A program made the translations under genes and the position numbers. A stretch of 64,000 nucleotides of DNA from a virus, in IMG/VR virus record IMGVR_UViG_3300042429_001107; one strand, given 5' to 3'. Under the pieces are notes generated by a model. It was not told the DNA's origin and made no database searches. It saw only the letters and a program-made list of their open reading frames with translations. Positions 1 to 64,000 of this stretch are shown here, piece by piece (the first letter of the stretch is position 1; every line of letters starts with the position of its first letter).

Positions 1-1
1 A

Positions 2-3000
2 GATGGAACTTCAGGAACAGATGGTTCTAGTGGAACTTCAGGAATAGATGGAACTTCAGGAACAGATGGTTCTTCAGGAACTTCAGGAATAGATGGAACT
101 TCAGGAACAGATGGTTCTTCAGGAACTTCAGGAATAGATGGAACTTCAGGAACAGATGGTTCTAGTGGAACTTCGGGTTTAAGTGGAATAGATGGTTCTT
201 CAGGAACATCAGGTTCTAGTGGTAGCTCGGGTTCAAGTGGATCTTCGGGAACATCAGGATCTTCAGGTACTTCTGGAGTAGACGGTTCAAGTGGAACTTC
301 AGGTTCAAGTGGAACTTCGGGAATAGATGGAACTTCAGGAACAAGTGGATCATCAGGAACTTCAGGAATAGATGGCTCTTCAGGAACTTCTGGATCTAGT
401 GGAACATCAGGTTCTAGTGGAACATCAGGAACTTCAGGAATAGATGGCTCTTCAGGAACTTCTGGATCTAGTGGAACATCAGGTTCTAGCGGATCTTCAG
501 GAACATCAGGAATAGATGGTTCAAGTGGAACTTCAGGATCTTCAGGAACATCAGGATCTAGTGGAACATCAGGATCTAGCGGTTCTTCAGGAACATCAGG
601 ATCTAGTGGATCTTCAGGAACGTCAGGTTCTTCAGGAACATCAGGATCTAGTGGAACATCAGGATCTTCAGGATCTTCAGGATCAAGCGGTACATCTGGT
701 TCTTCAGGAACATCAGGATCTAGTGGATCTTCAGGAACATCAGGCTCATCAGGTTCAAGCGGTGCATCTGGATCTAGTGGAACATCAGGTTCTAGCGGAT
801 CTTCAGGAACATCAGGATCTAGTGGATCTTCAGGAACATCAGGATCTAGTGGATCTTCAGGAACATCAGGTTCAAGCGGTACATCTGGTTCTTCAGGAAC
901 ATCAGGATCTAGTGGATCTTCAGGAACATCAGGTTCAAGCGGTACATCTGGTTCTTCAGGAACATCAGGATCTAGTGGATCTTCAGGAACATCAGGTTCA
1001 AGCGGTACATCTGGTTCTTCAGGAACATCAGGATCTAGTGGATCTTCAGGAACATCAGGTTCTAGTGGATCTTCAGGAACATCAGGTTCTTCAGGAACAT
1101 CAGGATCTAGTGGAACATCAGGCTTATCAGGCTCATCAGGTTCAAGCGGTACATCTGGATCTAGTGGAACATCAGGATCTAGTGGATCTTCAGGTACAAG
1201 GGGAACCTCTGGTATATCGGGGGTTAGTGGATCTAGTGGAACTTCGGGTTCATCTGGAACATCAGGTATCTCAGGATCTAGCGGAACATCGGGTTCTTCA
1301 GGTTCAAGCGGAGTATCAGGATCTTCAGGAACTAGCGGTAGCTCAGGATCTAGCGGTTCATCAGGAACATCAGGTTCTTCAGGATCTAGCGGATCTTCAG
1401 GAACATCAGGTTCAAGTGGATCTTCAGGAACAAGCGGTAGCTCAGGAACATCAGGAATAAGCGGTAGTTCAGGTTCTTCTGGAACATCAGGTTCTAGTGG
1501 TTCTTCAGGAACTAGCGGTAGCTCAGGAACATCTGGTTCAAGTGGTACATCAGGAAGTTCAGGAACATCAGGTTCAAGTGGTTCTTCAGGAACATCAGGA
1601 TCTAGCGGAACATCAGGTTCTTCAGGAACTAGCGGTAGTTCAGGTTCAAGTGGAGCATCAGGATCTTCAGGATCTTCAGGATCTTCAGGATCTTCAGGAT
1701 CTTCAGGATCTTCAGGAACATCAGGTTCAAGTGGAACATCAGGTTCAAGTGGAACATCAGGAACATCAGGAACATCAGGATCTTCAGGAACATCAGGATC
1801 TAGTGGATCATCAGGATCATCAGGATCTTCAGGAACTAGCGGTAGTTCAGGTTCAAGTGGAGCATCAGGATCTTCAGGATCTTCAGGAACATCAGGTTCA
1901 AGTGGAACATCAGGATCTTCAGGTTCAAGTGGAACATCAGGTTCAAGTGGAACATCAGGTTCTAGTGGATCTAGTGGAGCATCTGGTTCTTCAGGATCTT
2001 CAGGAACATCAGGAACATCAGGATCTAGCGGAACATCAGGATCTAGCGGAACATCAGGTTCAAGCGGAGTATCAGGATCTTCAGGATCTAGTGGATCTTC
2101 AGGAACATCAGGTTCTTCAGGAACATCAGGTTCTAGTGGATCTTCAGGAACATCAGGTTCTAGTGGATCTTCAGGAGCATCAGGTTCTAGCGGATCTTCA
2201 GGAACATCAGGTTCTTCAGGAACATCAGGAACATCAGGTTCAAGCGGAACATCTGGATCTAGTGGAACATCAGGTTCTTCAGGAACTAGCGGTAGTTCGG
2301 GTTCAAGTGGAGCATCAGGATCTTCTGGAACATCAGGAACATCAGGTTCAAGTGGAACATCAGGATCTAGTGGATCTAGTGGATCTTCAGGTTCAAGTGG
2401 AGCATCAGGATCTTCTGGAACATCAGGAACATCAGGTTCAAGTGGAACATCAGGATCTAGTGGAACATCAGGATCTAGTGGATCTTCAGGATCTAGTGGA
2501 ACATCAGGATCTTCAGGAACATCAGGTTCAAGCGGAACATCAGGATCTAGTGGATCTTCAGGATCTAGTGGATCTTCAGGATCTAGTGGAACATCAGGAA
2601 CATCAGGATCTAGTGGAACATCAGGATCTAGTGGATCTTCAGGATCTAGTGGAACATCAGGAACTTCAGGAACTAGCGGTAGTTCAGGTTCAAGTGGAAC
2701 ATCAGGATCTTCTGGAACATCAGGAACATCAGGATCAAGTGGAACATCAGGATCTTCAGGATCAAGTGGAACATCAGGATCTAGTGGATCTTCAGGAACA
2801 TCAGGTTCAAGTGGAACATCAGGTTCTTCAGGAACATCAGGATCTAGTGGTTCTTCAGGAACTAGTGGAACTTCTGGTAGCTCAGGTTCAAGTGGAGCAT
2901 CAGGATCTTCAGGATCTTCAGGATCTTCAGGAACATCAGGTTCAAGTGGAACTTCTGGTAGTTCAGGTTCAAGTGGAACATCAGGATCTAGTGGATCTTC

Positions 3001-6000
3001 AGGATCTTCAGGAACATCAGGTTCAAGTGGAACATCAGGATCTAGTGGATCTTCAGGAACATCAGGTTCAAGTGGAACATCAGGTTCAAGTGGAACATCA
3101 GGATCTAGTGGTTCTTCAGGAACTAGTGGAACTTCTGGTAGCTCGGGTTCTAGTGGTTCATCAGGAACATCAGGTTCAAGCGGATCTTCAGGAACATCAG
3201 GAACATCAGGTTCAAGCGGAACATCAGGATCTAGTGGTTCTTCAGGAACTAGTGGAACTTCTGGTAGTTCAGGTTCAAGTGGAACATCAGGATCTAGTGG
3301 AACATCAGGATCTTCAGGAACATCTGGAACATCAGGATCTAGTGGAACATCAGGTTCTTCGGGAACATCAGGTTCTTCGGGTTCTTCAGGAACATCAGGT
3401 TCTAGTGGATCTAGTGGATCTTCAGGAACATCAGGATCTTCAGGAACATCAGGAACATCAGGTTCAAGTGGAACATCAGGAACATCAGGATCAAGCGGAA
3501 CATCAGGATCTAGTGGATCTAGTGGATCTTCAGGATCTTCAGGATCTTCAGGAACATCAGGATCTAGTGGAACATCAGGATCTAGTGGAACATCAGGATC
3601 TTCAGGAACATCGGGAACATCAGGATCTAGTGGAACATCAGGATCTTCAGGAACATCTGGAACATCAGGATCTAGTGGAACATCAGGTTCTAGTGGATCT
3701 AGTGGATCTTCAGGAACATCAGGTTCAAGTGGAACATCAGGAACATCAGGATCAAGCGGAACATCAGGATCTAGTGGATCTAGTGGATCTTCAGGATCTT
3801 CAGGATCTTCAGGAACATCAGGATCTAGTGGAACATCAGGATCTAGTGGAACATCAGGATCTAGTGGATCTAGTGGAACATCAGGTTCAAGTGGAACATC
3901 AGGATCTAGTGGTTCTTCAGGAACTAGTGGAACTTCTGGTATATCAGGAGTTAATGGAACAAGTGGGACATCAGGCTCATCAGGAACTAGCGGTAGCTCA
4001 GGAACATCAGGTTCTTCCGGTTCTTCAGGGACTTCAGGATCTAGTGGAACATCAGGAACATCAGGAACATCAGGTTCTTCAGGAACATCAGGATCTAGTG
4101 GAACATCAGGATCTTCAGGAACTAGCGGTAGTTCAGGTTCAAGTGGAACATCAGGATCTAGTGGATCTAGTGGAACATCAGGATCTAGTGGAACATCAGG
4201 ATCTAGTGGAACATCAGGTTCAAGTGGATCTTCAGGATCTTCAGGAACATCGGGTTCAAGTGGAACATCAGGATCTAGCGGATCTAGTGGAACATCAGGA
4301 TCTAGTGGAACATCAGGTTCTTCAGGAACATCAGGAACATCAGGATCTAGTGGAACATCAGGATCTTCAGGAACTAGCGGTAGTTCAGGTTCAAGTGGAA
4401 CATCAGGATCTAGTGGATCTAGTGGAACATCAGGATCTAGTGGAACATCAGGATCTAGTGGAACATCAGGTTCAAGTGGATCTTCAGGATCTTCAGGAAC
4501 ATCGGGTTCAAGTGGAACATCAGGATCTAGCGGATCTAGTGGAACATCAGGATCTAGTGGAACATCAGGTTCTTCAGGAACATCAGGAACATCAGGATCT
4601 AGTGGAACATCAGGATCTTCAGGAACTAGCGGTAGTTCAGGTTCAAGTGGAACATCAGGATCTAGTGGATCTAGTGGAACATCAGGATCTAGCGGAACAT
4701 CAGGAACATCAGGTTCAAGTGGATCTTCAGGAACATCAGGATCTAGTGGAACATCAGGTTCTTCAGGAACATCAGGTTCAAGTGGTTCTTCAGGAACATC
4801 AGGTTCAAGTGGTTCTTCAGGAACATCAGGTTCAAGTGGTTCTTCAGGAACATCAGGTTCAAGTGGTTCTTCAGGATCTAGTGGATCTTCAGGAAAATCA
4901 GGATCTAGTGGAACATCAGGATCAAGTGGAACATCAGGAACATCAGGTTCTAGTGGATCTTCAGGAACATCAGGATCTAGTGGAACATCAGGATCAAGTG
5001 GAACATCAGGAACATCAGGTTCTAGTGGATCTTCAGGAACATCAGGATCTAGTGGAACATCAGGATCAAGTGGAACATCAGGAACATCAGGTTCTAGTGG
5101 ATCTAGTGGAACATCAGGATCTAGTGGAACATCAGGATCTTCAGGAACATCAGGATCTTCAGGTTCAAGTGGAACATCAGGATCTTCAGGTTCAAGTGGA
5201 ACATCAGGATCTTCAGGTTCAAGTGGAACATCAGGATCTTCAGGTTCAAGTGGAACATCAGGATCTTCAGGAACATCAGGTTCTAGTGGAACATCAGGAA
5301 CATCAGGTTCTAGTGGATCTTCAGGAACATCAGGTTCTTCAGGAACATCAGGTTCAAGTGGATCTTCAGGAACATCAGGTTCTAGTGGAACATCAGGTTC
5401 TTCAGGAACATCAGGATCTTCAGGTTCAAGTGGATCTTCAGGAACATCAGGTTCTAGTGGAACATCAGGAACATCAGGTTCTAGTGGATCTTCAGGAACA
5501 TCAGGTTCTTCAGGAACATCAGGTTCAAGTGGATCTTCAGGAACATCAGGTTCTAGTGGAACATCAGGTTCTTCAGGAACATCAGGATCTTCAGGAACAT
5601 CAGGATCTTCAGGTTCAAGTGGATCTTCAGGAACATCAGGAACATCAGGATCTTCAGGAACATCAGGATCTTCAGGAACATCAGGATCTTCAGGAACATC
5701 AGGTTCTTCAGGTTCAAGTGGATCTTCAGGAACATCAGGTTCTAGTGGAACATCAGGATCCAGTGGATCTAGTGGATCTAGTGGTTCTTCAGGTTCTAGT
5801 GGTAGATCAGGATCTTCAGGAACATCAGGTTCTAGTGGAACATCAGGATCTTCAGGAACATCAGGATCTTCAGGATCTTCAGGAACATCAGGATCTTCCG
5901 GAACTAGCGGTAGCTCAGGATCTAGTGGAACATCAGGAACATCAGGAACATCAGGAACATCAGGATCTTCAGGAACATCAGGATCTTCAGGTTCAAGTGG

Positions 6001-9000
6001 ATCTTCAGGAACATCAGGAACATCAGGAACTAGCGGTAGCTCAGGATCTAGTGGAACATCAGGAACATCAGGATCTAGTGGATCTTCAGGAACATCAGGA
6101 TCTTCAGGAACATCAGGATCTTCAGGTTCAAGTGGATCTTCAGGAACATCAGGAACATCAGGAACTAGCGGTAGCTCAGGATCTAGTGGAACATCAGGAA
6201 CATCAGGATCTAGTGGATCTTCAGGAACATCAGGATCTTCAGGAACATCAGGTTCTAGTGGAACAAGTGGATCTTCAGGAACATCAGGTTCTAGTGGATC
6301 TTCGGGAACATCAGGATCTAGTGGAACATCAGGATCTTCAGGATCTTCAGGAACATCAGGATCTTCAGGATCTAGTGGAACATCAGGAACATCAGGTTCA
6401 AGTGGATCTTCAGGATCTAGTGGATCTTCAGGAAAATCAGGATCAAGTGGAACATCAGGTTCTAGTGGAACAAGTGGATCTTCAGGAACATCAGGTTCAA
6501 GTGGATCTTCAGGAACATCAGGTTCTTCCGGTTCTTCAGGGACTTCAGGATCTAGTGGAACATCAGGAACATCAGGATCTAGTGGAACAAGTGGATCTTC
6601 AGGAACATCAGGATCTAGTGGTTCTTCAGGAACATCAGGATCTTCAGGATCTAGTGGATCTTCAGGAACATCAGGATCTAGTGGTTCTTCAGGAACATCA
6701 GGTTCTAGCGGAACATCAGGATCTAGCGGAACATCAGGTTCAAGTGGATCTTCAGGAACATCAGGTTCAAGTGGATCTTCAGGAACATCAGGTTCTAGTG
6801 GAACATCAGGATCTAGTGGAACATCAGGATCTTCAGGATCTTCGGGAACATCAGGATCTTCAGGAACATCAGGATCTTCAGGTTCAAGTGGATCTTCAGG
6901 AACATCAGGTTCTAGTGGAACATCAGGATCTAGTGGAACATCAGGATCTAGTGGATCTAGTGGTTCTTCAGGTTCTAGTGGTAGATCAGGATCTTCAGGA
7001 ACATCAGGATCTAGTGGAACATCAGGATCTTCAGGATCTTCGGGAACATCAGGATCTTCAGGAACATCAGGAACATCAGGATCTTCAGGTTCAAGTGGAT
7101 CTTCAGGAACATCAGGTTCTAGTGGAACATCAGGATCTTCAGGAACATCAGGATCTAGTGGTTCTAGTGGAACATCAGGATCTAGTGGATCTTCAGGAAC
7201 ATCAGGATCTTCAGGAACATCAGGATCTAGTGGAACATCAGGATCTTCAGGAACATCAGGATCTAGTGGTTCTAGTGGAACATCAGGATCTAGTGGAACA
7301 TCAGGATCTAGTGGATCTAGTGGTTCTAGTGGAACATCAGGATCTAGTGGAACATCAGGATCTAGTGGATCTAGTGGTTCTAGTGGTAAATCAGGATCTT
7401 CAGGAACATCAGGATCTAGTGGAACATCAGGATCTTCAGGAACATCAGGATCTAGTGGTTCTAGTGGAACATCAGGAGCTTCAGGTTCAAGTGGATCTTC
7501 AGGATCTTCAGGAACATCAGGATCTTCAGGAACATCAGGATCTAGTGGTTCTAGTGGAACATCAGGATCTAGTGGAACATCAGGATCTTCAGGAACATCA
7601 GGATCTAGTGGATCTTCAGGATCTTCAGGAACATCAGGATCTAGTGGAACATCAGGATCTAGTGGTTCTAGTGGAACATCAGGAGCTTCAGGAGCTTCAG
7701 GTTCAAGTGGATCTTCAGGATCTTCAGGAACATCTGGATCTAGTGGAACATCAGGAGCTTCAGGAGCTTCAGGTTCAAGTGGATCTTCAGGATCTTCAGG
7801 AACATCTGGATCTAGTGGAACATCAGGAGCTTCAGGAGCTTCAGGATCTAGTGGATCTTCAGGATCTTCAGGAACATCTGGATCTAGTGGAACATCAGGA
7901 TCTAGTGGTTCTAGTGGAACATCAGGAGCTTCAGGAGCTTCAGGTTCAAGTGGATCTTCAGGATCTTCAGGAACATCTGGATCTAGTGGAACATCAGGAG
8001 CTTCAGGAGCTTCAGGTTCAAGTGGATCTTCAGGATCTTCAGGAACATCTGGATCTAGTGGAACATCAGGAGCTTCAGGAGCTTCAGGATCTAGTGGATC
8101 TTCAGGATCTTCAGGAACATCTGGATCTAGTGGAACATCAGGAGCTTCAGGAGCTTCAGGTTCAAGTGGATCTTCAGGATCTTCAGGAACATCAGGATCT
8201 AGTGGAACATCAGGAGCTTCAGGAGCTTCAGGTTCAAGTGGATCTTCAGGATCTTCAGGAACATCAGGATCTAGTGGAACAAGTGGTAGCTCAGGAACAT
8301 CAGGTTCAAGTGGTTCAAGTGGAACATCAGGAGCTTCAGGTTCAAGTGGATCTTCAGGATCTTCAGGAACATCAGGATCTAGTGGAACAAGTGGTAGCTC
8401 AGGAACATCAGGTTCAAGTGGTTCAAGTGGATCTTCAGGAACAAGTGGTTCTAGTGGTTCTTCAGGTTCTAGTGGTAGATCAGGATCTTCAGGAACATCA
8501 GGATCTAGTGGAACATCAGGAATAGACGGAACTTCAGGAACTGATGGAAGATGGGGTAGTGATGGTTCAAATAGTGGAAGATGGTATAATGATGGAAGTT
8601 CTCCTGCACCTGCCAGTCCAAGTGGAGGAACCTTTGTTACGGATACACAAGTAATATCAACAATTTCATTGATTTCTATTAATATTTACGATATTAACAC
8701 AACCGATTATTACGATTGGCTTAAAGCTTTATCAGATTTAAGAACCGCAGGAAATAGAGGTTATCTACAAATAACAGAAGTAGGTAATAATAGTGTAATT
8801 GGAATCTATACTATTGGAAATAGAACAGATCATACTTCATATTGGGATATAGGCCTTACTTTTGTCACTGGTTCAGGTAATTTAACTGATGGTGGTCTTC
8901 ATACTGTTTCGTGGGTCTTTAATGGAACGAATGGATCTTCAGGAACATCAGGAGCTTCGGGAGCAAGCGGATCTTCAGGATCCTCAGGTTCTAGTGGAAC

Positions 9001-9694
9001 AAGTGGTAGCTCAGGAACATCAGGATCTAGTGGAACATCAGGATCTTCAGGAACATCAGGATCTTCAGGATCTAGTGGTTCTTCAGGTTCTAGCGGTAGA
9101 TCTGGTTCTTCTGGAACATCCGGATCTAGTGGAACATCAGGATCTTCAGGAACATCAGGATCACTTACAGTAACAGGGTCAACCGATAACGGTGTTATAA
9201 CTCTCAATGGAGCATCTCCAAATGTTGCTGTTGAATCAAATTTAACTTTTAATGCAACAGGTAATGTCTTTACAGTTAACGGTTCAATGGTTAATACACA
9301 TAGCCCAGCTACCCAATTAAGTGCTACTGGTGGATATGGTGATATTGTAACATTTGGTTCTGGATCTTTAACTGCTGGAAAAGTTTATTACTTCGGTTCT
9401 ACTGGAACATGGTTTGAAACAGATGCTGATGGAGCTTCAACAGCTACAGGAATGTTAGGAGTTGCTTTAAGTACAACTGCTGCTGGTGGACTTTTAGTTA
9501 GAGGTTATGCTAAAAGTATCCAATACTATACGGGAGCAACAGGAGCAATACTTTACTTATCCGGAACAGGAGGAGAAATCACTACAACTGCGCCAGCAGG
9601 AGCTTCAGATATTGTGAGAATAATTGGTTACCAAATAGATGGAGCAAATGATATAATTTACTTTAATCCTTCAAATGATTGGGTGGAAATTTAA
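2..9694 (+). CDS. Giant Gly-X-Y (GSS/GTS) collagen-like virion fibre protein, 5'-truncated (>3230 aa), with globular C-terminal domain (possible capsid cement/decoration-like anchor)
   Basis: Frame +2 reads DGTSGTDGSSGTSGID... from base 2 and is in frame with ORF 8669..9694. The junction 8522-8668 translates openly (IDGTSGTDGRWGSDGSNSGRWYNDG...TISL). The C-terminus has GAILYLSGTGGEITTTAP...IVRIIGY...IYFNPSNDWVEI. Confidence 0.9.
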   Translation, partial: DGTSGTDGSSGTSGIDGTSGTDGSSGTSGIDGTSGTDGSSGTSGIDGTSGTDGSSGTSGLSGIDGSSGTSGSSGSSGSSGSSGTSGSSGTSGVDGSSGTSGSSGTSGIDGTSGTSGSSGTSGIDGSSGTSGSSGTSGSSGTSGTSGIDGSSGTSGSSGTSGSSGSSGTSGIDGSSGTSGSSGTSGSSGTSGSSGSSGTSGSSGSSGTSGSSGTSGSSGTSGSSGSSGSSGTSGSSGTSGSSGSSGTSGSSGSSGASGSSGTSGSSGSSGTSGSSGSSGTSGSSGSSGTSGSSGTSGSSGTSGSSGSSGTSGSSGTSGSSGTSGSSGSSGTSGSSGTSGSSGTSGSSGSSGTSGSSGSSGTSGSSGTSGSSGTSGLSGSSGSSGTSGSSGTSGSSGSSGTRGTSGISGVSGSSGTSGSSGTSGISGSSGTSGSSGSSGVSGSSGTSGSSGSSGSSGTSGSSGSSGSSGTSGSSGSSGTSGSSGTSGISGSSGSSGTSGSSGSSGTSGSSGTSGSSGTSGSSGTSGSSGSSGTSGSSGTSGSSGTSGSSGSSGASGSSGSSGSSGSSGSSGSSGTSGSSGTSGSSGTSGTSGTSGSSGTSGSSGSSGSSGSSGTSGSSGSSGASGSSGSSGTSGSSGTSGSSGSSGTSGSSGTSGSSGSSGASGSSGSSGTSGTSGSSGTSGSSGTSGSSGVSGSSGSSGSSGTSGSSGTSGSSGSSGTSGSSGSSGASGSSGSSGTSGSSGTSGTSGSSGTSGSSGTSGSSGTSGSSGSSGASGSSGTSGTSGSSGTSGSSGSSGSSGSSGASGSSGTSGTSGSSGTSGSSGTSGSSGSSGSSGTSGSSGTSGSSGTSGSSGSSGSSGSSGSSGTSGTSGSSGTSGSSGSSGSSGTSGTSGTSGSSGSSGTSGSSGTSGTSGSSGTSGSSGSSGTSGSSGSSGTSGSSGTSGSSGTSGSSGSSGTSGTSGSSGSSGASGSSGSSGSSGTSGSSGTSGSSGSSGTSGSSGSSGSSGTSGSSGTSGSSGSSGTSGSSGTSGSSGTSGSSGSSGTSGTSGSSGSSGSSGTSGSSGSSGTSGTSGSSGTSGSSGSSGTSGTSGSSGSSGTSGSSGTSGSSGTSGTSGSSGTSGSSGTSGSSGSSGTSGSSGSSGSSGTSGSSGTSGTSGSSGTSGTSGSSGTSGSSGSSGSSGSSGSSGTSGSSGTSGSSGTSGSSGTSGTSGSSGTSGSSGTSGTSGSSGTSGSSGSSGSSGTSGSSGTSGTSGSSGTSGSSGSSGSSGSSGSSGTSGSSGTSGSSGTSGSSGSSGTSGSSGTSGSSGSSGTSGTSGISGVNGTSGTSGSSGTSGSSGTSGSSGSSGTSGSSGTSGTSGTSGSSGTSGSSGTSGSSGTSGSSGSSGTSGSSGSSGTSGSSGTSGSSGTSGSSGSSGSSGTSGSSGTSGSSGSSGTSGSSGTSGSSGTSGTSGSSGTSGSSGTSGSSGSSGTSGSSGSSGTSGSSGTSGSSGTSGSSGSSGSSGTSGSSGTSGSSGSSGTSGSSGTSGSSGTSGTSGSSGTSGSSGTSGSSGSSGTSGSSGSSGTSGSSGTSGTSGSSGSSGTSGSSGTSGSSGTSGSSGSSGTSGSSGSSGTSGSSGSSGTSGSSGSSGSSGSSGKSGSSGTSGSSGTSGTSGSSGSSGTSGSSGTSGSSGTSGTSGSSGSSGTSGSSGTSGSSGTSGTSGSSGSSGTSGSSGTSGSSGTSGSSGSSGTSGSSGSSGTSGSSGSSGTSGSSGSSGTSGSSGTSGSSGTSGTSGSSGSSGTSGSSGTSGSSGSSGTSGSSGTSGSSGTSGSSGSSGSSGTSGSSGTSGTSGSSGSSGTSGSSGTSGSSGSSGTSGSSGTSGSSGTSGSSGTSGSSGSSGSSGTSGTSGSSGTSGSSGTSGSSGTSGSSGSSGSSGTSGSSGTSGSSGSSGSSGSSGSSGRSGSSGTSGSSGTSGSSGTSGSSGSSGTSGSSGTSGSSGSSGTSGTSGTSGTSGSSGTSGSSGSSGSSGTSGTSGTSGSSGSSGTSGTSGSSGSSGTSGSSGTSGSSGSSGSSGTSGTSGTSGSSGSSGTSGTSGSSGSSGTSGSSGTSGSSGTSGSSGTSGSSGSSGTSGSSGTSGSSGSSGTSGSSGSSGTSGTSGSSGSSGSSGSSGKSGSSGTSGSSGTSGSSGTSGSSGSSGTSGSSGSSGTSGSSGTSGTSGSSGTSGSSGTSGSSGSSGTSGSSGSSGSSGTSGSSGSSGTSGSSGTSGSSGTSGSSGSSGTSGSSGSSGTSGSSGTSGSSGTSGSSGSSGTSGSSGTSGSSGSSGSSGTSGSSGTSGSSGTSGSSGSSGSSGSSGRSGSSGTSGSSGTSGSSGSSGTSGSSGTSGTSGSSGSSGSSGTSGSSGTSGSSGTSGSSGSSGTSGSSGSSGTSGSSGTSGSSGTSGSSGTSGSSGSSGTSGSSGTSGSSGSSGSSGTSGSSGTSGSSGSSGSSGKSGSSGTSGSSGTSGSSGTSGSSGSSGTSGASGSSGSSGSSGTSGSSGTSGSSGSSGTSGSSGTSGSSGTSGSSGSSGSSGTSGSSGTSGSSGSSGTSGASGASGSSGSSGSSGTSGSSGTSGASGASGSSGSSGSSGTSGSSGTSGASGASGSSGSSGSSGTSGSSGTSGSSGSSGTSGASGASGSSGSSGSSGTSGSSGTSGASGASGSSGSSGSSGTSGSSGTSGASGASGSSGSSGSSGTSGSSGTSGASGASGSSGSSGSSGTSGSSGTSGASGASGSSGSSGSSGTSGSSGTSGSSGTSGSSGSSGTSGASGSSGSSGSSGTSGSSGTSGSSGTSGSSGSSGSSGTSGSSGSSGSSGRSGSSGTSGSSGTSGIDGTSGTDGRWGSDGSNSGRWYNDGSSPAPASPSGGTFVTDTQVISTISLISINIYDINTTDYYDWLKALSDLRTAGNRGYLQITEVGNNSVIGIYTIGNRTDHTSYWDIGLTFVTGSGNLTDGGLHTVSWVFNGTNGSSGTSGASGASGSSGSSGSSGTSGSSGTSGSSGTSGSSGTSGSSGSSGSSGSSGRSGSSGTSGSSGTSGSSGTSGSLTVTGSTDNGVITLNGASPNVAVESNLTFNATGNVFTVNGSMVNTHSPATQLSATGGYGDIVTFGSGSLTAGKVYYFGSTGTWFETDADGASTATGMLGVALSTTAAGGLLVRGYAKSIQYYTGATGAILYLSGTGGEITTTAPAGASDIVRIIGYQIDGANDIIYFNPSNDWVEI
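5..8572 (+). repeat. 9-bp-period Gly-X-Y coding repeat (952 triplets by length) with higher-order units of 45, 63, 72, 243 and 252 bp
   Basis: Gly codons at 5, 3965, 7682 and 8564 all fall at position mod 9 = 5. Markers recur at 1/46/91/136 (45 bp), 875/938/1001 (63 bp), 4121/4373/4625 (252 bp) and 7682/7754/7826, 7925/7997/8069/8141/8213 (72 bp). Confidence 0.95.
8924..9166 (+). repeat. Second Gly-X-Y block (27 triplets) between two globular domains of the fibre
   Basis: GTNGSSGTSGASGASGSS...GTSGSL in the 8669..9694 translation. Confidence 0.9.
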
Positions 9695-9703
9695 TAAATA
9701 ATA

Positions 9704-9711
9704 GATAAATA
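9704..9711 (+). promoter_or_regulatory. Late-type promoter variant GATAAATA
   Basis: 4 nt upstream of ATG 9716; one mismatch to the recurrent GATATATA and one to T4 late TATAAATA. Confidence 0.5.
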
Positions 9712-9715
9712 AATT

Positions 9716-10222
9716 ATGATTGCTAAAATAAGTGGAGTCACATTCAATCCACCCAGAACTACTGGTCAAACAACAGCCTATGCATCTAGTACAGCTGAGA
9801 GAGTAGTGAATTCGGTTATTATTCCTGGAGGTTCTCTCCGAAATGATGATCATCTAGGAATAGATTCGAGAGTAATTAAATCAGGAGCGTTTGGAACTGT
9901 TACTGTGAGAATAAGAATAGGTACAGTCGCTAATACATCTCAAACATTAGTTGCAACTTATACTTCCAGTTCGGCTGCACATACTTATGTTCCAATAATG
10001 AGAAGATTATTATTATATAATGTAGCTAGTTCCACCTATGTTTTTACAGCAGCTACATCAAATTCATGGGATTATGCAGGACCATCTATAGGATGGCAAA
10101 ACTTAACAACTATAGATTGGGCATCAGATCAATATATCATCATAACAACACAATGTGTAAGTGCTTCGGATACAATATATTGTCCTTATATAATAACAGA
10201 TTTTCAAGCAGCAGTAAGATAA
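9716..10222 (+). CDS. Fibre-associated beta-rich protein, paralogue 1 of 3
   Basis: 168 aa, Thr/Ser-rich; shares KISG, V-x-[IV]-[PA], IKSGA and late W..Y[IFL] pattern with the next two ORFs. Confidence 0.75.
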   Translation: MIAKISGVTFNPPRTTGQTTAYASSTAERVVNSVIIPGGSLRNDDHLGIDSRVIKSGAFGTVTVRIRIGTVANTSQTLVATYTSSSAAHTYVPIMRRLLLYNVASSTYVFTAATSNSWDYAGPSIGWQNLTTIDWASDQYIIITTQCVSASDTIYCPYIITDFQAAVR

Positions 10223-10223
10223 T

Positions 10224-10715
10224 ATGGCACAAACAAGAAAGAAAAATGGAATTGCGTTAAGAATTTCGGGTACGGGATTAAGATCAGCAGATCCTTGTTC
10301 AACTGAAAGTATTTTAGGGTCGGTGGCTATAGCCCCTGATTATTTAGTATCTGGAGCTATTATTACTACAACTAATGGAATAATTAAATCGGGTGCTACC
10401 AATGCATTTACAATTAAATTGTACTGGAATACCACAGTATCTCTTTCAGGAGCTTTGCAGATGGGAACATACTCAGTTGTCGCTGCTAATACATCACCTA
10501 ATCTTTTTAGAAGATTTGTTTTTGATTCGGCGACTACTGCTAAAGGCATGGTTTCTACATTTTCAGCAACTAACGATGTTGGGGATATTGCCACCACTGT
10601 AGCATCATACACTTTTTCTTCTTGGTTAATAAATGGGGGATATTTCTTTATAACAGGATTAAGGACTTCTGGAACTGAAACTCTACAATTAGTAAAAATG
10701 ACAATAGAAGTATGA
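10224..10715 (+). CDS. Fibre-associated beta-rich protein, paralogue 2 of 3
   Basis: 163 aa; RISG, IKSGA, RRF, W..GGYFFITG; tightly coupled to neighbours. Confidence 0.75.
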   Translation: MAQTRKKNGIALRISGTGLRSADPCSTESILGSVAIAPDYLVSGAIITTTNGIIKSGATNAFTIKLYWNTTVSLSGALQMGTYSVVAANTSPNLFRRFVFDSATTAKGMVSTFSATNDVGDIATTVASYTFSSWLINGGYFFITGLRTSGTETLQLVKMTIEV

Positions 10716-11227
10716 ATTCAAAAATATCAGGTAGGGCTTTAAATCCTTTCTATAACACCACGGTAAAAACAATTACTGGATCCACTGCATTAACAATATT
10801 ACAAAAAGTTTTTGTTCCTGCAGGAACTTATGAAGCAGGAGATCTTATAATCGTAAATATGTTAATGGGTAAAATAGGATCTGCTAGCAGTTTCACTCAC
10901 TGGCTATATGCCAGTCCAAACGATCCGGATGTTTCTGGTATTACTGGAGCGATTCAACTTTGGGTTAGAGGAACTGGTGCGGCACAATTATATATAGATC
11001 ACGGAAGACACCTTTACATAAAAAATACAACCGGTGGTGGAAGTGGAATAGAATTAGGAACTGAAGTTTTAGCAGTAGGAACTGCGGTATTTTCTGAAAT
11101 GAGAAGTGGGACTACGTCTAACGTTGCTATAAATTGGTCAAATGGAGTATATTTGTTTATGGCAGGACAATTAGCAAGTTCTTCTGATAGAATAGATCAA
11201 TACTACTTAAAAATATGGGATTATTAA
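10712..11227 (+). CDS. Fibre-associated beta-rich protein, paralogue 3 of 3
   Basis: 171 aa; KISG..NP, VFVPAG, INWSNGVYLFMAG; ATGA overlap with previous gene. Confidence 0.75.
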   Translation: MNSKISGRALNPFYNTTVKTITGSTALTILQKVFVPAGTYEAGDLIIVNMLMGKIGSASSFTHWLYASPNDPDVSGITGAIQLWVRGTGAAQLYIDHGRHLYIKNTTGGGSGIELGTEVLAVGTAVFSEMRSGTTSNVAINWSNGVYLFMAGQLASSSDRIDQYYLKIWDY

Positions 11228-11228
11228 A

Positions 11229-11456
11229 ATGATTTTACAAGTAACAAAAATTGAAAACGGACTTAATTGGAGTGGAGAAGATAGACACTTCACAAATAAC
11301 CTCCTTGAATCAGGGTTAAGTTATTCGTTAACTGATCCAATAAATATGTCTATTGAATTAGATAATCAAATCTATGGTATGTGTGTTGAAACTGCTAGTC
11401 TAGACGGTATAATGTATTCAACATCCCAAGAATTTGCTAAAGCTATTTTTGGATAG
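11229..11456 (+). CDS. Small hypothetical protein (possible fibre accessory)
   Basis: 75-aa ORF 1 nt after the previous stop, last gene of the fibre operon. Confidence 0.6.
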   Translation: MILQVTKIENGLNWSGEDRHFTNNLLESGLSYSLTDPINMSIELDNQIYGMCVETASLDGIMYSTSQEFAKAIFG

Positions 11457-11482
11457 ATGATATCTAAGTATTAAAAATTAGG

Positions 11483-11509
11483 GAAACATCTTTCATATTT
11501 TTCGTATAA
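11483..11509 (+). promoter_or_regulatory. Class-2 (ECF-sigma-like) promoter GAAAC-N16-GTATAA
   Basis: In the intergenic gap 15 nt before ATG 11525; same bipartite motif precedes 7 other genes. Confidence 0.65.
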
Positions 11510-11524
11510 TATAAAAAAATACGA

Positions 11525-14500
11525 ATGATAAAAGTTAGAGCTCATACATGCTATTTAGGAACAACTGGGTATTCTGCCCATGCTAGGGAATTCTTTAGGG
11601 GACTTTCCAAATATGTTGATTTAAGAGTGAGAAACTACACCTGGGACAGTGACCCTATGTATTTAAATGATATCGATTTTAAAATCATAGATAAGATAAC
11701 ATTAAGGACGCCAGAGGGAAAAGATGAAGATTTTCCAATTACTCACTCATTTCCGCAATTTCATTGGGCTAATTCAAATAGGGATTTCACACCAGATGTG
11801 GACATAGTTCTAATGGACATGAATCACAATTACTTTAATGAAGAGTACAATAGTAAGATTAAGATAGCATACACTGTATGGGAAAGCACAGAAATACCTG
11901 AAGGATTTTTCAATCAACTTTTAAAATTTGATTACTTATGGGTTGCAACTGAGTGGCATAAAGAAGTGGTTGTTAATCAAGGGTATCCTAAGCAAAAAGT
12001 TTTTGTAGTTAATGAGGGTGTTAGTAATGAATTTTTTGGAGACGTTGATATCCCGAATAACGTAAATGAAGAATATAAAGACGGAAGATTTAAGTTTTTA
12101 TTTTTTGGTAGATGGGATTACAGAAAATCCGTACCAGAAATAATCAATTCATTCTTAAAAGCATTTCCTAATAATGAACCAGTAGATCTTATTTTAAGTG
12201 CAGACAATCCTTATGCTGTCGATGGCATGAACACCACAGAGCAAAGGCTATTGCATTATGGATATAATGATCCAAGAATAAAAGTTAAACATTTTGTAAG
12301 TAGGGAAGAATACGTAGCATATTTAAAAAAAGGAAACGTTCTAATTACTTGTGCTAGAAGCGAAGGGTGGAATATACCGCTGATTGAAGCAATGGCTGCG
12401 GGTACACCTGTAATATATTCAGACTGGGGAGCTCAGTTAGAATTTGCATATGCTAAAGGAAATCCAGTTAAGATTAAAGAGGAACTTCCTGCAAATATAG
12501 GTGCAAAATTAGGATTTGCGGGAGACACTCCTGGACTTTATGCTGAGCCAGATTATGATGATTTAATTTCCGTTTTAAGGGATTGTTATGTTAATTATAA
12601 GCAAAGAAAAGAATGTGCTGTATTAGAGAAGAATTATATCATTAATAATTTTAATTGGGAGAATATTGGTAAAAAAGGATATGACACGTTATTAAGTGTT
12701 TCAGATTTTGAAATACCAAAGGTGTCAAAAAAAGAAGCAGTAGTTATATCATCTCATGCAGATACCAAAGAAAAAATATCAATTTTAAAAAGATCTGTAT
12801 TAGCTCTAAAAAAACAAGGGTATTTTGTGATAGTGTCTTCTCATATTTCTATTCCTGATGAGATATTAAAAATATCAGATTACTTTATATGTGAGACAGA
12901 TAATCCTGTGGTTATGTATGATGAGTTTAACAAATTGTCTAATTCAGTTCCCGTTTACTATTTAAAATACGATGATTTTGAGCTCAGTTATCCTTTAGAA
13001 TTTAATCACGGCTATGCTGCTCTTAGATTGATTTTAAATGGTGCTAGACTCTCTAAAAACTGTGGATTCAATAAAACACATTTCGTTAACTACGATTACA
13101 TTATAGACGACGAAAACACACTTATACGCCATTCCGAGTTATTAGAAGAAAACTCTATAGTTACATATAGATGGAATCCTGAAAATTCAATTAGCTCCTC
13201 TTCAATCAGCTCAGCATTTTTCTCTGGTATAAACGACGATATATTAAAATCTATAGAATCAACACAATCAAAGAGCGATTATTTTAGATATGATGGGGTA
13301 ACTATATTAGAAGACTTTATCTATAAAGTATTTACTGAGAATGATTTAAAAATGTGGATAGGAGACATAGAAGATGTTTCTAAGAAGAATGTAATTAATT
13401 CTGTAATAATACCAGCATATCCCATAATAAAAACAAAAAATGGTAAAATTAGCTACGTGTATTTAGGTCACGAATCTGCAGAAGGAAAAAATTATCTATG
13501 CGCAATAGGTAACGATGAGATATTAGAAGGTAAAATAATTAAAGGGGGAAAGACATTTGATTTCTCAGCAGGATCTTATCCTATGAATTTTTATCTAATC
13601 ACAGATGAAGAATTAGAAAACGGAGTAACTGTAGTTATTCCTAAATATGATCAGGTTTTTAATTACAACACAAAAACTAAAAAAGCATCAATATTAATAA
13701 ATAATAAGTCATTGATATTAAATCTAGAGGAGAATAAGAATAAGCCTAGATTTAATATAAATTTCTTTGAAGGTCCTTTTGTAGAAATAAAAGATGCAGA
13801 AGGTAAAGAATTCACGGTGGATTTTATAGATAATGATAAAGGAACTACACATTATACTACTAATTTAAAAAATAATACCTGGGCAAGATGTTCTATACAA
13901 TATTATAAAAATTGGTTAATTAGAATAAAAGATAAATCCACAGGAGATATCCACGAAGAAAGACTGGATCTAAAAGGTAAAAATGTTCTAATATCAATTG
14001 AATCTTCCTCTTTAGGAGATTCTCTTTCGTGGTTCCCTCATATTGAAGAATTCAGAAAAATACACGGATGTAATATTTTTTTAAGCACTTTTAAAAACGA
14101 ACTATTCATAAAAAACTATCCAGAAATAACATTTATAAATCCAGGTCAAGTCGTTAACAATCTTAATTCAATTTATAGAATAGGTTGGTTCTATGATGGA
14201 GACAGTTTTAATAAGGATAAAAATCCTAGAGATTTTAAAAATATCCCTATGCAGGCAACTACAACGGACATTCTAGGATTACCCCACACTAATTTAAGAG
14301 CAAATATAGTTATAAAAGATTCTTCTAGACCAATGGAAGAAGATTATGTTTGTATAGGTTATCATTCTACAGCTCAAACTAAATATTGGAATAATCCTAC
14401 AGGATGGCAAGAACTAGTCAATTGGCTAATTTCAAAAGGTAAAAAAGTTGTAATGATTAGTCATGAAGTAGATGGGTATATGGGTAATAAAAATCCGGAA

Positions 14501-14866
14501 GGGGTCATTTATATTGAGGGTGAAAAAACATTAGATAATGCAATAAGATACATTAAAAATTCAGAAATGTTTATTGGTATAGGATCAGGATTAAGTTGGC
14601 TTTCATGGTCTTTAGAAGTTCCAACCGTATTAATATCAGGATTCAGTACACCAAAAACAGAATTTTTAGGTCCTGACGTGATTCGCATATTTAACTCTAA
14701 TGTTTGTAATGGATGTTTTAATAGAGAAAGATTAGATGCAGGTGATTGGAATTGGTGTCCAGATCATAAAGGAACTGACAGACAATTTGAATGTACTAAA
14801 ACAATTACTAGTAAAGATGTAATAGAAAAAATAGAAAATTACTGGGAGGGTAACAAATCAGAATAG
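11525..14866 (+). CDS. Multi-domain glycosyltransferase: GT4-like + central GT-A-like + TibC/Aah-type (BAHT) protein O-heptosyltransferase
   Basis: N-term TGYSAHAR, YTVWE, GRWDYRK, RSEGWNIPLIEAMAAGTPVI (GT4). C-term SSSLGDSLSW, STAQTKYWNNPTGW, FIGIGSGLSWLSW and the four-Cys iron finger CNGC...WCPDHKG...FECTK (14705-14794). Confidence 0.85.
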   Translation: MIKVRAHTCYLGTTGYSAHAREFFRGLSKYVDLRVRNYTWDSDPMYLNDIDFKIIDKITLRTPEGKDEDFPITHSFPQFHWANSNRDFTPDVDIVLMDMNHNYFNEEYNSKIKIAYTVWESTEIPEGFFNQLLKFDYLWVATEWHKEVVVNQGYPKQKVFVVNEGVSNEFFGDVDIPNNVNEEYKDGRFKFLFFGRWDYRKSVPEIINSFLKAFPNNEPVDLILSADNPYAVDGMNTTEQRLLHYGYNDPRIKVKHFVSREEYVAYLKKGNVLITCARSEGWNIPLIEAMAAGTPVIYSDWGAQLEFAYAKGNPVKIKEELPANIGAKLGFAGDTPGLYAEPDYDDLISVLRDCYVNYKQRKECAVLEKNYIINNFNWENIGKKGYDTLLSVSDFEIPKVSKKEAVVISSHADTKEKISILKRSVLALKKQGYFVIVSSHISIPDEILKISDYFICETDNPVVMYDEFNKLSNSVPVYYLKYDDFELSYPLEFNHGYAALRLILNGARLSKNCGFNKTHFVNYDYIIDDENTLIRHSELLEENSIVTYRWNPENSISSSSISSAFFSGINDDILKSIESTQSKSDYFRYDGVTILEDFIYKVFTENDLKMWIGDIEDVSKKNVINSVIIPAYPIIKTKNGKISYVYLGHESAEGKNYLCAIGNDEILEGKIIKGGKTFDFSAGSYPMNFYLITDEELENGVTVVIPKYDQVFNYNTKTKKASILINNKSLILNLEENKNKPRFNINFFEGPFVEIKDAEGKEFTVDFIDNDKGTTHYTTNLKNNTWARCSIQYYKNWLIRIKDKSTGDIHEERLDLKGKNVLISIESSSLGDSLSWFPHIEEFRKIHGCNIFLSTFKNELFIKNYPEITFINPGQVVNNLNSIYRIGWFYDGDSFNKDKNPRDFKNIPMQATTTDILGLPHTNLRANIVIKDSSRPMEEDYVCIGYHSTAQTKYWNNPTGWQELVNWLISKGKKVVMISHEVDGYMGNKNPEGVIYIEGEKTLDNAIRYIKNSEMFIGIGSGLSWLSWSLEVPTVLISGFSTPKTEFLGPDVIRIFNSNVCNGCFNRERLDAGDWNWCPDHKGTDRQFECTKTITSKDVIEKIENYWEGNKSE

Positions 14867-14950
14867 TAATGTGTAGTACTATTATTATGTTATTTGAAAC
14901 ATAAATATAAAAAATTAATATACTTAAGTTAGTCACCTTTCGTGATATAT

Positions 14951-14974
14951 AAAAGGAGCACTAGCTCTTTTTTT
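14951..14974 (+). terminator. Hairpin with T-tract, probable rho-independent terminator
   Basis: AAAAGGAGC-ACTA-GCTCTTTTTTT downstream of the GT gene. Confidence 0.5.
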
Positions 14975-15092
14975 AGAATTGCGCATAAAAATAATAAATT
15001 GGCCATAAACTAGTTACAGATATGAAATATACACGGGTTAAAATTAAAAAGCCTGTATACTAAATATATAAAATATCTTGTAATATAATTTT

Positions 15093-15120
15093 GGAACACT
15101 TTAGAATAAAAATACTAAAA
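15093..15120 (+). promoter_or_regulatory. Class-2 promoter variant GGAAC-N17-CTAAAA
   Basis: 13 nt before ATG 15134. Confidence 0.45.
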
Positions 15121-15133
15121 CAATAAAGGACAA

Positions 15134-15676
15134 ATGATAATATCTGAAAAAAATAAAATCCTAATCACACGGGTTATAGATACAATAAATTGGCCATTGA
15201 TTCATAAGTTTTATAAAATAGTAGGTAGGACTATAGGAACCGAAACGATTCAGATTTCTGGAATAAAAAAACTAGATAAAAAAATCAAGCTAAATGAGGA
15301 TCATATAAAGGATGAGGTGCTTCATATAATAAATCATGTGGTAGAAAATGATATTTCTCAATATATGTATGGACCATGGAATGTTATATGGGTTAACGGA
15401 GAATGGGAAATGGAAATTCCAGAAACTGACGATAAAGGAAATGAGATTCTTGATGGAGATAGCGCATTCGTTCCTATTTTAGAATCTATGCTAGAGGTTT
15501 ATTTTTCTCCAATGACTGTGATATCAAGAGAAATCGTTGTAGACGAGGATGATTTAGAAGATAAAACAGACACAATAGATCTAAATAAACAATTAGAAAA
15601 AGCTCTAAGCGATGAAAACTATGAACTAGCTTCAAAGATTAGGGATCTAATTGATATCTATAAGAAACAAAAATGA
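15134..15676 (+). CDS. Hypothetical protein with C-terminal UVR (UvrB/UvrC) coiled-coil motif
   Basis: LNKQLEKALSDENYELASKIRDLI. Confidence 0.7.
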   Translation: MIISEKNKILITRVIDTINWPLIHKFYKIVGRTIGTETIQISGIKKLDKKIKLNEDHIKDEVLHIINHVVENDISQYMYGPWNVIWVNGEWEMEIPETDDKGNEILDGDSAFVPILESMLEVYFSPMTVISREIVVDEDDLEDKTDTIDLNKQLEKALSDENYELASKIRDLIDIYKKQK

Positions 15677-16545
15677 AAAGAAGAATTAAATTAATAGACG
15701 AACAATTTGCACAAAGTATAAATGGTGACGGATTTAATAGCTCCAATGGGGTTTTTAAAGTGAATTATAAAGCTTATACAGATTTATCTTTAGCAGTAGG
15801 AAGAGACCCAGATCCTAGCTTATTAGTTAAAGATTCAGTTTTTCAAGTGGGAGATGTAGTTAAGGGAAAAATCAAAGGTGGTAATAAAAATGCAACAGGA
15901 GAGGTGATTGAGACTAAAAAGGCAACAGATGGTAAATCATATGTTATAAAAATACAAGCATTAAAAGACAAAAAAAATTACACACTAACACCAGGATCAA
16001 TAGAATTTGTAAAAGATAACGGTAACACACAAAATACTGTGGGAATGTCAATAAGTTCAAAAGAAAAAAATGCACAGAACTTAAAATATAATGGAGGTAA
16101 TATTATATGGGGTTCTATGGAAAATAAAATCATTGATCCACTATATACAGATTTAGAAGATGAACCTGTTACAGGGCCAATGAACACTGGATGGAAAATA
16201 AAATTTGTAGAAGATCTGCCAAAAGATAATCTTATATTTAATTCAATATTAGCCGATCCAGGAGAGTCTTTGATGACTTTCTCTAGATCTGGCATAAATG
16301 ATGCGTTTAATGACATCTTAAAAGCAGCAGAGGCATTCTGTTACTTCATTCATCATCCAGATCTTAATGAATATCCAATAGATCTAAAATCTATTCTTGG
16401 GGTTCTATTTTTAGAACTAAAAAATGAAAATGATGCAAAGAAACAATTCATTCAGCATTTTCCAGATTTAACAAAAAGATCATACGGAGAATCTAGAGAC
16501 GAACATCACGACAAAGCAAAATCAATTATTAATAGCTTCTTATAA
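15673..16545 (+). CDS. Hypothetical protein with KOW/SH3-like segment, possible virion protein
   Basis: FQVGDVVKGK...TGEVIE; GATATCTA at 15653 upstream. Confidence 0.55.
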   Translation: MKRRIKLIDEQFAQSINGDGFNSSNGVFKVNYKAYTDLSLAVGRDPDPSLLVKDSVFQVGDVVKGKIKGGNKNATGEVIETKKATDGKSYVIKIQALKDKKNYTLTPGSIEFVKDNGNTQNTVGMSISSKEKNAQNLKYNGGNIIWGSMENKIIDPLYTDLEDEPVTGPMNTGWKIKFVEDLPKDNLIFNSILADPGESLMTFSRSGINDAFNDILKAAEAFCYFIHHPDLNEYPIDLKSILGVLFLELKNENDAKKQFIQHFPDLTKRSYGESRDEHHDKAKSIINSFL

Positions 16546-17340
16546 ATGACTATCGAAAGAAAAAGAAATCTTTTAAGAATAAGCAGAGAGAAAACAAAAA
16601 ATCCAGGGATTCCTAATTTTTCTAATGTAAATTCACAGGTTTTACAGGAACCTCTTAAATCTAATCCCGTGGAAAAAAATATTATCTCAGTAAGCAGAAT
16701 AAAGACTGAAGTAAAAAGCTCATATCTTGGTAAAAATCTAAATCCTGATTATATCGGGAAATTTTCAGGCGAGACATTTATTGTTGCAGGATGCGGATCT
16801 TCATTAAATTATTACACAGATTTTAGTAAGTATTATGTAATAGGTGTTAATGATATAGAAAGAATACTTACTCCAGATTTTTTAGTGGTTGTAAACGAAG
16901 TCAGAACTTTTATGATAGGAAGATGGAATTATGTAAGAGATTCTTTAAGTCCTGTAATTTTTTCGCATTTAGATAATCCCGGTCCAATAACAAGACAAGC
17001 TCATCTTGCAAAAATAAATATTGGCGAAAGAAGCAATCCAAATCTTGATAGAATGGATCGTGTTGATTACACTATGAATTCTCCATATATGGCTATTGTG
17101 ATAGCATATCAATTAGGGGCTAAAAAAATAGGAATGGTCGGTGTAGATTTCACACAAGATCATTTCTTTTCTAATACAGGAACACACAAACTTACTAAAC
17201 ACACAAAAAATATAGATCAGGAATATTTGGTGCTAAGAAATGAATTAGAAAAAAGAGGGGTAAAAGTTGCAAATCTTTCACCAATAAGTTTATTAGAGTC
17301 CTGGCCAAAAATGGATCTAGCAGGATTTGATTCCCTTTAG
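16546..17340 (+). CDS. MAF/DUF115 (MptE-like) putative glycosyltransferase
   Basis: GETFIVAGCGSSL, VIGVND, AYQLGAKKIGMVGVDF. Confidence 0.7.
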   Translation: MTIERKRNLLRISREKTKNPGIPNFSNVNSQVLQEPLKSNPVEKNIISVSRIKTEVKSSYLGKNLNPDYIGKFSGETFIVAGCGSSLNYYTDFSKYYVIGVNDIERILTPDFLVVVNEVRTFMIGRWNYVRDSLSPVIFSHLDNPGPITRQAHLAKINIGERSNPNLDRMDRVDYTMNSPYMAIVIAYQLGAKKIGMVGVDFTQDHFFSNTGTHKLTKHTKNIDQEYLVLRNELEKRGVKVANLSPISLLESWPKMDLAGFDSL

Positions 17341-17366
17341 AAACTTATTTCATTTTTTTTGTAAAA
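17340..17366 (+). promoter_or_regulatory. Class-2 promoter GAAAC-N16-GTAAAA
   Basis: 5 nt before ATG 17372, which argues for that start over TTG 17327. Confidence 0.55.
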
Positions 17367-17371
17367 TTAAT

Positions 17372-18127
17372 ATGGAATCAATCAAAAATGGAATAGTGAT
17401 TAGAATGCCGGATTCTTCAATCATTAAAGAAAACTCTCTTGGTAAAATAATCTGTGATAGGATTAAAAGCTATATCCCTATGGGTTATAAACTTTTTATA
17501 GTGGAGCTTTCAGAAAAAGATATTGAAAATTCAACAGAGGTAACAGAAGCACAAAAGGAAAGATTCCTTTATTATTTAGAAGACCTAGATGTTAGATTAG
17601 CATTTTACATAAAAAGTAAAAATCACGTGGTTTCTACAGATATAGAATCTAAAAAGAAAGCTAAAAAAGAAATATTAAAAATTGGGCAATTCGTTGATGA
17701 AATTGATGCTGGAAGATTTGATGTGCCCCTAATATGTCATATAGGTGGAGCAAACGGGAATAGAAGAAAAAGTATGATGGAATTTTGTAAATTCTTCGAT
17801 ACCCTTCCTTGGAGAATACAGAAGCAATTATGTTTAATAAATGATGATAAGCCAAGTCTTTTTTCAGTAAAGGATCTTCTGTCAGTTAGCTATGTAGAGA
17901 AAAAGATTCCTATTGTTTTTAGAACTAGTTCACATAGAACGAATCAAGGTGGTCTAACATATAAAGAAAGTTTTTTCTTGGCTGCTTCAACTTGGGCGGA
18001 AAGATCAAACCCTATAATGTTCTATTGTCCATCCACACAAGAAGAAACAATAACAGTTCAGGACCTAAATCCTTATAATTTAATTGTTGATGTGGCTTTT
18101 GATAATAATATACCAGAACCTATTTAG
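17372..18127 (+). CDS. UV-damage endonuclease (UvsE/UVDE)-like protein with degenerate metal ligands
   Basis: HIGGANG, LCLINDDKPSLFSVKDL, IPIVFRTSSH, LAASTW follow the UvsE pattern H[IV]GG..G / ENDD / PIVFD.HHH / STW. Confidence 0.7.
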   Translation: MESIKNGIVIRMPDSSIIKENSLGKIICDRIKSYIPMGYKLFIVELSEKDIENSTEVTEAQKERFLYYLEDLDVRLAFYIKSKNHVVSTDIESKKKAKKEILKIGQFVDEIDAGRFDVPLICHIGGANGNRRKSMMEFCKFFDTLPWRIQKQLCLINDDKPSLFSVKDLLSVSYVEKKIPIVFRTSSHRTNQGGLTYKESFFLAASTWAERSNPIMFYCPSTQEETITVQDLNPYNLIVDVAFDNNIPEPI

Positions 18128-18154
18128 AAAATTCTTATATTTGCATTAATGACA

Positions 18155-18421
18155 TTACCAGCCAACATATCCTTTAGGTTTTCTTTCATTAGTGATAGTA
18201 CTACTCATTTTGTTACTAGCATTAATAAGATCATCTATAGTTTTTACGTAATATCTTGTTTGTCCTGGCATTCCCCAATCACCTTTCTTCTTAAGATCAA
18301 CAAAGCCATAAGTGGTAAGTTCATCACCTACAACAGGTCCATGATTTACTCTCCCATCATTATTAGAAGCTTTTTCGAATTCATTTCTAGAACTTATGTT
18401 CTTATAACCGTATTTTTCCAT
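18155..18421 (-). CDS. Small hypothetical protein, probably late/virion
   Basis: 88 aa with normal composition; GATATATA 6 nt upstream on the minus strand. Confidence 0.6.
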   Translation of the reverse strand: MEKYGYKNISSRNEFEKASNNDGRVNHGPVVGDELTTYGFVDLKKKGDWGMPGQTRYYVKTIDDLINASNKMSSTITNERKPKGYVGW

Positions 18422-18427
18422 ATAAAC

Positions 18428-18435
18428 TATATATC
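18428..18435 (-). promoter_or_regulatory. Late-type promoter GATATATA
   Basis: TATATATC on + strand, 6 nt from the minus-strand start at 18421. Confidence 0.6.
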
Positions 18436-19134
18436 ATGATACAAAGAGTATTACTAGACAGCTTTCTTTTTTTCGATATAGAAACTGCAGGTCTTTACCC
18501 AACATTACAAGAAGCAAAAGAAGCAGATCCACATTTAGCAGAGCTTTGGATTAAAAGATGTAAATGGTTACATAAGCAGGTAGAACCAGGAGAATCAACT
18601 GATCCTAGCGACCTTTGGCTAACTAGATCGTCATTACATCCTGAATTTGGTAGAGTTGTTTGTGTTAGCTTTGGTGTATTAACTCAGGAAGGAACTGAAA
18701 GAATCACAAGCTTCTATGGAGAAGACGAAAAAGACATTTTAGAAAAATCAAATAAAGTGCTAGCAAATTCAAGATCTAAAGGATTTAAAATTGCAGGGCA
18801 AAATATTAAAAACTTTGATGTACCATATTTAGGTAAAAGAATGCTTATTAATAAAATAGTCCCTGATTCTATTATACAAACATGGAATAAAAAACCATGG
18901 GAGACTTCATTTATTGATCTTGCTGAAATATTTGCATTTGGAGCTTGGGGACAAACATTCTCTTCCCTTGATTTAATATCACATGTATTAGGTGTTCCTA
19001 CATCTAAAGACAATATGGACGGATCACAGGTTCATGAAAACTACTGGGAAAATAAATCCTTTGATTCCATCAAAGATTATTGCGAGCAAGATGTAGTTTG
19101 TACAATTAATTGTTTCTTGGGCATTTCTTCATAA
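18436..19134 (+). CDS. 3'-5' exonuclease, PolB-exonuclease-like (DEDD)
   Basis: FFDIET (ExoI), NIKNFDVPY (ExoII), YCEQDV (ExoIII), PEFGRVVCVS, KKPWE. Confidence 0.85.
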   Translation: MIQRVLLDSFLFFDIETAGLYPTLQEAKEADPHLAELWIKRCKWLHKQVEPGESTDPSDLWLTRSSLHPEFGRVVCVSFGVLTQEGTERITSFYGEDEKDILEKSNKVLANSRSKGFKIAGQNIKNFDVPYLGKRMLINKIVPDSIIQTWNKKPWETSFIDLAEIFAFGAWGQTFSSLDLISHVLGVPTSKDNMDGSQVHENYWENKSFDSIKDYCEQDVVCTINCFLGISS

Positions 19135-19148
19135 TTGTTTTTTATCTG

Positions 19149-19156
19149 GATATATA
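19149..19156 (+). promoter_or_regulatory. Late-type promoter GATATATA
   Basis: In the intergenic gap 21 nt before start 19178. Confidence 0.65.
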
Positions 19157-19177
19157 CAATTGTAGTAATATCTAGAT

Positions 19178-19939
19178 TTGAAGAATGTCTTAAATTATAA
19201 TGCTTGGCTTTTCGAAAGCGAAGAGGAAAGAAATGATTTCTATAAAGAGGAATTAAATAAATCTTTTTGGGAGGACGGTAAATTCGATCCTCATATTAGA
19301 AAAAAGCTGTTAACGATAGCTGATGATTTCTATAGTGCCCTTAAATTCAATGCAAAAATACAAGATATACAATTAACAGGTTCTTTAGCAAATTATAATT
19401 GGACTGACAAATCAGATCTTGATGTACATGTTCTTGTTGATTTCGAAGAGATAGATGATAATACTGAATTAGTTAGAAGGGCAGTTGATGGAGCTAGATT
19501 TATATGGAATCTTAGACACAATTTAAAAATCAAAGGATTTGACGTTGAACTATATGTTCAGGATATAAATGATTTACATACAGCTTCTGGATTATTTTCT
19601 TTATTAAATAATAAATGGATTAGAATTCCTAAGTACAATCCTCCAGAAATAGATTACAAAGATGTTGATAAGAAATTTCAAGGATTAGTATCTGATATAT
19701 TAAATGTTGAAAATATCACAGCAACATCCGATTTTTCAAACGTGTCTCCAGAAGAGATATACACATTAGCAGTAAAGTTAAAAAAGAAAATATTAGAAAT
19801 GAGAAAAGAAGGCCTTTCTCGTTCCGGTGAGTTTTCTGTAGAGAACCTAGTCTTTAAAAAGTTAAGGAACGAAGGATATATAGAAAAGATCATAGAGTTA
19901 ATCTCTAAGGCTTATACAAATATTTACAATGAGCAATAA
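19178..19939 (+). CDS. Pol-beta superfamily nucleotidyltransferase with capsid-targeting-like N-terminus
   Basis: LTGSLANYNWTDKSDLDVH (GS...DxD) and VELYVQD; N-term MKNVLNYNAWLFES. Confidence 0.8.
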   Translation: MKNVLNYNAWLFESEEERNDFYKEELNKSFWEDGKFDPHIRKKLLTIADDFYSALKFNAKIQDIQLTGSLANYNWTDKSDLDVHVLVDFEEIDDNTELVRRAVDGARFIWNLRHNLKIKGFDVELYVQDINDLHTASGLFSLLNNKWIRIPKYNPPEIDYKDVDKKFQGLVSDILNVENITATSDFSNVSPEEIYTLAVKLKKKILEMRKEGLSRSGEFSVENLVFKKLRNEGYIEKIIELISKAYTNIYNEQ

Positions 19940-22460
19940 TATGAAAAACATTTACGGAGGATCAAATCCTATTTTTGAAAGCATGTCTAACTCTTTAAAG
20001 GAGGATAAAGACAAAGGAACTAGCAAAGCTCCAGTTAAAGGAATGGATGTGGTTTCAGCTGTGACAACAGCTCTTAACACAGTTTTTACCATCTTACTGA
20101 ATTCAAAAAACGAGAGTGCTAAAACCTCAAGAGGATTCGAAGAGATTAGAAATAAAATTATAGGGGCAACCAACTTCGGTAGTTTTAGACAATATCTAGT
20201 TTCTTTAGTTCAATCTTTTGGAGCATTAGATAATGCACAAAGAGACGCTTACGAAAAGAACGTGAAATTCATTATCGATTTATTAAGTGGAGATACTGAA
20301 GCTACTTTAAGTGATACTAAGATTTATGATAGCCTTAGAAAAGATATAATAAATAAATTATTAATTAATTTCTCAAACGACCTTAAAGAAAGAGAAACAC
20401 AATTGAGAAAAACAAATCCTAAATTGTTTGGTCAGGTTGTTAAACAAGGTTTAGTTGTTAAAGAAAATGTAGATCTTGACGAGAAAAAGAAAAGCGGTGA
20501 AGAAACTGATGTGGAAGATGCAGAGTTTAGAGGAGCGGCTTTTAATAAGTCTAAAGAATCATTAGATGCTGCTAGCGGTTTTGTTGGTATGATTGACAGA
20601 GACAAATATGTACCAGTACTTAAGGATAATGAAGACGTAAAAAGATATAAAGAAATTGCAGATGGGCTTTATAAAAAAGCACAGGATATGCAAATGATAG
20701 ACCGTAAAGGTTTAGTAGGTGGTAAAATTGTTACCGCTTCTGGTGAATATAAAGCTAGAGATTATAAAAGATCACAGGATGATCTATTAAATGAAATTAT
20801 TAGACAGAAAAAAGAATACAACAGAGTTAAAGATGGTATTCTTAAAAATAATAACGTCACACCTGCACCTGTAGTAACACCAGTATGTCCTCCAGGTAAA
20901 AGATATGATGAATCAAAAGGTATATGTGTTGATATAGTAGCAGCTACTGGGGATAATAAACCTAAGCCTAAGCCTAAGCCTACACCTACACCTACACCCA
21001 CTACTGAATGTACATTCCCTGTACAATTAGGTAAAAGATGTAAAGAGGTTGGAACTATTCAAACTAAATTAATGGAAATACTTCCAGCAGCAGCTGAATA
21101 CCTTCCTAAGTATGGAGGTGCAGATAATAAATACGGAAGTGCTACTGCTAAAGCTGTTAATATTGTTTGGTCATACGTTTCTAAAAACACATTAAAAATA
21201 GACGGTGAATTAACAAAAGATATGTATGATACTATCTTGGCTTTAACTGCAGATGATGTAGATAAAAATTGTTACAAACCAATAGAGGTTTATGGAGCTA
21301 CAGGAGCTACAGGAGCTAAAGAAAGTCTTTCTTGGGAAATGTCAATAGAAGATAAGATAGAAGAAAGAGAAGAGATCAAAGGATCTCCAATTCTTTCTTT
21401 TGAGGATTTCTATTCTGTTATTGAAGAATCTTATAAATTCAAAAAATTAGATGAACAAACAGCAACAACACCAGTTGCAGGATCTACAGTTACTAATAAA
21501 AAATTAGTTGACTGTTGTGTTAAAGATTCTATATATGGTAACACATTAGTTAATTGTATAGGAGCTTCTGGAGCTTCTGGAGAATCAGGACCATCTGGAG
21601 ACATTGAATGGAAAGGTTTAAAACCAGTACAAGATGGAGCATATACTGTATTCTACGATGAAAGCTGGGGTGATTGGTGGGGGGACGTAGCTAAGGGAGC
21701 TGTTATTACAGGTATTATAATAGGCGCAGTAATTGTTACTGGTGGTACTGCTGCTGTAGTTCTTCCCGCTGCTGCTTTACCAGGAGCTGCTACCTTTGCT
21801 GGTGGTGCTGCTTTAGTAACAGGAGCTATAGGTGGATCTGTAGGTATAACTGTAGGAGTAATAGGTGGTGCTGCAGTAAGTAAATGGTTAGGAAATGATA
21901 GAAACCCAGTAACGATATTAGTATATAACGGATATATTGAATCCATTGCAGTAAAAGCAATGGCTAGAGGTCTTTTCAATAGTATGGGAGGAACAATATC
22001 ATCACAAGATATGCTAGCAATCTATTCCACATTAATTCTATGCAGAGGTACATTCACTGACAACGGAGACGGAAAAGCAGTATCAGTATGGGAAAAAATT
22101 AAGCAAGATTATAGTTCATTTGATGGGGATAATTTAGTTGGAGATATTAATGGAATAACGACATCACAAGGAGTTGCTGGATTCTTTAAAGATATAGTAA
22201 CAGATATGGATGATCTTCCTGCATTCCCTCCTAGCTTTAAAACTAAGGATCCTACCAACGGAGGTGGATCAGTATCATTTGAGGGAGCAAAAGACGCTTG
22301 TGATGATGCAATTCAGAAATTAGACAAGAATTCAACAAAGCTTAGTGAAAACCTAAAAAATATTACAGAAAGTGATCTAGAATTATTATCTGATAATATG
22401 GGGGAGATAACCGGACAAGTAGAGGATAAAGTATCAGGAGAAGGTTCTGAAGAGGAATAA
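19929..22460 (+). CDS. Large putative internal/ejection protein: PG-binding-like domain, Pro-rich linker, Gly/Ala-rich hydrophobic segment
   Basis: LGKRCKEVGTIQTKL...GGADNKYGSATAKAV; KPKPKPKPTPTPTPT; ~65-aa hydrophobic Gly-zipper stretch; IFE/IEE sites. Start may be 19941. Confidence 0.65.
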   Translation: MSNNMKNIYGGSNPIFESMSNSLKEDKDKGTSKAPVKGMDVVSAVTTALNTVFTILLNSKNESAKTSRGFEEIRNKIIGATNFGSFRQYLVSLVQSFGALDNAQRDAYEKNVKFIIDLLSGDTEATLSDTKIYDSLRKDIINKLLINFSNDLKERETQLRKTNPKLFGQVVKQGLVVKENVDLDEKKKSGEETDVEDAEFRGAAFNKSKESLDAASGFVGMIDRDKYVPVLKDNEDVKRYKEIADGLYKKAQDMQMIDRKGLVGGKIVTASGEYKARDYKRSQDDLLNEIIRQKKEYNRVKDGILKNNNVTPAPVVTPVCPPGKRYDESKGICVDIVAATGDNKPKPKPKPTPTPTPTTECTFPVQLGKRCKEVGTIQTKLMEILPAAAEYLPKYGGADNKYGSATAKAVNIVWSYVSKNTLKIDGELTKDMYDTILALTADDVDKNCYKPIEVYGATGATGAKESLSWEMSIEDKIEEREEIKGSPILSFEDFYSVIEESYKFKKLDEQTATTPVAGSTVTNKKLVDCCVKDSIYGNTLVNCIGASGASGESGPSGDIEWKGLKPVQDGAYTVFYDESWGDWWGDVAKGAVITGIIIGAVIVTGGTAAVVLPAAALPGAATFAGGAALVTGAIGGSVGITVGVIGGAAVSKWLGNDRNPVTILVYNGYIESIAVKAMARGLFNSMGGTISSQDMLAIYSTLILCRGTFTDNGDGKAVSVWEKIKQDYSSFDGDNLVGDINGITTSQGVAGFFKDIVTDMDDLPAFPPSFKTKDPTNGGGSVSFEGAKDACDDAIQKLDKNSTKLSENLKNITESDLELLSDNMGEITGQVEDKVSGEGSEEE

Positions 22461-22468
22461 GATATATA
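22461..22468 (+). promoter_or_regulatory. Late-type promoter GATATATA for the protease-capsid operon
   Basis: 13 nt before ATG 22482. Confidence 0.7.
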
Positions 22469-22481
22469 AAGAAATAACAAA

Positions 22482-24518
22482 ATGGAAAAAAATCTAGACT
22501 ACGTATTAATATTAGAAAAATCCTCTAATAATCTTAAGACAACTAAAGATGGTGGAGAATATTTCTTAGAAGGTGTAGCTGCTGTATTTGGAGTTGAAAA
22601 CTCTAATCACAGAATATATGAGGAAAATGAATATCTTCCTCACCTTGATTACTTAAAGAAAAAAATCGAGCAAAATAGATTAGTAGGTGAATTAGATCAC
22701 CCTAAAGAGTTTGATGTGTCTTTAAAAAATATTTCTCACGTTATTACAGATCTTAACTACGATAAGAATGATAGAAACGTAAAGATCAAGGTAAAACTTT
22801 TAGATACACCAGCAGGTAAAATTGCTAAGAGTTTAATTGATGCAGGTGTTCCTATTTCTATATCATCTAGAGCAGCTGGTAATGTTAAAGAGAATAAAAA
22901 AGTAGAAATTAAGAAAATTTTTACATATGATCTAGTTGCTGATCCTGGATTCGAAAATGCTCAATTAGAAAGGGTTTACGAAAGTTTAGGATCTCATATG
23001 CCATCTGAATCTGTAAAAGATTCAATTATTTCTTCATTAACTAATATAAATGAAAGTTTTGGGCTTAGAAAAAATTCTAACACTCAGATATATAGAATAA
23101 AAGATACGGAGAAGATCTCTAGACTTTTAAAAGAAAACGTAAATAATTCAAAGAATATGGACAATAATTTTGTCACTGCAGAAGAACTAAACGAATATTC
23201 ATTAATCCTTAAAAGGGAAATGGATTCATTAAAAAATGAATTAAGATCAGTTTCTAAAGAAACTCCTTCCATAAATAGCGCAAGCGATTCAGGATTAGAA
23301 GAAAGAATTCAAAGACTCGAAAAATATTCTGAATATCTTGCTGAAAATTTAGAATCATCTATTAAGCACGGAGATTATCTTGCAGAGAACTTAGAAGGAT
23401 CTATTTCTTATAATAAATATTTAGCTGAGAACTTAGACAAAGCTATTTCCTATGCTAAATACTTAGCAGAGCACGTAGACGGCAATATTTCTTATTCTGA
23501 ATACATTGCAGATAACTTAGATAATAATATCGCTTATAGCAAATATTTAGCTGAGAACTTAGATAAAAATATCACTTATTCAGAATATCTTGCAGAGAAC
23601 TTAGATAAGAATATTTCTTACTCTGAATACCTAGGAGAAAATCTTGATAGAAACATTTCTTATTCTGAGTATTTAGCTGAAAATTTAGATAAGAACATTT
23701 CTTATTCTGATTATCTTGCAGAGAACTTAGATAAGAACATTTCTTACTCTGATTATCTTGCAGAGAACTTAGATAAGAATATTTCTTATTCTGATTACTT
23801 AGGAGAAAAATTAAACGGAAATATTAACTACTCTGATTACATTTCAGAAAAAGTTAAAAATGGTATTGAATACACAGAATATTTAGCAGAGTCTATCAAC
23901 AACGGTGGAGCTACTAAAAACAATCTTACTAAGAAAGTTAATGAATCTATTAACGAAGGTAAGAGAACTTCAGGATTCTCTGGAGATTACACAGATCTTT
24001 CATCTAAAGTTGACAAATTAATTGAATCTGTTAACACTAAAAAGACTGATCAAATTATTAACGAAAACAAATATGCTTTCTTAAAACTTGTCGATGACAA
24101 CACTAAGAAAGGATTTATATCTTTAAACGAGGCCGAAAAACAAAAGGTCGTAAAAGCTCTTAATGAGCAGAACTATAATTCGGGTACGGATGTAGTTCAA
24201 ATTATGGGATCTGCTTTAACTGAACAAGTTAACTCAGGTGAAAAATTCCTTGATATGATGCCAGCTGATTTAACATCTACATGGGGATCTTTAAATGAAT
24301 CACAAAAAGCATCAATTATTGCTCAGAGTAAATTCTACAAATTAGATACTCCTTATCAGATCAATCACTTCTGGAGAACGAGAGGACTTTCTGCACCTGC
24401 AGCTAATCTAGAACAGATAAACGAATCCCAAAATATTAGCAACCCTGTAAATACTGGAGTAAGTAATTCTTACATGCAGAATATTGCAGCAGAGCTAGAA
24501 AAAAGATTTAAAAAATAA
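22482..24518 (+). CDS. T4 gp21-like prohead core protease fused to repeat-rich scaffold (gp22-like role)
   Basis: NSNHRIY, LVGELDHP, LLDTPAGKIAKSL, ISSRAAG, YDLVADPGF are gp21 motifs; directly upstream of the MCP. Confidence 0.9.
   Translation: MEKNLDYVLILEKSSNNLKTTKDGGEYFLEGVAAVFGVENSNHRIYEENEYLPHLDYLKKKIEQNRLVGELDHPKEFDVSLKNISHVITDLNYDKNDRNVKIKVKLLDTPAGKIAKSLIDAGVPISISSRAAGNVKENKKVEIKKIFTYDLVADPGFENAQLERVYESLGSHMPSESVKDSIISSLTNINESFGLRKNSNTQIYRIKDTEKISRLLKENVNNSKNMDNNFVTAEELNEYSLILKREMDSLKNELRSVSKETPSINSASDSGLEERIQRLEKYSEYLAENLESSIKHGDYLAENLEGSISYNKYLAENLDKAISYAKYLAEHVDGNISYSEYIADNLDNNIAYSKYLAENLDKNITYSEYLAENLDKNISYSEYLGENLDRNISYSEYLAENLDKNISYSDYLAENLDKNISYSDYLAENLDKNISYSDYLGEKLNGNINYSDYISEKVKNGIEYTEYLAESINNGGATKNNLTKKVNESINEGKRTSGFSGDYTDLSSKVDKLIESVNTKKTDQIINENKYAFLKLVDDNTKKGFISLNEAEKQKVVKALNEQNYNSGTDVVQIMGSALTEQVNSGEKFLDMMPADLTSTWGSLNESQKASIIAQSKFYKLDTPYQINHFWRTRGLSAPAANLEQINESQNISNPVNTGVSNSYMQNIAAELEKRFKK
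23325..23894 (+). repeat. 42-bp (14-aa) tandem repeat YSEYLAENLDKNIS x ~13.5
   Basis: Visible in the translation; unit starts at 23325 + 42n up to 23871. Confidence 0.95.
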
Positions 24519-24526
24519 TTTAAAAT

Positions 24527-26245
24527 ATGGAACTCTTAAATCAAAGTGAGATCTACGAAACGTGGTCTCCAATCATAGAGAGCAAGACCGGTATGACAGA
24601 TCGTACAAAGGTAGAGTGGTTATCTAAATATTGCCACTTTCACTCATTAAACGAATCTGCCGGAGCTTATAACACTCTAGGTGCAATGAACGGTATGGGC
24701 GCAATCGCTCCTCCAACAAACTACACAGGTGGTGCCGCTGGTAACGGTCCTGGTGGATTTTACTATAATAATACTTACAACGCTGGTCGTCCATACGTTG
24801 GTTCTGGTGATAAATTCCCATCATTACTTCCATTGGCTATTCAGGTAGCTGCTAAAACCGTAGGTTTTGACATCGTGCCTGTTATCCCAATGAGTGGTCC
24901 TACAGGAGTATTATCTTACTTAGACTACGTATACGCAGGTGGTACTTTAACTGGATCTTCAACTGATTCTTCAACTAATAACGTTGCTAACACACCAGAC
25001 GTTATTAAAGTGCCAACAGCAGTAGCTTCTCCAGCAACAACTTTAGCTGTAGGTACAGTTTATTACCTTTGGGTTCAAGCTGACGCATCTAAATATGCTA
25101 CTACTAAATTTGTTGGTTACTCTCGTATCGATGGTTTCCCAATTTTTAGAGTAACAGCATTAACATCTGGCGATTCAATTGCTGCTGTTGTTACTGCTAA
25201 TTCAGTTATTTCTACTGCACAAGGTTCAGGTATAGTTGGTTATTCTAGTAGCTCAGCAACACTTGTTAAAACTTTAGAAGATCATATCCAAGGTTTCTCA
25301 GGAACTGGAGATGCTACTGATCCTTTCCAAGGACCTTATGTAGATGGTACTACTAACTACGATCCAATGTCAAGAGCACAAGGTGAATCTACTTACTACA
25401 AGTCTTTAGGTTTATCTACTTTCACTAAGTTCGTTGAAGCTGGTACTTTCCAAGTTGCTGCTTCTGTTACTACTGAGCAAATTCAAGATCTTAACAAACA
25501 ATTCGGTATCGACGTAGTTTCTATGATCGAGAACGCATTGGTTAATGAGGTTTCTCAAGCTATTAACAAGCACATCTTATCAAGAGGATTTGCTCTTGGA
25601 TGGTCTAACCACTCTCAATTCTTCTTAACAGAGAATACAAACCTTAACTTAAACTTAGTTATTGGTGGTCCTGCTACTTATACAGTTCCTAGTTACATCG
25701 GTAAAAACGGTCAATCTTTAGGTGCTTCTGCACCAGGTCCAGTAGCTGGTCCAGCTTCAGGTACTTTTGAGAACTTATCAACAGTTCAAAGAAGACTTTA
25801 CAGCCGTATCTTAGCAGCTGCTAACGTGGTAGCTAATAGAGGTCGTAGAGGTCCTGGTAACTTTATCGTTACAAACTCTCAAATTGCGTCTGCATTACAA
25901 GACATCAGTCAGTTCACATTCGCTCCATTTACTAACACCCTTACTCAAAACAACGGTACATTATACCCTGTAGGTTCACTTGCTGGTATGACTGTATATG
26001 TTGATCAGAACATGTCATTCGGTGACACTAGAGTATTAGTTGGTAGAAAAGGTGCTGATGATGAGCCAGGTATGAAATTCATGCCTTACATGATGGCAGA
26101 ATCAATCCAAACAATCTCTGAAGGTACTATGTCTCCTAAGATCGCGGTTAAATCTCGTTACTCTTTAGTTGAGGCTGGTCACCACCCAGAAACAATGTAT
26201 TTCTGCTTCCACATTAATGTTGGAACTGCTACTGCTATTATCTAA
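24527..26245 (+). CDS. Major capsid protein, T4 gp23 family
   Basis: TWSPIIE, VIPMSGPTG, TEQIQDLNKQFGID, EVSQAINKHIL, RRGPGNFIV, KFMPYM, AVKSRY; candidate propeptide site SLNE|S. Confidence 0.92.
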   Translation: MELLNQSEIYETWSPIIESKTGMTDRTKVEWLSKYCHFHSLNESAGAYNTLGAMNGMGAIAPPTNYTGGAAGNGPGGFYYNNTYNAGRPYVGSGDKFPSLLPLAIQVAAKTVGFDIVPVIPMSGPTGVLSYLDYVYAGGTLTGSSTDSSTNNVANTPDVIKVPTAVASPATTLAVGTVYYLWVQADASKYATTKFVGYSRIDGFPIFRVTALTSGDSIAAVVTANSVISTAQGSGIVGYSSSSATLVKTLEDHIQGFSGTGDATDPFQGPYVDGTTNYDPMSRAQGESTYYKSLGLSTFTKFVEAGTFQVAASVTTEQIQDLNKQFGIDVVSMIENALVNEVSQAINKHILSRGFALGWSNHSQFFLTENTNLNLNLVIGGPATYTVPSYIGKNGQSLGASAPGPVAGPASGTFENLSTVQRRLYSRILAAANVVANRGRRGPGNFIVTNSQIASALQDISQFTFAPFTNTLTQNNGTLYPVGSLAGMTVYVDQNMSFGDTRVLVGRKGADDEPGMKFMPYMMAESIQTISEGTMSPKIAVKSRYSLVEAGHHPETMYFCFHINVGTATAII

Positions 26246-26268
26246 TCGATATAACAGTATAATACTAG

Positions 26269-26299
26269 AAAAGGTCTCTCTCGGGAGACCTTTTTCTTT
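26269..26299 (+). terminator. Rho-independent terminator after MCP
   Basis: AAAAGGTCTCT-CTCG-GGAGACCTTTTTCTTT. Confidence 0.85.
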
Positions 26300-26317
26300 G
26301 TTTCAAGGTTTAGTTGG

Positions 26318-26325
26318 GATATATA
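26318..26325 (+). promoter_or_regulatory. Late-type promoter GATATATA
   Basis: Just after the MCP terminator, 16 nt before ATG 26342. Confidence 0.7.
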
Positions 26326-26341
26326 CAATAAAAGCAAAAAT

Positions 26342-27304
26342 ATGTTATTCGAAAACGTAAATCAGTTTCAATCAGCTAAAAAAACATTATTAGAAAACGA
26401 TAGAAACGTTCAACACACTGTAGAGATTCTTAAAAATTCTCAATTATTTTCTACACTTTCAGAGGGGGAAATAATTCTAGCAGTAACAGAATTAAACGAA
26501 GGTCTTGGTGATAGAATCATGAATTTCCTTAGCGGTGCTTTTGGTGGTGATGTAAACACTATAAAAACTGTTCTAACGCAAATGAAAGAACAAGAACTTA
26601 AATACAATCAAGAAGAATTTGAAATATATAATGAATTCTACTCTCTTTTACAAGATCAAAAAGCTTTAGATAGAGATAAAACAAATCCTAGTTATCAAGA
26701 ATTTAGTAATGATATTGCACAGTCAAGAAATGGACTAAATCAAAGAATGAAGGAACTAAACAAAGCTCACGGCGACATTTTTGATGCTTTAGAGACAAAA
26801 GTTAAGGATCTAGTTAAAGATAGTAATAGAAAGAAAAAATACTTCAATGCACAAAGAGCAACAGATGTATTAGAGACTAAAAATGACAGATACGATAAGA
26901 TTAAAGCAGTAACAGCTAAGAGCTCTAGAAGATCTCAAGAATTAGAAGATTTCTTTGGCGTTAATGCAGAGCAAGCAAAACAAAACGTAGCTCAGGCACA
27001 GACTAAAGCAAATCAAGCTGTTAATGCACTTTCAAAAGTTGCACCAGTTGCACCAGGATCTACGCCATCAAGAGACGTATTTGTTAATGACCCAGAGAAA
27101 GGATTTTATGAAGATTTTGAACAAATATCAGGGAGTGCAGGTAAACCTGAGGATAAATTAAAAGAACTTAGACTATTAGAAAAGGCAATATTTACACATA
27201 TAATGAAGGGAAATCATTCAGCAGAAACGATTGAGAATCTTAAAGACGTACACAAACAAGTTTCTGATATGATTCAATCATTAGGATCTAATGTTAATCC
27301 ATAA
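26342..27304 (+). CDS. Coiled-coil putative internal head protein
   Basis: Helical K/E/Q-rich; LFE, LLE, ELNE|GLG candidate cleavage sites. Confidence 0.65.
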   Translation: MLFENVNQFQSAKKTLLENDRNVQHTVEILKNSQLFSTLSEGEIILAVTELNEGLGDRIMNFLSGAFGGDVNTIKTVLTQMKEQELKYNQEEFEIYNEFYSLLQDQKALDRDKTNPSYQEFSNDIAQSRNGLNQRMKELNKAHGDIFDALETKVKDLVKDSNRKKKYFNAQRATDVLETKNDRYDKIKAVTAKSSRRSQELEDFFGVNAEQAKQNVAQAQTKANQAVNALSKVAPVAPGSTPSRDVFVNDPEKGFYEDFEQISGSAGKPEDKLKELRLLEKAIFTHIMKGNHSAETIENLKDVHKQVSDMIQSLGSNVNP

Positions 27305-27305
27305 T

Positions 27306-28178
27306 ATGAAATCAATTAAAAAATTAAACGAGTTTGGTTCTTTAAATGAAGGGATATTTTCTTCATTCTTTAAAGGCTTCGGTGGTACTCAAGGAAGAAG
27401 GGGTAAGCTTGAATCTTTACTAAAAGATATAAGAAAAGCTAGGGAAGAAGATGTTGATAGCGCTATTTCAATAGAAAAAGAAATCTGGAATATGCCTAAG
27501 GAGAATACTCCTGAATATAGATTCGCAATAACAAATCTTAATAGACAAGCTAGGACTTATGCTTCTTTAAAAGGCCAGGAGATTAATTCTTTAATTAAGA
27601 ATGCTAACAATCTCATAGAAGATAATCCTAAATTACAAGCATTTTTTAGTGCAGAGCTTGCTAAGATAGAAAAGGAAACCACAGAAAAACTTATAAAGAA
27701 TATAAAGCCTTATAAAGAAAAAACATATCTGGATCAATTAAGTGCTGAGTTTGATAGACTTGTACAGGATTCAAATAAAAAATCATCAGTATACGGAGAA
27801 TTTGGAGAGGGCGACGATAGAGTACCTAAAATAACTGTACCTGAAAAGGTTAGTAATGATGTTTTAACATTCCTAGATATGTCTCCACAAGAAGCTGCTT
27901 TGCATTGTAAAAATTTAAACGATAAAGATATTGGTAATTATTACACACAAATAAAGTCTTTCTTTTATGATTTACAGTATAAGTATACTAGTGCAATAGA
28001 TTCAGTAAGAGATTCAATTAAGAAAGCTCAGAAAGAAGGCCAAGATTGGATGATTCCTTCTTTTGATAAAGAAGAAATTAATATTAGATATTATATGAAA
28101 AAACCTATGGACAGGTTAAGAAATAGAATATCTACAATAGAAAAAGAAATGAAAAGTAGAAAGCATGGCTCTTATTAA
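27306..28178 (+). CDS. Coiled-coil putative internal head protein, probable paralogue of 26342..27304
   Basis: MKSIKKLNEFGSLNE|GIFSSFF; start moved to the second ATG, just after the upstream stop. Confidence 0.65.
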   Translation: MKSIKKLNEFGSLNEGIFSSFFKGFGGTQGRRGKLESLLKDIRKAREEDVDSAISIEKEIWNMPKENTPEYRFAITNLNRQARTYASLKGQEINSLIKNANNLIEDNPKLQAFFSAELAKIEKETTEKLIKNIKPYKEKTYLDQLSAEFDRLVQDSNKKSSVYGEFGEGDDRVPKITVPEKVSNDVLTFLDMSPQEAALHCKNLNDKDIGNYYTQIKSFFYDLQYKYTSAIDSVRDSIKKAQKEGQDWMIPSFDKEEINIRYYMKKPMDRLRNRISTIEKEMKSRKHGSY

Positions 28179-28449
28179 ATTAAAGAATTTTGTTACAGAA
28201 CAAGAATCTGCTCAACAAAAAGGTAAAGATCTACAGGTTAAAACCACTGCAGAAAAAGAGATGCTAGAGATTAATAAAAAGATTTCTGAAATAGATCTTG
28301 CAATAGCAAATCTTATAAAAAGAGAACAAGACGGTACTCTTAAAAAAAGTGATTCTATTAGCCAGCAAGCATTAGAGTTACAGAAGAAGGTTGCAGAAAT
28401 GCAAAAGAAATCAGTAGCACAGAAAAAGATGGAAAGTCTTGAAAAATAA
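28165..28449 (+). CDS. Small coiled-coil putative internal protein
   Basis: MALIKLKNFVTE targeting-like N-terminus. Confidence 0.6.
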   Translation: MALIKLKNFVTEQESAQQKGKDLQVKTTAEKEMLEINKKISEIDLAIANLIKREQDGTLKKSDSISQQALELQKKVAEMQKKSVAQKKMESLEK

Positions 28450-28457
28450 GATATATA
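28450..28457 (+). promoter_or_regulatory. Late-type promoter GATATATA
   Basis: 15 nt before ATG 28473. Confidence 0.7.
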
Positions 28458-28472
28458 AATAAAAATTATAAA

Positions 28473-29006
28473 ATGAGAAATCAATACTTAGGATATAATC
28501 CAGTTTTTGAATCACTATCACAACAAGCTAGGAAATATACAAATGTTCATATTAATGAAGATGCAATTGCATACGAAGGTGAAAAATCACAAAAGTATTT
28601 AAAGCTTATAATAGATAATATTAGTAGCAGAATAATTACATTCACTGCTTCTATACCAGAAAAAAAATTAAGGGATTCAGTATTAGCTATAATAGATCAG
28701 GGTTACAAAACTCTATCAACTTCAGCTCCTGCTAATTTAGATGCTTTAATAGCTTCTATGAGGGGTTTATTTGACGAAGCTTATACAGAAGTTGGCGGTT
28801 CTTCTTCTAAGGATAAATTAGTTCCTATTTACGATAAAGTAAAAGAGGGAATGGAATTATTAATGAAGGCTTATGAAAATTTAAAGAAAAAATACCCTTC
28901 GGAAATGAGTCAACCAGCATCTTTAACGAATTGTATTGGTTATTTAAAATCTTCTATAACTAGCTTTAATACTACATTAGAAGAACTAAAGAAAAAAGCA
29001 GTATAA
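28473..29006 (+). CDS. Putative internal head protein
   Basis: N-term MRNQYLGYNPVFES resembles that of 19929..22460; HINE site. Confidence 0.6.
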   Translation: MRNQYLGYNPVFESLSQQARKYTNVHINEDAIAYEGEKSQKYLKLIIDNISSRIITFTASIPEKKLRDSVLAIIDQGYKTLSTSAPANLDALIASMRGLFDEAYTEVGGSSSKDKLVPIYDKVKEGMELLMKAYENLKKKYPSEMSQPASLTNCIGYLKSSITSFNTTLEELKKKAV

Positions 29007-29032
29007 AAAAATAATATTAAATAAAAAATAAA

Positions 29033-30979
29033 ATGCTAAGCAAAAAATTTATATCATTACTCGAAAGCATGAAATCACCTCATAATGAAATGTATGAGGA
29101 CAGAGATGAAAGAGTAGAAAGAAGAGAGGAAAGAAGAAGAGAGCGAAGAGAAGATAAATTCGGAGTATCTACTAGTAGCACTGACGGTACTACTACAGAG
29201 GTCGAAGGGGATACAGATTTTAAAATTAGACCTTTTATTAGAGCAGTTGATCAATTAAAATCTCAAGTTCAATCTGAAATTTTTAATATTGATCAGACAA
29301 TAAAAAACAGAGAATCTGGATCACAAAGTGCTTCCACTTATAAAACAAAATTTAATGCTATTTTAGAAATAATTTTAAAAATTGTTTCTAAGGTTGATCT
29401 AATAAAAGATAAGGAAGGAAGAAATCTTGAAGCAAATGATTTAGCTGAAATTAAAATCTTTAGAGGTCTTTATACTACAGCTTCTAATGATTTTCTTGCT
29501 GCACAGAAAGAATGGTCAGAAAAAAAATTAGAGGCTGATACTAAATATCTTTCAGATCTTAAAGACACAGACACCAATAACTTTATTATTGGTGCTAATA
29601 AAGCATTTGACGAAGCTAAAGCTATGTTAAACGATCTTATAAGAAATTCTCAATCCGCAGGATCTAGTGGATCTTCAGGATCTTCAGGAACATCAGGATC
29701 AACAGATATTGCAACAGGCGACACAATTAAAGGCGGTAAATACGCTAAAGATTCTAAAGAAGGTAAGATAGTTATAGCGGTTAAGAAAACTATCTATACT
29801 AAATTTAAAAAATATAAATCGTTATCTGATACTAATGACTGGAAGGTGGTTTATAAAGCTGGTGTAGATAATGTATCTGGTACTTTATTAGCTAACACAC
29901 AGGCAGTAATAAAATTAGTAAAATTAGGACTTGCTACTAAAGAGGCACCAGAATTAAAATCAGACAAAACAGGTGATATTACTCCAGCATTTATTGCTGC
30001 AATAAATAAGATATCAGAGGGTAAAGAAAATACATCCGGTAGATTAATAACATTCGAAAATTTTATTAAAAATAAAATAAACGAACAATTTGACGAGGAA
30101 GCGGTAAAAACTTCTATAGCTAGTGGAAGTAGTTCATCTTCTTCTTCTAATAATTCAGGAAGTAATACCAAACCTAAAACAGAGAAACCTAAAGTTCCCA
30201 CACAAGAATATAATTCAACAGGTTTTGATAATGAGACAGATGGAAATGAATTCAGAGCATGGGTTATTAAAACACATAAAGAATGGGCAGAAACTAATGA
30301 TTTATGGGCTCAAGGACCTAAAGATAACAGACTCATAAGAAAAGCTTTTAGTCAATTTGGAGCAGATTATGCTAAAACTAAAGAGGCACCAGCAGAGGTT
30401 AAAACTGTAGCAAAATTAACTCTTTCTCAATTGCAGCAAATAGTAACATCAATAAAAGCAAGCGGAGCTAAGGCAGAAATAAAAGTAACAACTGAAGAGG
30501 GAAATCCTTATGTCTTTTGGTGGAGAGGAAAAGAATATGGTCATATATTTACTAATTTTAGACTTACGTTTGTTTCTTCTTCAGGAAAGAAATTTAATGG
30601 AACATATGCTACAGGGGGAAATATTAAATTTGATAACGGAAAAACCATTACACTTAAAGATTTTGTATTAGGAAACGCATCATTTAAAATCTCTGGCGAA
30701 AAACCTGAAGTTGCTCAATCCAAGAAAGCTTTTGTTGCTAGTTCAGGAGATGGTTATGTTAACGTGAGATCTGGAGCATTCGCAGATACCAAAGGAGGAA
30801 ACGCGAACTTAATCTATAAGCATACCGATAAGTCTAAGCAAATAGGTGTAGTTGTATCTAGTCAAGTAACTAAAAGCTCTAAAATTGGAGACAAGACTTG
30901 GTACAAAGTACAATTTCCTACAAAAATGTCAGGGCAGGAATTCGGATACGTTAGATCTGACACTGTTGATCTAAAATAA
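29033..30979 (+). CDS. Putative virion protein with C-terminal bacterial SH3-like cell-wall-binding domain and a short GSS/GTS repeat
   Basis: YVNVRSGA...WYKVQF...FGYVRSDTV; GSSGSSGSSGTSGS; internal RLITFENFIKNKINE. Confidence 0.65.
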   Translation: MLSKKFISLLESMKSPHNEMYEDRDERVERREERRRERREDKFGVSTSSTDGTTTEVEGDTDFKIRPFIRAVDQLKSQVQSEIFNIDQTIKNRESGSQSASTYKTKFNAILEIILKIVSKVDLIKDKEGRNLEANDLAEIKIFRGLYTTASNDFLAAQKEWSEKKLEADTKYLSDLKDTDTNNFIIGANKAFDEAKAMLNDLIRNSQSAGSSGSSGSSGTSGSTDIATGDTIKGGKYAKDSKEGKIVIAVKKTIYTKFKKYKSLSDTNDWKVVYKAGVDNVSGTLLANTQAVIKLVKLGLATKEAPELKSDKTGDITPAFIAAINKISEGKENTSGRLITFENFIKNKINEQFDEEAVKTSIASGSSSSSSSNNSGSNTKPKTEKPKVPTQEYNSTGFDNETDGNEFRAWVIKTHKEWAETNDLWAQGPKDNRLIRKAFSQFGADYAKTKEAPAEVKTVAKLTLSQLQQIVTSIKASGAKAEIKVTTEEGNPYVFWWRGKEYGHIFTNFRLTFVSSSGKKFNGTYATGGNIKFDNGKTITLKDFVLGNASFKISGEKPEVAQSKKAFVASSGDGYVNVRSGAFADTKGGNANLIYKHTDKSKQIGVVVSSQVTKSSKIGDKTWYKVQFPTKMSGQEFGYVRSDTVDLK

Positions 30980-30981
30980 TC

Positions 30982-31008
30982 GAAATTTTACTTATATTTG
31001 GGGTATAA
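30982..31008 (+). promoter_or_regulatory. Class-2 promoter GAAAT-N16-GTATAA
   Basis: 16 nt before ATG 31025. Confidence 0.6.
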
Positions 31009-31024
31009 TCATAAACAAAAGATT

Positions 31025-31561
31025 ATGCCCCTTATTATTGTAGAAGGTTCTAGAAAATCTGGTAAGTCTTATCTTATATCAAAGCAGACTGATTTTCCTG
31101 TTTTCAAATTTGATTTTAATTCTAATTTCTCAACATGGGATTTTGGTAAACAATCAGAAGATATTCATTGGTTTGGTCTAGGGAAAGAAGTTATGCTTCA
31201 CGAATTAAACTCGTCCGGATTTCTAGAAGAAATGGTAGTTGATAGAGGAATATTAACAAACTCTGTCTGGGGTGTATTTCAAGGAAGAGTCACAAAGACC
31301 CAAGCAGAACAAGATCTTATAAATTTTCATAAACGAGGTCTATTTAAAAATGTAAGAATCTTAGTAGTCGAAGGAGAATGGAATCAATCAAGAACTAAAG
31401 ATATTTGGGATAATGACGACTCTAGAGCAGAAGAAGAAAGGGTTCTTTTTAGATCGTTTTCTTTGCTTCTAAAGGACTTAGGAGTAGACATAAGGTCTTT
31501 CACTAATAACTTTGATTTGGAGTCAGTAGTACGCTTTAAAAACGAAATTAGAAAGAATTAA
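31025..31561 (+). CDS. P-loop nucleotide-monophosphate-kinase-like protein
   Basis: IIVEGSRKSGKS Walker A and VVDRG, as in thymidylate/dNMP kinases; start moved from TTG 30998. Confidence 0.7.
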   Translation: MPLIIVEGSRKSGKSYLISKQTDFPVFKFDFNSNFSTWDFGKQSEDIHWFGLGKEVMLHELNSSGFLEEMVVDRGILTNSVWGVFQGRVTKTQAEQDLINFHKRGLFKNVRILVVEGEWNQSRTKDIWDNDDSRAEEERVLFRSFSLLLKDLGVDIRSFTNNFDLESVVRFKNEIRKN

Positions 31562-31563
31562 AT

Positions 31564-32976
31564 ATGTGTGGAATTTTAGTAGCAAAAAGACCAAGTGAGC
31601 AAAGAATATTATCCATAGCTCACAGAGGAATAGAACACAGTACAGTTTATAAAGACGACTTATGCCTAGTACACCACAGACTACCAATTCAAACAGTAGA
31701 TGGTGATAGTTGGTCACAGCCAATACAAATTGGAGAAGACCGATGGTTATTGTTCAATGGAGAGATCTTTAATTACGGAGATTTTGAATCTGACACAGCA
31801 TATTTACAAAATCTATTCAGTTCTTTTAATTTTGGAAGTGTTGGTATGCTACAAGCTTTATTTGAACCACATATTGTTGCATGGGATGGCTTTTGGGCTA
31901 TAACATTAGTTGACACTAAGAAAAGAGAAATATTTGCTTTCACAGATCCATTAGGAAAAAAATCCCTATACAGAAACGATTCGGGGGAAATATGTTCAGA
32001 AATAAAAGGACTATTTGAACCAGGAGAGAATTTACAGATTGACGAATCATTTTTTAGTGGTGTTGTAAAATTTGGATATCTTCCTAATGCACAGACACCT
32101 ATAGCAAATGTTAAAAAATTAGAACCAAATAGATTCTACAGATGGAGTTTAGATCATCCAATAAAAGTGGAGGTTTCAGATCCTTATTATAATTTTCATT
32201 ATTTTGATGCGGGACTAAGAACATATGATGATCGATGTGATTGGCTTTTTGAAAAGATGGAAAAATCTGTAGGAGCTAGACTACTATCCAAAAACTACCC
32301 TACATCTCTACTTTTATCAGGCGGATTAGATTCTGCAATAATTGCGGGGCTTTTATTAAAGCTAGATGCTGATGTTGATTTCTATTCTATTTCTAATGGA
32401 GAAGATGAGAAGTATGTAAAAGATTGTGAGTACTACTGGGATATAGAATCTAAAAGGCTGAACTATTCAATTGATTTAGAAAGTGAAGAAGGTCAAAAAA
32501 ATCTGAAAGAGATCTATAAAAAATGGAATGAATCACCAGTTGATATGGGTAGTGTGGTTCCTCAATATCATTTATTTGATGCTATCAAAAAAGGATCTAA
32601 TACGAGGATTGTAATATCTGGGGATGGAGCAGATGAATTATTTGGAGGATATAGAAGAATTAATGAATATGATTCACAGCAATCTGATATCTTTCACGAA
32701 TTATCTTATTATCATTTACCAAGACTAGATAAGTTATCTATGGCTCATACACTAGAATTAAGAAGTCCTTTCTTAAATCATGATATTGTGAGATTTGCTT
32801 TGAGTCTTCCTTTTGAAGAAAGAAAGAATAAGAAAATTCTTAAAGACACATTCAAAGGACTAGTACCAGATTCAGTTATAGAAAGAAGCAAATTAGCTCT
32901 TAAGAATACAAAGATTGTTGAGAATCAAATAGAATACAGAAAAGATATAGTTAAATTATATCTAGGAGATTTATAA
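31564..32976 (+). CDS. asnB: Asparagine synthetase B-like glutamine amidotransferase
   Basis: MCGI N-term, HRG, HHRLPI, FNGEIFNY, LLSGGLDS, SGDGADELFGGY, ELRSPFL. Confidence 0.88.
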   Translation: MCGILVAKRPSEQRILSIAHRGIEHSTVYKDDLCLVHHRLPIQTVDGDSWSQPIQIGEDRWLLFNGEIFNYGDFESDTAYLQNLFSSFNFGSVGMLQALFEPHIVAWDGFWAITLVDTKKREIFAFTDPLGKKSLYRNDSGEICSEIKGLFEPGENLQIDESFFSGVVKFGYLPNAQTPIANVKKLEPNRFYRWSLDHPIKVEVSDPYYNFHYFDAGLRTYDDRCDWLFEKMEKSVGARLLSKNYPTSLLLSGGLDSAIIAGLLLKLDADVDFYSISNGEDEKYVKDCEYYWDIESKRLNYSIDLESEEGQKNLKEIYKKWNESPVDMGSVVPQYHLFDAIKKGSNTRIVISGDGADELFGGYRRINEYDSQQSDIFHELSYYHLPRLDKLSMAHTLELRSPFLNHDIVRFALSLPFEERKNKKILKDTFKGLVPDSVIERSKLALKNTKIVENQIEYRKDIVKLYLGDL

Positions 32977-34467
32977 AACTTCTTCTTCGCTATTTCCGTT
33001 AGCTTTTATCACTTTAACACCTGCTATTGGATCTCCTTTAGCATCTTTAGGTGAATAACCTTTAGGTCTATCACTAATAACAAAATCTTCAGAAGGATCT
33101 ACAATAAGACCAGCAGAACTTAAGAAATCTCTATTAAGTAATAAAGGTGTACTTTTTTCTGTTCTATCTACTAATGAGAATTTAACTTTCTTGTAAACTA
33201 TACCATTAAAATCAACATCAAGATTAACTACAGATCTGTGGTGTATTTTTTCACCTACCTCTGCTCTAGATTGACCTATAATTTTATTTACAAATTCTTG
33301 ATTTCCTAATTTCCAGTGTACGCTTCCGTCTGTTTCTTCAATAGAGTCAGCGTGTAAAGAACAAGAGTTAGCTCCATTTCCTGTATCAAGTTTACCAACA
33401 AAAGTACCAACCCCTGAAATAGTAACCATCTCTCTAAATCCTGCAATTTTTTTAGGTTTAACCCAATTCTTTTTATCTAATAAGAAATCCAATACCATAT
33501 CAGTTACTGGTATATTCGTTGTTTTTTCTATTCCTGTAGTACCTGGGGAAGCGTTAACTTCAAGTACATAAGGTTTATTTTCTCTGTTTTTTTCTACAAT
33601 AATATCTACTCCACACCATAGACATCCAGTAGCTTTTGCTGATTCAATTGCTATTCTTTCAATCTCCGGAGAAAGCTCTACTGTTTCTGTGTCACCACCT
33701 AGTGAGAAGTTAGTTCTAAAATCACCTTCAATTTTGATTCTTTTCATTGCTGCAATGACTTTGTACTCTCTTCCAGACATACCATCAGATTCAGCAATTA
33801 CATGTATTCTAAGGTCGTATTCAGCATCAATCTTTTCTTGTAAAACAATCTCAGTATCTGGTGACAAATACCATAATGCTTGAAGGGTAGATACCAATGA
33901 AGGTCTTGAATCTATCATAAAAACTCCGATACCTTTAGTACCTGATAGGAATTTACAGACAACTGGATAAGTTCCACCAACATCTTCTAAAGCTTTATCT
34001 ATATCAGCCTCTGATGATATAAGAGCAGTCTTAGGAACAGGTATTTTTGCTAATTGTAATTTTCTAGTGGTTTGTAATTTATCTTCACACATGATAACAG
34101 AATCATAGGAGTTCACACACGGAAATCCTAAATCTTCCATTTTCTTAAAAAATCCTTTAGCTGCATTGTTTTTTATAGCAGATCTTCTTGTAAGAACCAC
34201 CGTTCTATCTAAATAAATTTCTTGTTGTTTTCCTCCTCTACTTGATATTAAAAAAGTTCCTTTAGTTGTTTTTTGTATAGATCCTTTTTCTGTGTCTATA
34301 ATTATACACCTAACCCCTCTTTCTTCACAGATTTTCATTATTTTATCTGTGCTTGGTGCATTTTTTAAACTCCTACCTAACTTTGTGGTAAGGATTACTA
34401 CTGTCAAGGGCCTTTCTTTTCCTTTTACGCCTTTAAAAACAAACTTTTCTAATAGAGGGATATCCAT
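32971..34467 (-). CDS. RimK-family ATP-grasp ligase fused to RimK-associated aspartic-protease-like domain
   Basis: CEDKLQT, GTKGIGV, LQEKI..YDLRI, FRTNFSLGG, GVDII, LEVNASPG; C-term GKLDTGNG, LVDR...PLLLNRDFL. Confidence 0.88.
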   Translation of the reverse strand: MDIPLLEKFVFKGVKGKERPLTVVILTTKLGRSLKNAPSTDKIMKICEERGVRCIIIDTEKGSIQKTTKGTFLISSRGGKQQEIYLDRTVVLTRRSAIKNNAAKGFFKKMEDLGFPCVNSYDSVIMCEDKLQTTRKLQLAKIPVPKTALISSEADIDKALEDVGGTYPVVCKFLSGTKGIGVFMIDSRPSLVSTLQALWYLSPDTEIVLQEKIDAEYDLRIHVIAESDGMSGREYKVIAAMKRIKIEGDFRTNFSLGGDTETVELSPEIERIAIESAKATGCLWCGVDIIVEKNRENKPYVLEVNASPGTTGIEKTTNIPVTDMVLDFLLDKKNWVKPKKIAGFREMVTISGVGTFVGKLDTGNGANSCSLHADSIEETDGSVHWKLGNQEFVNKIIGQSRAEVGEKIHHRSVVNLDVDFNGIVYKKVKFSLVDRTEKSTPLLLNRDFLSSAGLIVDPSEDFVISDRPKGYSPKDAKGDPIAGVKVIKANGNSEEEVL

Positions 34468-34472
34468 ACCAA

Positions 34473-34480
34473 TATATATC
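34473..34480 (-). promoter_or_regulatory. Late-type promoter GATATATA
   Basis: 5 nt before the RimK start (34467). Confidence 0.65.
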
Positions 34481-34485
34481 TGTGG

Positions 34486-34519
34486 AAAAAGAAAAAGCCC
34501 AGATTATAATCTAGGCTTT
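34486..34519 (-). terminator. Rho-independent terminator (minus strand)
   Basis: Minus strand AAAGCCTAGATT-AT-AATCTGGGCTTTTTCTTTTT after the acidic-protein gene. Confidence 0.75.
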
Positions 34520-34542
34520 GTATCTTTTATTATTTAATGTGA

Positions 34543-35199
34543 TTAATTAAAGAAATTATCGAATCTTATAACCTTCTCCGAAGTATCATCCTCTTCCTCT
34601 TCTAAATCCGATTCGTCCTCTTCTTCAGTGTCATCTTCGTCATCTTCTTCAGTGTCATCTTCGTCATCTTCTTCTTCGTCTTCTGCTTCGATATCGTCCT
34701 CGTCAGATTCTTCTTCGTCTTCTACTTCAATTTCGTCCTCGTCAGATTCTTCTTCGTCTTCGTCGGATTCTTCCTCGTCTTCGTCAGATTCTTCTTCGTC
34801 CTCTTCATATTCTTCTTCGTCCTCTTCAGATTCTTCTTCGTCAGATTCTTCTTCGTCAGATTCTTCTTCGTCTTCGTCAGATTCTTCTTCGTCTTCGTCA
34901 GATTCTTCTTCGTCAGATTCTTCTTCTTCGTCCGATTCTTCTTCTTCGTCAGATTCTTCTTCGTCAGATTCTTCTTCGTCCTCGTCAGATTCTTCTTCTT
35001 CGTCAGATTCTTCTTCGTCAGATTCTTCAGTATCTAGATCGTCTAGGTCCTCGTCTTCTTCGTCAGATTCTTCTTCGTCCTCATCAGTTTCTTCTTCCTC
35101 CTCTTCTTCTATTTCAGAATCTTGCCAAAAATCATTTTTTGGCATTTCAGAAGGTTTTCTTGAGTTAAACTCTTCGAATGATAATATTTTTTTATCCAT
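34543..35199 (-). CDS. Extremely acidic (DEEES-repeat) protein, putative internal core protein or nucleic-acid mimic
   Basis: ~180-aa D/E/S tract flanked by MDKKILSFEEF and KVIRFDNFFN; co-oriented with neighbours and followed by a terminator. Confidence 0.75.
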   Translation of the reverse strand: MDKKILSFEEFNSRKPSEMPKNDFWQDSEIEEEEEEETDEDEEESDEEDEDLDDLDTEESDEEESDEEEESDEDEEESDEEESDEEEESDEEEESDEEESDEDEEESDEDEEESDEEESDEEESEEDEEEYEEDEEESDEDEEESDEDEEESDEDEIEVEDEEESDEDDIEAEDEEEDDEDDTEEDDEDDTEEEDESDLEEEEDDTSEKVIRFDNFFN

Positions 35200-35211
35200 T
35201 TTTTTTGTTTT

Positions 35212-35463
35212 TTATTCAGTTACACCTATAGAAGCTCCGCTTCCTGATTCTGTTGCTCCGTAACCAGGATAATCTATTTTAGAAAATCCATTAAAGATTG
35301 CGTCTTTATAGCCAACATAATCATAAGCAGATTCTGGTTTTATTTTATGTAATCCAGTTCTGTCTTCTTTACTAAGATTCTCTGGGTTCCAAGGATCATT
35401 AGCCACTTTCATAAAGTCTTTATAGCTAAGTACTTCTCTTTTTTTTACGTTCTTCTGATTCAT
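35212..35463 (-). CDS. Small putative internal protein
   Basis: KREVLSYKDFMK targeting-like motif. Confidence 0.6.
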   Translation of the reverse strand: MNQKNVKKREVLSYKDFMKVANDPWNPENLSKEDRTGLHKIKPESAYDYVGYKDAIFNGFSKIDYPGYGATESGSGASIGVTE

Positions 35464-35464
35464 A

Positions 35465-36187
35465 TTAATTAGCGAAATTTAAAATACTTGTTAGTCCACT
35501 TTTAGCAGCTTTAGTGAATATATTAGGATCTTTATTTTCTGCTCCTTGTATTTCTGATGCTATCTTTTGTTTATCTACATCCGTAACATTTTTACCACTT
35601 ATAACATCTCCAAGATTGAATCCACAAATTTTATCTCCAATCATAGTTTCAATATTGTTCATGAATGCTGTGTTGTTAGCTGCATTAGTTAAAGCCTCTC
35701 TTAGTCCTGCTGCTATAGTTGCTCCCATTCCACTTTGCATATCCATTTTTAAACCTAATCTAGGTAATAAATATTCTATTCCTCTTTCTTGTAATGTTTC
35801 AGAAAGACCCTCTACAACTGCTTTTGACCAGAACTTACAAGATCCTTTACCAAAATAACTACCAAGATCTGTGAAATGCACCTGCTCAATAATGTTTCGT
35901 ATTACTTGATAAAAGAATGTTGGTTGTCCCATTTCATCGAATGCTTCAATACCAAGTTTTTCTGTTGCCCAGTCAATAACATAATCTTTAAAAGTATCTG
36001 TAAAACCACCTCCTAATGATCCTAAAAATGAAGCAAAAATATTTTCATTTATTTGTTCTTCATTTAATCCCTCGGACTTAAGTTTAAGGTATTCATTTTC
36101 TAAAAGTGACATTTCATTACTGTATGATACATTTAATGAAGCATTTTTAGATTCTGCCAGAAATTGTGAATATTTACGAATAGTCAT
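35465..36187 (-). CDS. Putative internal head protein
   Basis: MTIRKYSQFLAE|S is close to T4 CTS MKTYQEFIAE; LLE, LNE, INE sites. Confidence 0.7.
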   Translation of the reverse strand: MTIRKYSQFLAESKNASLNVSYSNEMSLLENEYLKLKSEGLNEEQINENIFASFLGSLGGGFTDTFKDYVIDWATEKLGIEAFDEMGQPTFFYQVIRNIIEQVHFTDLGSYFGKGSCKFWSKAVVEGLSETLQERGIEYLLPRLGLKMDMQSGMGATIAAGLREALTNAANNTAFMNNIETMIGDKICGFNLGDVISGKNVTDVDKQKIASEIQGAENKDPNIFTKAAKSGLTSILNFAN

Positions 36188-36205
36188 TTTAATCTACTTT
36201 TAATG

Positions 36206-36240
36206 TATATATCATTTTACCTGTGGGAATCTGATATATA
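36206..36240. promoter_or_regulatory. Divergent pair of GATATATA late-type promoters
   Basis: Minus-strand copy at 36206-36213 (for start 36187); plus-strand copy at 36233-36240 (for ATG 36248). Confidence 0.7.
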
Positions 36241-36247
36241 TGTAGTA

Positions 36248-36658
36248 ATGGCAAGAATTTTAAAGATAGACAATTTTACAGATGCTTTTCCCAGCTTTTA
36301 TGGATTAGAAGGAGATGGTGCTTGTTATAGTGTTACTAATCCATTTTCAGTGGATATTTTAATATCCTATGATGTTAAAGGTAAAATAGGTGATATAGAT
36401 TACTTGGAGCCAACTTGGACACAATACCAATGTCAAGAAGGAGATCTTATAACATGTAACAAAAACGGATGTTATATAGAACCAAAGGCTTCTGAATATT
36501 TTGTTGAATGTATGCCTAACGATAAAACCAAACCAGGAGAGCCAAGCTTTGATAAATTCCCAGTGGAATCTTTAAAAAAAATAGGCATCGATTTAATAAA
36601 TTCACAATCTATGGGATTTGAAGAAAGAAAGAAAATAACACTTACATCGGGATTATGA
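36248..36658 (+). CDS. Hypothetical protein
   Basis: Start moved to ATG 36248 (MARILKIDNF), downstream of the promoter motif. Confidence 0.6.
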   Translation: MARILKIDNFTDAFPSFYGLEGDGACYSVTNPFSVDILISYDVKGKIGDIDYLEPTWTQYQCQEGDLITCNKNGCYIEPKASEYFVECMPNDKTKPGEPSFDKFPVESLKKIGIDLINSQSMGFEERKKITLTSGL

Positions 36659-37218
36659 AAAGGATCTTTACATTTAACCAATTTAATCTAGACGAAAGTT
36701 CTGCTGCAGGAAATATGGGACAGACATATTCAATACCGTTTGCTTATACATCTAACGATCCAAAAGATGGTTATAGTAGTAAAAGTTTTTGCGACGATTT
36801 AGAAGCTGTTTTTATAGAAAAACCAAATCTAAGAAAAGAAATTATTGAATTTTTATCATCCAACTTAGGGATATCAAAAATTGAAGAATTAGCAATAATG
36901 CCATTTATAAAAGTAGCTAAAGTCATACCTGAGATAGAAAGAATAATAGAAGCAGGTGAATATGAGCCAGAGACCACAATGCCTGGAGGCGGATTACTAT
37001 TTATAAGAAATAAGATTTTTGCTAATGGCGGGGGAGCAGATTTCTATATAAATAGAAAAGGCACTAAGGTGGAAGTTGTTACAGAGGACGAAATGGGTAA
37101 CGAGAAGGTTCGAATATTTGATATAGAAAAATTCCCTTTCGATCGTTTTGAATTTACAGAAGAGGATAAAGAAGAACTTAATGCTTTAAAAAAAGCTAAA
37201 GGAGGATTCAGCTTTTAA
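36655..37218 (+). CDS. Putative internal head protein
   Basis: MKRIFTFNQFNLDE|S targeting-like N-terminus. Confidence 0.6.
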   Translation: MKRIFTFNQFNLDESSAAGNMGQTYSIPFAYTSNDPKDGYSSKSFCDDLEAVFIEKPNLRKEIIEFLSSNLGISKIEELAIMPFIKVAKVIPEIERIIEAGEYEPETTMPGGGLLFIRNKIFANGGGADFYINRKGTKVEVVTEDEMGNEKVRIFDIEKFPFDRFEFTEEDKEELNALKKAKGGFSF

Positions 37219-37921
37219 ACTTATTCATAATAAGATCTATAGATTTTTCTTTCCCTAGCTCTGTTCCTATCTCTAAATCAATATCCTTAGATACATCAGC
37301 GACTAACACACAATCATATTGAGTGGAAAAGTCTTTTATGTTTTCTTTTAGAAATTTTTTTATCTTAGCAATATCTTTTGTTGTGTTACATTGAGGATCT
37401 AATAATTCGGTCATTAATAAAGCTATATTCTCCTTACCCGCAACTTTAACTATGGAAAAGAACCAACTAAATATTCTCATGTGTTCTTCACCTTTTTTTC
37501 TTATAACTAAAAATCCCTGATCCCAAAGATTATATTTAGCACAATAGCTTTCGACATCAACTAATGAATTATATCTTTCATAAAATTCTCTGTTATCATT
37601 AAGAAACTCATTGATTACTTTTATTGAATTTTTTACAATATTCTCAATTTCTTCTATATCATCAAGATTTTTATCAAGCATATCATACATATGACTCCTT
37701 TCCTCATCTGTCATTTTAGACAAGGTCTTTTGTGTTAGCTCTGTTTTTTTATCAAAGCTCTCCAAATCTTTTTTTATTGCAATTAGATTCTTGAAATACT
37801 TCTCAAATCCTTGTGTTTTAAAGCTCTCTTTGACCCTCATTAAATAAGCCATAAGAATATAATATCTATATTCTGTATCTATTGGGGATTCTATAAACCA
37901 ATAAGGCTTTAATTCTTTCAT
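37208..37921 (-). CDS. Hypothetical protein
   Basis: 237-aa ORF, N-term WFIESPIDTEYRYYILMAYL; AATATATA upstream. Confidence 0.65.
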   Translation of the reverse strand: MKELKPYWFIESPIDTEYRYYILMAYLMRVKESFKTQGFEKYFKNLIAIKKDLESFDKKTELTQKTLSKMTDEERSHMYDMLDKNLDDIEEIENIVKNSIKVINEFLNDNREFYERYNSLVDVESYCAKYNLWDQGFLVIRKKGEEHMRIFSWFFSIVKVAGKENIALLMTELLDPQCNTTKDIAKIKKFLKENIKDFSTQYDCVLVADVSKDIDLEIGTELGKEKSIDLIMNKFKS

Positions 37922-38076
37922 GTAATCTTGTTAATACATTATATTATATATTAAATCAGGGAAAATTATTCATGAATTGAAAATATATCTGAAATATTGA
38001 AACTATTCTGTGGAACCCGTCTAAAATTTTTATCTTTAAAATCCCAGGCTATGAATACTTTATATATGATAATCTT

Positions 38077-38697
38077 ATGAGTCCCCAATTTTTAGTAATA
38101 GCTTATTATACTGAGAGCACACAATATGAAGTCCTAGCTGGTAATCTTGAGAAGACTTTACAAAACTTTAGTATTCCTTTTTATATAGAAGATATAGAGG
38201 ATTTAGGTTCTTGGGAAAAGAATACACATTACAAAGCACATTTTATTAAGAAATGTTTAAATGACAGAAATCAGGATCTTTTATATGTAGATGTTGATGC
38301 ACTCTTTAAACAATACCCAAGTCTTATACCAGATCTCACATGTGATATAGCATATAGAACGCAAGACTTCAGATGGAGAGCAGACGAAGCCCTATCAGGA
38401 ACTATCTTTCTAAAGAATAATGACAAGGTTAAGAGATTTGTTGATCGATGGATCCAACTAAATGAAGCCACACCCGCAGAAAGAATGAAACCTGAAACAT
38501 GGGAGCAAAAAAATATGCAAAGAGCTCATCGAGAAATGACCGAGATCGATTATTTCAATCTACCACCAGAATACACATTCATATTTGATCACATGAAAAC
38601 AATGTATCCAGGAACATCTCCAGTAATAGAGCATTATCAAGAGTCAAGAAATGTTCATAGAAATACGAATCAAAATCGTAATTTCAGGATAAGATAA
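38077..38697 (+). CDS. Nucleotide-diphospho-sugar transferase (GT-A, GT77/GT34-like)
   Basis: KAHFIKKCL, LLYVDVDA (DxD), SGTIFL, WEQ, IEHYQ. Confidence 0.75.
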   Translation: MSPQFLVIAYYTESTQYEVLAGNLEKTLQNFSIPFYIEDIEDLGSWEKNTHYKAHFIKKCLNDRNQDLLYVDVDALFKQYPSLIPDLTCDIAYRTQDFRWRADEALSGTIFLKNNDKVKRFVDRWIQLNEATPAERMKPETWEQKNMQRAHREMTEIDYFNLPPEYTFIFDHMKTMYPGTSPVIEHYQESRNVHRNTNQNRNFRIR

Positions 38698-38699
38698 GC

Positions 38700-39434
38700 A
38701 TGGAATTAAAATATGCTGTAGTCAGCTCCGATTCAAATCCTGAATATCTTGATTTTTGGCCTTACGTAGCTAAAGCATGGAAAAGAATAGGTATAGAACC
38801 AGTACTACTTTATATTGATAAACAAACTCCACCAGAGAGCGTACATGAACATGGAAAGGTAATATATCTTGAATCAATATCTGAATGGAGTATAGCTCAA
38901 CAAGCACAATGTATAAGATTTTGGGCAGCTAAGATATTAGATGCTCCTTTTATAATATCAGATATTGATATGCTTCCTATTTCTGAAGAATATTATAAAA
39001 ATGGTGTGGCTTCCATTGGAGATAAAGGTATAGTTTCTTACAGCTCTGATATTATTAAATATAGATGGTATGTAACTAATCCACAATACCCTATGTGTTA
39101 TCTTGCAGGAGACACACAAAGCTTTATTGATCTATTAGAAATGAATGATAATTCTCATCAGAATTTTTTAAGAAGATTAATGAAAATGAATATAAGATTT
39201 GGTACAGATCAGAAGTTCTTTTATAATCAATCTGTTAAAAATAAACACATATCTATTAAGCATTTAGAAAGAGGATGGATAGAAGAGAAATATGCTAGAG
39301 GAAGATTGGATAAAGTGATCTGGCCAAAAACAGACTATAATGCAGATGAATATATAGATTGTCATTTACCAAGACCGTTATCCTCAAATATTGGGATTTG
39401 TAAAGAATTATTTAATAAAATTAGAATAGATTAA
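38700..39434 (+). CDS. Putative GT-A glycosyltransferase
   Basis: YLDFWP, IISDIDMLPIS (DxD), YPMCY, GTDQ, DCHLPRP. Confidence 0.6.
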   Translation: MELKYAVVSSDSNPEYLDFWPYVAKAWKRIGIEPVLLYIDKQTPPESVHEHGKVIYLESISEWSIAQQAQCIRFWAAKILDAPFIISDIDMLPISEEYYKNGVASIGDKGIVSYSSDIIKYRWYVTNPQYPMCYLAGDTQSFIDLLEMNDNSHQNFLRRLMKMNIRFGTDQKFFYNQSVKNKHISIKHLERGWIEEKYARGRLDKVIWPKTDYNADEYIDCHLPRPLSSNIGICKELFNKIRID

Positions 39435-40244
39435 ATGAAATTATCAATAATACTTCCCACAGGTGGAAATGACCATCTAAGAAATAGAAATTTTAACGAG
39501 TGTCTTACTTGTATTAAAAATCAGACTTTTGTTGATTATGAAGTTATTGTGGTGGAGCAATCATTAGATAATAATTTTTACAAACAAAGTAATCCAATTA
39601 TTTCTTATAAACACATAGGAATTAAAGATCCACATGATAGAGGATTTAATCTTAGCTGGTGTAGAAATGTAGGAGCAAGAGAAGCACAAGGTGATATTAT
39701 AGTCCTGATGGATTCTGATTTTGTTTTTGAAAATAATTATTTCACTATCATTAGTGAATTTAATGGAGAATTTGCTGCTGGAGCGGAAACATATTATTGG
39801 TGTAATACTGAAGATCCCACTACCGATTGGATAAGAACAAAAGACTTTAATGTTTTTAAAAAAAGAGGTGGTGGCCCTAGAGACCCTGTATTTCAATTTA
39901 GATCTATGTCTAGAGGATGTGGGTACGGAGCTATACTAGTTTATAATAAAGAATGGTTCTGGAATACTATGGGAGGATACAACGAAAACTTCTTTAGATA
40001 TGGCTGGGAAGATAAAGCAACAACGGAAATGATTAAATCATTGCTTGATAGGGATGATGAGAGTATGTTAAGAATTCCTTCAGAAGCAGCACATCTTAAT
40101 CATAGATCTAAAGATGTTAGGAATATGAATATAAATGAAGCACTTTTTAATAAATTTACTAGAATGGATCAATTAGAGCTTTCAAAAACAATAAAAGAAT
40201 CATTTGTTGGCAAAAGATCAGAGCCTACTTTATTAAATATTTAA
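39435..40244 (+). CDS. GT2/GT7-like glycosyltransferase
   Basis: VIVVEQ, FNLSWCRNVGA, MDSD, GGYNENFFRYGWED. Confidence 0.8.
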   Translation: MKLSIILPTGGNDHLRNRNFNECLTCIKNQTFVDYEVIVVEQSLDNNFYKQSNPIISYKHIGIKDPHDRGFNLSWCRNVGAREAQGDIIVLMDSDFVFENNYFTIISEFNGEFAAGAETYYWCNTEDPTTDWIRTKDFNVFKKRGGGPRDPVFQFRSMSRGCGYGAILVYNKEWFWNTMGGYNENFFRYGWEDKATTEMIKSLLDRDDESMLRIPSEAAHLNHRSKDVRNMNINEALFNKFTRMDQLELSKTIKESFVGKRSEPTLLNI

Positions 40245-40247
40245 TTC

Positions 40248-41420
40248 ATGAAAAAACCAGAAAGAGATATATCTGAGGAAAGAAGAGGAAGAAGAATATT
40301 AAACAGATTCATTCACGGAAATAAAAATACTGATATTAATAAAGAAATAAAAGAAATTATAAAAGCGGAAGTTATAACAAATAAACACCCTATAATAGAA
40401 TTATACGAAAAAAATAATCTAGATTATATAATGGAAAAAAATAATACTGATATAGCTAAATATTGGGAACATCTTAATATAATAAACGGAAATAATATTG
40501 ACAATTCTCTTCCATTTTTTATAAATATCTCCGCAATTAATTATAATGATTTAAGCAATTTAGCAGAAGAAAAAAATAAAGAGCTTTTTAAATGCTTTGA
40601 TGGATTAACTGTAGATAAGTGCATTGATGAGTATGATTTGGTTACTATAATTCCTTTCAGAGGGAGATACATGCATTTAGAAAAAACATTAGAAACATTA
40701 TTAGCTTCTTCTAATAATTCTTCAAATAAAATAGGTTTTATTATTATAGAAAACTCTAATGAATCTATATTTAATTGTGATAAATTTAATAATCCAGATA
40801 TACATTACAGATGGATTAATTCATCGGGTAATATATTTAATAAATGCTTTTGCCATAATATAGGATCATTAATAAGTAACACCAAATATTTACATTTTCA
40901 TGACTGCGATTTATTAGTACCTAGTAATTTCTACGATGAGGTTTTTAATAAAATAGAATTGAATGATGTAGTACAGTGTTTTTATAATAGAAGAGTTAAT
41001 TATCTGAATGAAATTCCCTCGATTGATTATTTTAACGGGGAAGATATAGAATCTATAATTGTTAATAAACAATCATATAAAGAAGGTGGATACGGAGCAC
41101 CAGGAGGATCTATTGCAATATCAAAGGATCTTTTTGAAAAATGTGGGGGATTTGATCCTCATTTTTTCTGGGGATATTCTATAGAGGATGCTTTTTTCTG
41201 GAATAAAGTTGAAAGATTTAAAACCATAATAACATTAGATGATCCTAAGATAGAATTATATCACTTATGGCATCATCCTGCATGGGGAAAAAATCCTATG
41301 CAAGGTGTAGAGAAAAGAATACACGATTCATTTATAAGCAATAATCATAATTGGTTAGATTATGTAAATAAATCTAAAGAACTTTATAATAGAATTAAAA
41401 ATACTTTTATAAATGAATAA
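40248..41420 (+). CDS. GT7/GT2-like galactosyltransferase with N-terminal extension
   Basis: IIPFRGR, FNK...NIG, HDCDLL, GGFDPHFFWGYSIED, HLWH. Confidence 0.8.
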   Translation: MKKPERDISEERRGRRILNRFIHGNKNTDINKEIKEIIKAEVITNKHPIIELYEKNNLDYIMEKNNTDIAKYWEHLNIINGNNIDNSLPFFINISAINYNDLSNLAEEKNKELFKCFDGLTVDKCIDEYDLVTIIPFRGRYMHLEKTLETLLASSNNSSNKIGFIIIENSNESIFNCDKFNNPDIHYRWINSSGNIFNKCFCHNIGSLISNTKYLHFHDCDLLVPSNFYDEVFNKIELNDVVQCFYNRRVNYLNEIPSIDYFNGEDIESIIVNKQSYKEGGYGAPGGSIAISKDLFEKCGGFDPHFFWGYSIEDAFFWNKVERFKTIITLDDPKIELYHLWHHPAWGKNPMQGVEKRIHDSFISNNHNWLDYVNKSKELYNRIKNTFINE

Positions 41421-42330
41421 AAAAATATTAATAACAGGAGGTACATCACATTTAGCTGAAAGTCTAAAAAAATATTTGCCTAATGCTTCTTATATAGAAG
41501 GAAGATCTGAATTAGATCTAACTGATTATCAATCAACATTAGAATACTTTAAAAATGAATCTCCGTATTGGGTTTTACATTTAGCATCTAAAGTTGGTGG
41601 TATTAAAAGTAACATGGAAAATCCTTTTGAGTATTTCTATGACAATCTATTAATTAATACTAATGTTTTTAGAGCATGTAAAGAATTAGAAATAGAAAGA
41701 TTAACTTCTATATTATCAACATGTGTATATCCAGCAGATAATGTTGAATATCCTATTGTAGAGAATAATATTATTTTAGGCGATCCAGAAAAAACAAATA
41801 GAGGTTATGCTCAATCTAAAAGAATATTAGCGGAACTCACTGATCTTTATAATCAGAAATACGGAAAAAATTACAATTATATTATTCCTTGTAATCTTTT
41901 TGGTATGGAAGAATCGTATGATCCTAATAAAACACATTTTCTTACATCATTGATTTATAAATCTGCTAAAGCATTATCCAATGGCGATAAAGAACTTGAA
42001 ATGTTTGGTAGCGGTAAAGTTCTAAGACAATTTGTAACGTATGACGATTTTGCAAGAATGCTAGCTTATTGTGTTGATAACGAAGTCTCTGAATCTTTTA
42101 ATTTTTCTCCTGATTATAATTTATCATTAATTGAATATGGAAGTATTATAGAGAATATCACAGATAAAAAAATTAAGGTTACATTCAACGGTAATGGACC
42201 TGACGGGGTATACAGAAAAGATGCGGATAATTCAAGAATGAAAAAAATAGCACCGGATTTTGAATTTAGTGTACTAAGAGAAAGTATAAAAGAAGTATTA
42301 GATTTTTATTTAGCAAATGATAGCATTTAG
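41413..42330 (+). CDS. fcl: GDP-L-fucose/GDP-L-colitose synthase (Fcl/ColC-type SDR)
   Basis: ILITGG, HLASKVGGI, STCVYP, YAQSK, PCNLFG, FGSGKVLRQF, PDGVYRK. Confidence 0.85.
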   Translation: MNKKILITGGTSHLAESLKKYLPNASYIEGRSELDLTDYQSTLEYFKNESPYWVLHLASKVGGIKSNMENPFEYFYDNLLINTNVFRACKELEIERLTSILSTCVYPADNVEYPIVENNIILGDPEKTNRGYAQSKRILAELTDLYNQKYGKNYNYIIPCNLFGMEESYDPNKTHFLTSLIYKSAKALSNGDKELEMFGSGKVLRQFVTYDDFARMLAYCVDNEVSESFNFSPDYNLSLIEYGSIIENITDKKIKVTFNGNGPDGVYRKDADNSRMKKIAPDFEFSVLRESIKEVLDFYLANDSI

Positions 42331-43057
42331 TCACTTAGGAAAATATGGTAAATTGGGCAATCAGCTTTTTCAAATTGCTGTTGTTTATTCACATTGTATT
42401 AGAAACGGTAAAGAATTTATTTTTCCTGAGTGGAAATATAATTCCTATTTAAAAACTCCAATTAGAACAGGATCAATACCACCAGGACTAATTTTACACA
42501 GAGAAAAAGATCCTTTTTCTTTCACCCCTATTCCTAATATAGATAACATTGATCTCATTGGATATTTTCAGAACGAGAATTATTTTAATGGACAGGAGGA
42601 CACAATAAGAGATCTTTTAGAACCAGCAGATTTTGTAAAATCTAAAATAGAAGAAATAAATTTAGAAGGTATAACTGCTATACATGTAAGAAGAGGAGAT
42701 TATCTAAACTTCCCTTTACACCATCCTATACCTCCTATGGATTATTATAATAGAGCAATAGAAAATTTAAAAGATAGGACTAGTAACTTTATGATTTTTT
42801 CTGATGATATCGAATGGTGTAAAGAAAACTTCTCTTCTGATTTTTTATTCTCTGAAGAGAAAGACGAGTTCATAGACCTTTATAAAATGTCTAGATGCGC
42901 TAATTTTATAATTGCAAATTCTAGTTTTTCATGGTGGGCTTCATTCTTAAATAAATCAGATGATAAAATAATATATGCTCCGGAAAATTGGGTAGGACGA
43001 GGATACTTAGGTACTAGCTGGAGACAAGTTTACAGAAAAGAAATGAAAATAATATAA
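42317..43057 (+). CDS. GT11 alpha-1,2-fucosyl/colitosyltransferase
   Basis: GKLGNQLFQ, GYFQ, IHVRRGDY, IFSDD..WC, IIANSSFSWWA. Confidence 0.9.
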   Translation: MIAFSHLGKYGKLGNQLFQIAVVYSHCIRNGKEFIFPEWKYNSYLKTPIRTGSIPPGLILHREKDPFSFTPIPNIDNIDLIGYFQNENYFNGQEDTIRDLLEPADFVKSKIEEINLEGITAIHVRRGDYLNFPLHHPIPPMDYYNRAIENLKDRTSNFMIFSDDIEWCKENFSSDFLFSEEKDEFIDLYKMSRCANFIIANSSFSWWASFLNKSDDKIIYAPENWVGRGYLGTSWRQVYRKEMKII

Positions 43058-43061
43058 TATA

Positions 43062-43925
43062 GTGGAAAAAGAAACGATAGGTATTATAGGACAAGGATTT
43101 GTCGGATCTGCTGTTAGAGAAGGAATGGAAAAATATTTTGATGTTATATGCTTTGATAAGGATCCTAATAAATTTAGCAATTCCGTATCTGTATTTAATG
43201 TTATAGAGAATAGTGTATTATGCTTTTTGTGTGTACCAACTCCTATGAAAAAATCAGGAGAATGTGATTTAAGTATAGTTAAGAAAGCACTTAATGAAAT
43301 TTATGAGTGTACTACATCTTTAAATAAAAACCAATATATAGTAGTGATAAAATCCACTATACCTCCAGGAACTACTAGTAAATTAAATTTAGAATTTCCA
43401 AATATTTCTATTGTTTTTAATCCTGAATTTTTAACTGAAGCTAATTCTGTTAATGATTACTTAGAACAAAACCGAATAATTATAGGAGGAGATAGACCAG
43501 CATCATCAAAAGTTAAGATGATTTTTACTAAGGCATTTCCTCGTGTACCTATAATTAAAACTAGCTCTACTATTGCAGAGACTATTAAGTATGTAACTAA
43601 TACATTTTTAGCAATGAAGGTTTCTTATGCTAATGAAGTTTATCAGATATGTCAGGAATTAAATATAGATTATGATAAAGTTATAGAATACTCAAGATAT
43701 GATGATAGACTGGGAAATTCACATTGGTCGGTGCCTGGTCCTGATGGAGATTTTGGCTTTGGAGGACATTGCTTCCCTAAAGACTTAGCTGCTTTTGAAT
43801 TTATTGCAAAAGAAATGTGTATAGATACAATAATGTTAACTGCTGCATTAGATAAAAATAAAAAAGTAAGAAAAAACCTAGATTGGGTTAAACAAGTAGG
43901 AAGAGCAGTATCGTTAGAAGAATAA
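43062..43925 (+). CDS. UDP-glucose/GDP-mannose 6-dehydrogenase family, short form
   Basis: GIIGQGFVG, CVPTP, IKSTIPPGTT, FNPEFL, KYVTNTFLAMKV, GFGGHCFPKD. Confidence 0.88.
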   Translation: MEKETIGIIGQGFVGSAVREGMEKYFDVICFDKDPNKFSNSVSVFNVIENSVLCFLCVPTPMKKSGECDLSIVKKALNEIYECTTSLNKNQYIVVIKSTIPPGTTSKLNLEFPNISIVFNPEFLTEANSVNDYLEQNRIIIGGDRPASSKVKMIFTKAFPRVPIIKTSSTIAETIKYVTNTFLAMKVSYANEVYQICQELNIDYDKVIEYSRYDDRLGNSHWSVPGPDGDFGFGGHCFPKDLAAFEFIAKEMCIDTIMLTAALDKNKKVRKNLDWVKQVGRAVSLEE

Positions 43926-43926
43926 T

Positions 43927-44544
43927 ATGAAAATACCAGGAATAGATAATATTTATTGCATAAATCTAGAAAGAAGACCTGATAGAAGGAATGAAGCTAT
44001 AGAAGAATTTAAAAGATTCAATCTAGACTTCGAATTTTTTAATGGCGTTGACGGTCATGAATTAAATGTACCTGCTAAAATAAAACCAGGACACGTAGGA
44101 TGTGTTATGTCACATCTTAACCTTTATAGATATCTTAAAGAACAAGAAGGTGAAATATTTATGATAACGGAGGATGATGTTGTCTTTAATGAAAATTTCA
44201 TATATAGCTATTTAGATGTAGTAAGACACGTTCCTTCTGATTGGCATCTTTTATATTTAGGTGGTAACCATAACGGAATGCCATTAAACATAATAGCACC
44301 AAATATTCATAGGTTACAAAAAACTTTTACAACTCATTGTTATTTGGTTAAAAAGACACATCTAGATGTTCTTATTAATGAATTTGATACAGTTAACATC
44401 TTTAATAGTGAGGTTGATGTTCATTTATCTCGAATACAATTAAAAGTACCTTGTTACGGATTTACTCCATCTCTAGCATGGCAAAGAGACGGATTTTCTG
44501 ATATAGAAATGAAAAACGTTGAATATAATTTTTTAAAGAAATAA
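43927..44544 (+). CDS. GT25 glycosyltransferase
   Basis: YCINLERRPDRR, GVDG, GCVMSH, ITEDDV, LLYLG. Confidence 0.85.
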   Translation: MKIPGIDNIYCINLERRPDRRNEAIEEFKRFNLDFEFFNGVDGHELNVPAKIKPGHVGCVMSHLNLYRYLKEQEGEIFMITEDDVVFNENFIYSYLDVVRHVPSDWHLLYLGGNHNGMPLNIIAPNIHRLQKTFTTHCYLVKKTHLDVLINEFDTVNIFNSEVDVHLSRIQLKVPCYGFTPSLAWQRDGFSDIEMKNVEYNFLKK

Positions 44545-44545
44545 A

Positions 44546-45484
44546 ATGGAAAATACATTTATCTTTACTGAAGCTTTTAATTGTGGAAAGATCCTAGCGG
44601 TTTGTTTAGAATCTTTTCATAGACACCACGATTTAAAACTGAACATAATAGGTACATCTAGAGATTTTAAAGAAGCAGGCGATATTATAAATCATCCTAA
44701 TAATGTACTAATTAATTGGGATTCACATAGCTCTGCAAAGGAGAAATGGTCAATTGGACATCAAGGAACTGCACTTGCTTTTGCAACTGCTATGAAAGGA
44801 AATATACATTCTGATAAATTTGTAATACATCTCGACTCCGATTGTTATTTTAATGGCGAATGTATTTCTGATATAGTTTCTATGCTAAATAATGGATATG
44901 ATATAATAGGATCTCCTAGGCCTTATAAGAATAATCTAAGTGGTATAAAAGGATTAGAAAGAACACCAGACTGTGTGTCTACTTATTTAATGGGTGTAAA
45001 TACTCATAAGATACCTAATTATGATTTTGAAATATTTACCCGAATGTGTGGGGGATGGGCTTCTCCTACAGGACATAGATCTTTAGATTTCTTTGATCCT
45101 GTTACCCATGCAATAATAACAAACGGAGGAAGAATAGGATTTCTAGACACATACAAATATGGTGGTATAGATTTAGATGGATCTAAGAATAATGGATTTG
45201 AATCGAATCTTAATTTTGACTGTGGATCACATATTGCTCATTTTGGGGGGGTAGGATCAGGTAAAGCAGTTGCTGATAATTTATCTGAGCCACCAAAAGG
45301 ATATGCTGATTGGGCTTATTACAGATGGAATTTTTTCTCGCATATATTCTTTAACACTGAAGCTTTAGAAAGCCCAGTAGCAGTATATTCATCACCCTCA
45401 GATCATCAAGGTAAAAGATGGTGTAACGGTGCAGCAGATTCTTCTATAATAAATAACGCAAAAAAAGAACTTAATTTAAACTAA
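44546..45484 (+). CDS. Putative GT-A glycosyltransferase
   Basis: GHQGTA, VIHLDSDCYF (DxD), HFGGVGSG; island context. Confidence 0.55.
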   Translation: MENTFIFTEAFNCGKILAVCLESFHRHHDLKLNIIGTSRDFKEAGDIINHPNNVLINWDSHSSAKEKWSIGHQGTALAFATAMKGNIHSDKFVIHLDSDCYFNGECISDIVSMLNNGYDIIGSPRPYKNNLSGIKGLERTPDCVSTYLMGVNTHKIPNYDFEIFTRMCGGWASPTGHRSLDFFDPVTHAIITNGGRIGFLDTYKYGGIDLDGSKNNGFESNLNFDCGSHIAHFGGVGSGKAVADNLSEPPKGYADWAYYRWNFFSHIFFNTEALESPVAVYSSPSDHQGKRWCNGAADSSIINNAKKELNLN

Positions 45485-45485
45485 A

Positions 45486-46289
45486 ATGATAAAGCCAATA
45501 GTACAAGAAATATTATTAAAAGGATGGAGTGTGGATCCTTTTACTTATTTTGGAAGCTACCATAAAAGAGTAGCTATAGAAATAGATCCTTCCCGTGATC
45601 CACATTGGATAAATGATGAGTCTTTATTTAAAGTAGCAGTTCAAGTTGAGCCTCCGTCTGTAACTAATAAAGCAGTAGAACAGTATCTTGATGTGGAGGG
45701 AAATAAATTCGATCTTATTCTTACATATTATTCTTCTATTCTTAAATCGAATAAGAAAGCTAAACTTTTTTATTTTGGCGACTCTTGGATAAAGGAGAAA
45801 AGCGAATCTATAGATAAAACAAGAAACGTTTCCTTTGTAACATCTAACAAGAATTTTACTCCTGGACATGCTGTAAGAATGGAGGTAGTTGATTCTCTTC
45901 ACTTAGGATTAGCTAGATTTGATTTGTATGGTAGGGGATTTAATCCTATAGAAAAAAAAGAGGAAGGACTTAATGATTATAAATTCTCTATAGTAATTGA
46001 GAATGAGTTTATGGAAAATTGGTTTACTGAAAAAATAGTCGATTGCTTTAGAACTAAAACAATACCGATCTATAAAGGATGTCCTAATATTAAAGATTTC
46101 TATAATGAGAAAGGAATAATAAAATTTGATACTACGGAAGAACTTTACTCAATATTAAATGATGTAAATTTTAATAGTACTTCAATTTATGATTCAATGA
46201 AAGAATCTATGGATGATAATTATAATAGATCATGGGCAGATCCTGCATTTAACGAAAGAGTAGAGATAGAAATAAAAAAATATCTATGA
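45486..46289 (+). CDS. GT10 alpha-1,3/4-fucosyltransferase-like
   Basis: YKFSIVIEN...WFTEKIVDCF...IPIYKG (GT10 motif). Confidence 0.8.
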   Translation: MIKPIVQEILLKGWSVDPFTYFGSYHKRVAIEIDPSRDPHWINDESLFKVAVQVEPPSVTNKAVEQYLDVEGNKFDLILTYYSSILKSNKKAKLFYFGDSWIKEKSESIDKTRNVSFVTSNKNFTPGHAVRMEVVDSLHLGLARFDLYGRGFNPIEKKEEGLNDYKFSIVIENEFMENWFTEKIVDCFRTKTIPIYKGCPNIKDFYNEKGIIKFDTTEELYSILNDVNFNSTSIYDSMKESMDDNYNRSWADPAFNERVEIEIKKYL

Positions 46290-47002
46290 ATATAGATTTT
46301 TTAAATAGAACAATATTAGTAACAGGTGGTACTAAAGGAATAGGATACCACGTAGCTAAAAATTTAAATTCTTGTGGAGCCAATGTTATTGTAACGGGTA
46401 CAAAGGATACTAATATAGACTATGGTAAATTCTTAAAAGCTGATTTTTCAACTAGGGAGGGAATATACAAATTTATTGAAATTATAGAAGAAATACCTAT
46501 AATAGATGGATGTTTTAATTGCGCGGGTATAAATAAAATATCATGCTTGGAAGATATAGACATAGAAGACTTTGATTCGATTATGAATGTAAACCTATAT
46601 GCTCCGTTTCTTATATCTAAACATCTAATCCCAAAAATGAAAAAGAATAATTATGGTAGGATTGTAAACGTTTCTTCTATATGGGGATCGATAACAAAAA
46701 AAGGAAGGACCTCCTATTCTGTTTCAAAAAATGGAATAATAGGTCTTACTAGAAGTTTAGCTGTAGAGGGAGCCAATAATAACGTGATAGTAAACTCGAT
46801 ATCTCCTGGATTTACTGAAACTGAATTAACTAGAAAATCTTTATCTGATTCAGATATCTTAGATCTTGAAAAAACAATACCAATGGGTAGAATGGCAACA
46901 CCTAATGAGATATCTAATGTTTCGTTATTTCTTCTATCAGAATGTAATTCGTATATGACTGGGCAAAATATTATAGTAGATGGAGGATTCTCAATTGTAT
47001 AA
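46286..47002 (+). CDS. Classical SDR oxidoreductase
   Basis: TGGTKGIG, NCAGIN, NVSS, YSVSK, NSISPG, TGQNIIVDGG. Confidence 0.9.
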   Translation: MNIDFLNRTILVTGGTKGIGYHVAKNLNSCGANVIVTGTKDTNIDYGKFLKADFSTREGIYKFIEIIEEIPIIDGCFNCAGINKISCLEDIDIEDFDSIMNVNLYAPFLISKHLIPKMKKNNYGRIVNVSSIWGSITKKGRTSYSVSKNGIIGLTRSLAVEGANNNVIVNSISPGFTETELTRKSLSDSDILDLEKTIPMGRMATPNEISNVSLFLLSECNSYMTGQNIIVDGGFSIV

Positions 47003-48041
47003 AATAGATATAAAGTCATCAATAAGAGACTATAGTGTTTTCTTTATAGATTCAATAGAAGATCATATAAAAAATATAATAAAACCTAATGATATAATCA
47101 TATGTGACAATAAGATTAACATATCTATTAACAAAAATCTTAAAATAATTAAAGTTAAGGCATCAGAAAAATCTAAAAGTTTTGATGGTGTTAATTCTAT
47201 GATAACTAAAATATTAGATATAGGTTTAACTAAAAATGATAGAATAATATGTATAGGTGGTGGAACCATACAGGACCTTGGATCTTTTATAGCTTCAATT
47301 TTATTTAGGGGGATAGATTGGATATTCTATCCTACTACGCTTCTTTCCCAGGGAGATAGCTGTATAGGAAGTAAAACTTCTATAAATTTTGGGGATTATA
47401 AAAATCAGCTAGGTAATTTCTATCCCCCTGCTTCTGTTTTTGTAGATATAAATATTCTTAAATCATTGGATGATTCAGAAATACGCTCCGGTATAGGTGA
47501 AATGTCTCATTACTTTTTTATTAAAGGTGGGAACGATCTAGATTTTTTTGTTAAAAATTACAAAAAATGCTTTGAAATAAATACATCTATAAGAGATATA
47601 ATATACAAAAGCCTACTGATAAAGAAAGAATACATAGAAATAGATGAGTTTGATAAAGGTCCTAGGGTTATTTTTAATTATGGACACACATTTGGACATT
47701 CAATAGAATCTATTAAAAAGTATTCAATCCCACATGGTATTGCAGTATCTATAGGCATGGATATGGCTAATTATATTTCTTTTTGTAAGGGATATATAAA
47801 AGAGAACGATTTTTTATTTTACAGAAAGATATTAAAATCTATCTGGAGCGGGTTTGATTTATTAGATCTAGATGTAGATTTAATGATTACCTTTTTAAAA
47901 AAAGATAAAAAAAATGAATATAATAAAATAGGTTTAATACTAACAAAAGGTCCCGGAAATATGTTCAAAGAACTTATTGATCCACACCCTGAACTATTTA
48001 ACTATATCAATGATTATAAATTAAAATACATAAATAAATAA
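46980..48041 (+). CDS. AroB/DHQ-synthase-like sugar-phosphate cyclase
   Basis: IGGGTIQD, RGI...PTTLLSQGDSCIGSKTSIN, KNQLGNF, NYGHTFGHSIE, PHGIAV. Confidence 0.85.
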   Translation: MEDSQLYKIDIKSSIRDYSVFFIDSIEDHIKNIIKPNDIIICDNKINISINKNLKIIKVKASEKSKSFDGVNSMITKILDIGLTKNDRIICIGGGTIQDLGSFIASILFRGIDWIFYPTTLLSQGDSCIGSKTSINFGDYKNQLGNFYPPASVFVDINILKSLDDSEIRSGIGEMSHYFFIKGGNDLDFFVKNYKKCFEINTSIRDIIYKSLLIKKEYIEIDEFDKGPRVIFNYGHTFGHSIESIKKYSIPHGIAVSIGMDMANYISFCKGYIKENDFLFYRKILKSIWSGFDLLDLDVDLMITFLKKDKKNEYNKIGLILTKGPGNMFKELIDPHPELFNYINDYKLKYINK

Positions 48042-48048
48042 AAAAGTT

Positions 48049-48657
48049 ATGATACTAAATCTTGAAAACATAGAAAGTAAATTTAATAATTTACTAGAAT
48101 CTCCAAAATATAAAGAATTTATTAAGCAGATAAAAGAAGCAAAGAACATATACCTTGTTGGTAATGGAGGTCTTTGGTCAACAGCAAACCATGCTGCAGA
48201 TGATTGCAATAGATTACTTACTAAAGCAGGAATTAATAAGATGTTTATTTCTATGGACAGTCAATGTCTAATTACATCTGTAGCAAATGATTATGGGTAC
48301 AACAATATATTTGTTAGATGGCTAGAACTTTTGAAAAAAAATAACGCTAAATCATCAGAGACTATGGTTATAGGTTTATCCTGTTCTGGTACATCAAAAA
48401 ATGTCATATCAGCTTTGCATTGGGGTAAAGAGAATGGATATAAGACATGTTTAATTTCTGGTCAAAAATCTGCAGTTATACCCGAAGATATGTTAGAGGT
48501 TTGTTTTGATACGGAATTTTTTCACACAACAGAAGTTTTATCTCTTATATTATTTTACCAAATAATTATTGAATGTGGAGCTTCTTGTCCAACAATAAAA
48601 GAAGAAATTATAAGAAAAGGTTCTTCGCAACCTTTAACTAGACCTACAGACGAATAA
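48049..48657 (+). CDS. SIS-domain sugar-phosphate isomerase, GmhA-like
   Basis: VGNGG...ANHAADD, ITSVANDYGY, LSCSGTSKNVI. Confidence 0.75.
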   Translation: MILNLENIESKFNNLLESPKYKEFIKQIKEAKNIYLVGNGGLWSTANHAADDCNRLLTKAGINKMFISMDSQCLITSVANDYGYNNIFVRWLELLKKNNAKSSETMVIGLSCSGTSKNVISALHWGKENGYKTCLISGQKSAVIPEDMLEVCFDTEFFHTTEVLSLILFYQIIIECGASCPTIKEEIIRKGSSQPLTRPTDE

Positions 48658-49490
48658 TGCCATCCAAACAATTTTCTGATATAATAGATAAAGAGAAAGG
48701 TAAAATTGGGCTAGTAATGGGATTAGGTCCTAGCTTAGTACAATCTTCACATTTTATAAAAGAGAAAGAGAAAGACAAGGATAATTTTTCTATTGTTTCT
48801 TGTAACAATATTGATGTTATGTCCGATTTTAAAGTAGATTATTGGATACTTGCACAACCTGCAGATTACTGTAATCCTTTACATATTCCTTTAGCAAAAG
48901 ATAGGTATAATAAAATGGGTGCAACTTTCTTGTATACAGATTGTTTAGATCTTACACCAAGAGAGGAAGTTGAAGAGATGTTAAAAGATATAGATTATAT
49001 TGGATACGATCAAAGACATATTAATTCAGAAAGATGTGGATGGTTAGATGTACACGGCAGACCTCCCTCCTGTTGTAATGGTATTATAGAGGGAAGACTT
49101 TGTATACAGGAGGAATTCCAAAAATACACAGGATCTGAAAATAAATACGGTTCAGGAGATACTGTTGGTGTGCATATGGTTTCTTTAAGTGTTATGTTAG
49201 GATTAAATCCTATTTACATATCTGGTATAGATCTGGATTATACCAACGGATATTTTAACAACGATTTTGAAGGCGAAGAGGGTATTAAAAATCTAGGAAT
49301 GAGATTAGTTGATCGAATAACCATGGGAATGAATAGTATAAATAAATCTCCTGACATAGTAGATAGGATAATAAGTGATTTATCAATAATTAATGAATCC
49401 GCTAAAAAAATAGGTGTTAATATATACAATACATCTAAAGAATCTCGACTTAATGAGGTCTTTGATTATTTTGATATAAGTAAACTTTAA
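48657..49490 (+). CDS. MAF/DUF115-like putative glycosyltransferase
   Basis: GLVMGLGPSL, SCNN, MLGLNPIYISGIDLDY. Confidence 0.7.
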   Translation: MPSKQFSDIIDKEKGKIGLVMGLGPSLVQSSHFIKEKEKDKDNFSIVSCNNIDVMSDFKVDYWILAQPADYCNPLHIPLAKDRYNKMGATFLYTDCLDLTPREEVEEMLKDIDYIGYDQRHINSERCGWLDVHGRPPSCCNGIIEGRLCIQEEFQKYTGSENKYGSGDTVGVHMVSLSVMLGLNPIYISGIDLDYTNGYFNNDFEGEEGIKNLGMRLVDRITMGMNSINKSPDIVDRIISDLSIINESAKKIGVNIYNTSKESRLNEVFDYFDISKL

Positions 49491-50546
49491 ATGTATAAGC
49501 ATCTAATAATTTTTCCACAAAAAAAATGCGAATATAATACATGGTCTAGGCTTAATGCCTTTATCAGTGAGATAAGAGATATGTACGAAAGAATATCGGT
49601 AGTTTTACCAACAAAGGTAGCTACTATAATTTCGGAAGCGGATGATTTTATTTCTTGTAATGATAATTTTTTGGATACAATAAGAGAGAATTATCCACAG
49701 CTTCATCATTGGGAAGAAAAACTAGATGGGCCTTCTATTTTTCACGAAACTGTCATGGGTTATATTAAAAATGATCCTGATCTATTAAGAGCAGAGATTA
49801 TAAGTATTACCCCTTATGAGGTAATATCATTAGAAAATCCTAATAATATTAATTTACTCAACCAAATATATCGGGTTAGTCACGGGGGTTATAGGGATGC
49901 TTTAAGAAGAGACTGGGAGTTTTTAAAAAAATATATTTCCAGTAAGCCATTATTAAATCCATCTCTAGATTCTAAAAAAAAAATGGAGCATAAATTTGAA
50001 TCACATCTTAAAAAAAATAAAAAAAATTATCTCCTAATATCTAGAAGTACTACTTTAAAAAGTGTTGCAAATTATAATACGAAAATACAAATACCTGAAC
50101 TTGAGGATCATATAAGATATTGGACTAATAACGGAATAGGTATTATAAACATCGGGTTCCCCCCTGCTTCTTATGATAATATGAGTGATAGTTATTTAGA
50201 AATTGAAGAGAGCTTATCACACGATGAAGTTTTAGCTATTTCTTCTATCGTTGACGGAACAATAATTAGCGGAAGTGCTGGTGGATATCTAGTTCATATT
50301 TTAGGCAATGTCGATTTATTTATACTAACAGAAGATTGGGGTATAACCTTATCTAAAAGCGGTGAAAAATCAGACGAGGAAAAATACAATCTTATATCAG
50401 TAAGAAAAAACAGGACTGAAGTCAAGACTATAGCTAATTATGAATGGCTTAGGGATGTTAATTTTTCAGGAGATTTTTTATTGTCCCACAATAGTGAAGT
50501 TAAGAAAGATTTTAGTATCACTAAAAATATAAACTATATCCTATGA
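49491..50546 (+). CDS. Hypothetical protein, possibly GT-B glycosyltransferase
   Basis: 351 aa in island; weak GT9-like C-lobe pattern IINIG...IISGSAGGYLVH. Confidence 0.45.
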   Translation: MYKHLIIFPQKKCEYNTWSRLNAFISEIRDMYERISVVLPTKVATIISEADDFISCNDNFLDTIRENYPQLHHWEEKLDGPSIFHETVMGYIKNDPDLLRAEIISITPYEVISLENPNNINLLNQIYRVSHGGYRDALRRDWEFLKKYISSKPLLNPSLDSKKKMEHKFESHLKKNKKNYLLISRSTTLKSVANYNTKIQIPELEDHIRYWTNNGIGIINIGFPPASYDNMSDSYLEIEESLSHDEVLAISSIVDGTIISGSAGGYLVHILGNVDLFILTEDWGITLSKSGEKSDEEKYNLISVRKNRTEVKTIANYEWLRDVNFSGDFLLSHNSEVKKDFSITKNINYIL

Positions 50547-51421
50547 TTTTAGATATATGTGATATAATTAACAAGCATAAAGGAAAATCTGCTTTAGTGA
50601 TAGGTAACGGCCCTAGTTTAACCCCTGAAATAAAAAGAAATTTACACGATCTTAACCCAGAGAGTATAGTTACTTTTGGTATGAACTATTGGTTCGAGTA
50701 TTACAACAAAACACCCGACTATTGGATAATGGCTGAGCCCAGCTTAACTCTACCTAGAGTGATATCAGAGATTAAAAATTTTAACATCCCTGTCTTATAT
50801 CCAGATGTTGTTGATTTAACTCCTCGTAAATTCATAGATGAAAACCAAATAACGTGTTTGCCTTTTGATAGAATGCATTATAATAATCAAGATTGTGGTG
50901 AGAATTTACCTTGGTATGAAAAATTTAAAAATTGGAATGATCCCATAGAACATTATTGTTGTGAAGGGTTTATAAAGGATAGAAAAAGTATACAAGAGGA
51001 ATTTGGTATTTATTGTAATTCTGATAATATAGATTTCCCCTTTAGAAAAAGAAAGCTGTTGGATTTTAATGGTCCTTTAAATGAAATAATATTAAGAACA
51101 TACGGTCCAGGAAGAAGCGTTATTCTTCATGGATTATCATTTGCTACTATGATGGGATGTGATTCAATATATGTGATAGGATTTGACTGGGATTATTCTA
51201 AAGGATATTCAGGACAAATAAACACCAATGATGATTATACTTTATTATCAGATCCTCCTAATTTACTAGGATTTAGCGACGATGTTATGGAAGATCTTAA
51301 TATAATAAAAGAATTGGCTAAAAATATAGGTACTAATATTTACAATCTAAATAAAAACTCGTGGCATAAAATATTAGATTTTTGTGATTACGATGAATTC
51401 TATAATAAAATAAGGGTATGA
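50543..51421 (+). CDS. MAF/DUF115-like putative glycosyltransferase, paralogue of 48657..49490
   Basis: ALVIGNGPSL, DLTPR, IQEEF, MMGCDSIYVIGFDWDY. Confidence 0.7.
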   Translation: MILDICDIINKHKGKSALVIGNGPSLTPEIKRNLHDLNPESIVTFGMNYWFEYYNKTPDYWIMAEPSLTLPRVISEIKNFNIPVLYPDVVDLTPRKFIDENQITCLPFDRMHYNNQDCGENLPWYEKFKNWNDPIEHYCCEGFIKDRKSIQEEFGIYCNSDNIDFPFRKRKLLDFNGPLNEIILRTYGPGRSVILHGLSFATMMGCDSIYVIGFDWDYSKGYSGQINTNDDYTLLSDPPNLLGFSDDVMEDLNIIKELAKNIGTNIYNLNKNSWHKILDFCDYDEFYNKIRV

Positions 51422-52194
51422 GTAATTATCCTGTGTGGGATTCATCTGCAGTAAATCCTGATATTTATATAGAAAAATATACCGATTACGTAAAAACTGC
51501 TGAGCTCCAAGAAATATTAGACGGAAAAACAGTAGCTATAGTTGGACCTTCATTTCATATAAATGGACAAAATCTTGGTAATTATATAGACTCATTTGAT
51601 GTTGTAGTGAGAGTAGGATTTTTAGAAGAACCTACAGAAATAGCTATGAAAGACTACGGTAGTAGAACAGATATAATAATACATTCATTTAACTCATTTG
51701 AAATACCAGTTGCTTACCGAAATACAGGTTACCTTTCTAAGTGTAAGCACATTATATGTGGAATGGTTTCTAGTGATTTTATAGATGACCATGAATCTTT
51801 TTTTGCTTCTTTAAGAGAAATAGGTATTAAAGTACAAAATGTGGAAGATAGCTATTTATATGGATTTTTTAGAAGAGTTGGAACAATATGTAATTTAGGA
51901 ACAGTAGGAATAGAAATTATTCTTAAGTATGAAATTAAATCTCTTTTTGTTACTGGGATAAACTTTTATAACATGGGAAGATACGGTAAGGTATACAATG
52001 AGGAATATTTCGATGTTGTTTCATCTAAGATGGGAATTTACAAGAATGAACTTAACGGAACAGTTAATGGTATTTCAGCAAGATCTGATTTACATTCTCA
52101 GAAACCTCAGATAGAGCATTTTAAATCAGTAGCTAGATCTGACGATAGAGTATTGTTGGATAAATATTTGGAAGATAATTTATTCGTTCCTTGA
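51418..52194 (+). CDS. GT29 sialyltransferase-like protein
   Basis: Sialylmotif-L-like TVAIVGPS...GNYIDSFDVVVRVG...DYGSRTD; LFVTGINFY. Confidence 0.7.
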   Translation: MSNYPVWDSSAVNPDIYIEKYTDYVKTAELQEILDGKTVAIVGPSFHINGQNLGNYIDSFDVVVRVGFLEEPTEIAMKDYGSRTDIIIHSFNSFEIPVAYRNTGYLSKCKHIICGMVSSDFIDDHESFFASLREIGIKVQNVEDSYLYGFFRRVGTICNLGTVGIEIILKYEIKSLFVTGINFYNMGRYGKVYNEEYFDVVSSKMGIYKNELNGTVNGISARSDLHSQKPQIEHFKSVARSDDRVLLDKYLEDNLFVP

Positions 52195-52779
52195 TCCTCC
52201 CCACCATACAAATTCGTAACTGAATTTTGTATTGAAACCTAATTTATTTAGATCATCAATAATTCCGTACATGTATTCTTTTTTAATACCCTTGTTTCTG
52301 TGGAATTGTATTTGTATATTTTGCACAAGGTCTAGACATTTATTTTCTATAAGATAAGGTACTAGATCATATTCATATCCCTCGATATTGATCATTAGAA
52401 CTGCTATTCTTTGATCTTTGATAAAATCCTTTGCGTCTTTGATTAGTATTATCTCTTCACCTTCATTTGATATTGATGATCCATCTTCATCTAGATTTAT
52501 TTTATCCTCTTTATTCTCTAGCCCTAATGCAAAATTGTGCACCTTAATTTTTTCTGGAAATATCACATCCTCTATGAAGCTTTTTATTGGCTCGAATCCT
52601 ATTCCATTACACCCATATTTATTGTACATATCAATAAGCCATTGACCTTTGTATGCACCAACATCTACTATTAGATCATCTGGACATAAATTGTAATTCC
52701 TTAAATGCTTCTGATCTCCTAAATCACCGAACCATCTCTCGATTGTGTTTCTAAATTCGTTATCCTGTTTTGTAATCAT
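52180..52779 (-). CDS. FkbM-family methyltransferase
   Basis: VDVGAYKG, GFEP, LMINIEGYEY, QIQFH. Confidence 0.85.
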   Translation of the reverse strand: MITKQDNEFRNTIERWFGDLGDQKHLRNYNLCPDDLIVDVGAYKGQWLIDMYNKYGCNGIGFEPIKSFIEDVIFPEKIKVHNFALGLENKEDKINLDEDGSSISNEGEEIILIKDAKDFIKDQRIAVLMINIEGYEYDLVPYLIENKCLDLVQNIQIQFHRNKGIKKEYMYGIIDDLNKLGFNTKFSYEFVWWGGSRNE

Positions 52780-53924
52780 AATATAGATTTTTTTATAATT
52801 TTTAAAGCTTCTTTAACCTCTTCGTCTTTTACTGCTAAATTAGGTCTAATCCTAATTGATGTATCCCCTGCTGAATTAACAAGTAATCCGTTGTTTTTAG
52901 ATCTAAGAATAAAAGAATTTCTTTGTTCTTGATTTTCAAAATCAAAAGCTATTAACAGCCCACACGATCTAACATTCATTAGACCCATTTCTTCTAGTCC
53001 TGTGTGTAATTTATATCCTTGTTTTATTGAATTCCCTGTCAGATCTTTCTCTTTGATTGCCTTAATTATATACGTAGATCTAATCATGTCAATTATATCA
53101 CCGTCCCATGTTATGCAATATTTTGACGGATCATTAATTTTTTCTGCTATTCTCTTAGTTGACATAGCTCCCGATACTTGTGACTTTTTTCCGAATATTA
53201 TTATATCCGGAGCATAAGCAGTATTTTGAAAATACCATATTTTTCCTGTGGTACAGAATCCTGTTTGTATCTCATCATAAATAAGAGGTATATCATACTT
53301 ATTTGCTATCGATCTTAGTCCTTTAAAAAATTCTAAAGAGTAATAGATATCTCCATTGGTACATTGAACAGGTTCAAAAAGTATAGCAGCTATATTTTGA
53401 TCCTTTTTAATTGACAATTCAAGATCATCTAAGTCGTTAAATTTAGGCCAAACTTTATCCCCAGGAAATCCGTTTAATCTCTTGTAGCTTGGCCCAGTTC
53501 TACCTGTTACTATATTTCCGTATGAAGTAATACCATGGAAGCTTTTATTATGAGATATAACCTTAGGATTTTTTTTATTTGAATATTCAAATGCCATTTT
53601 TATACCATGCTCTACTGCAAGAGCTCCTGTACATGCAAAATGAGGATTATGAAAAATACCTAAGGAAGTAAATTCCATAAAATCTTTTTCAAATGTCTCC
53701 CTTTCTTCTGATGTGTATTCGCAGTTGGTTATCCTAATACCTGCCCATTTATTAATAGATTCTTTAAAATCATCTCTTTTAAATATATCGTGATTATAGC
53801 CAAGAGGAAGAGAAGAATACATTGACATGAAATCTAAGTATAATCTATCGTCCTCCTTATTATATAGGTAACTATTATTTGATAGTAAGGGGTCTATTTT
53901 TATTTTATAAAAACTGTTTATCAT
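52776..53924 (-). CDS. Class-III PLP aminotransferase, lysine-6-aminotransferase-like
   Basis: YLDF...PLGYNH, TGALAVE, SFHG, EPVQ, DEIQTG, FGKKSQV. Confidence 0.85.
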   Translation of the reverse strand: MINSFYKIKIDPLLSNNSYLYNKEDDRLYLDFMSMYSSLPLGYNHDIFKRDDFKESINKWAGIRITNCEYTSEERETFEKDFMEFTSLGIFHNPHFACTGALAVEHGIKMAFEYSNKKNPKVISHNKSFHGITSYGNIVTGRTGPSYKRLNGFPGDKVWPKFNDLDDLELSIKKDQNIAAILFEPVQCTNGDIYYSLEFFKGLRSIANKYDIPLIYDEIQTGFCTTGKIWYFQNTAYAPDIIIFGKKSQVSGAMSTKRIAEKINDPSKYCITWDGDIIDMIRSTYIIKAIKEKDLTGNSIKQGYKLHTGLEEMGLMNVRSCGLLIAFDFENQEQRNSFILRSKNNGLLVNSAGDTSIRIRPNLAVKDEEVKEALKIIKKSIL

Positions 53925-55039
53925 AGTTTTTTAATATCTCCCGTATATATGTGATCAACGTCTTCTCTTGAAACAGCTAATCTAATAGCTGGTACGTTTC
54001 CAGTTGCTTCTATTCTATGGATTCTGTTTTTTTCTATGAATACCATATCTCCTTCTTTAACTATTTTATTAGCTCCTTCTATTTCAAATATCCATTCGCC
54101 TTTAACAATTAACCACCATTCATTCCAATCCGAATGATAATGTCTTCTGTTACCTTCACCTGGATTTTGACAGATTAGTGTTGCACTATTATTTTCTGAG
54201 TTTACTACTCTTTTACTCCAGGATGATTCTCCCATAGAGTTTATAACGTCGTATAGATTAACTATTTCTTTATTAGAATCGTGCAAATCGTTGTATTCGA
54301 CGCCATCCTTAACTAGAATGCTAGGAACATCATTTTCTTTATGTAAATCTGTAGAGTCCTTCTCAATTTTCTGTATGTGCTCAGCTATCACTTCAGCTAT
54401 ATCAAAATCCTCTTCATTATCGATGTCAACGGTTGAAAATCCTTTTAGTTCGAAAGTGTCCTTTGGATAATCTCCACCGTGATATCCAGCTCCGTGGATT
54501 TTCATATTTTCATTGTATTCTTTTGTAGTCCATGCCATTAATGAACAAGCGTATGCTTTTATCGGCTCTAGTTCTTGTGAAGGAAGTGTTACCCCTATAG
54601 GATCAAAATTAATTGGCTCATTTTTATAAATAGCTTCTATTTGCACGTTCTTTACTGATATTAATGTGTTGATATCACCTATCTTAATTCTCTCTACAAA
54701 TTCTCTAATTTCTTCTGGTGTTATAAAAGGTGATGTAGATAGGATCTGCACTATCACGTCGCATTCTATATTATTTATAAACTCCTGTGTGAAATCGTCA
54801 TTGGTAGCAGAATCGGAGGATAAGTGCTCGGGCCTTTTGTGAAATTTAATACCGCTTTTTTCTGCAATATCTTTAAACACATCTGATTCGGAATTTATAT
54901 AAATCTCGTCGAATACTCCTGCTTCCTTTGCTGCATCTATCGGGTACTGTATTAGTTGTTTTCCTAAGATTTTCCTAAGATTTTTTTTAGGAACTCTCTT
55001 GCTACCCATTCTTGCGGGGATCATTGCTACTATTTTCAT
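53921..55039 (-). CDS. NeuA/KdsB-type cytidylyltransferase fused to C-terminal cupin
   Basis: IPARMGSKRVPKKN, TSPF, VDIDNEEDF; HYHSDWNEWWLIVKG...HRI. Confidence 0.85.
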   Translation of the reverse strand: MKIVAMIPARMGSKRVPKKNLRKILGKQLIQYPIDAAKEAGVFDEIYINSESDVFKDIAEKSGIKFHKRPEHLSSDSATNDDFTQEFINNIECDVIVQILSTSPFITPEEIREFVERIKIGDINTLISVKNVQIEAIYKNEPINFDPIGVTLPSQELEPIKAYACSLMAWTTKEYNENMKIHGAGYHGGDYPKDTFELKGFSTVDIDNEEDFDIAEVIAEHIQKIEKDSTDLHKENDVPSILVKDGVEYNDLHDSNKEIVNLYDVINSMGESSWSKRVVNSENNSATLICQNPGEGNRRHYHSDWNEWWLIVKGEWIFEIEGANKIVKEGDMVFIEKNRIHRIEATGNVPAIRLAVSREDVDHIYTGDIKKL

Positions 55040-55062
55040 ATTTAACTAATTTGTTTTATATA

Positions 55063-55098
55063 TTTTACTTGAAACCTATATGATTATTTCATGTATAA
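55063..55098. promoter_or_regulatory. Overlapping divergent class-2 promoters
   Basis: Plus: GAAAC(55071)-N17-GTATAA. Minus: GAAAT(55090)-N17-GTAAAA(55068-55063). Confidence 0.7.
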
Positions 55099-55114
55099 TA
55101 ATAAAAAAAATGAT

Positions 55115-55744
55115 ATGAACTTAAATAAGCAAGAAGATGAGTACAACTGGAAAAATTACACTCCAGAATATTCCGATCAATTAAGGGGAATGGTTAAAAA
55201 CGATGGTTTTGATTTTTTTGTAAAAAACTATGAAATAATTAACGACAACCCAGTTTTTCATGATAATTTAGTTAGTAACTGGAAAGAAATATACTCTCTT
55301 ATTTATAAAATAAATCCTAAGAGTATTTTTGAATTCGGGTGTGGTGCTTGTTATCATTTAAGAAATATTATGACATTATGCCCAGAGATTAAAGTTTCAG
55401 GAGCTGACTATCTAGGAACACAGATAGAATTCGGTAAAGAATTTATTCCGGAAGGTATGGAATTTCCTAAAAATGTATCCGTTAGAGATTTAACAGAAGA
55501 TGTATCAGATATACCTAAAGCAGAATTAGTCTATTCACAAGCAGTAGTTATGCACTTAAACTCAGAGAAGGCTGTAAAAATGATGCAGAACATGGGTGAG
55601 GTAGCAGAAAAATATATAATAATGGTTGAGGGCGTAAGGAATCACGAGAATTGGTATGAGCTTGTTAATTATGCTTTACCAGATTGGAAAATGACTTTAA
55701 CTAATAATTACATTGATTACGGTATAATATTAGAAAGAAAATGA
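55115..55744 (+). CDS. Class I SAM-dependent methyltransferase
   Basis: IFEFGCGACYHL, GADY, VVMHL; start moved to ATG 55115 because ATG 55091 overlaps the promoter. Confidence 0.75.
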   Translation: MNLNKQEDEYNWKNYTPEYSDQLRGMVKNDGFDFFVKNYEIINDNPVFHDNLVSNWKEIYSLIYKINPKSIFEFGCGACYHLRNIMTLCPEIKVSGADYLGTQIEFGKEFIPEGMEFPKNVSVRDLTEDVSDIPKAELVYSQAVVMHLNSEKAVKMMQNMGEVAEKYIIMVEGVRNHENWYELVNYALPDWKMTLTNNYIDYGIILERK

Positions 55745-56910
55745 AAAATGTAAAATTGGTATCAGACACAATATCAAAAAATGATATAGAAAAACTAGTG
55801 ACATGGATGTCACAAGATGATATACCACAATTAACAAAAGGTCCTTTAACAATAAAATTTCAGAATGACTTCTCTAATTTTTTAGGTGAAGATTTAAGAA
55901 GCTGTTTTATTAATTCGGGATCATCTGCTATTCTTTTATCTCTTCTTGCTCTTAAGATAAAGAACAATATAAAAAAAGTTGTTGTACCTTCAGTTTCTTG
56001 GGCAACAGATTTAAGTAGCCCTATGGTTCTTGGATTAGAAACTATATTATGTGATTGTAACTTACAAGATCTATCATTAGATCTAGACAAATTAGAAAAG
56101 ATCTTTGAAGAAGAAAGTCCAGAGGTTTGTATATTAGTTTCTGTATTAGGATTAGTGCCTGATATGGAGCGTATAATGAGTCTTTGTAAGAAATATAACG
56201 TTATTCTTTTGGAAGATGTTTGCGAGAGCTTAGGATCAAAATATAAAGGTGATTACCTTGGAACTTTTGGTCTTATGTCATTCTTTTCTTTCTATTATGG
56301 TCATCATATAAGTACTATAGAGGGAGGAATGATTACAACAGAAGATAAAAACATGCATGATATTTTAGTTTCTATACGTAATCATGGATGGGATAGAGAT
56401 TGGAGTGAGGATCTAAAAAAAGAATATCGGGAGAAATACGGAATTGATTCTTTTTCTAGCATGTATGCTTTCTATTTTCCTGGACTAAATCTCAGATCTA
56501 CTGATCTTCAAGCATTCCTAGGAATAAATCAGATAGAAAAAATAGAACCTTTTTCCTCAGTTAGGAATAGAAACTTTCTTAAATATTCGGAACTTATAAA
56601 AGAAAACTATTTGAACGTTAATCAGAGAGATGGCGATTTTGTTTCTAATTTCGCTTATCCTGTGGTACACTCAGAAAGAGCTTCAATCATTGCTAAGATT
56701 AAAGAGCATAATATAGAAGTTAGACCTCTTATTGCAGGATCTATGGCTAAGCAACCATTTGCAACGGGGGTTAATAAAAAATACGGAACAGGTAATTCTG
56801 ATATAATTCATGAGAAAGGATTTTATTTACCTAATCACCAAGATTTATCTTTAGAGCAGGTTGAGTTCATTGCATCTTTGGTTAATTCTGAAAAAAATAA
56901 TTTAAAATGA
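55741..56910 (+). CDS. colD: GDP-4-keto-6-deoxy-D-mannose 3-dehydratase (ColD-type DegT/DnrJ enzyme)
   Basis: [29 protein letters not shown] (His where aminotransferases have the Schiff-base Lys), RNHGWDR; adjacent to gmd. Confidence 0.75.
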
Positions 56911-57914
56911 AAAAAGCTATAATAACAGGAGTTAACGGGCAAGACGGAAGTTATCTTGCTGAACTCCTTCTCGATAAAGGATATGAAGTACACGGTACTA
57001 TTAGAAGATCCTCATCTTTTAATACATGGAGAATAGATCATATTAGATCTCATGAAAATTTCCATTGGCACTATGCTGATGTTACAGATCCGGTATCTAT
57101 TAGTAACCTTATATCTAGAATAAAGCCAGAAGAATTTTATAATTTAGCTGCTCAAAGCCATGTTAAAATTTCTTTTGAAATTCCTTACTATACAGGACAA
57201 GTTGATGCTATAGGAACACTTAATGTACTTGAAGCAATAAGAACGCATTCGCCAATTACTAAGCTTTATCAAGCATCAACATCAGAACTTTATGGAAAAG
57301 TTCAAGAAATACCACAGAATGAAAATACACCTTTTTATCCAAGAAGCCCTTATGGAGTTGCTAAGCTTTATGGATTTTGGATAATAAAAAACTACAGAGA
57401 AGCATACGACATATTTGCATGCAATGGAATTCTTTTTAATCACACATCGCCAAGAAGAGGAGAAAACTTTATGGAGAAAAAGATTGTAGATTCTCTTGTA
57501 GCTATTCACAAAGGGGGTAAAGAAATTCTTAAGCTTGGGAATCTTGATGCTAAAAGGGATATTGGTCATGCTAAAGAATATGTTGAAGGCATGTGGAGAA
57601 TGCTTCAACAAGAAACCCCCGAAGATTTTGTTCTTGCTACTGGTATGTGTTTTTCTGTAAGAGAAATAGTTGAAACCGTTTATCAAATTTTAGGTAATAA
57701 AATAAGATGGGAAGGGGAAGGACTAGAAGAAAAAGGTTTAGATGTGGAAACTGAAAAAATCGTAGTTTCTATAGACCCTAAATATTTTAGACCTTCGGAG
57801 GTTGATCTACTAATTGGTAATCCTAAAAAAGCTAAAGATATTCTTGGGTGGGAAAGTAATAGCACAATTAGGGGAATTTTAGAAGAGATGGTTAACGAGC
57901 AAATCAAAAAATAA
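56907..57914 (+). CDS. gmd: GDP-mannose 4,6-dehydratase
   Basis: [49 protein letters not shown]. Confidence 0.95.
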
Positions 57915-58501
57915 TGGACTATAAAGGTTTAATTGAAAAAGAAATAGAGTATTTAAGAAAGATACCAACCGAAAGAATTGGCGATATAGTAAGAATAATA
58001 AATTCAAATCTAAAAGGCGGAAGAATAATAACTTCCGGTATGGGAAAGGCAGGACAAGTTGCTAATACCTTTGCAACTACACTCTGCTCTACAGGAACCC
58101 CTTCTTTTTTTCTACATCCTGCAGAAGCTCAACATGGAGATCTTGGTATGATAATGCCAGGAGATATAATTATAGTTTTTAGTAACTCAGGAAAAACTAG
58201 AGAAGTTATAGAGCTTATAGAACTTGTACATTCTTTAGAATATAATAATATTATATTTGGTGTTATAGGAAAAAGAAACCCTCAATTAGATCTAATATTT
58301 GCAGATTATATTGAATTTGGTGAGGTGGAAGAAATATGTCCTCTTGGATTAACACCAACCACTTCAACAACTTGTATGTCAGTTATTTGTGATCTTATGG
58401 TAGTTGGAATAATGGCTAATAAAGAATTTACCAAAGAAGAATACGCAAAATTCCATCATGGCGGATATTTGAATTTAAAGGCTAAAGGAATTTCTAATTA
58501 A
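57914..58501 (+). CDS. kdsD: Arabinose-5-phosphate isomerase (KdsD/KpsF type, SIS only, no CBS)
   Basis: SGMGKAG, STGTPSFFLHPAEAQHGDLG, SNSGKTRE, LTPTTSTT, HHGGYL. Confidence 0.82.
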   Translation: MDYKGLIEKEIEYLRKIPTERIGDIVRIINSNLKGGRIITSGMGKAGQVANTFATTLCSTGTPSFFLHPAEAQHGDLGMIMPGDIIIVFSNSGKTREVIELIELVHSLEYNNIIFGVIGKRNPQLDLIFADYIEFGEVEEICPLGLTPTTSTTCMSVICDLMVVGIMANKEFTKEEYAKFHHGGYLNLKAKGISN

Positions 58502-58519
58502 GATAATTTAATAATAGAA

Positions 58520-58978
58520 ATGAATAAAACGATAGGAATTACTTGCTCTACTTTTGATCTTTTACATACTGGACATATAATTATGCTAGAGGAGTGTAAA
58601 AAATACTGCGATTATTTAATATGCGCAATACAAGTTGATCCCTCATTAGATAGAATTGGAAAAAATAAACCAGTGCAGTCTTTAGTTGAAAGGTACATAC
58701 AATTAGATGCTGTTAAGCATGTTGATAAGATTATACCATACACTAATGAGAAAGAGCTTGAATTAATATTTATGTCATTAGATTTAGACGTTAGAATTAT
58801 AGGTGAAGAATATAAGGATATAGATTTTACAGGTAAGAATATTTGTATAAAAAGAAATATTAAATTAATATACAATAAAAGGGAGCATAATTTTTCTACA
58901 ACTAATTTAAGAAAATCAATATACTTAAATGAATTAAATAAAGAATTAGAAAAAAATAATAAGCCGGATGGAAATTAA
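58520..58978 (+). CDS. Cytidylyl/adenylyltransferase (TagD / HldE-C-terminal-like HxGH family)
   Basis: STFDLLHTGH, KNKPVQSLVER, R.HNFSTT. Confidence 0.85.
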   Translation: MNKTIGITCSTFDLLHTGHIIMLEECKKYCDYLICAIQVDPSLDRIGKNKPVQSLVERYIQLDAVKHVDKIIPYTNEKELELIFMSLDLDVRIIGEEYKDIDFTGKNICIKRNIKLIYNKREHNFSTTNLRKSIYLNELNKELEKNNKPDGN

Positions 58979-59756
58979 ATATAATAAGATTCTTATAGCA
59001 GGTCCTTGCGTAATTCAAAGTTGGGACACTTGTTATGAGGTAGCTATTGAAATTAAAAGATGTGCACTTCTGTATAATTTTACACCTATCTTCAAAGCAA
59101 GTTTTGATAAAGCTAATAGAACTTCGTCTAATGGATTTAGAGGCGTTGGTATAGATAAAGGATTAGATATACTATCTAAGATCAAACAGAGGCTAGATAT
59201 ACCTGTTATAACGGATGTACACGAAACTGAACAAGTTGAGCAAGTAGCATCAGTTGTGGATTACTTACAAGTTCCTGCTTTTTTGTCTAGACAGACAGAT
59301 CTTATTGAAGCATGTGCTAAAACAGGATTACCTGTGTTAGTTAAAAAAGGACAATTTCTTTCTCCTGAAAGTTGTAAATTCATTGAGGATAAATTTTACA
59401 AAGCTGGGGGTACACAATTACTAATAGGTGAAAGGGGTAACAGCTTTGGGTATAATGATTTGATAGTTGATGTCACATCAATTTCTAGATTAAAAAAATC
59501 CTGCGAAAATTCAAAGATTATAATGGATTGCACACACAGTCTGCAAAGACCCAATGGAATTTACGGAAAGACAGAAGGGAGAGGTGATATGATCGAAGAG
59601 ATGGTAAAATATGCTTCAGTAATGAATGCTGATGGAATATTTATAGAAACACATCCATACCCAGAACTCTCCCCGTCGGATTCTGAAAATATGTTAGAAC
59701 TTAGTAAATTTGAAAATATAATAAAAAAATCAAGATCGATATATGATACCCACTAA
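58968..59756 (+). CDS. kdsA: Kdo-8-phosphate synthase
   Basis: IAGPCVI, FKASFDKANRTS, TDVHE, QVPAFLSRQTDL, KKGQFLSP, ERGNSFGY, DCTHSLQ, FIETHP. Confidence 0.93.
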   Translation: MEIKYNKILIAGPCVIQSWDTCYEVAIEIKRCALLYNFTPIFKASFDKANRTSSNGFRGVGIDKGLDILSKIKQRLDIPVITDVHETEQVEQVASVVDYLQVPAFLSRQTDLIEACAKTGLPVLVKKGQFLSPESCKFIEDKFYKAGGTQLLIGERGNSFGYNDLIVDVTSISRLKKSCENSKIIMDCTHSLQRPNGIYGKTEGRGDMIEEMVKYASVMNADGIFIETHPYPELSPSDSENMLELSKFENIIKKSRSIYDTH

Positions 59757-60459
59757 ATTAATGGATATAGTGATTGTTAGCTATGCTAAAGATGACTACT
59801 GTAAGGGTTTAACTGAAAATTGTATAAAGTCAATTCTAGAGTCAGAAAATTATTCTGAGAAGCTATTTAATATAATTGTTGTTGAATCTGAACCTGGTGT
59901 AAAATGGGAACATCTATCCGATATAGTTCACACATTTGAAGCTCCTTTACCTTATGGTTATCACAAATTTCTTAACTTTGGTAGAAAGCAGGGAAATTCA
60001 CAATTCGTTGCTCTCTGTAATAATGATTTAGAATTTAAAGAAAAATGGTTTACTAATATAATGAAAGCATCTGTTATGGAATCTGATGTCATATCATTTT
60101 CTCCTATATGTCCGATGACTCAGACAATTTACGAGATATACGAGCACTCAGGAAATATTGAAGGATACGAAATAAGAAAACATATATCTGGATGGTGTAT
60201 AATACACAAGAGGGAAATTTATAATATAATTGGGGATCTTGATGAAAGATTTCATCATTGGTTCTGTGATAATGATTATTCAATGGAGCTTCAATATCAT
60301 GGACTTAAACACATGCTTGTCACTGATTCAATTGTGATACATCACGATAAAAATATAGGAAAAACCACAGAAAGAGTTATAACTGATAGAAATCAGATGT
60401 ATGATATGACTAGTGGTTCTTTGCCTATCTTTCAAGAAAAATGGAGAAATAAAATATAA
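59743..60459 (+). CDS. GT2 glycosyltransferase
   Basis: IVIVSY, ALCNNDL, GDLDERF..WFCDND. Confidence 0.8.
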   Translation: MIPTKLMDIVIVSYAKDDYCKGLTENCIKSILESENYSEKLFNIIVVESEPGVKWEHLSDIVHTFEAPLPYGYHKFLNFGRKQGNSQFVALCNNDLEFKEKWFTNIMKASVMESDVISFSPICPMTQTIYEIYEHSGNIEGYEIRKHISGWCIIHKREIYNIIGDLDERFHHWFCDNDYSMELQYHGLKHMLVTDSIVIHHDKNIGKTTERVITDRNQMYDMTSGSLPIFQEKWRNKI

Positions 60460-60469
60460 AATATAAAAT

Positions 60470-61093
60470 ATGAAAAGATATGAAATGATCAACCGTGTTA
60501 TCGAATCAAAAGGATACACGAATTATTTAGAAATAGGAGTGAGAGACGGTGAATGCTTCAAAGAGATTTGCTGTAAGAATAAAACCGGGGTGGATCCTAA
60601 TCCCACTAGTGATCATACAACACATATAATGACTTCTGACGATTTCTTTTATGAATTAGACGAGAATTCTATGTTTGATGTGATATTCATTGATGGGTTA
60701 CACTTAGATCATCAAGTAAATAAAGATATTGAAAATTCATTAAAGCATTTAAAAGAAGGTGGAACTATACTTCTTCATGATTGTAATCCACCAACTAAAT
60801 ATCATGCTGCAGAATCTCCTGTTTATTCTGCACCTGCTAACGGTGATTGGAATGGTACTGTGTATCTTTCCTTGATTAATTTAAGATTATACAGAAATAA
60901 TTTGAGATTAAGAACGGTGGATTCTGATTGGGGAGTTGGCTTATTAACAAAAGAGACGAGCGAGACTTTAAATGCTTTTCCTAATGATGCTATGTCATGG
61001 GAATTCTTTTATGAAAACCGACAAGAAATACTCGATTTAGTTACAGTTGATGAATTTATTAATCTTTATCCTGTCAATCTTCTAGTTGACTAA
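60470..61093 (+). CDS. Class I SAM methyltransferase (Methyltransf_24-like)
   Basis: YLEIGV, GVDP, TSDDFF, FDVIFIDGLH, LLHDCNP. Confidence 0.85.
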   Translation: MKRYEMINRVIESKGYTNYLEIGVRDGECFKEICCKNKTGVDPNPTSDHTTHIMTSDDFFYELDENSMFDVIFIDGLHLDHQVNKDIENSLKHLKEGGTILLHDCNPPTKYHAAESPVYSAPANGDWNGTVYLSLINLRLYRNNLRLRTVDSDWGVGLLTKETSETLNAFPNDAMSWEFFYENRQEILDLVTVDEFINLYPVNLLVD

Positions 61094-61094
61094 T

Positions 61095-61122
61095 GAAATT
61101 ATTCCAATTTATTAGAGTATAA
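61095..61122 (+). promoter_or_regulatory. Class-2 promoter GAAAT-N17-GTATAA
   Basis: Fills the gap before ATG 61131. Confidence 0.65.
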
Positions 61123-61130
61123 AATTTATT

Positions 61131-61391
61131 ATGAAAATAGAAAATGGTTATAAACTATGTTTGACTAAAGAAAAAGGCAAGACTAAAATAGAGATAACTA
61201 GGCATAAAAATCCAGTAATGGATAATATTTTAATAATAAACAGCATAGGAAGTACAAGATACGAAGACACATGGATAATAGAGAAAGATTTAGATGGATG
61301 GTTATCCAGTTTAAAAAATGAAGGTTTTACTGAAATAAATATAAATGAGGATGTGGAATCTCCTAAAGAAAATAATAAGAAAAAAAAATAA
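61131..61391 (+). CDS. Hypothetical protein
   Basis: 86-aa ORF behind a class-2 promoter. Confidence 0.6.
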   Translation: MKIENGYKLCLTKEKGKTKIEITRHKNPVMDNILIINSIGSTRYEDTWIIEKDLDGWLSSLKNEGFTEININEDVESPKENNKKKK

Positions 61392-61392
61392 G

Positions 61393-61971
61393 ATGGAAAA
61401 CATAGAAGAAATCGATATTGAGTACCTTGATAAAGAACTAAGCCCTTTTGTTTATAAATGGACCAAAGGAGATAACGATGGGGAAATATGTGAATATGAA
61501 AACTTATTTAAAGATCCAACTACTGGAATTATTTGGATAAACTTTAGAGGTGGTAGTAGAATTAATTATTTATTATTAAATGATTTTATGCTACAGATAG
61601 AACCTTCAGCGGTTAAGGAAGAAGCTATAGAGCAATTAGCAAATCTTCCAATGAGAAATGTTATGCTTTCTGATAATAAATCTAAAGTTACACTTCCTGA
61701 TAATCCTATTGTTTCTTTATTACAGAAACAAAAGCCAAACTGGGTCGAGGTTGGTATTAATCTTAAATTGAATCTACCTACTAAGAATCTTTATAATGTA
61801 TTAACTAGCTCTTTTGAAGATGCGGAAGAAGAAATTATAGAATTTGTAGTGAGGGATCTTGATATAGAATTAATTAAAGACAGTTTGAGGATAAATATAA
61901 AAGATATATATAATAAAAGTAATGGAACTTTACGAAAAAGCGGATCCCAAGATAATACAAAAGACGGGTAA
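61393..61971 (+). CDS. Hypothetical protein
   Basis: ORF 61345..61971 with start moved to ATG 61393, just after the upstream stop. Confidence 0.65.
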   Translation: MENIEEIDIEYLDKELSPFVYKWTKGDNDGEICEYENLFKDPTTGIIWINFRGGSRINYLLLNDFMLQIEPSAVKEEAIEQLANLPMRNVMLSDNKSKVTLPDNPIVSLLQKQKPNWVEVGINLKLNLPTKNLYNVLTSSFEDAEEEIIEFVVRDLDIELIKDSLRINIKDIYNKSNGTLRKSGSQDNTKDG

Positions 61972-62485
61972 TATAGAGGTTATTGATATAGATGACCATT
62001 TATTTATACGACAAATAAATCCAGGGGTTATTATAATGCCTTACACTTCCGATGAGTCAGGATTCCCTGTTAAAATAGGTGTTATTTCTGAGGTATTAGA
62101 TCAAAGACCTGGTGGAATGTCTATGACACTTATTACGGGATCGACAGAAGATGATGATAAAAATATTTATCAAACAGCAGTTAGGGAGTTAAGGGAGGAA
62201 TCAGGATTTGAAATTAAAGATTTAAAAAGATGGAAATTCTTAGGAAGTCTATACACATCTAAAATGGTTATGAACTCCAATCCTTGTTTTGCTGTTGATA
62301 TTACAGGGACTGTAGCTGAGGAGAAAGAAACTGACGGATCACAATCAGAGAAAGATTCAAAATTTGAATTAATTAGTGTGGACAATGCTTTGGATCTAGA
62401 AGATTCATTAGTTAGCACTTTATTTATAAAAACATTTAAAAACCTTTTTAATAAAAATGAACAAGATACAGAATCTCCCGAATAG
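61922..62485 (+). CDS. Nudix hydrolase
   Basis: GSTEDDDKNIYQTAVRELREESG Nudix box; GATATATA at 61903-61910. Confidence 0.85.
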   Translation: MELYEKADPKIIQKTGNIEVIDIDDHLFIRQINPGVIIMPYTSDESGFPVKIGVISEVLDQRPGGMSMTLITGSTEDDDKNIYQTAVRELREESGFEIKDLKRWKFLGSLYTSKMVMNSNPCFAVDITGTVAEEKETDGSQSEKDSKFELISVDNALDLEDSLVSTLFIKTFKNLFNKNEQDTESPE

Positions 62486-62645
62486 AAAGGATAGAAGAAA
62501 AATGGCCAAAGACCTTGGTCTTTTTGGTAAGAAAAAAGATAAAGCAGAAACGGCTGAATCTAAAGAAAGAACTAAAGCTGTAGGAAATCTTATTAGACTT
62601 AGGAATCTTACGGAGCAAAGAAATAATAACAAAACTAAAGACTAA
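62457..62645 (+). CDS. Small basic hypothetical protein
   Basis: 62 aa, NRKDRRKMAK. Confidence 0.5.
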   Translation: MNKIQNLPNRKDRRKMAKDLGLFGKKKDKAETAESKERTKAVGNLIRLRNLTEQRNNNKTKD

Positions 62646-62648
62646 AAG

Positions 62649-62978
62649 TTGGAGTGTTTTAAATCATTTATAGTATCAAAATCTGATAAGGTTAAAACAA
62701 TAGATACAGATTCTATTGGTCCTTATCATGTTATAGATGTAAATATGTGGTTTAAAACAAACAGTTTAACCCCTTCAAATATGAACGAAATTCGCCAATA
62801 CATATTTGAAGAATGGCTACATAAAAAAATAGTTACTTCTAAAACAAAAGTTGTTTCTGGTAGTAACTTAGTGGTAGTTTATGATAGTCCTACCGATCCT
62901 TTTATTGATTTATTAAAAAATAAAATTTCCGAAATTCTTGAATTTGAATTTTGTGATATTATTTTAATAGATGAATAG
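62649..62978 (+). CDS. Hypothetical protein
   Basis: 109-aa ORF, TTG start. Confidence 0.5.
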   Translation: MECFKSFIVSKSDKVKTIDTDSIGPYHVIDVNMWFKTNSLTPSNMNEIRQYIFEEWLHKKIVTSKTKVVSGSNLVVVYDSPTDPFIDLLKNKISEILEFEFCDIILIDE

Positions 62979-62997
62979 AAAGTAAGGTATATAATAC

Positions 62998-64000
62998 ATG
63001 GCAGCACCTTTCTCATTTTCATCAGATGTACAAGATTTTGAAAGATCTGGTAAGAATATATTTAAGTTCGATAGCGACAAAGTATTTGCTACATACGAAC
63101 TATCCGATCTAGCAACTCTTCCTAAAAGTTTATTTTATGATGCTGCAACAGCAGATGGTGCGGGATATGCTGGTCTTTTTGCTTATTATGTTTTAGGTAG
63201 GGGTGCTGGAGGACAAAATGTTAAATACCATTTATCTGAGACAACTAATGAATTAAAAAACGTAACATCACAAGAATCAAGAAATCCCACAGCAGCTCAA
63301 ATAATATCAATAACTTCAGGAAAAACTAGTGAAAACTCTGTGCCTGCTTATTTAGATCCTAAAAGTCCTTATAGAGGACAACTTTATAATGTTAAGGATT
63401 TTATATTTTGTAAATATTATGGTATTATTCCTAATAATAGGATGATAACTTTGAGAAGATTTCCGCATCCTACATTAGATTCACTAAGAACTATTCCAGA
63501 TGGAGGTGTTGGAGATTTTGGATTTTCTCAGAAAGATAAAAAGAAAATAACTTTTGAAGCTAGAGGAGTTCCTGAACTAGGTAAATTACATGATAAAACT
63601 GGGGAACTTAACACATCCCTTCCTGTTGCACAAGCGGTTACATTTTTTGGTGGTGACACAGGTAACTCACTATCCACTGTATTAGGAATAAACACGGGTT
63701 TAAATTTTGGCGTACAGACACAGGAAGCTGTAAAAAATGAACAAACAGGGGATCCTGGGTTAATGAATTCTCCATATGGAGATTTAATAAAATCTTTAAT
63801 AACTGGGACTGGAATAGATTTTGATCCAGAGGTAGCGGATAATTTAGCTGGTACATTATTAACTCCGGAGAAAAACAGAAACAGATTACAAAGAATGTTA
63901 TTAGATCAGGCAGTAAGTGAAGACGGGCCGTTATCTAAAAAAATATTTGTCAATGTAAATACTGTTAATCAGATGATGATCAGATCGCAAGGTTTTAATG
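62998..64000 (+). CDS. 3'-truncated hypothetical protein, likely structural; missing from the ORF track
   Basis: ATG 62998 opens MAAPFSFSSDVQ...DFIFCKYYGIIPNNRMITLRRFPHP...PVAQAVTFFGG and appears to run off the window; GGTATATA 4 nt upstream. Confidence 0.75.
   Translation, partial: MAAPFSFSSDVQDFERSGKNIFKFDSDKVFATYELSDLATLPKSLFYDAATADGAGYAGLFAYYVLGRGAGGQNVKYHLSETTNELKNVTSQESRNPTAAQIISITSGKTSENSVPAYLDPKSPYRGQLYNVKDFIFCKYYGIIPNNRMITLRRFPHPTLDSLRTIPDGGVGDFGFSQKDKKKITFEARGVPELGKLHDKTGELNTSLPVAQAVTFFGGDTGNSLSTVLGINTGLNFGVQTQEAVKNEQTGDPGLMNSPYGDLIKSLITGTGIDFDPEVADNLAGTLLTPEKNRNRLQRMLLDQAVSEDGPLSKKIFVNVNTVNQMMIRSQGFN

Follow-up and report, generated by a model that had tools for sequence, protein, structure and literature searches.

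An uncultured jumbo myophage from water, related to Lak and Tenacibaculum phages, encodes a fibre protein with at least 952 unbroken Gly-Ser/Thr-Ser collagen-type triplets, which lacks the usual collagen stabilisers and lies next to a gene for a protein-glycosylating enzyme, suggesting that it may be a sugar-stabilised collagen. The gene occupies the 5' end of the 64,000-nucleotide stretch of DNA analysed (hereafter the window; IMG/VR record IMGVR_UViG_3300042429_001107) and is cut by its edge, so that the N-terminus of the protein lies outside it. The triple helix, its glycosylation and its attachment to the virion are inferred from sequence and structure prediction alone.

Translation of frame +2, which the first-pass annotation had itself set as a test, revealed a single open frame ending in a stop codon at 9692-9694, with Gly in phase at every triplet of the tract. 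The triplets are GSS (528), GTS (363), GAS (26) and 35 others; position X is occupied by S (530), T (369) and A (26), and position Y by S (932) and D (16). The tract contains no Pro and no Glu, only 3 Lys, 5 Arg and 16 Asp, and no KGD or KGE salt-bridge motifs. Both G bases of the Gly codon are invariant in 952 of 952 units while the third base varies, and Ser at Y is written with both TCN (626) and AGY (308) codons, indicating that the periodicity is held at the protein level and not only by DNA repeat identity (TRF unit identity of 65-70%). Slices of 560-600 aa score 270-290 bits each against Pfam Collagen (PF01391; cut-off 27.2). The ORFs at 516-1460 and 1497-8525 are frame +3 shadows, that frame having 12 stops across the tract, and an antisense frame, although stop-free, has no ATG, GTG or TTG in 2,895 codons. 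The longest exact internal DNA repeat is 362 bp and 95% of 151-mers are unique, so a few repeat units could have been miscounted by a short-read assembly, and no independent assembly spanning the whole tract was found.

The observation made in the first-pass annotation is therefore confirmed: the frame, the strict Gly phase, the absence of Pro, the near absence of charge and the open 5' end are all correct. Its interpretation is supported only in part. Collagen-like character is supported by Pfam, by the domain architecture and by homologues. The proposed length of about 0.8 micrometre is simple arithmetic (952 x 3 x 0.286 nm = 817 nm) and holds only if the tract is a straight triple helix. 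The suggestion that glycosylation supplies the missing stability gains real, though circumstantial, support from the neighbouring glycosyltransferase, from the recurrence of this pairing across phages and from a large glycan gene island in the same window. The alternative of a polyglycine-II bundle can not be excluded, yet it fits poorly, as there is not a single turn-like break in 952 triplets. The globular C-terminal modules, which make the protein a modular phage fibre rather than a bare repeat, had been overlooked (Table 1).

Table 1. Features of the fibre locus and its surroundings in the window.
Position	Strand	Feature	Support
2..9694	+	Fibre gene, frame +2, cut at its 5' end by the window edge (3,230 codons plus stop)	Open frame running on into conserved globular domains that have phage homologues
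5..8572	+	Main collagen-like tract: 952 uninterrupted G-[S/T/A]-S triplets, Pro-free, 1,831 Ser+Thr per chain	Gly periodicity and Pfam Collagen; GID and GTD triplets occur only in the first 57 and the last 6 triplets
8573..8923	+	Inter-collagen knot: conserved ~115-aa predicted beta-barrel plus one helix, entered through the motif DGSNSGRW	33-43% identical copies in 5 other phage loci; AF2 model pLDDT 81; no clear solved relative (best Z 6.1)
8924..9166	+	Second collagen-like tract, 27 triplets	Pfam Collagen, 46.9 bits
9167..9274	+	Beta-rich neck holding the most confident predicted inter-chain contacts	Predicted homotrimer; interface residues 82-135 of window positions 8915-9691
9275..9691	+	C-terminal ~135-aa predicted beta-tulip/Phage_cement_2-like domain, predicted to trimerise; always at the extreme C-terminus in homologues	Module in about 55 fibre proteins; AF2 pLDDT 73-91; fold matches (see text); 52% identical to the C-terminus of the Flavobacterium phage immuto 'tail fiber protein'
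9716..11227	+	Three tandem divergent paralogues (168, 163, 171 aa), 21 nt after the fibre gene, probably part of the cassette	21-23% identical to one another; each has an orthologue in the same order in another locus (L002); only phage-only hypothetical families match
11525..14866	+	1,113-aa fusion glycosyltransferase: GT4 domain (about residues 100-390) plus TibC/Aah-type O-heptosyltransferase-family domain (residues 746-1104)	Pfam and PHROG; TibC 4rap, E 5e-62; TIGR04414, 307 bits (cut-off 200)
38077..55039	.	Glycan gene island: GT2, GT7-like, GT11, GT25, GT10, GT29, CST-I-like and Maf/MptE-like transferases, nucleotide-sugar enzymes and a CMP-sugar cytidylyltransferase	Genomic context; any link to the fibre is inference only

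The phage context is given by a gp23-type capsid protein and a prohead protease at 22-26 kb; relatives are Lak, Tenacibaculum, Chryseobacterium and Flavobacterium phages. Homologues show that fibres of this kind are real. A 271-kb phage genome rated 100% complete (G001) has a 3,730-aa homologue consisting of an N-terminal domain, 353 triplets, a globular domain, 639 triplets, the same knot (36% identity), a short collagen tract and a different C-terminal domain. The 639-triplet tract is the same length in contigs from three metagenomes, one of which differs at 27 positions and thus represents a separate population. In contrast, the count of 952 rests on one assembly, and three related contigs (G003, G004 and L148) also begin inside the tract, indicating that assemblers fail here. 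Contig G004, with a capsid protein 88% identical to that of the window, has a syntenic fibre with a 34%-identical knot but a different C-terminal domain and different downstream genes. The C-terminal module is shared by otherwise different fibre proteins, and in phage immuto it belongs to a gene set among tail genes.

To evaluate trimerisation, three copies of the segment encoded at 8915-9691 were modelled together, with an ipSAE of 0.94 against 0.00 for the best of 3 controls. This mark was reached by 20 of 30 proteins solved as pairs of one chain and by 1 of 23 solved as single chains, although the present run used its own alignment and three copies, unlike the calibration. The runs agree in at least 38% of contacts and the partner's pLDDT is at least 73. 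The model supports binding but does not show it.

The glycosyltransferase encoded 1.8 kb downstream of the fibre gene is a true TibC/Aah family member by sequence, with the catalytic Asp conserved. Asp110, Thr226, Lys230, Trp305 and all four iron-finger Cys of TibC are aligned and conserved, whereas Arg286 aligns to Ala and the donor-selectivity residue Pro300 to Gly. No heptose-nucleotide pathway was found among the window genes scanned. The pairing of fibre and enzyme recurs in at least 7 other phage lineages. Of 63 fibre loci, 11 (7 independent lineages) carry a TibC-like gene within the flank, against 249 such contigs among 2.9 million. Locus L005 has the same fused enzyme 3 kb downstream, and G001 has GT4 and TibC-like genes just after its fibre. 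Also, tracts of 20 or more G-X-Y triplets lie within 10 kb of 24 of 71 TibC-like loci, against 2 of 51 control loci around the capsid gene of the same phage clade (Fisher p 4e-5). The enzyme is however not tied to collagen everywhere: 54 of 80 phage loci with it show no Ser/Thr-rich ORF within 10 kb, and G004 keeps the enzyme although the visible part of its tract is Ala/Gln-rich. Five contigs with 71-83% identical capsid proteins lack the enzyme, although they are only 36-86% complete. With regard to stability, salt bridges of the KGD/KGE type have been argued to be the general folding aid of long collagens, and Gal-Thr is reported to make (Gly-Pro-Thr)10 triple-helical (PMC11923368).

The explanation favoured here, with moderate confidence, is that the window carries the 3' 9.7 kb of one gene for a giant modular virion fibre, homotrimeric, collagen-like and probably O-glycosylated, of a phage whose host is probably a member of the Bacteroidota. 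In this view, three identical chains would be brought into register by the C-terminal beta-tulip-like domain and neck, the 27-triplet helix would form, the knot would re-register the chains, and the long tract would then zip up towards the N-terminus into a thin triple helix about 0.8 micrometre long or more. In the absence of Pro or Hyp and of Lys-Asp/Glu clamps, stability and stiffness are proposed to come from the ~1,800 exposed Ser/Thr hydroxyls per chain and from O-glycans, which the neighbouring enzyme would add and the large glycan gene set of the phage may extend. The unseen N-terminus would hold the fibre on the virion, while the C-terminal module and the three small downstream proteins, in this view exchangeable between relatives, would form the distal end and serve adhesion or host finding. 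The frame, periodicity, composition, domain architecture, homologues, family membership of the glycosyltransferase and gene linkage are established by the analysis; the triple helix, the glycosylation, the polarity on the virion and the function remain inferences.

A head fibre of opposite polarity, in which the C-terminal domain would be a decoration (cement) trimer seated on the capsid lattice and the collagen rod would project outwards as hair, as in the phi29 head fibre gp8.5 or the capsid-binding collagen-like gp12 of SPP1, is possible but considered unlikely. In a fold search that gave 32 chains with Z of 2 or more, all but one of 29 of these are capsid decoration proteins of tailed phages, herpesvirus triplex proteins or chains from capsid reconstructions (among them Pam3 8hdt_G, Z 8.9, 132 aligned, rmsd 9.4; HFTV1 8qsy_JI, Z 8.3, 112 aligned, rmsd 3.6; Adjutor 8saj_3, Z 8.3, 111 aligned, rmsd 3.1; phi29 gp8.5 base, Z 4.7), yet the Z values are near the stated noise level of 7-8. 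The best Foldseek hit is an Adjutor chain (E 2e-3), and an ESM Atlas cluster with PF09956 (Phage_cement_2) on 19% of its members matches at TM 0.78, although PF09956 does not match by sequence. The predicted trimerisation, the hair-like head fibres of the Tenacibaculum jumbo phages PTm1 and PTm5, whose capsid proteins are relatives of this one, and the location of the gene about 15 kb from the head genes would also agree with this polarity. However, a capsid anchor should track the capsid protein, whereas the C-terminal domains of the G004 and G001 fibres are unrelated to that of the window. The same fold sits at the C-terminus of many long phage proteins named tail-fibre-like or carrying an Mtd N-terminal domain, and it matches the cleaved C-terminal autochaperone of the phi29 tail appendage gp12 (3gqh, Z 6.5, rmsd 2.8). 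In beta-tulip decoration proteins it is the N-terminal arm that binds the capsid (PMC7602432), and here that end is joined to the rod.

It is also unlikely that the tract is not a triple helix but an extended, heavily O-glycosylated mucin-like spacer, a bottle-brush like the serine-rich repeat adhesins, or a polyglycine-II type assembly. Ser and Thr have only middling triple-helix propensity in host-guest peptide work, there is no Pro, (Gly-Pro-Thr)10 without sugar is a random coil (PMC11923368) and a gene for a predicted protein O-glycosyltransferase is adjacent. Yet a disordered spacer does not need Gly at every third residue, which is kept here despite codon divergence and also in homologues whose X/Y residues differ (locus L050, Ala/Phe/Leu; locus L014, Leu/Ile; G004, Ala/Gln). 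Known polyglycine-II bundles are built from short segments joined by turns, whereas there is no interruption in 2,856 residues, and the tracts are bracketed by domains predicted or expected to trimerise. Least likely is that the length is an assembly product, with repeat units duplicated or two loci joined, and that the true uninterrupted tract is much shorter. This reading draws on the exact internal repeats of 362, 264 and 173 bp, on the start of the window and the breaks of three related assemblies inside the tract, on the many indels with which L148, from another sample, aligns to it, and on a related phage (G007) with a 695-aa protein of this knot-bearing family about 24 kb upstream of its capsid gene. 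Against it stand the high proportion of unique 151-mers, the tendency of repeats to collapse more often than expand in short-read assemblies, the never broken frame, and the tracts of 639 and 353 triplets in G001-type phages, reproduced in separate metagenomes.

Among known systems, BclA, the collagen-like exosporium filament of Bacillus anthracis, is a microbial Gly-X-Thr/Ser rod whose hydroxy residues carry O-glycans (glycosylation cited in PMC11923368). It ends in a C-terminal globular trimer that sets the register, and it appears weakly among the PDB sequence hits (1wck, E 0.045). BclA has however tens of triplets, mostly GPT and thus Pro-rich, a C1q/TNF-like jelly-roll head and glycosyltransferases unrelated to TibC, and is a spore rather than a virion protein. 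Collagen-like phage tail fibres and minor tail proteins (PHROGs 'collagen like minor tail', tail fibres with a Peptidase_S74 chaperone, prophage EPclA of E. coli O157) are trimeric and use G-X-Y stretches as spacers between globular modules. The known ones have tens of triplets, up to about 100, and contain Pro or charged residues, while the present protein has at least 952 unbroken triplets with neither Pro nor more than a few charges, no S74 chaperone domain and a genetic pairing with a protein glycosyltransferase. In TibC-TibA and Aah-AIDA-I, bacterial autotransporter heptosyltransferase systems (PMC4358343), the enzyme is likewise encoded beside a long repetitive Ser-rich surface protein, but the presumed substrate here is a collagen-like rod instead of a beta-helix passenger domain, and the enzyme is fused to a GT4 domain.

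In Riftia/Alvinella cuticle collagen and Gal-Thr model peptides, glycosylated Thr takes the stabilising place of hydroxyproline in a collagen helix (references 28 and 103 of PMC11923368). Those collagens still contain Pro, are animal proteins and have measured glycosylation, whereas here Ser dominates and glycosylation is inferred. The phi29 head fibre gp8.5, SPP1 gp12 and T4 fibritin are trimeric accessory fibres of tailed phages with a small globular trimerising or anchoring domain at one end: gp8.5 has a beta-tulip base, gp12 is collagen-like and fibritin folds from a C-terminal foldon. They are tens of nanometres long and are coiled-coil or very short collagen, and the present fibre would be one to two orders of magnitude longer. 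In mycobacteriophages, phage-encoded glycosyltransferases decorate the phage's own structural proteins (Freeman et al. 2023, cited in PMC12619734); there the glycans, shown by experiment, sit on C-terminal tails of the capsid and tail-tube subunits, while here the candidate target is a collagen-like fibre and the enzyme family differs.

The open reading frame of the fibre gene in frame +2 has no start inside the window, and from the beginning of the tract to its end Gly occurs at every third residue, giving 952 consecutive G-X-Y triplets (952 of 952), exactly the number counted in the first-pass annotation, whose observation is hereby confirmed. The tract consists almost only of GSS (528), GTS (363) and GAS (26) triplets and contains no Pro, no Glu, no KGD or KGE motif and only 3 Lys, 5 Arg and 16 Asp in 2,856 residues. 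Asp- and Ile-containing triplets (GID, GTD, GVD) are confined to its first 57 and last 6 triplets, the latter abutting the following domain, suggesting that the 5' edge of the window may lie close to another domain boundary. The two G bases of the Gly codon never vary while third positions do, Ser at Y is written with both TCN and AGY codons, and the DNA repeat units are only 65-70% alike. The periodicity is therefore kept by selection on the protein and not by recent DNA amplification alone. The Pfam Collagen profile (PF01391) scores 270-290 bits on each slice of about 600 aa against a gathering threshold of 27.2, although much of this score comes from Gly periodicity alone. The two ORFs reported in frame +3 are shadows, and so is a minus-strand frame that is free of stops (a Pro-x-x repeat) but has no ATG, GTG or TTG in 2,895 codons, on which ground an antisense reading was rejected. 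The polyglycine-II bundle of the snow-flea antifreeze type, proposed in the first-pass annotation as an alternative fold, is built from short Gly-X-X segments joined by turns into an antiparallel bundle, and neither a break of phase nor a turn-like insertion was found in the 2,856 residues. Coordinates of the features are collected in the table.

Coordinates of the fibre gene, its surroundings and the related loci discussed in the text
Sequence	Coordinates	Feature
Window	2 to stop at 9692-9694	Fibre gene, open frame +2
Window	5-8572	Main tract of 952 G-X-Y triplets
Window	1-430 and 8530-8572	Regions with Asp- and Ile-containing triplets
Window	516-1460	Shadow ORF, frame +3
Window	1497-8525	Shadow ORF, frame +3
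Window	1-8685	Stop-free shadow frame, minus strand
Window	8924-9166	Second collagen-like tract, 27 triplets
Window	9716-11227	Three tandem paralogues
Window	11525-14866	GT4-TibC/Aah-type fusion glycosyltransferase
Window	15134-19131	DNA-repair-like genes, including a protein with a UvrB/UvrC motif
Window	16546-17337	MptE/Maf-like protein
Window	17327-18124	UvdE-like UV endonuclease
Window	18436-19131	PolB-exonuclease-like protein
Window	22482-24515	Prohead protease
Window	24527-26242	gp23-type major capsid protein
Window	31564-32973	Asparagine synthase (GATase plus Asn_synthase domains)
Window	38077-55039	Glycan gene island
G004 (L151)	C1:1-2395	Syntenic fibre locus
G001 (L016)	11131-13743	Second collagen-like gene
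G007 (L236)	11855-13942	Complete 695-aa member of the fibre family

The presence of the major capsid protein and the prohead protease assigns the window to a tailed phage. The nearest named capsid relatives are Lak megaphages of Prevotella and phages of Tenacibaculum, Chryseobacterium, Flavobacterium and Sphingomonas, and IMG/VR holds 225 contigs with capsid proteins up to 91% identical, the 80 listed being 65-91%. After the long tract the protein continues with a domain of about 115 aa (the knot) entered through the conserved motif DGSNSGRW, the second collagen-like tract, a beta-rich neck and a C-terminal domain of about 135 aa. The knot recurs at 33-43% identity in five other phage loci and is predicted, with pLDDT 81, to fold as a small beta-barrel with one helix, for which no clear solved relative was found (best Z 6.1, Foldseek E above 0.1). 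The C-terminal domain is a module found at the extreme C-terminus of about 55 otherwise different phage proteins of 346-1,363 aa, half of them with collagen repeats, and is 52% identical to the end of the 'tail fiber protein' of Flavobacterium phage immuto, whose gene lies among tail genes. As no paper in the literature searched describes the immuto protein, its name is annotation only. The window holds no paralogue of the knot or of the C-terminal domain, and no Peptidase_S74 chaperone domain (PF13884) was detected by profile search, although other giant collagen-like phage proteins do carry it. A PDB hit, 8zxl ('spindlefibril | axialfibril'), was set aside because it aligns as a repeating GAPGSQ-type collagen sequence, and a literature search on those names gave nothing relevant.

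The closest IMG/VR relatives of the C-terminal part lie at contig ends. Two syntenic contigs, G003 and G004 (the latter with a capsid protein 88% identical to that of the window), begin inside their collagen tracts, and so does an independent JGI contig (sample 3300046001), about 94% identical overall with many indels in the tract and probably from a related strain. Run SRR6476078 yielded a contig 99.98% identical to window positions 9133-14754. Assemblers break here, and the window edge is probably such a break. Exact 46-nt pattern searches of viral and metagenome contigs returned nothing, the 3,230-aa product is not on record, and the far ends of G003 and G004 hold no collagen tract, so that the N-terminus was not recovered. 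The tract has exact internal repeats of up to 362 bp, although 95% of its 151-mers are unique, and the exact number 952 therefore remains a single-assembly value. The class itself, in contrast, is solid. G001, a 271-kb phage genome rated 100% complete, encodes a 3,730-aa protein built as an N-terminal domain, 353 triplets, a globular domain, 639 triplets, the same knot, a short collagen tract and another C-terminal domain. The 639-triplet tract has the same length in contigs from three metagenomes, one of which differs at 27 positions. Other phage loci carry Pro-poor tracts of 507, 369 and 342 triplets with other X residues. Length also varies a great deal within the clade, since G007, a further phage of the clade, has a 695-aa member of the same knot-bearing family at a similar position.

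Three copies of the last 259 residues are predicted to form a trimer, with an ipSAE of 0.94 against 0.00 for the best of three controls. This mark was reached by 20 of 30 proteins solved as pairs of one chain and by 1 of 23 solved as single chains, but the calibration differs from the present run, in which a custom alignment of window and IMG/VR rows only and three copies were used. The runs agree in at least 38% of contacts and the partner's pLDDT is at least 73. Confident contacts lie in the neck and the C-terminal domain and none is named before residue 82, so that the model says nothing either way about a triple helix in the 27-triplet part, where the AF2 monomer is below pLDDT 50, as expected for a single chain. 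Collagens fold from a C-terminal nucleus towards the N-terminus (PMC11923368), and a C-terminal trimeriser, followed by a knot that would re-register the chains before the long tract, fits that scheme. At 0.286 nm per residue, 952 triplets in such a helix would give 817 nm. The tract lacks both known stabilisers, namely Pro/Hyp in X/Y and the KGD/KGE salt bridges presented as the common folding aid of long collagens in all domains of life and in viruses (PMC11923368). What remains is its ∼1,800 hydroxyl side chains per chain, and whatever is attached to them.

The gene located 1.8 kb downstream of the fibre encodes a 1,113-aa fusion of a GT4 domain and a TibC/Aah-type domain. The second domain matches TibC (4rap) at E 5e-62 and passes the NCBI equivalog model of the bacterial autotransporter heptosyltransferases (BAHT; TIGR04414) over nearly its full length, with 307.2 bits against a cut-off of 200 and profile positions 15-372 of 374. 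The catalytic base Asp110, the sugar-binding Thr226, Lys230 and Trp305 (residue list from PMC4358343) and the four iron-finger cysteines (Cys339, Cys342, Cys358, Cys370) are all aligned to identical residues. However, sugar-binding Arg286 aligns to Ala, with an Arg two residues later, and the donor-selectivity residue (Pro300 in TibC, Ser in Aah) aligns to Gly, so the donor may not be ADP-heptose. The glycan gene island of the window carries GT2, GT7-like, GT11, GT25, GT10, GT29, CST-I-like and two Maf/MptE-like transferases, together with an epimerase, a UDP-sugar dehydrogenase, an SDR, a DHQ-synthase-like enzyme, a class III aminotransferase, an FkbM methyltransferase and a CMP-sugar cytidylyltransferase, suggesting a nonulosonic-acid-type sugar and protein O-glycosylation, whereas no heptose-nucleotide pathway turned up among the island genes scanned. 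A third MptE/Maf-like protein, a weak hit of 22 bits below the cut-off, lies between the fibre-adjacent glycosyltransferase and the head genes.

TibC and Aah hyper-glycosylate Ser residues of a neighbouring repetitive adhesin (PMC4358343), and the pairing of this type of enzyme with collagen-like fibres recurs among phages. A TibC-like gene is carried in the flank by 11 of 63 fibre loci, in 7 independent lineages, and one of these loci (L005) has the same fusion 3 kb downstream of its fibre. G001 has GT4-methyltransferase and TibC-like genes right after its fibre and a second collagen-like gene, and the knot domain also turned up in loci retrieved through the enzyme. Tracts of 20 or more G-X-Y triplets lie within 10 kb of 24 of 71 TibC-like loci, against 2 of 51 control loci around the capsid gene of the same clade (p 4e-5). 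Yet the link is not universal. TibC/Aah-type glycosyltransferases are widespread in uncultured phages (249 contigs in IMG/VR), and of the 80 best matches, 46-65% identical to the enzyme of the window, 54 show no Ser/Thr-rich ORF within 10 kb and most have no collagen-like or Ser/Thr-rich gene at that distance, so the family must have other substrates or more distant ones. Several relatives by capsid protein lack the enzyme in the sequence available, and G004 keeps it although the visible part of its tract is Ala/Gln-rich. The strict phase, the composition, the membership of the enzyme in its family and the linkage of the two genes are established, whereas the winding of three chains in a triple helix, the O-glycosylation of the tract by this enzyme and the placement of the fibre on the virion are inferred, glycosylation being a well-motivated inference. 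The interpretation offered in the first-pass annotation is supported in part.

As to which end of the fibre is free, the predicted fold of the C-terminal domain matches almost only capsid decoration (beta-tulip) proteins and herpesvirus triplex proteins, in a list of capsid-protein hits that is remarkably uniform. The best rows are Z 8.9 (132 aligned, rmsd 9.4) and Z 8.3 (111-112 aligned, rmsd 3.1-3.6), values near the noise level of the method, while the phi29 head-fibre base scores Z 4.7 and the cleaved C-terminal autochaperone of the phi29 tail appendage gp12 scores Z 6.5 at rmsd 2.8. An Atlas cluster partly annotated Phage_cement_2 also matches. These matches would fit a head fibre seated on the capsid, and the related Tenacibaculum phages PTm1 and PTm5 do have hair-like head fibres. 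However, a domain that binds the capsid lattice should co-vary with the capsid protein, and this one is replaced by unrelated domains in G004, despite the 88% identity of the capsid proteins, and in G001. It is also shared by many unrelated long fibres, some named tail-fibre-like, and has no sequence match to the cement family (no PF09956 hit at E up to 0.01). Furthermore, in known beta-tulip proteins the N-terminal arm, here joined to the rod, is what binds the capsid. A distal, exchangeable C-terminus that nucleates folding and perhaps binds a ligand, with the unseen N-terminus on the virion, is therefore favoured, and the head-fibre reading is retained as unlikely. Profile searches of the N-terminal domains of the G001 and G007 relatives and of their upstream genes against Pfam and PHROGs gave nothing that says head or tail.

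Collagen-like stretches in phage fibres, O-glycosylated G-X-T collagen (BclA), glycosylated-Thr collagen (Riftia), TibC/Aah enzymes and phage virion glycosylation are each known. What is new, as far as the papers searched show, is their combination and its extreme form, that is, about a thousand unbroken triplets with neither Pro nor salt bridges, in a modular knot-bearing fibre family of jumbo phages, genetically paired with a TibC-type enzyme. A paper on a related lineage of large aquatic phages notes core glycosyltransferases but no collagen (PMC12619734). Triple-helix stability is explained in collagen research by Pro/Hyp and, more recently, also by Lys-Asp/Glu clamps said to be common to all domains of life and to viruses (PMC11923368). 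This protein has neither, yet selection keeps every Gly, and the same holds in relatives with other X/Y residues. It is therefore a natural and directly testable case for what a triple helix minimally needs and whether glycans alone can carry it, as the candidate enzyme is encoded next door. A fibre of 0.8 micrometre or more would be several times the size of the virion and would change how host encounter is pictured in dilute water, and a Pro-free, uncharged, glycosylatable collagen made without prolyl hydroxylase would be of interest for biomaterials. A bolder possibility, doubtful on present evidence, is that of a 'glyco-collagen', a homotrimeric helix about one micrometre long holding together without proline, hydroxyproline or salt bridges through dense O-glycosylation of Ser/Thr by a phage-borne TibC/Aah-type enzyme. 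If true, this would be a third general way to stabilise collagen and the longest appendage known on a bacterial virus, used as a long-range line to catch hosts or particles.

The fibre gene is followed by three tandem, translationally close paralogues of 163-171 aa, 21-23% identical to one another, which match only phage-only hypothetical families. A promoter and terminator scan of positions 9500-11700 was uninformative. The same three genes follow the fibre in the same order at another phage locus, L002 (45% identity for the first), whereas in the close relative G004 they are replaced by four unrelated ORFs. The syntenic fibre of G004 keeps the DGSNSGRW knot, but its triplets are GAQ/GAA/GLQ-rich instead of GSS/GTS and its C-terminal domain is unrelated. 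X/Y composition and the tip turn over fast while Gly phase and knot persist. DNA-repair-like genes lie between the fibre module and the head module, and the window also holds a phage-encoded asparagine synthase. The prohead protease domain (S77/S80) occupies only the first ∼160 residues of a 678-aa protein, the long remainder of which may be a fused scaffold. In G001 the 3,730-aa Pro-free fibre is directly followed by a second collagen-like gene of 870 aa, this one containing Pro in X (runs of 118 and 95 triplets). The 695-aa member of the fibre family in G007 starts with a short N-terminal peptide containing GYAPLDSEGKVP, directly followed by collagen triplets, and its gene is followed by that of a ConA-like lectin (Laminin_G_3) structural protein.
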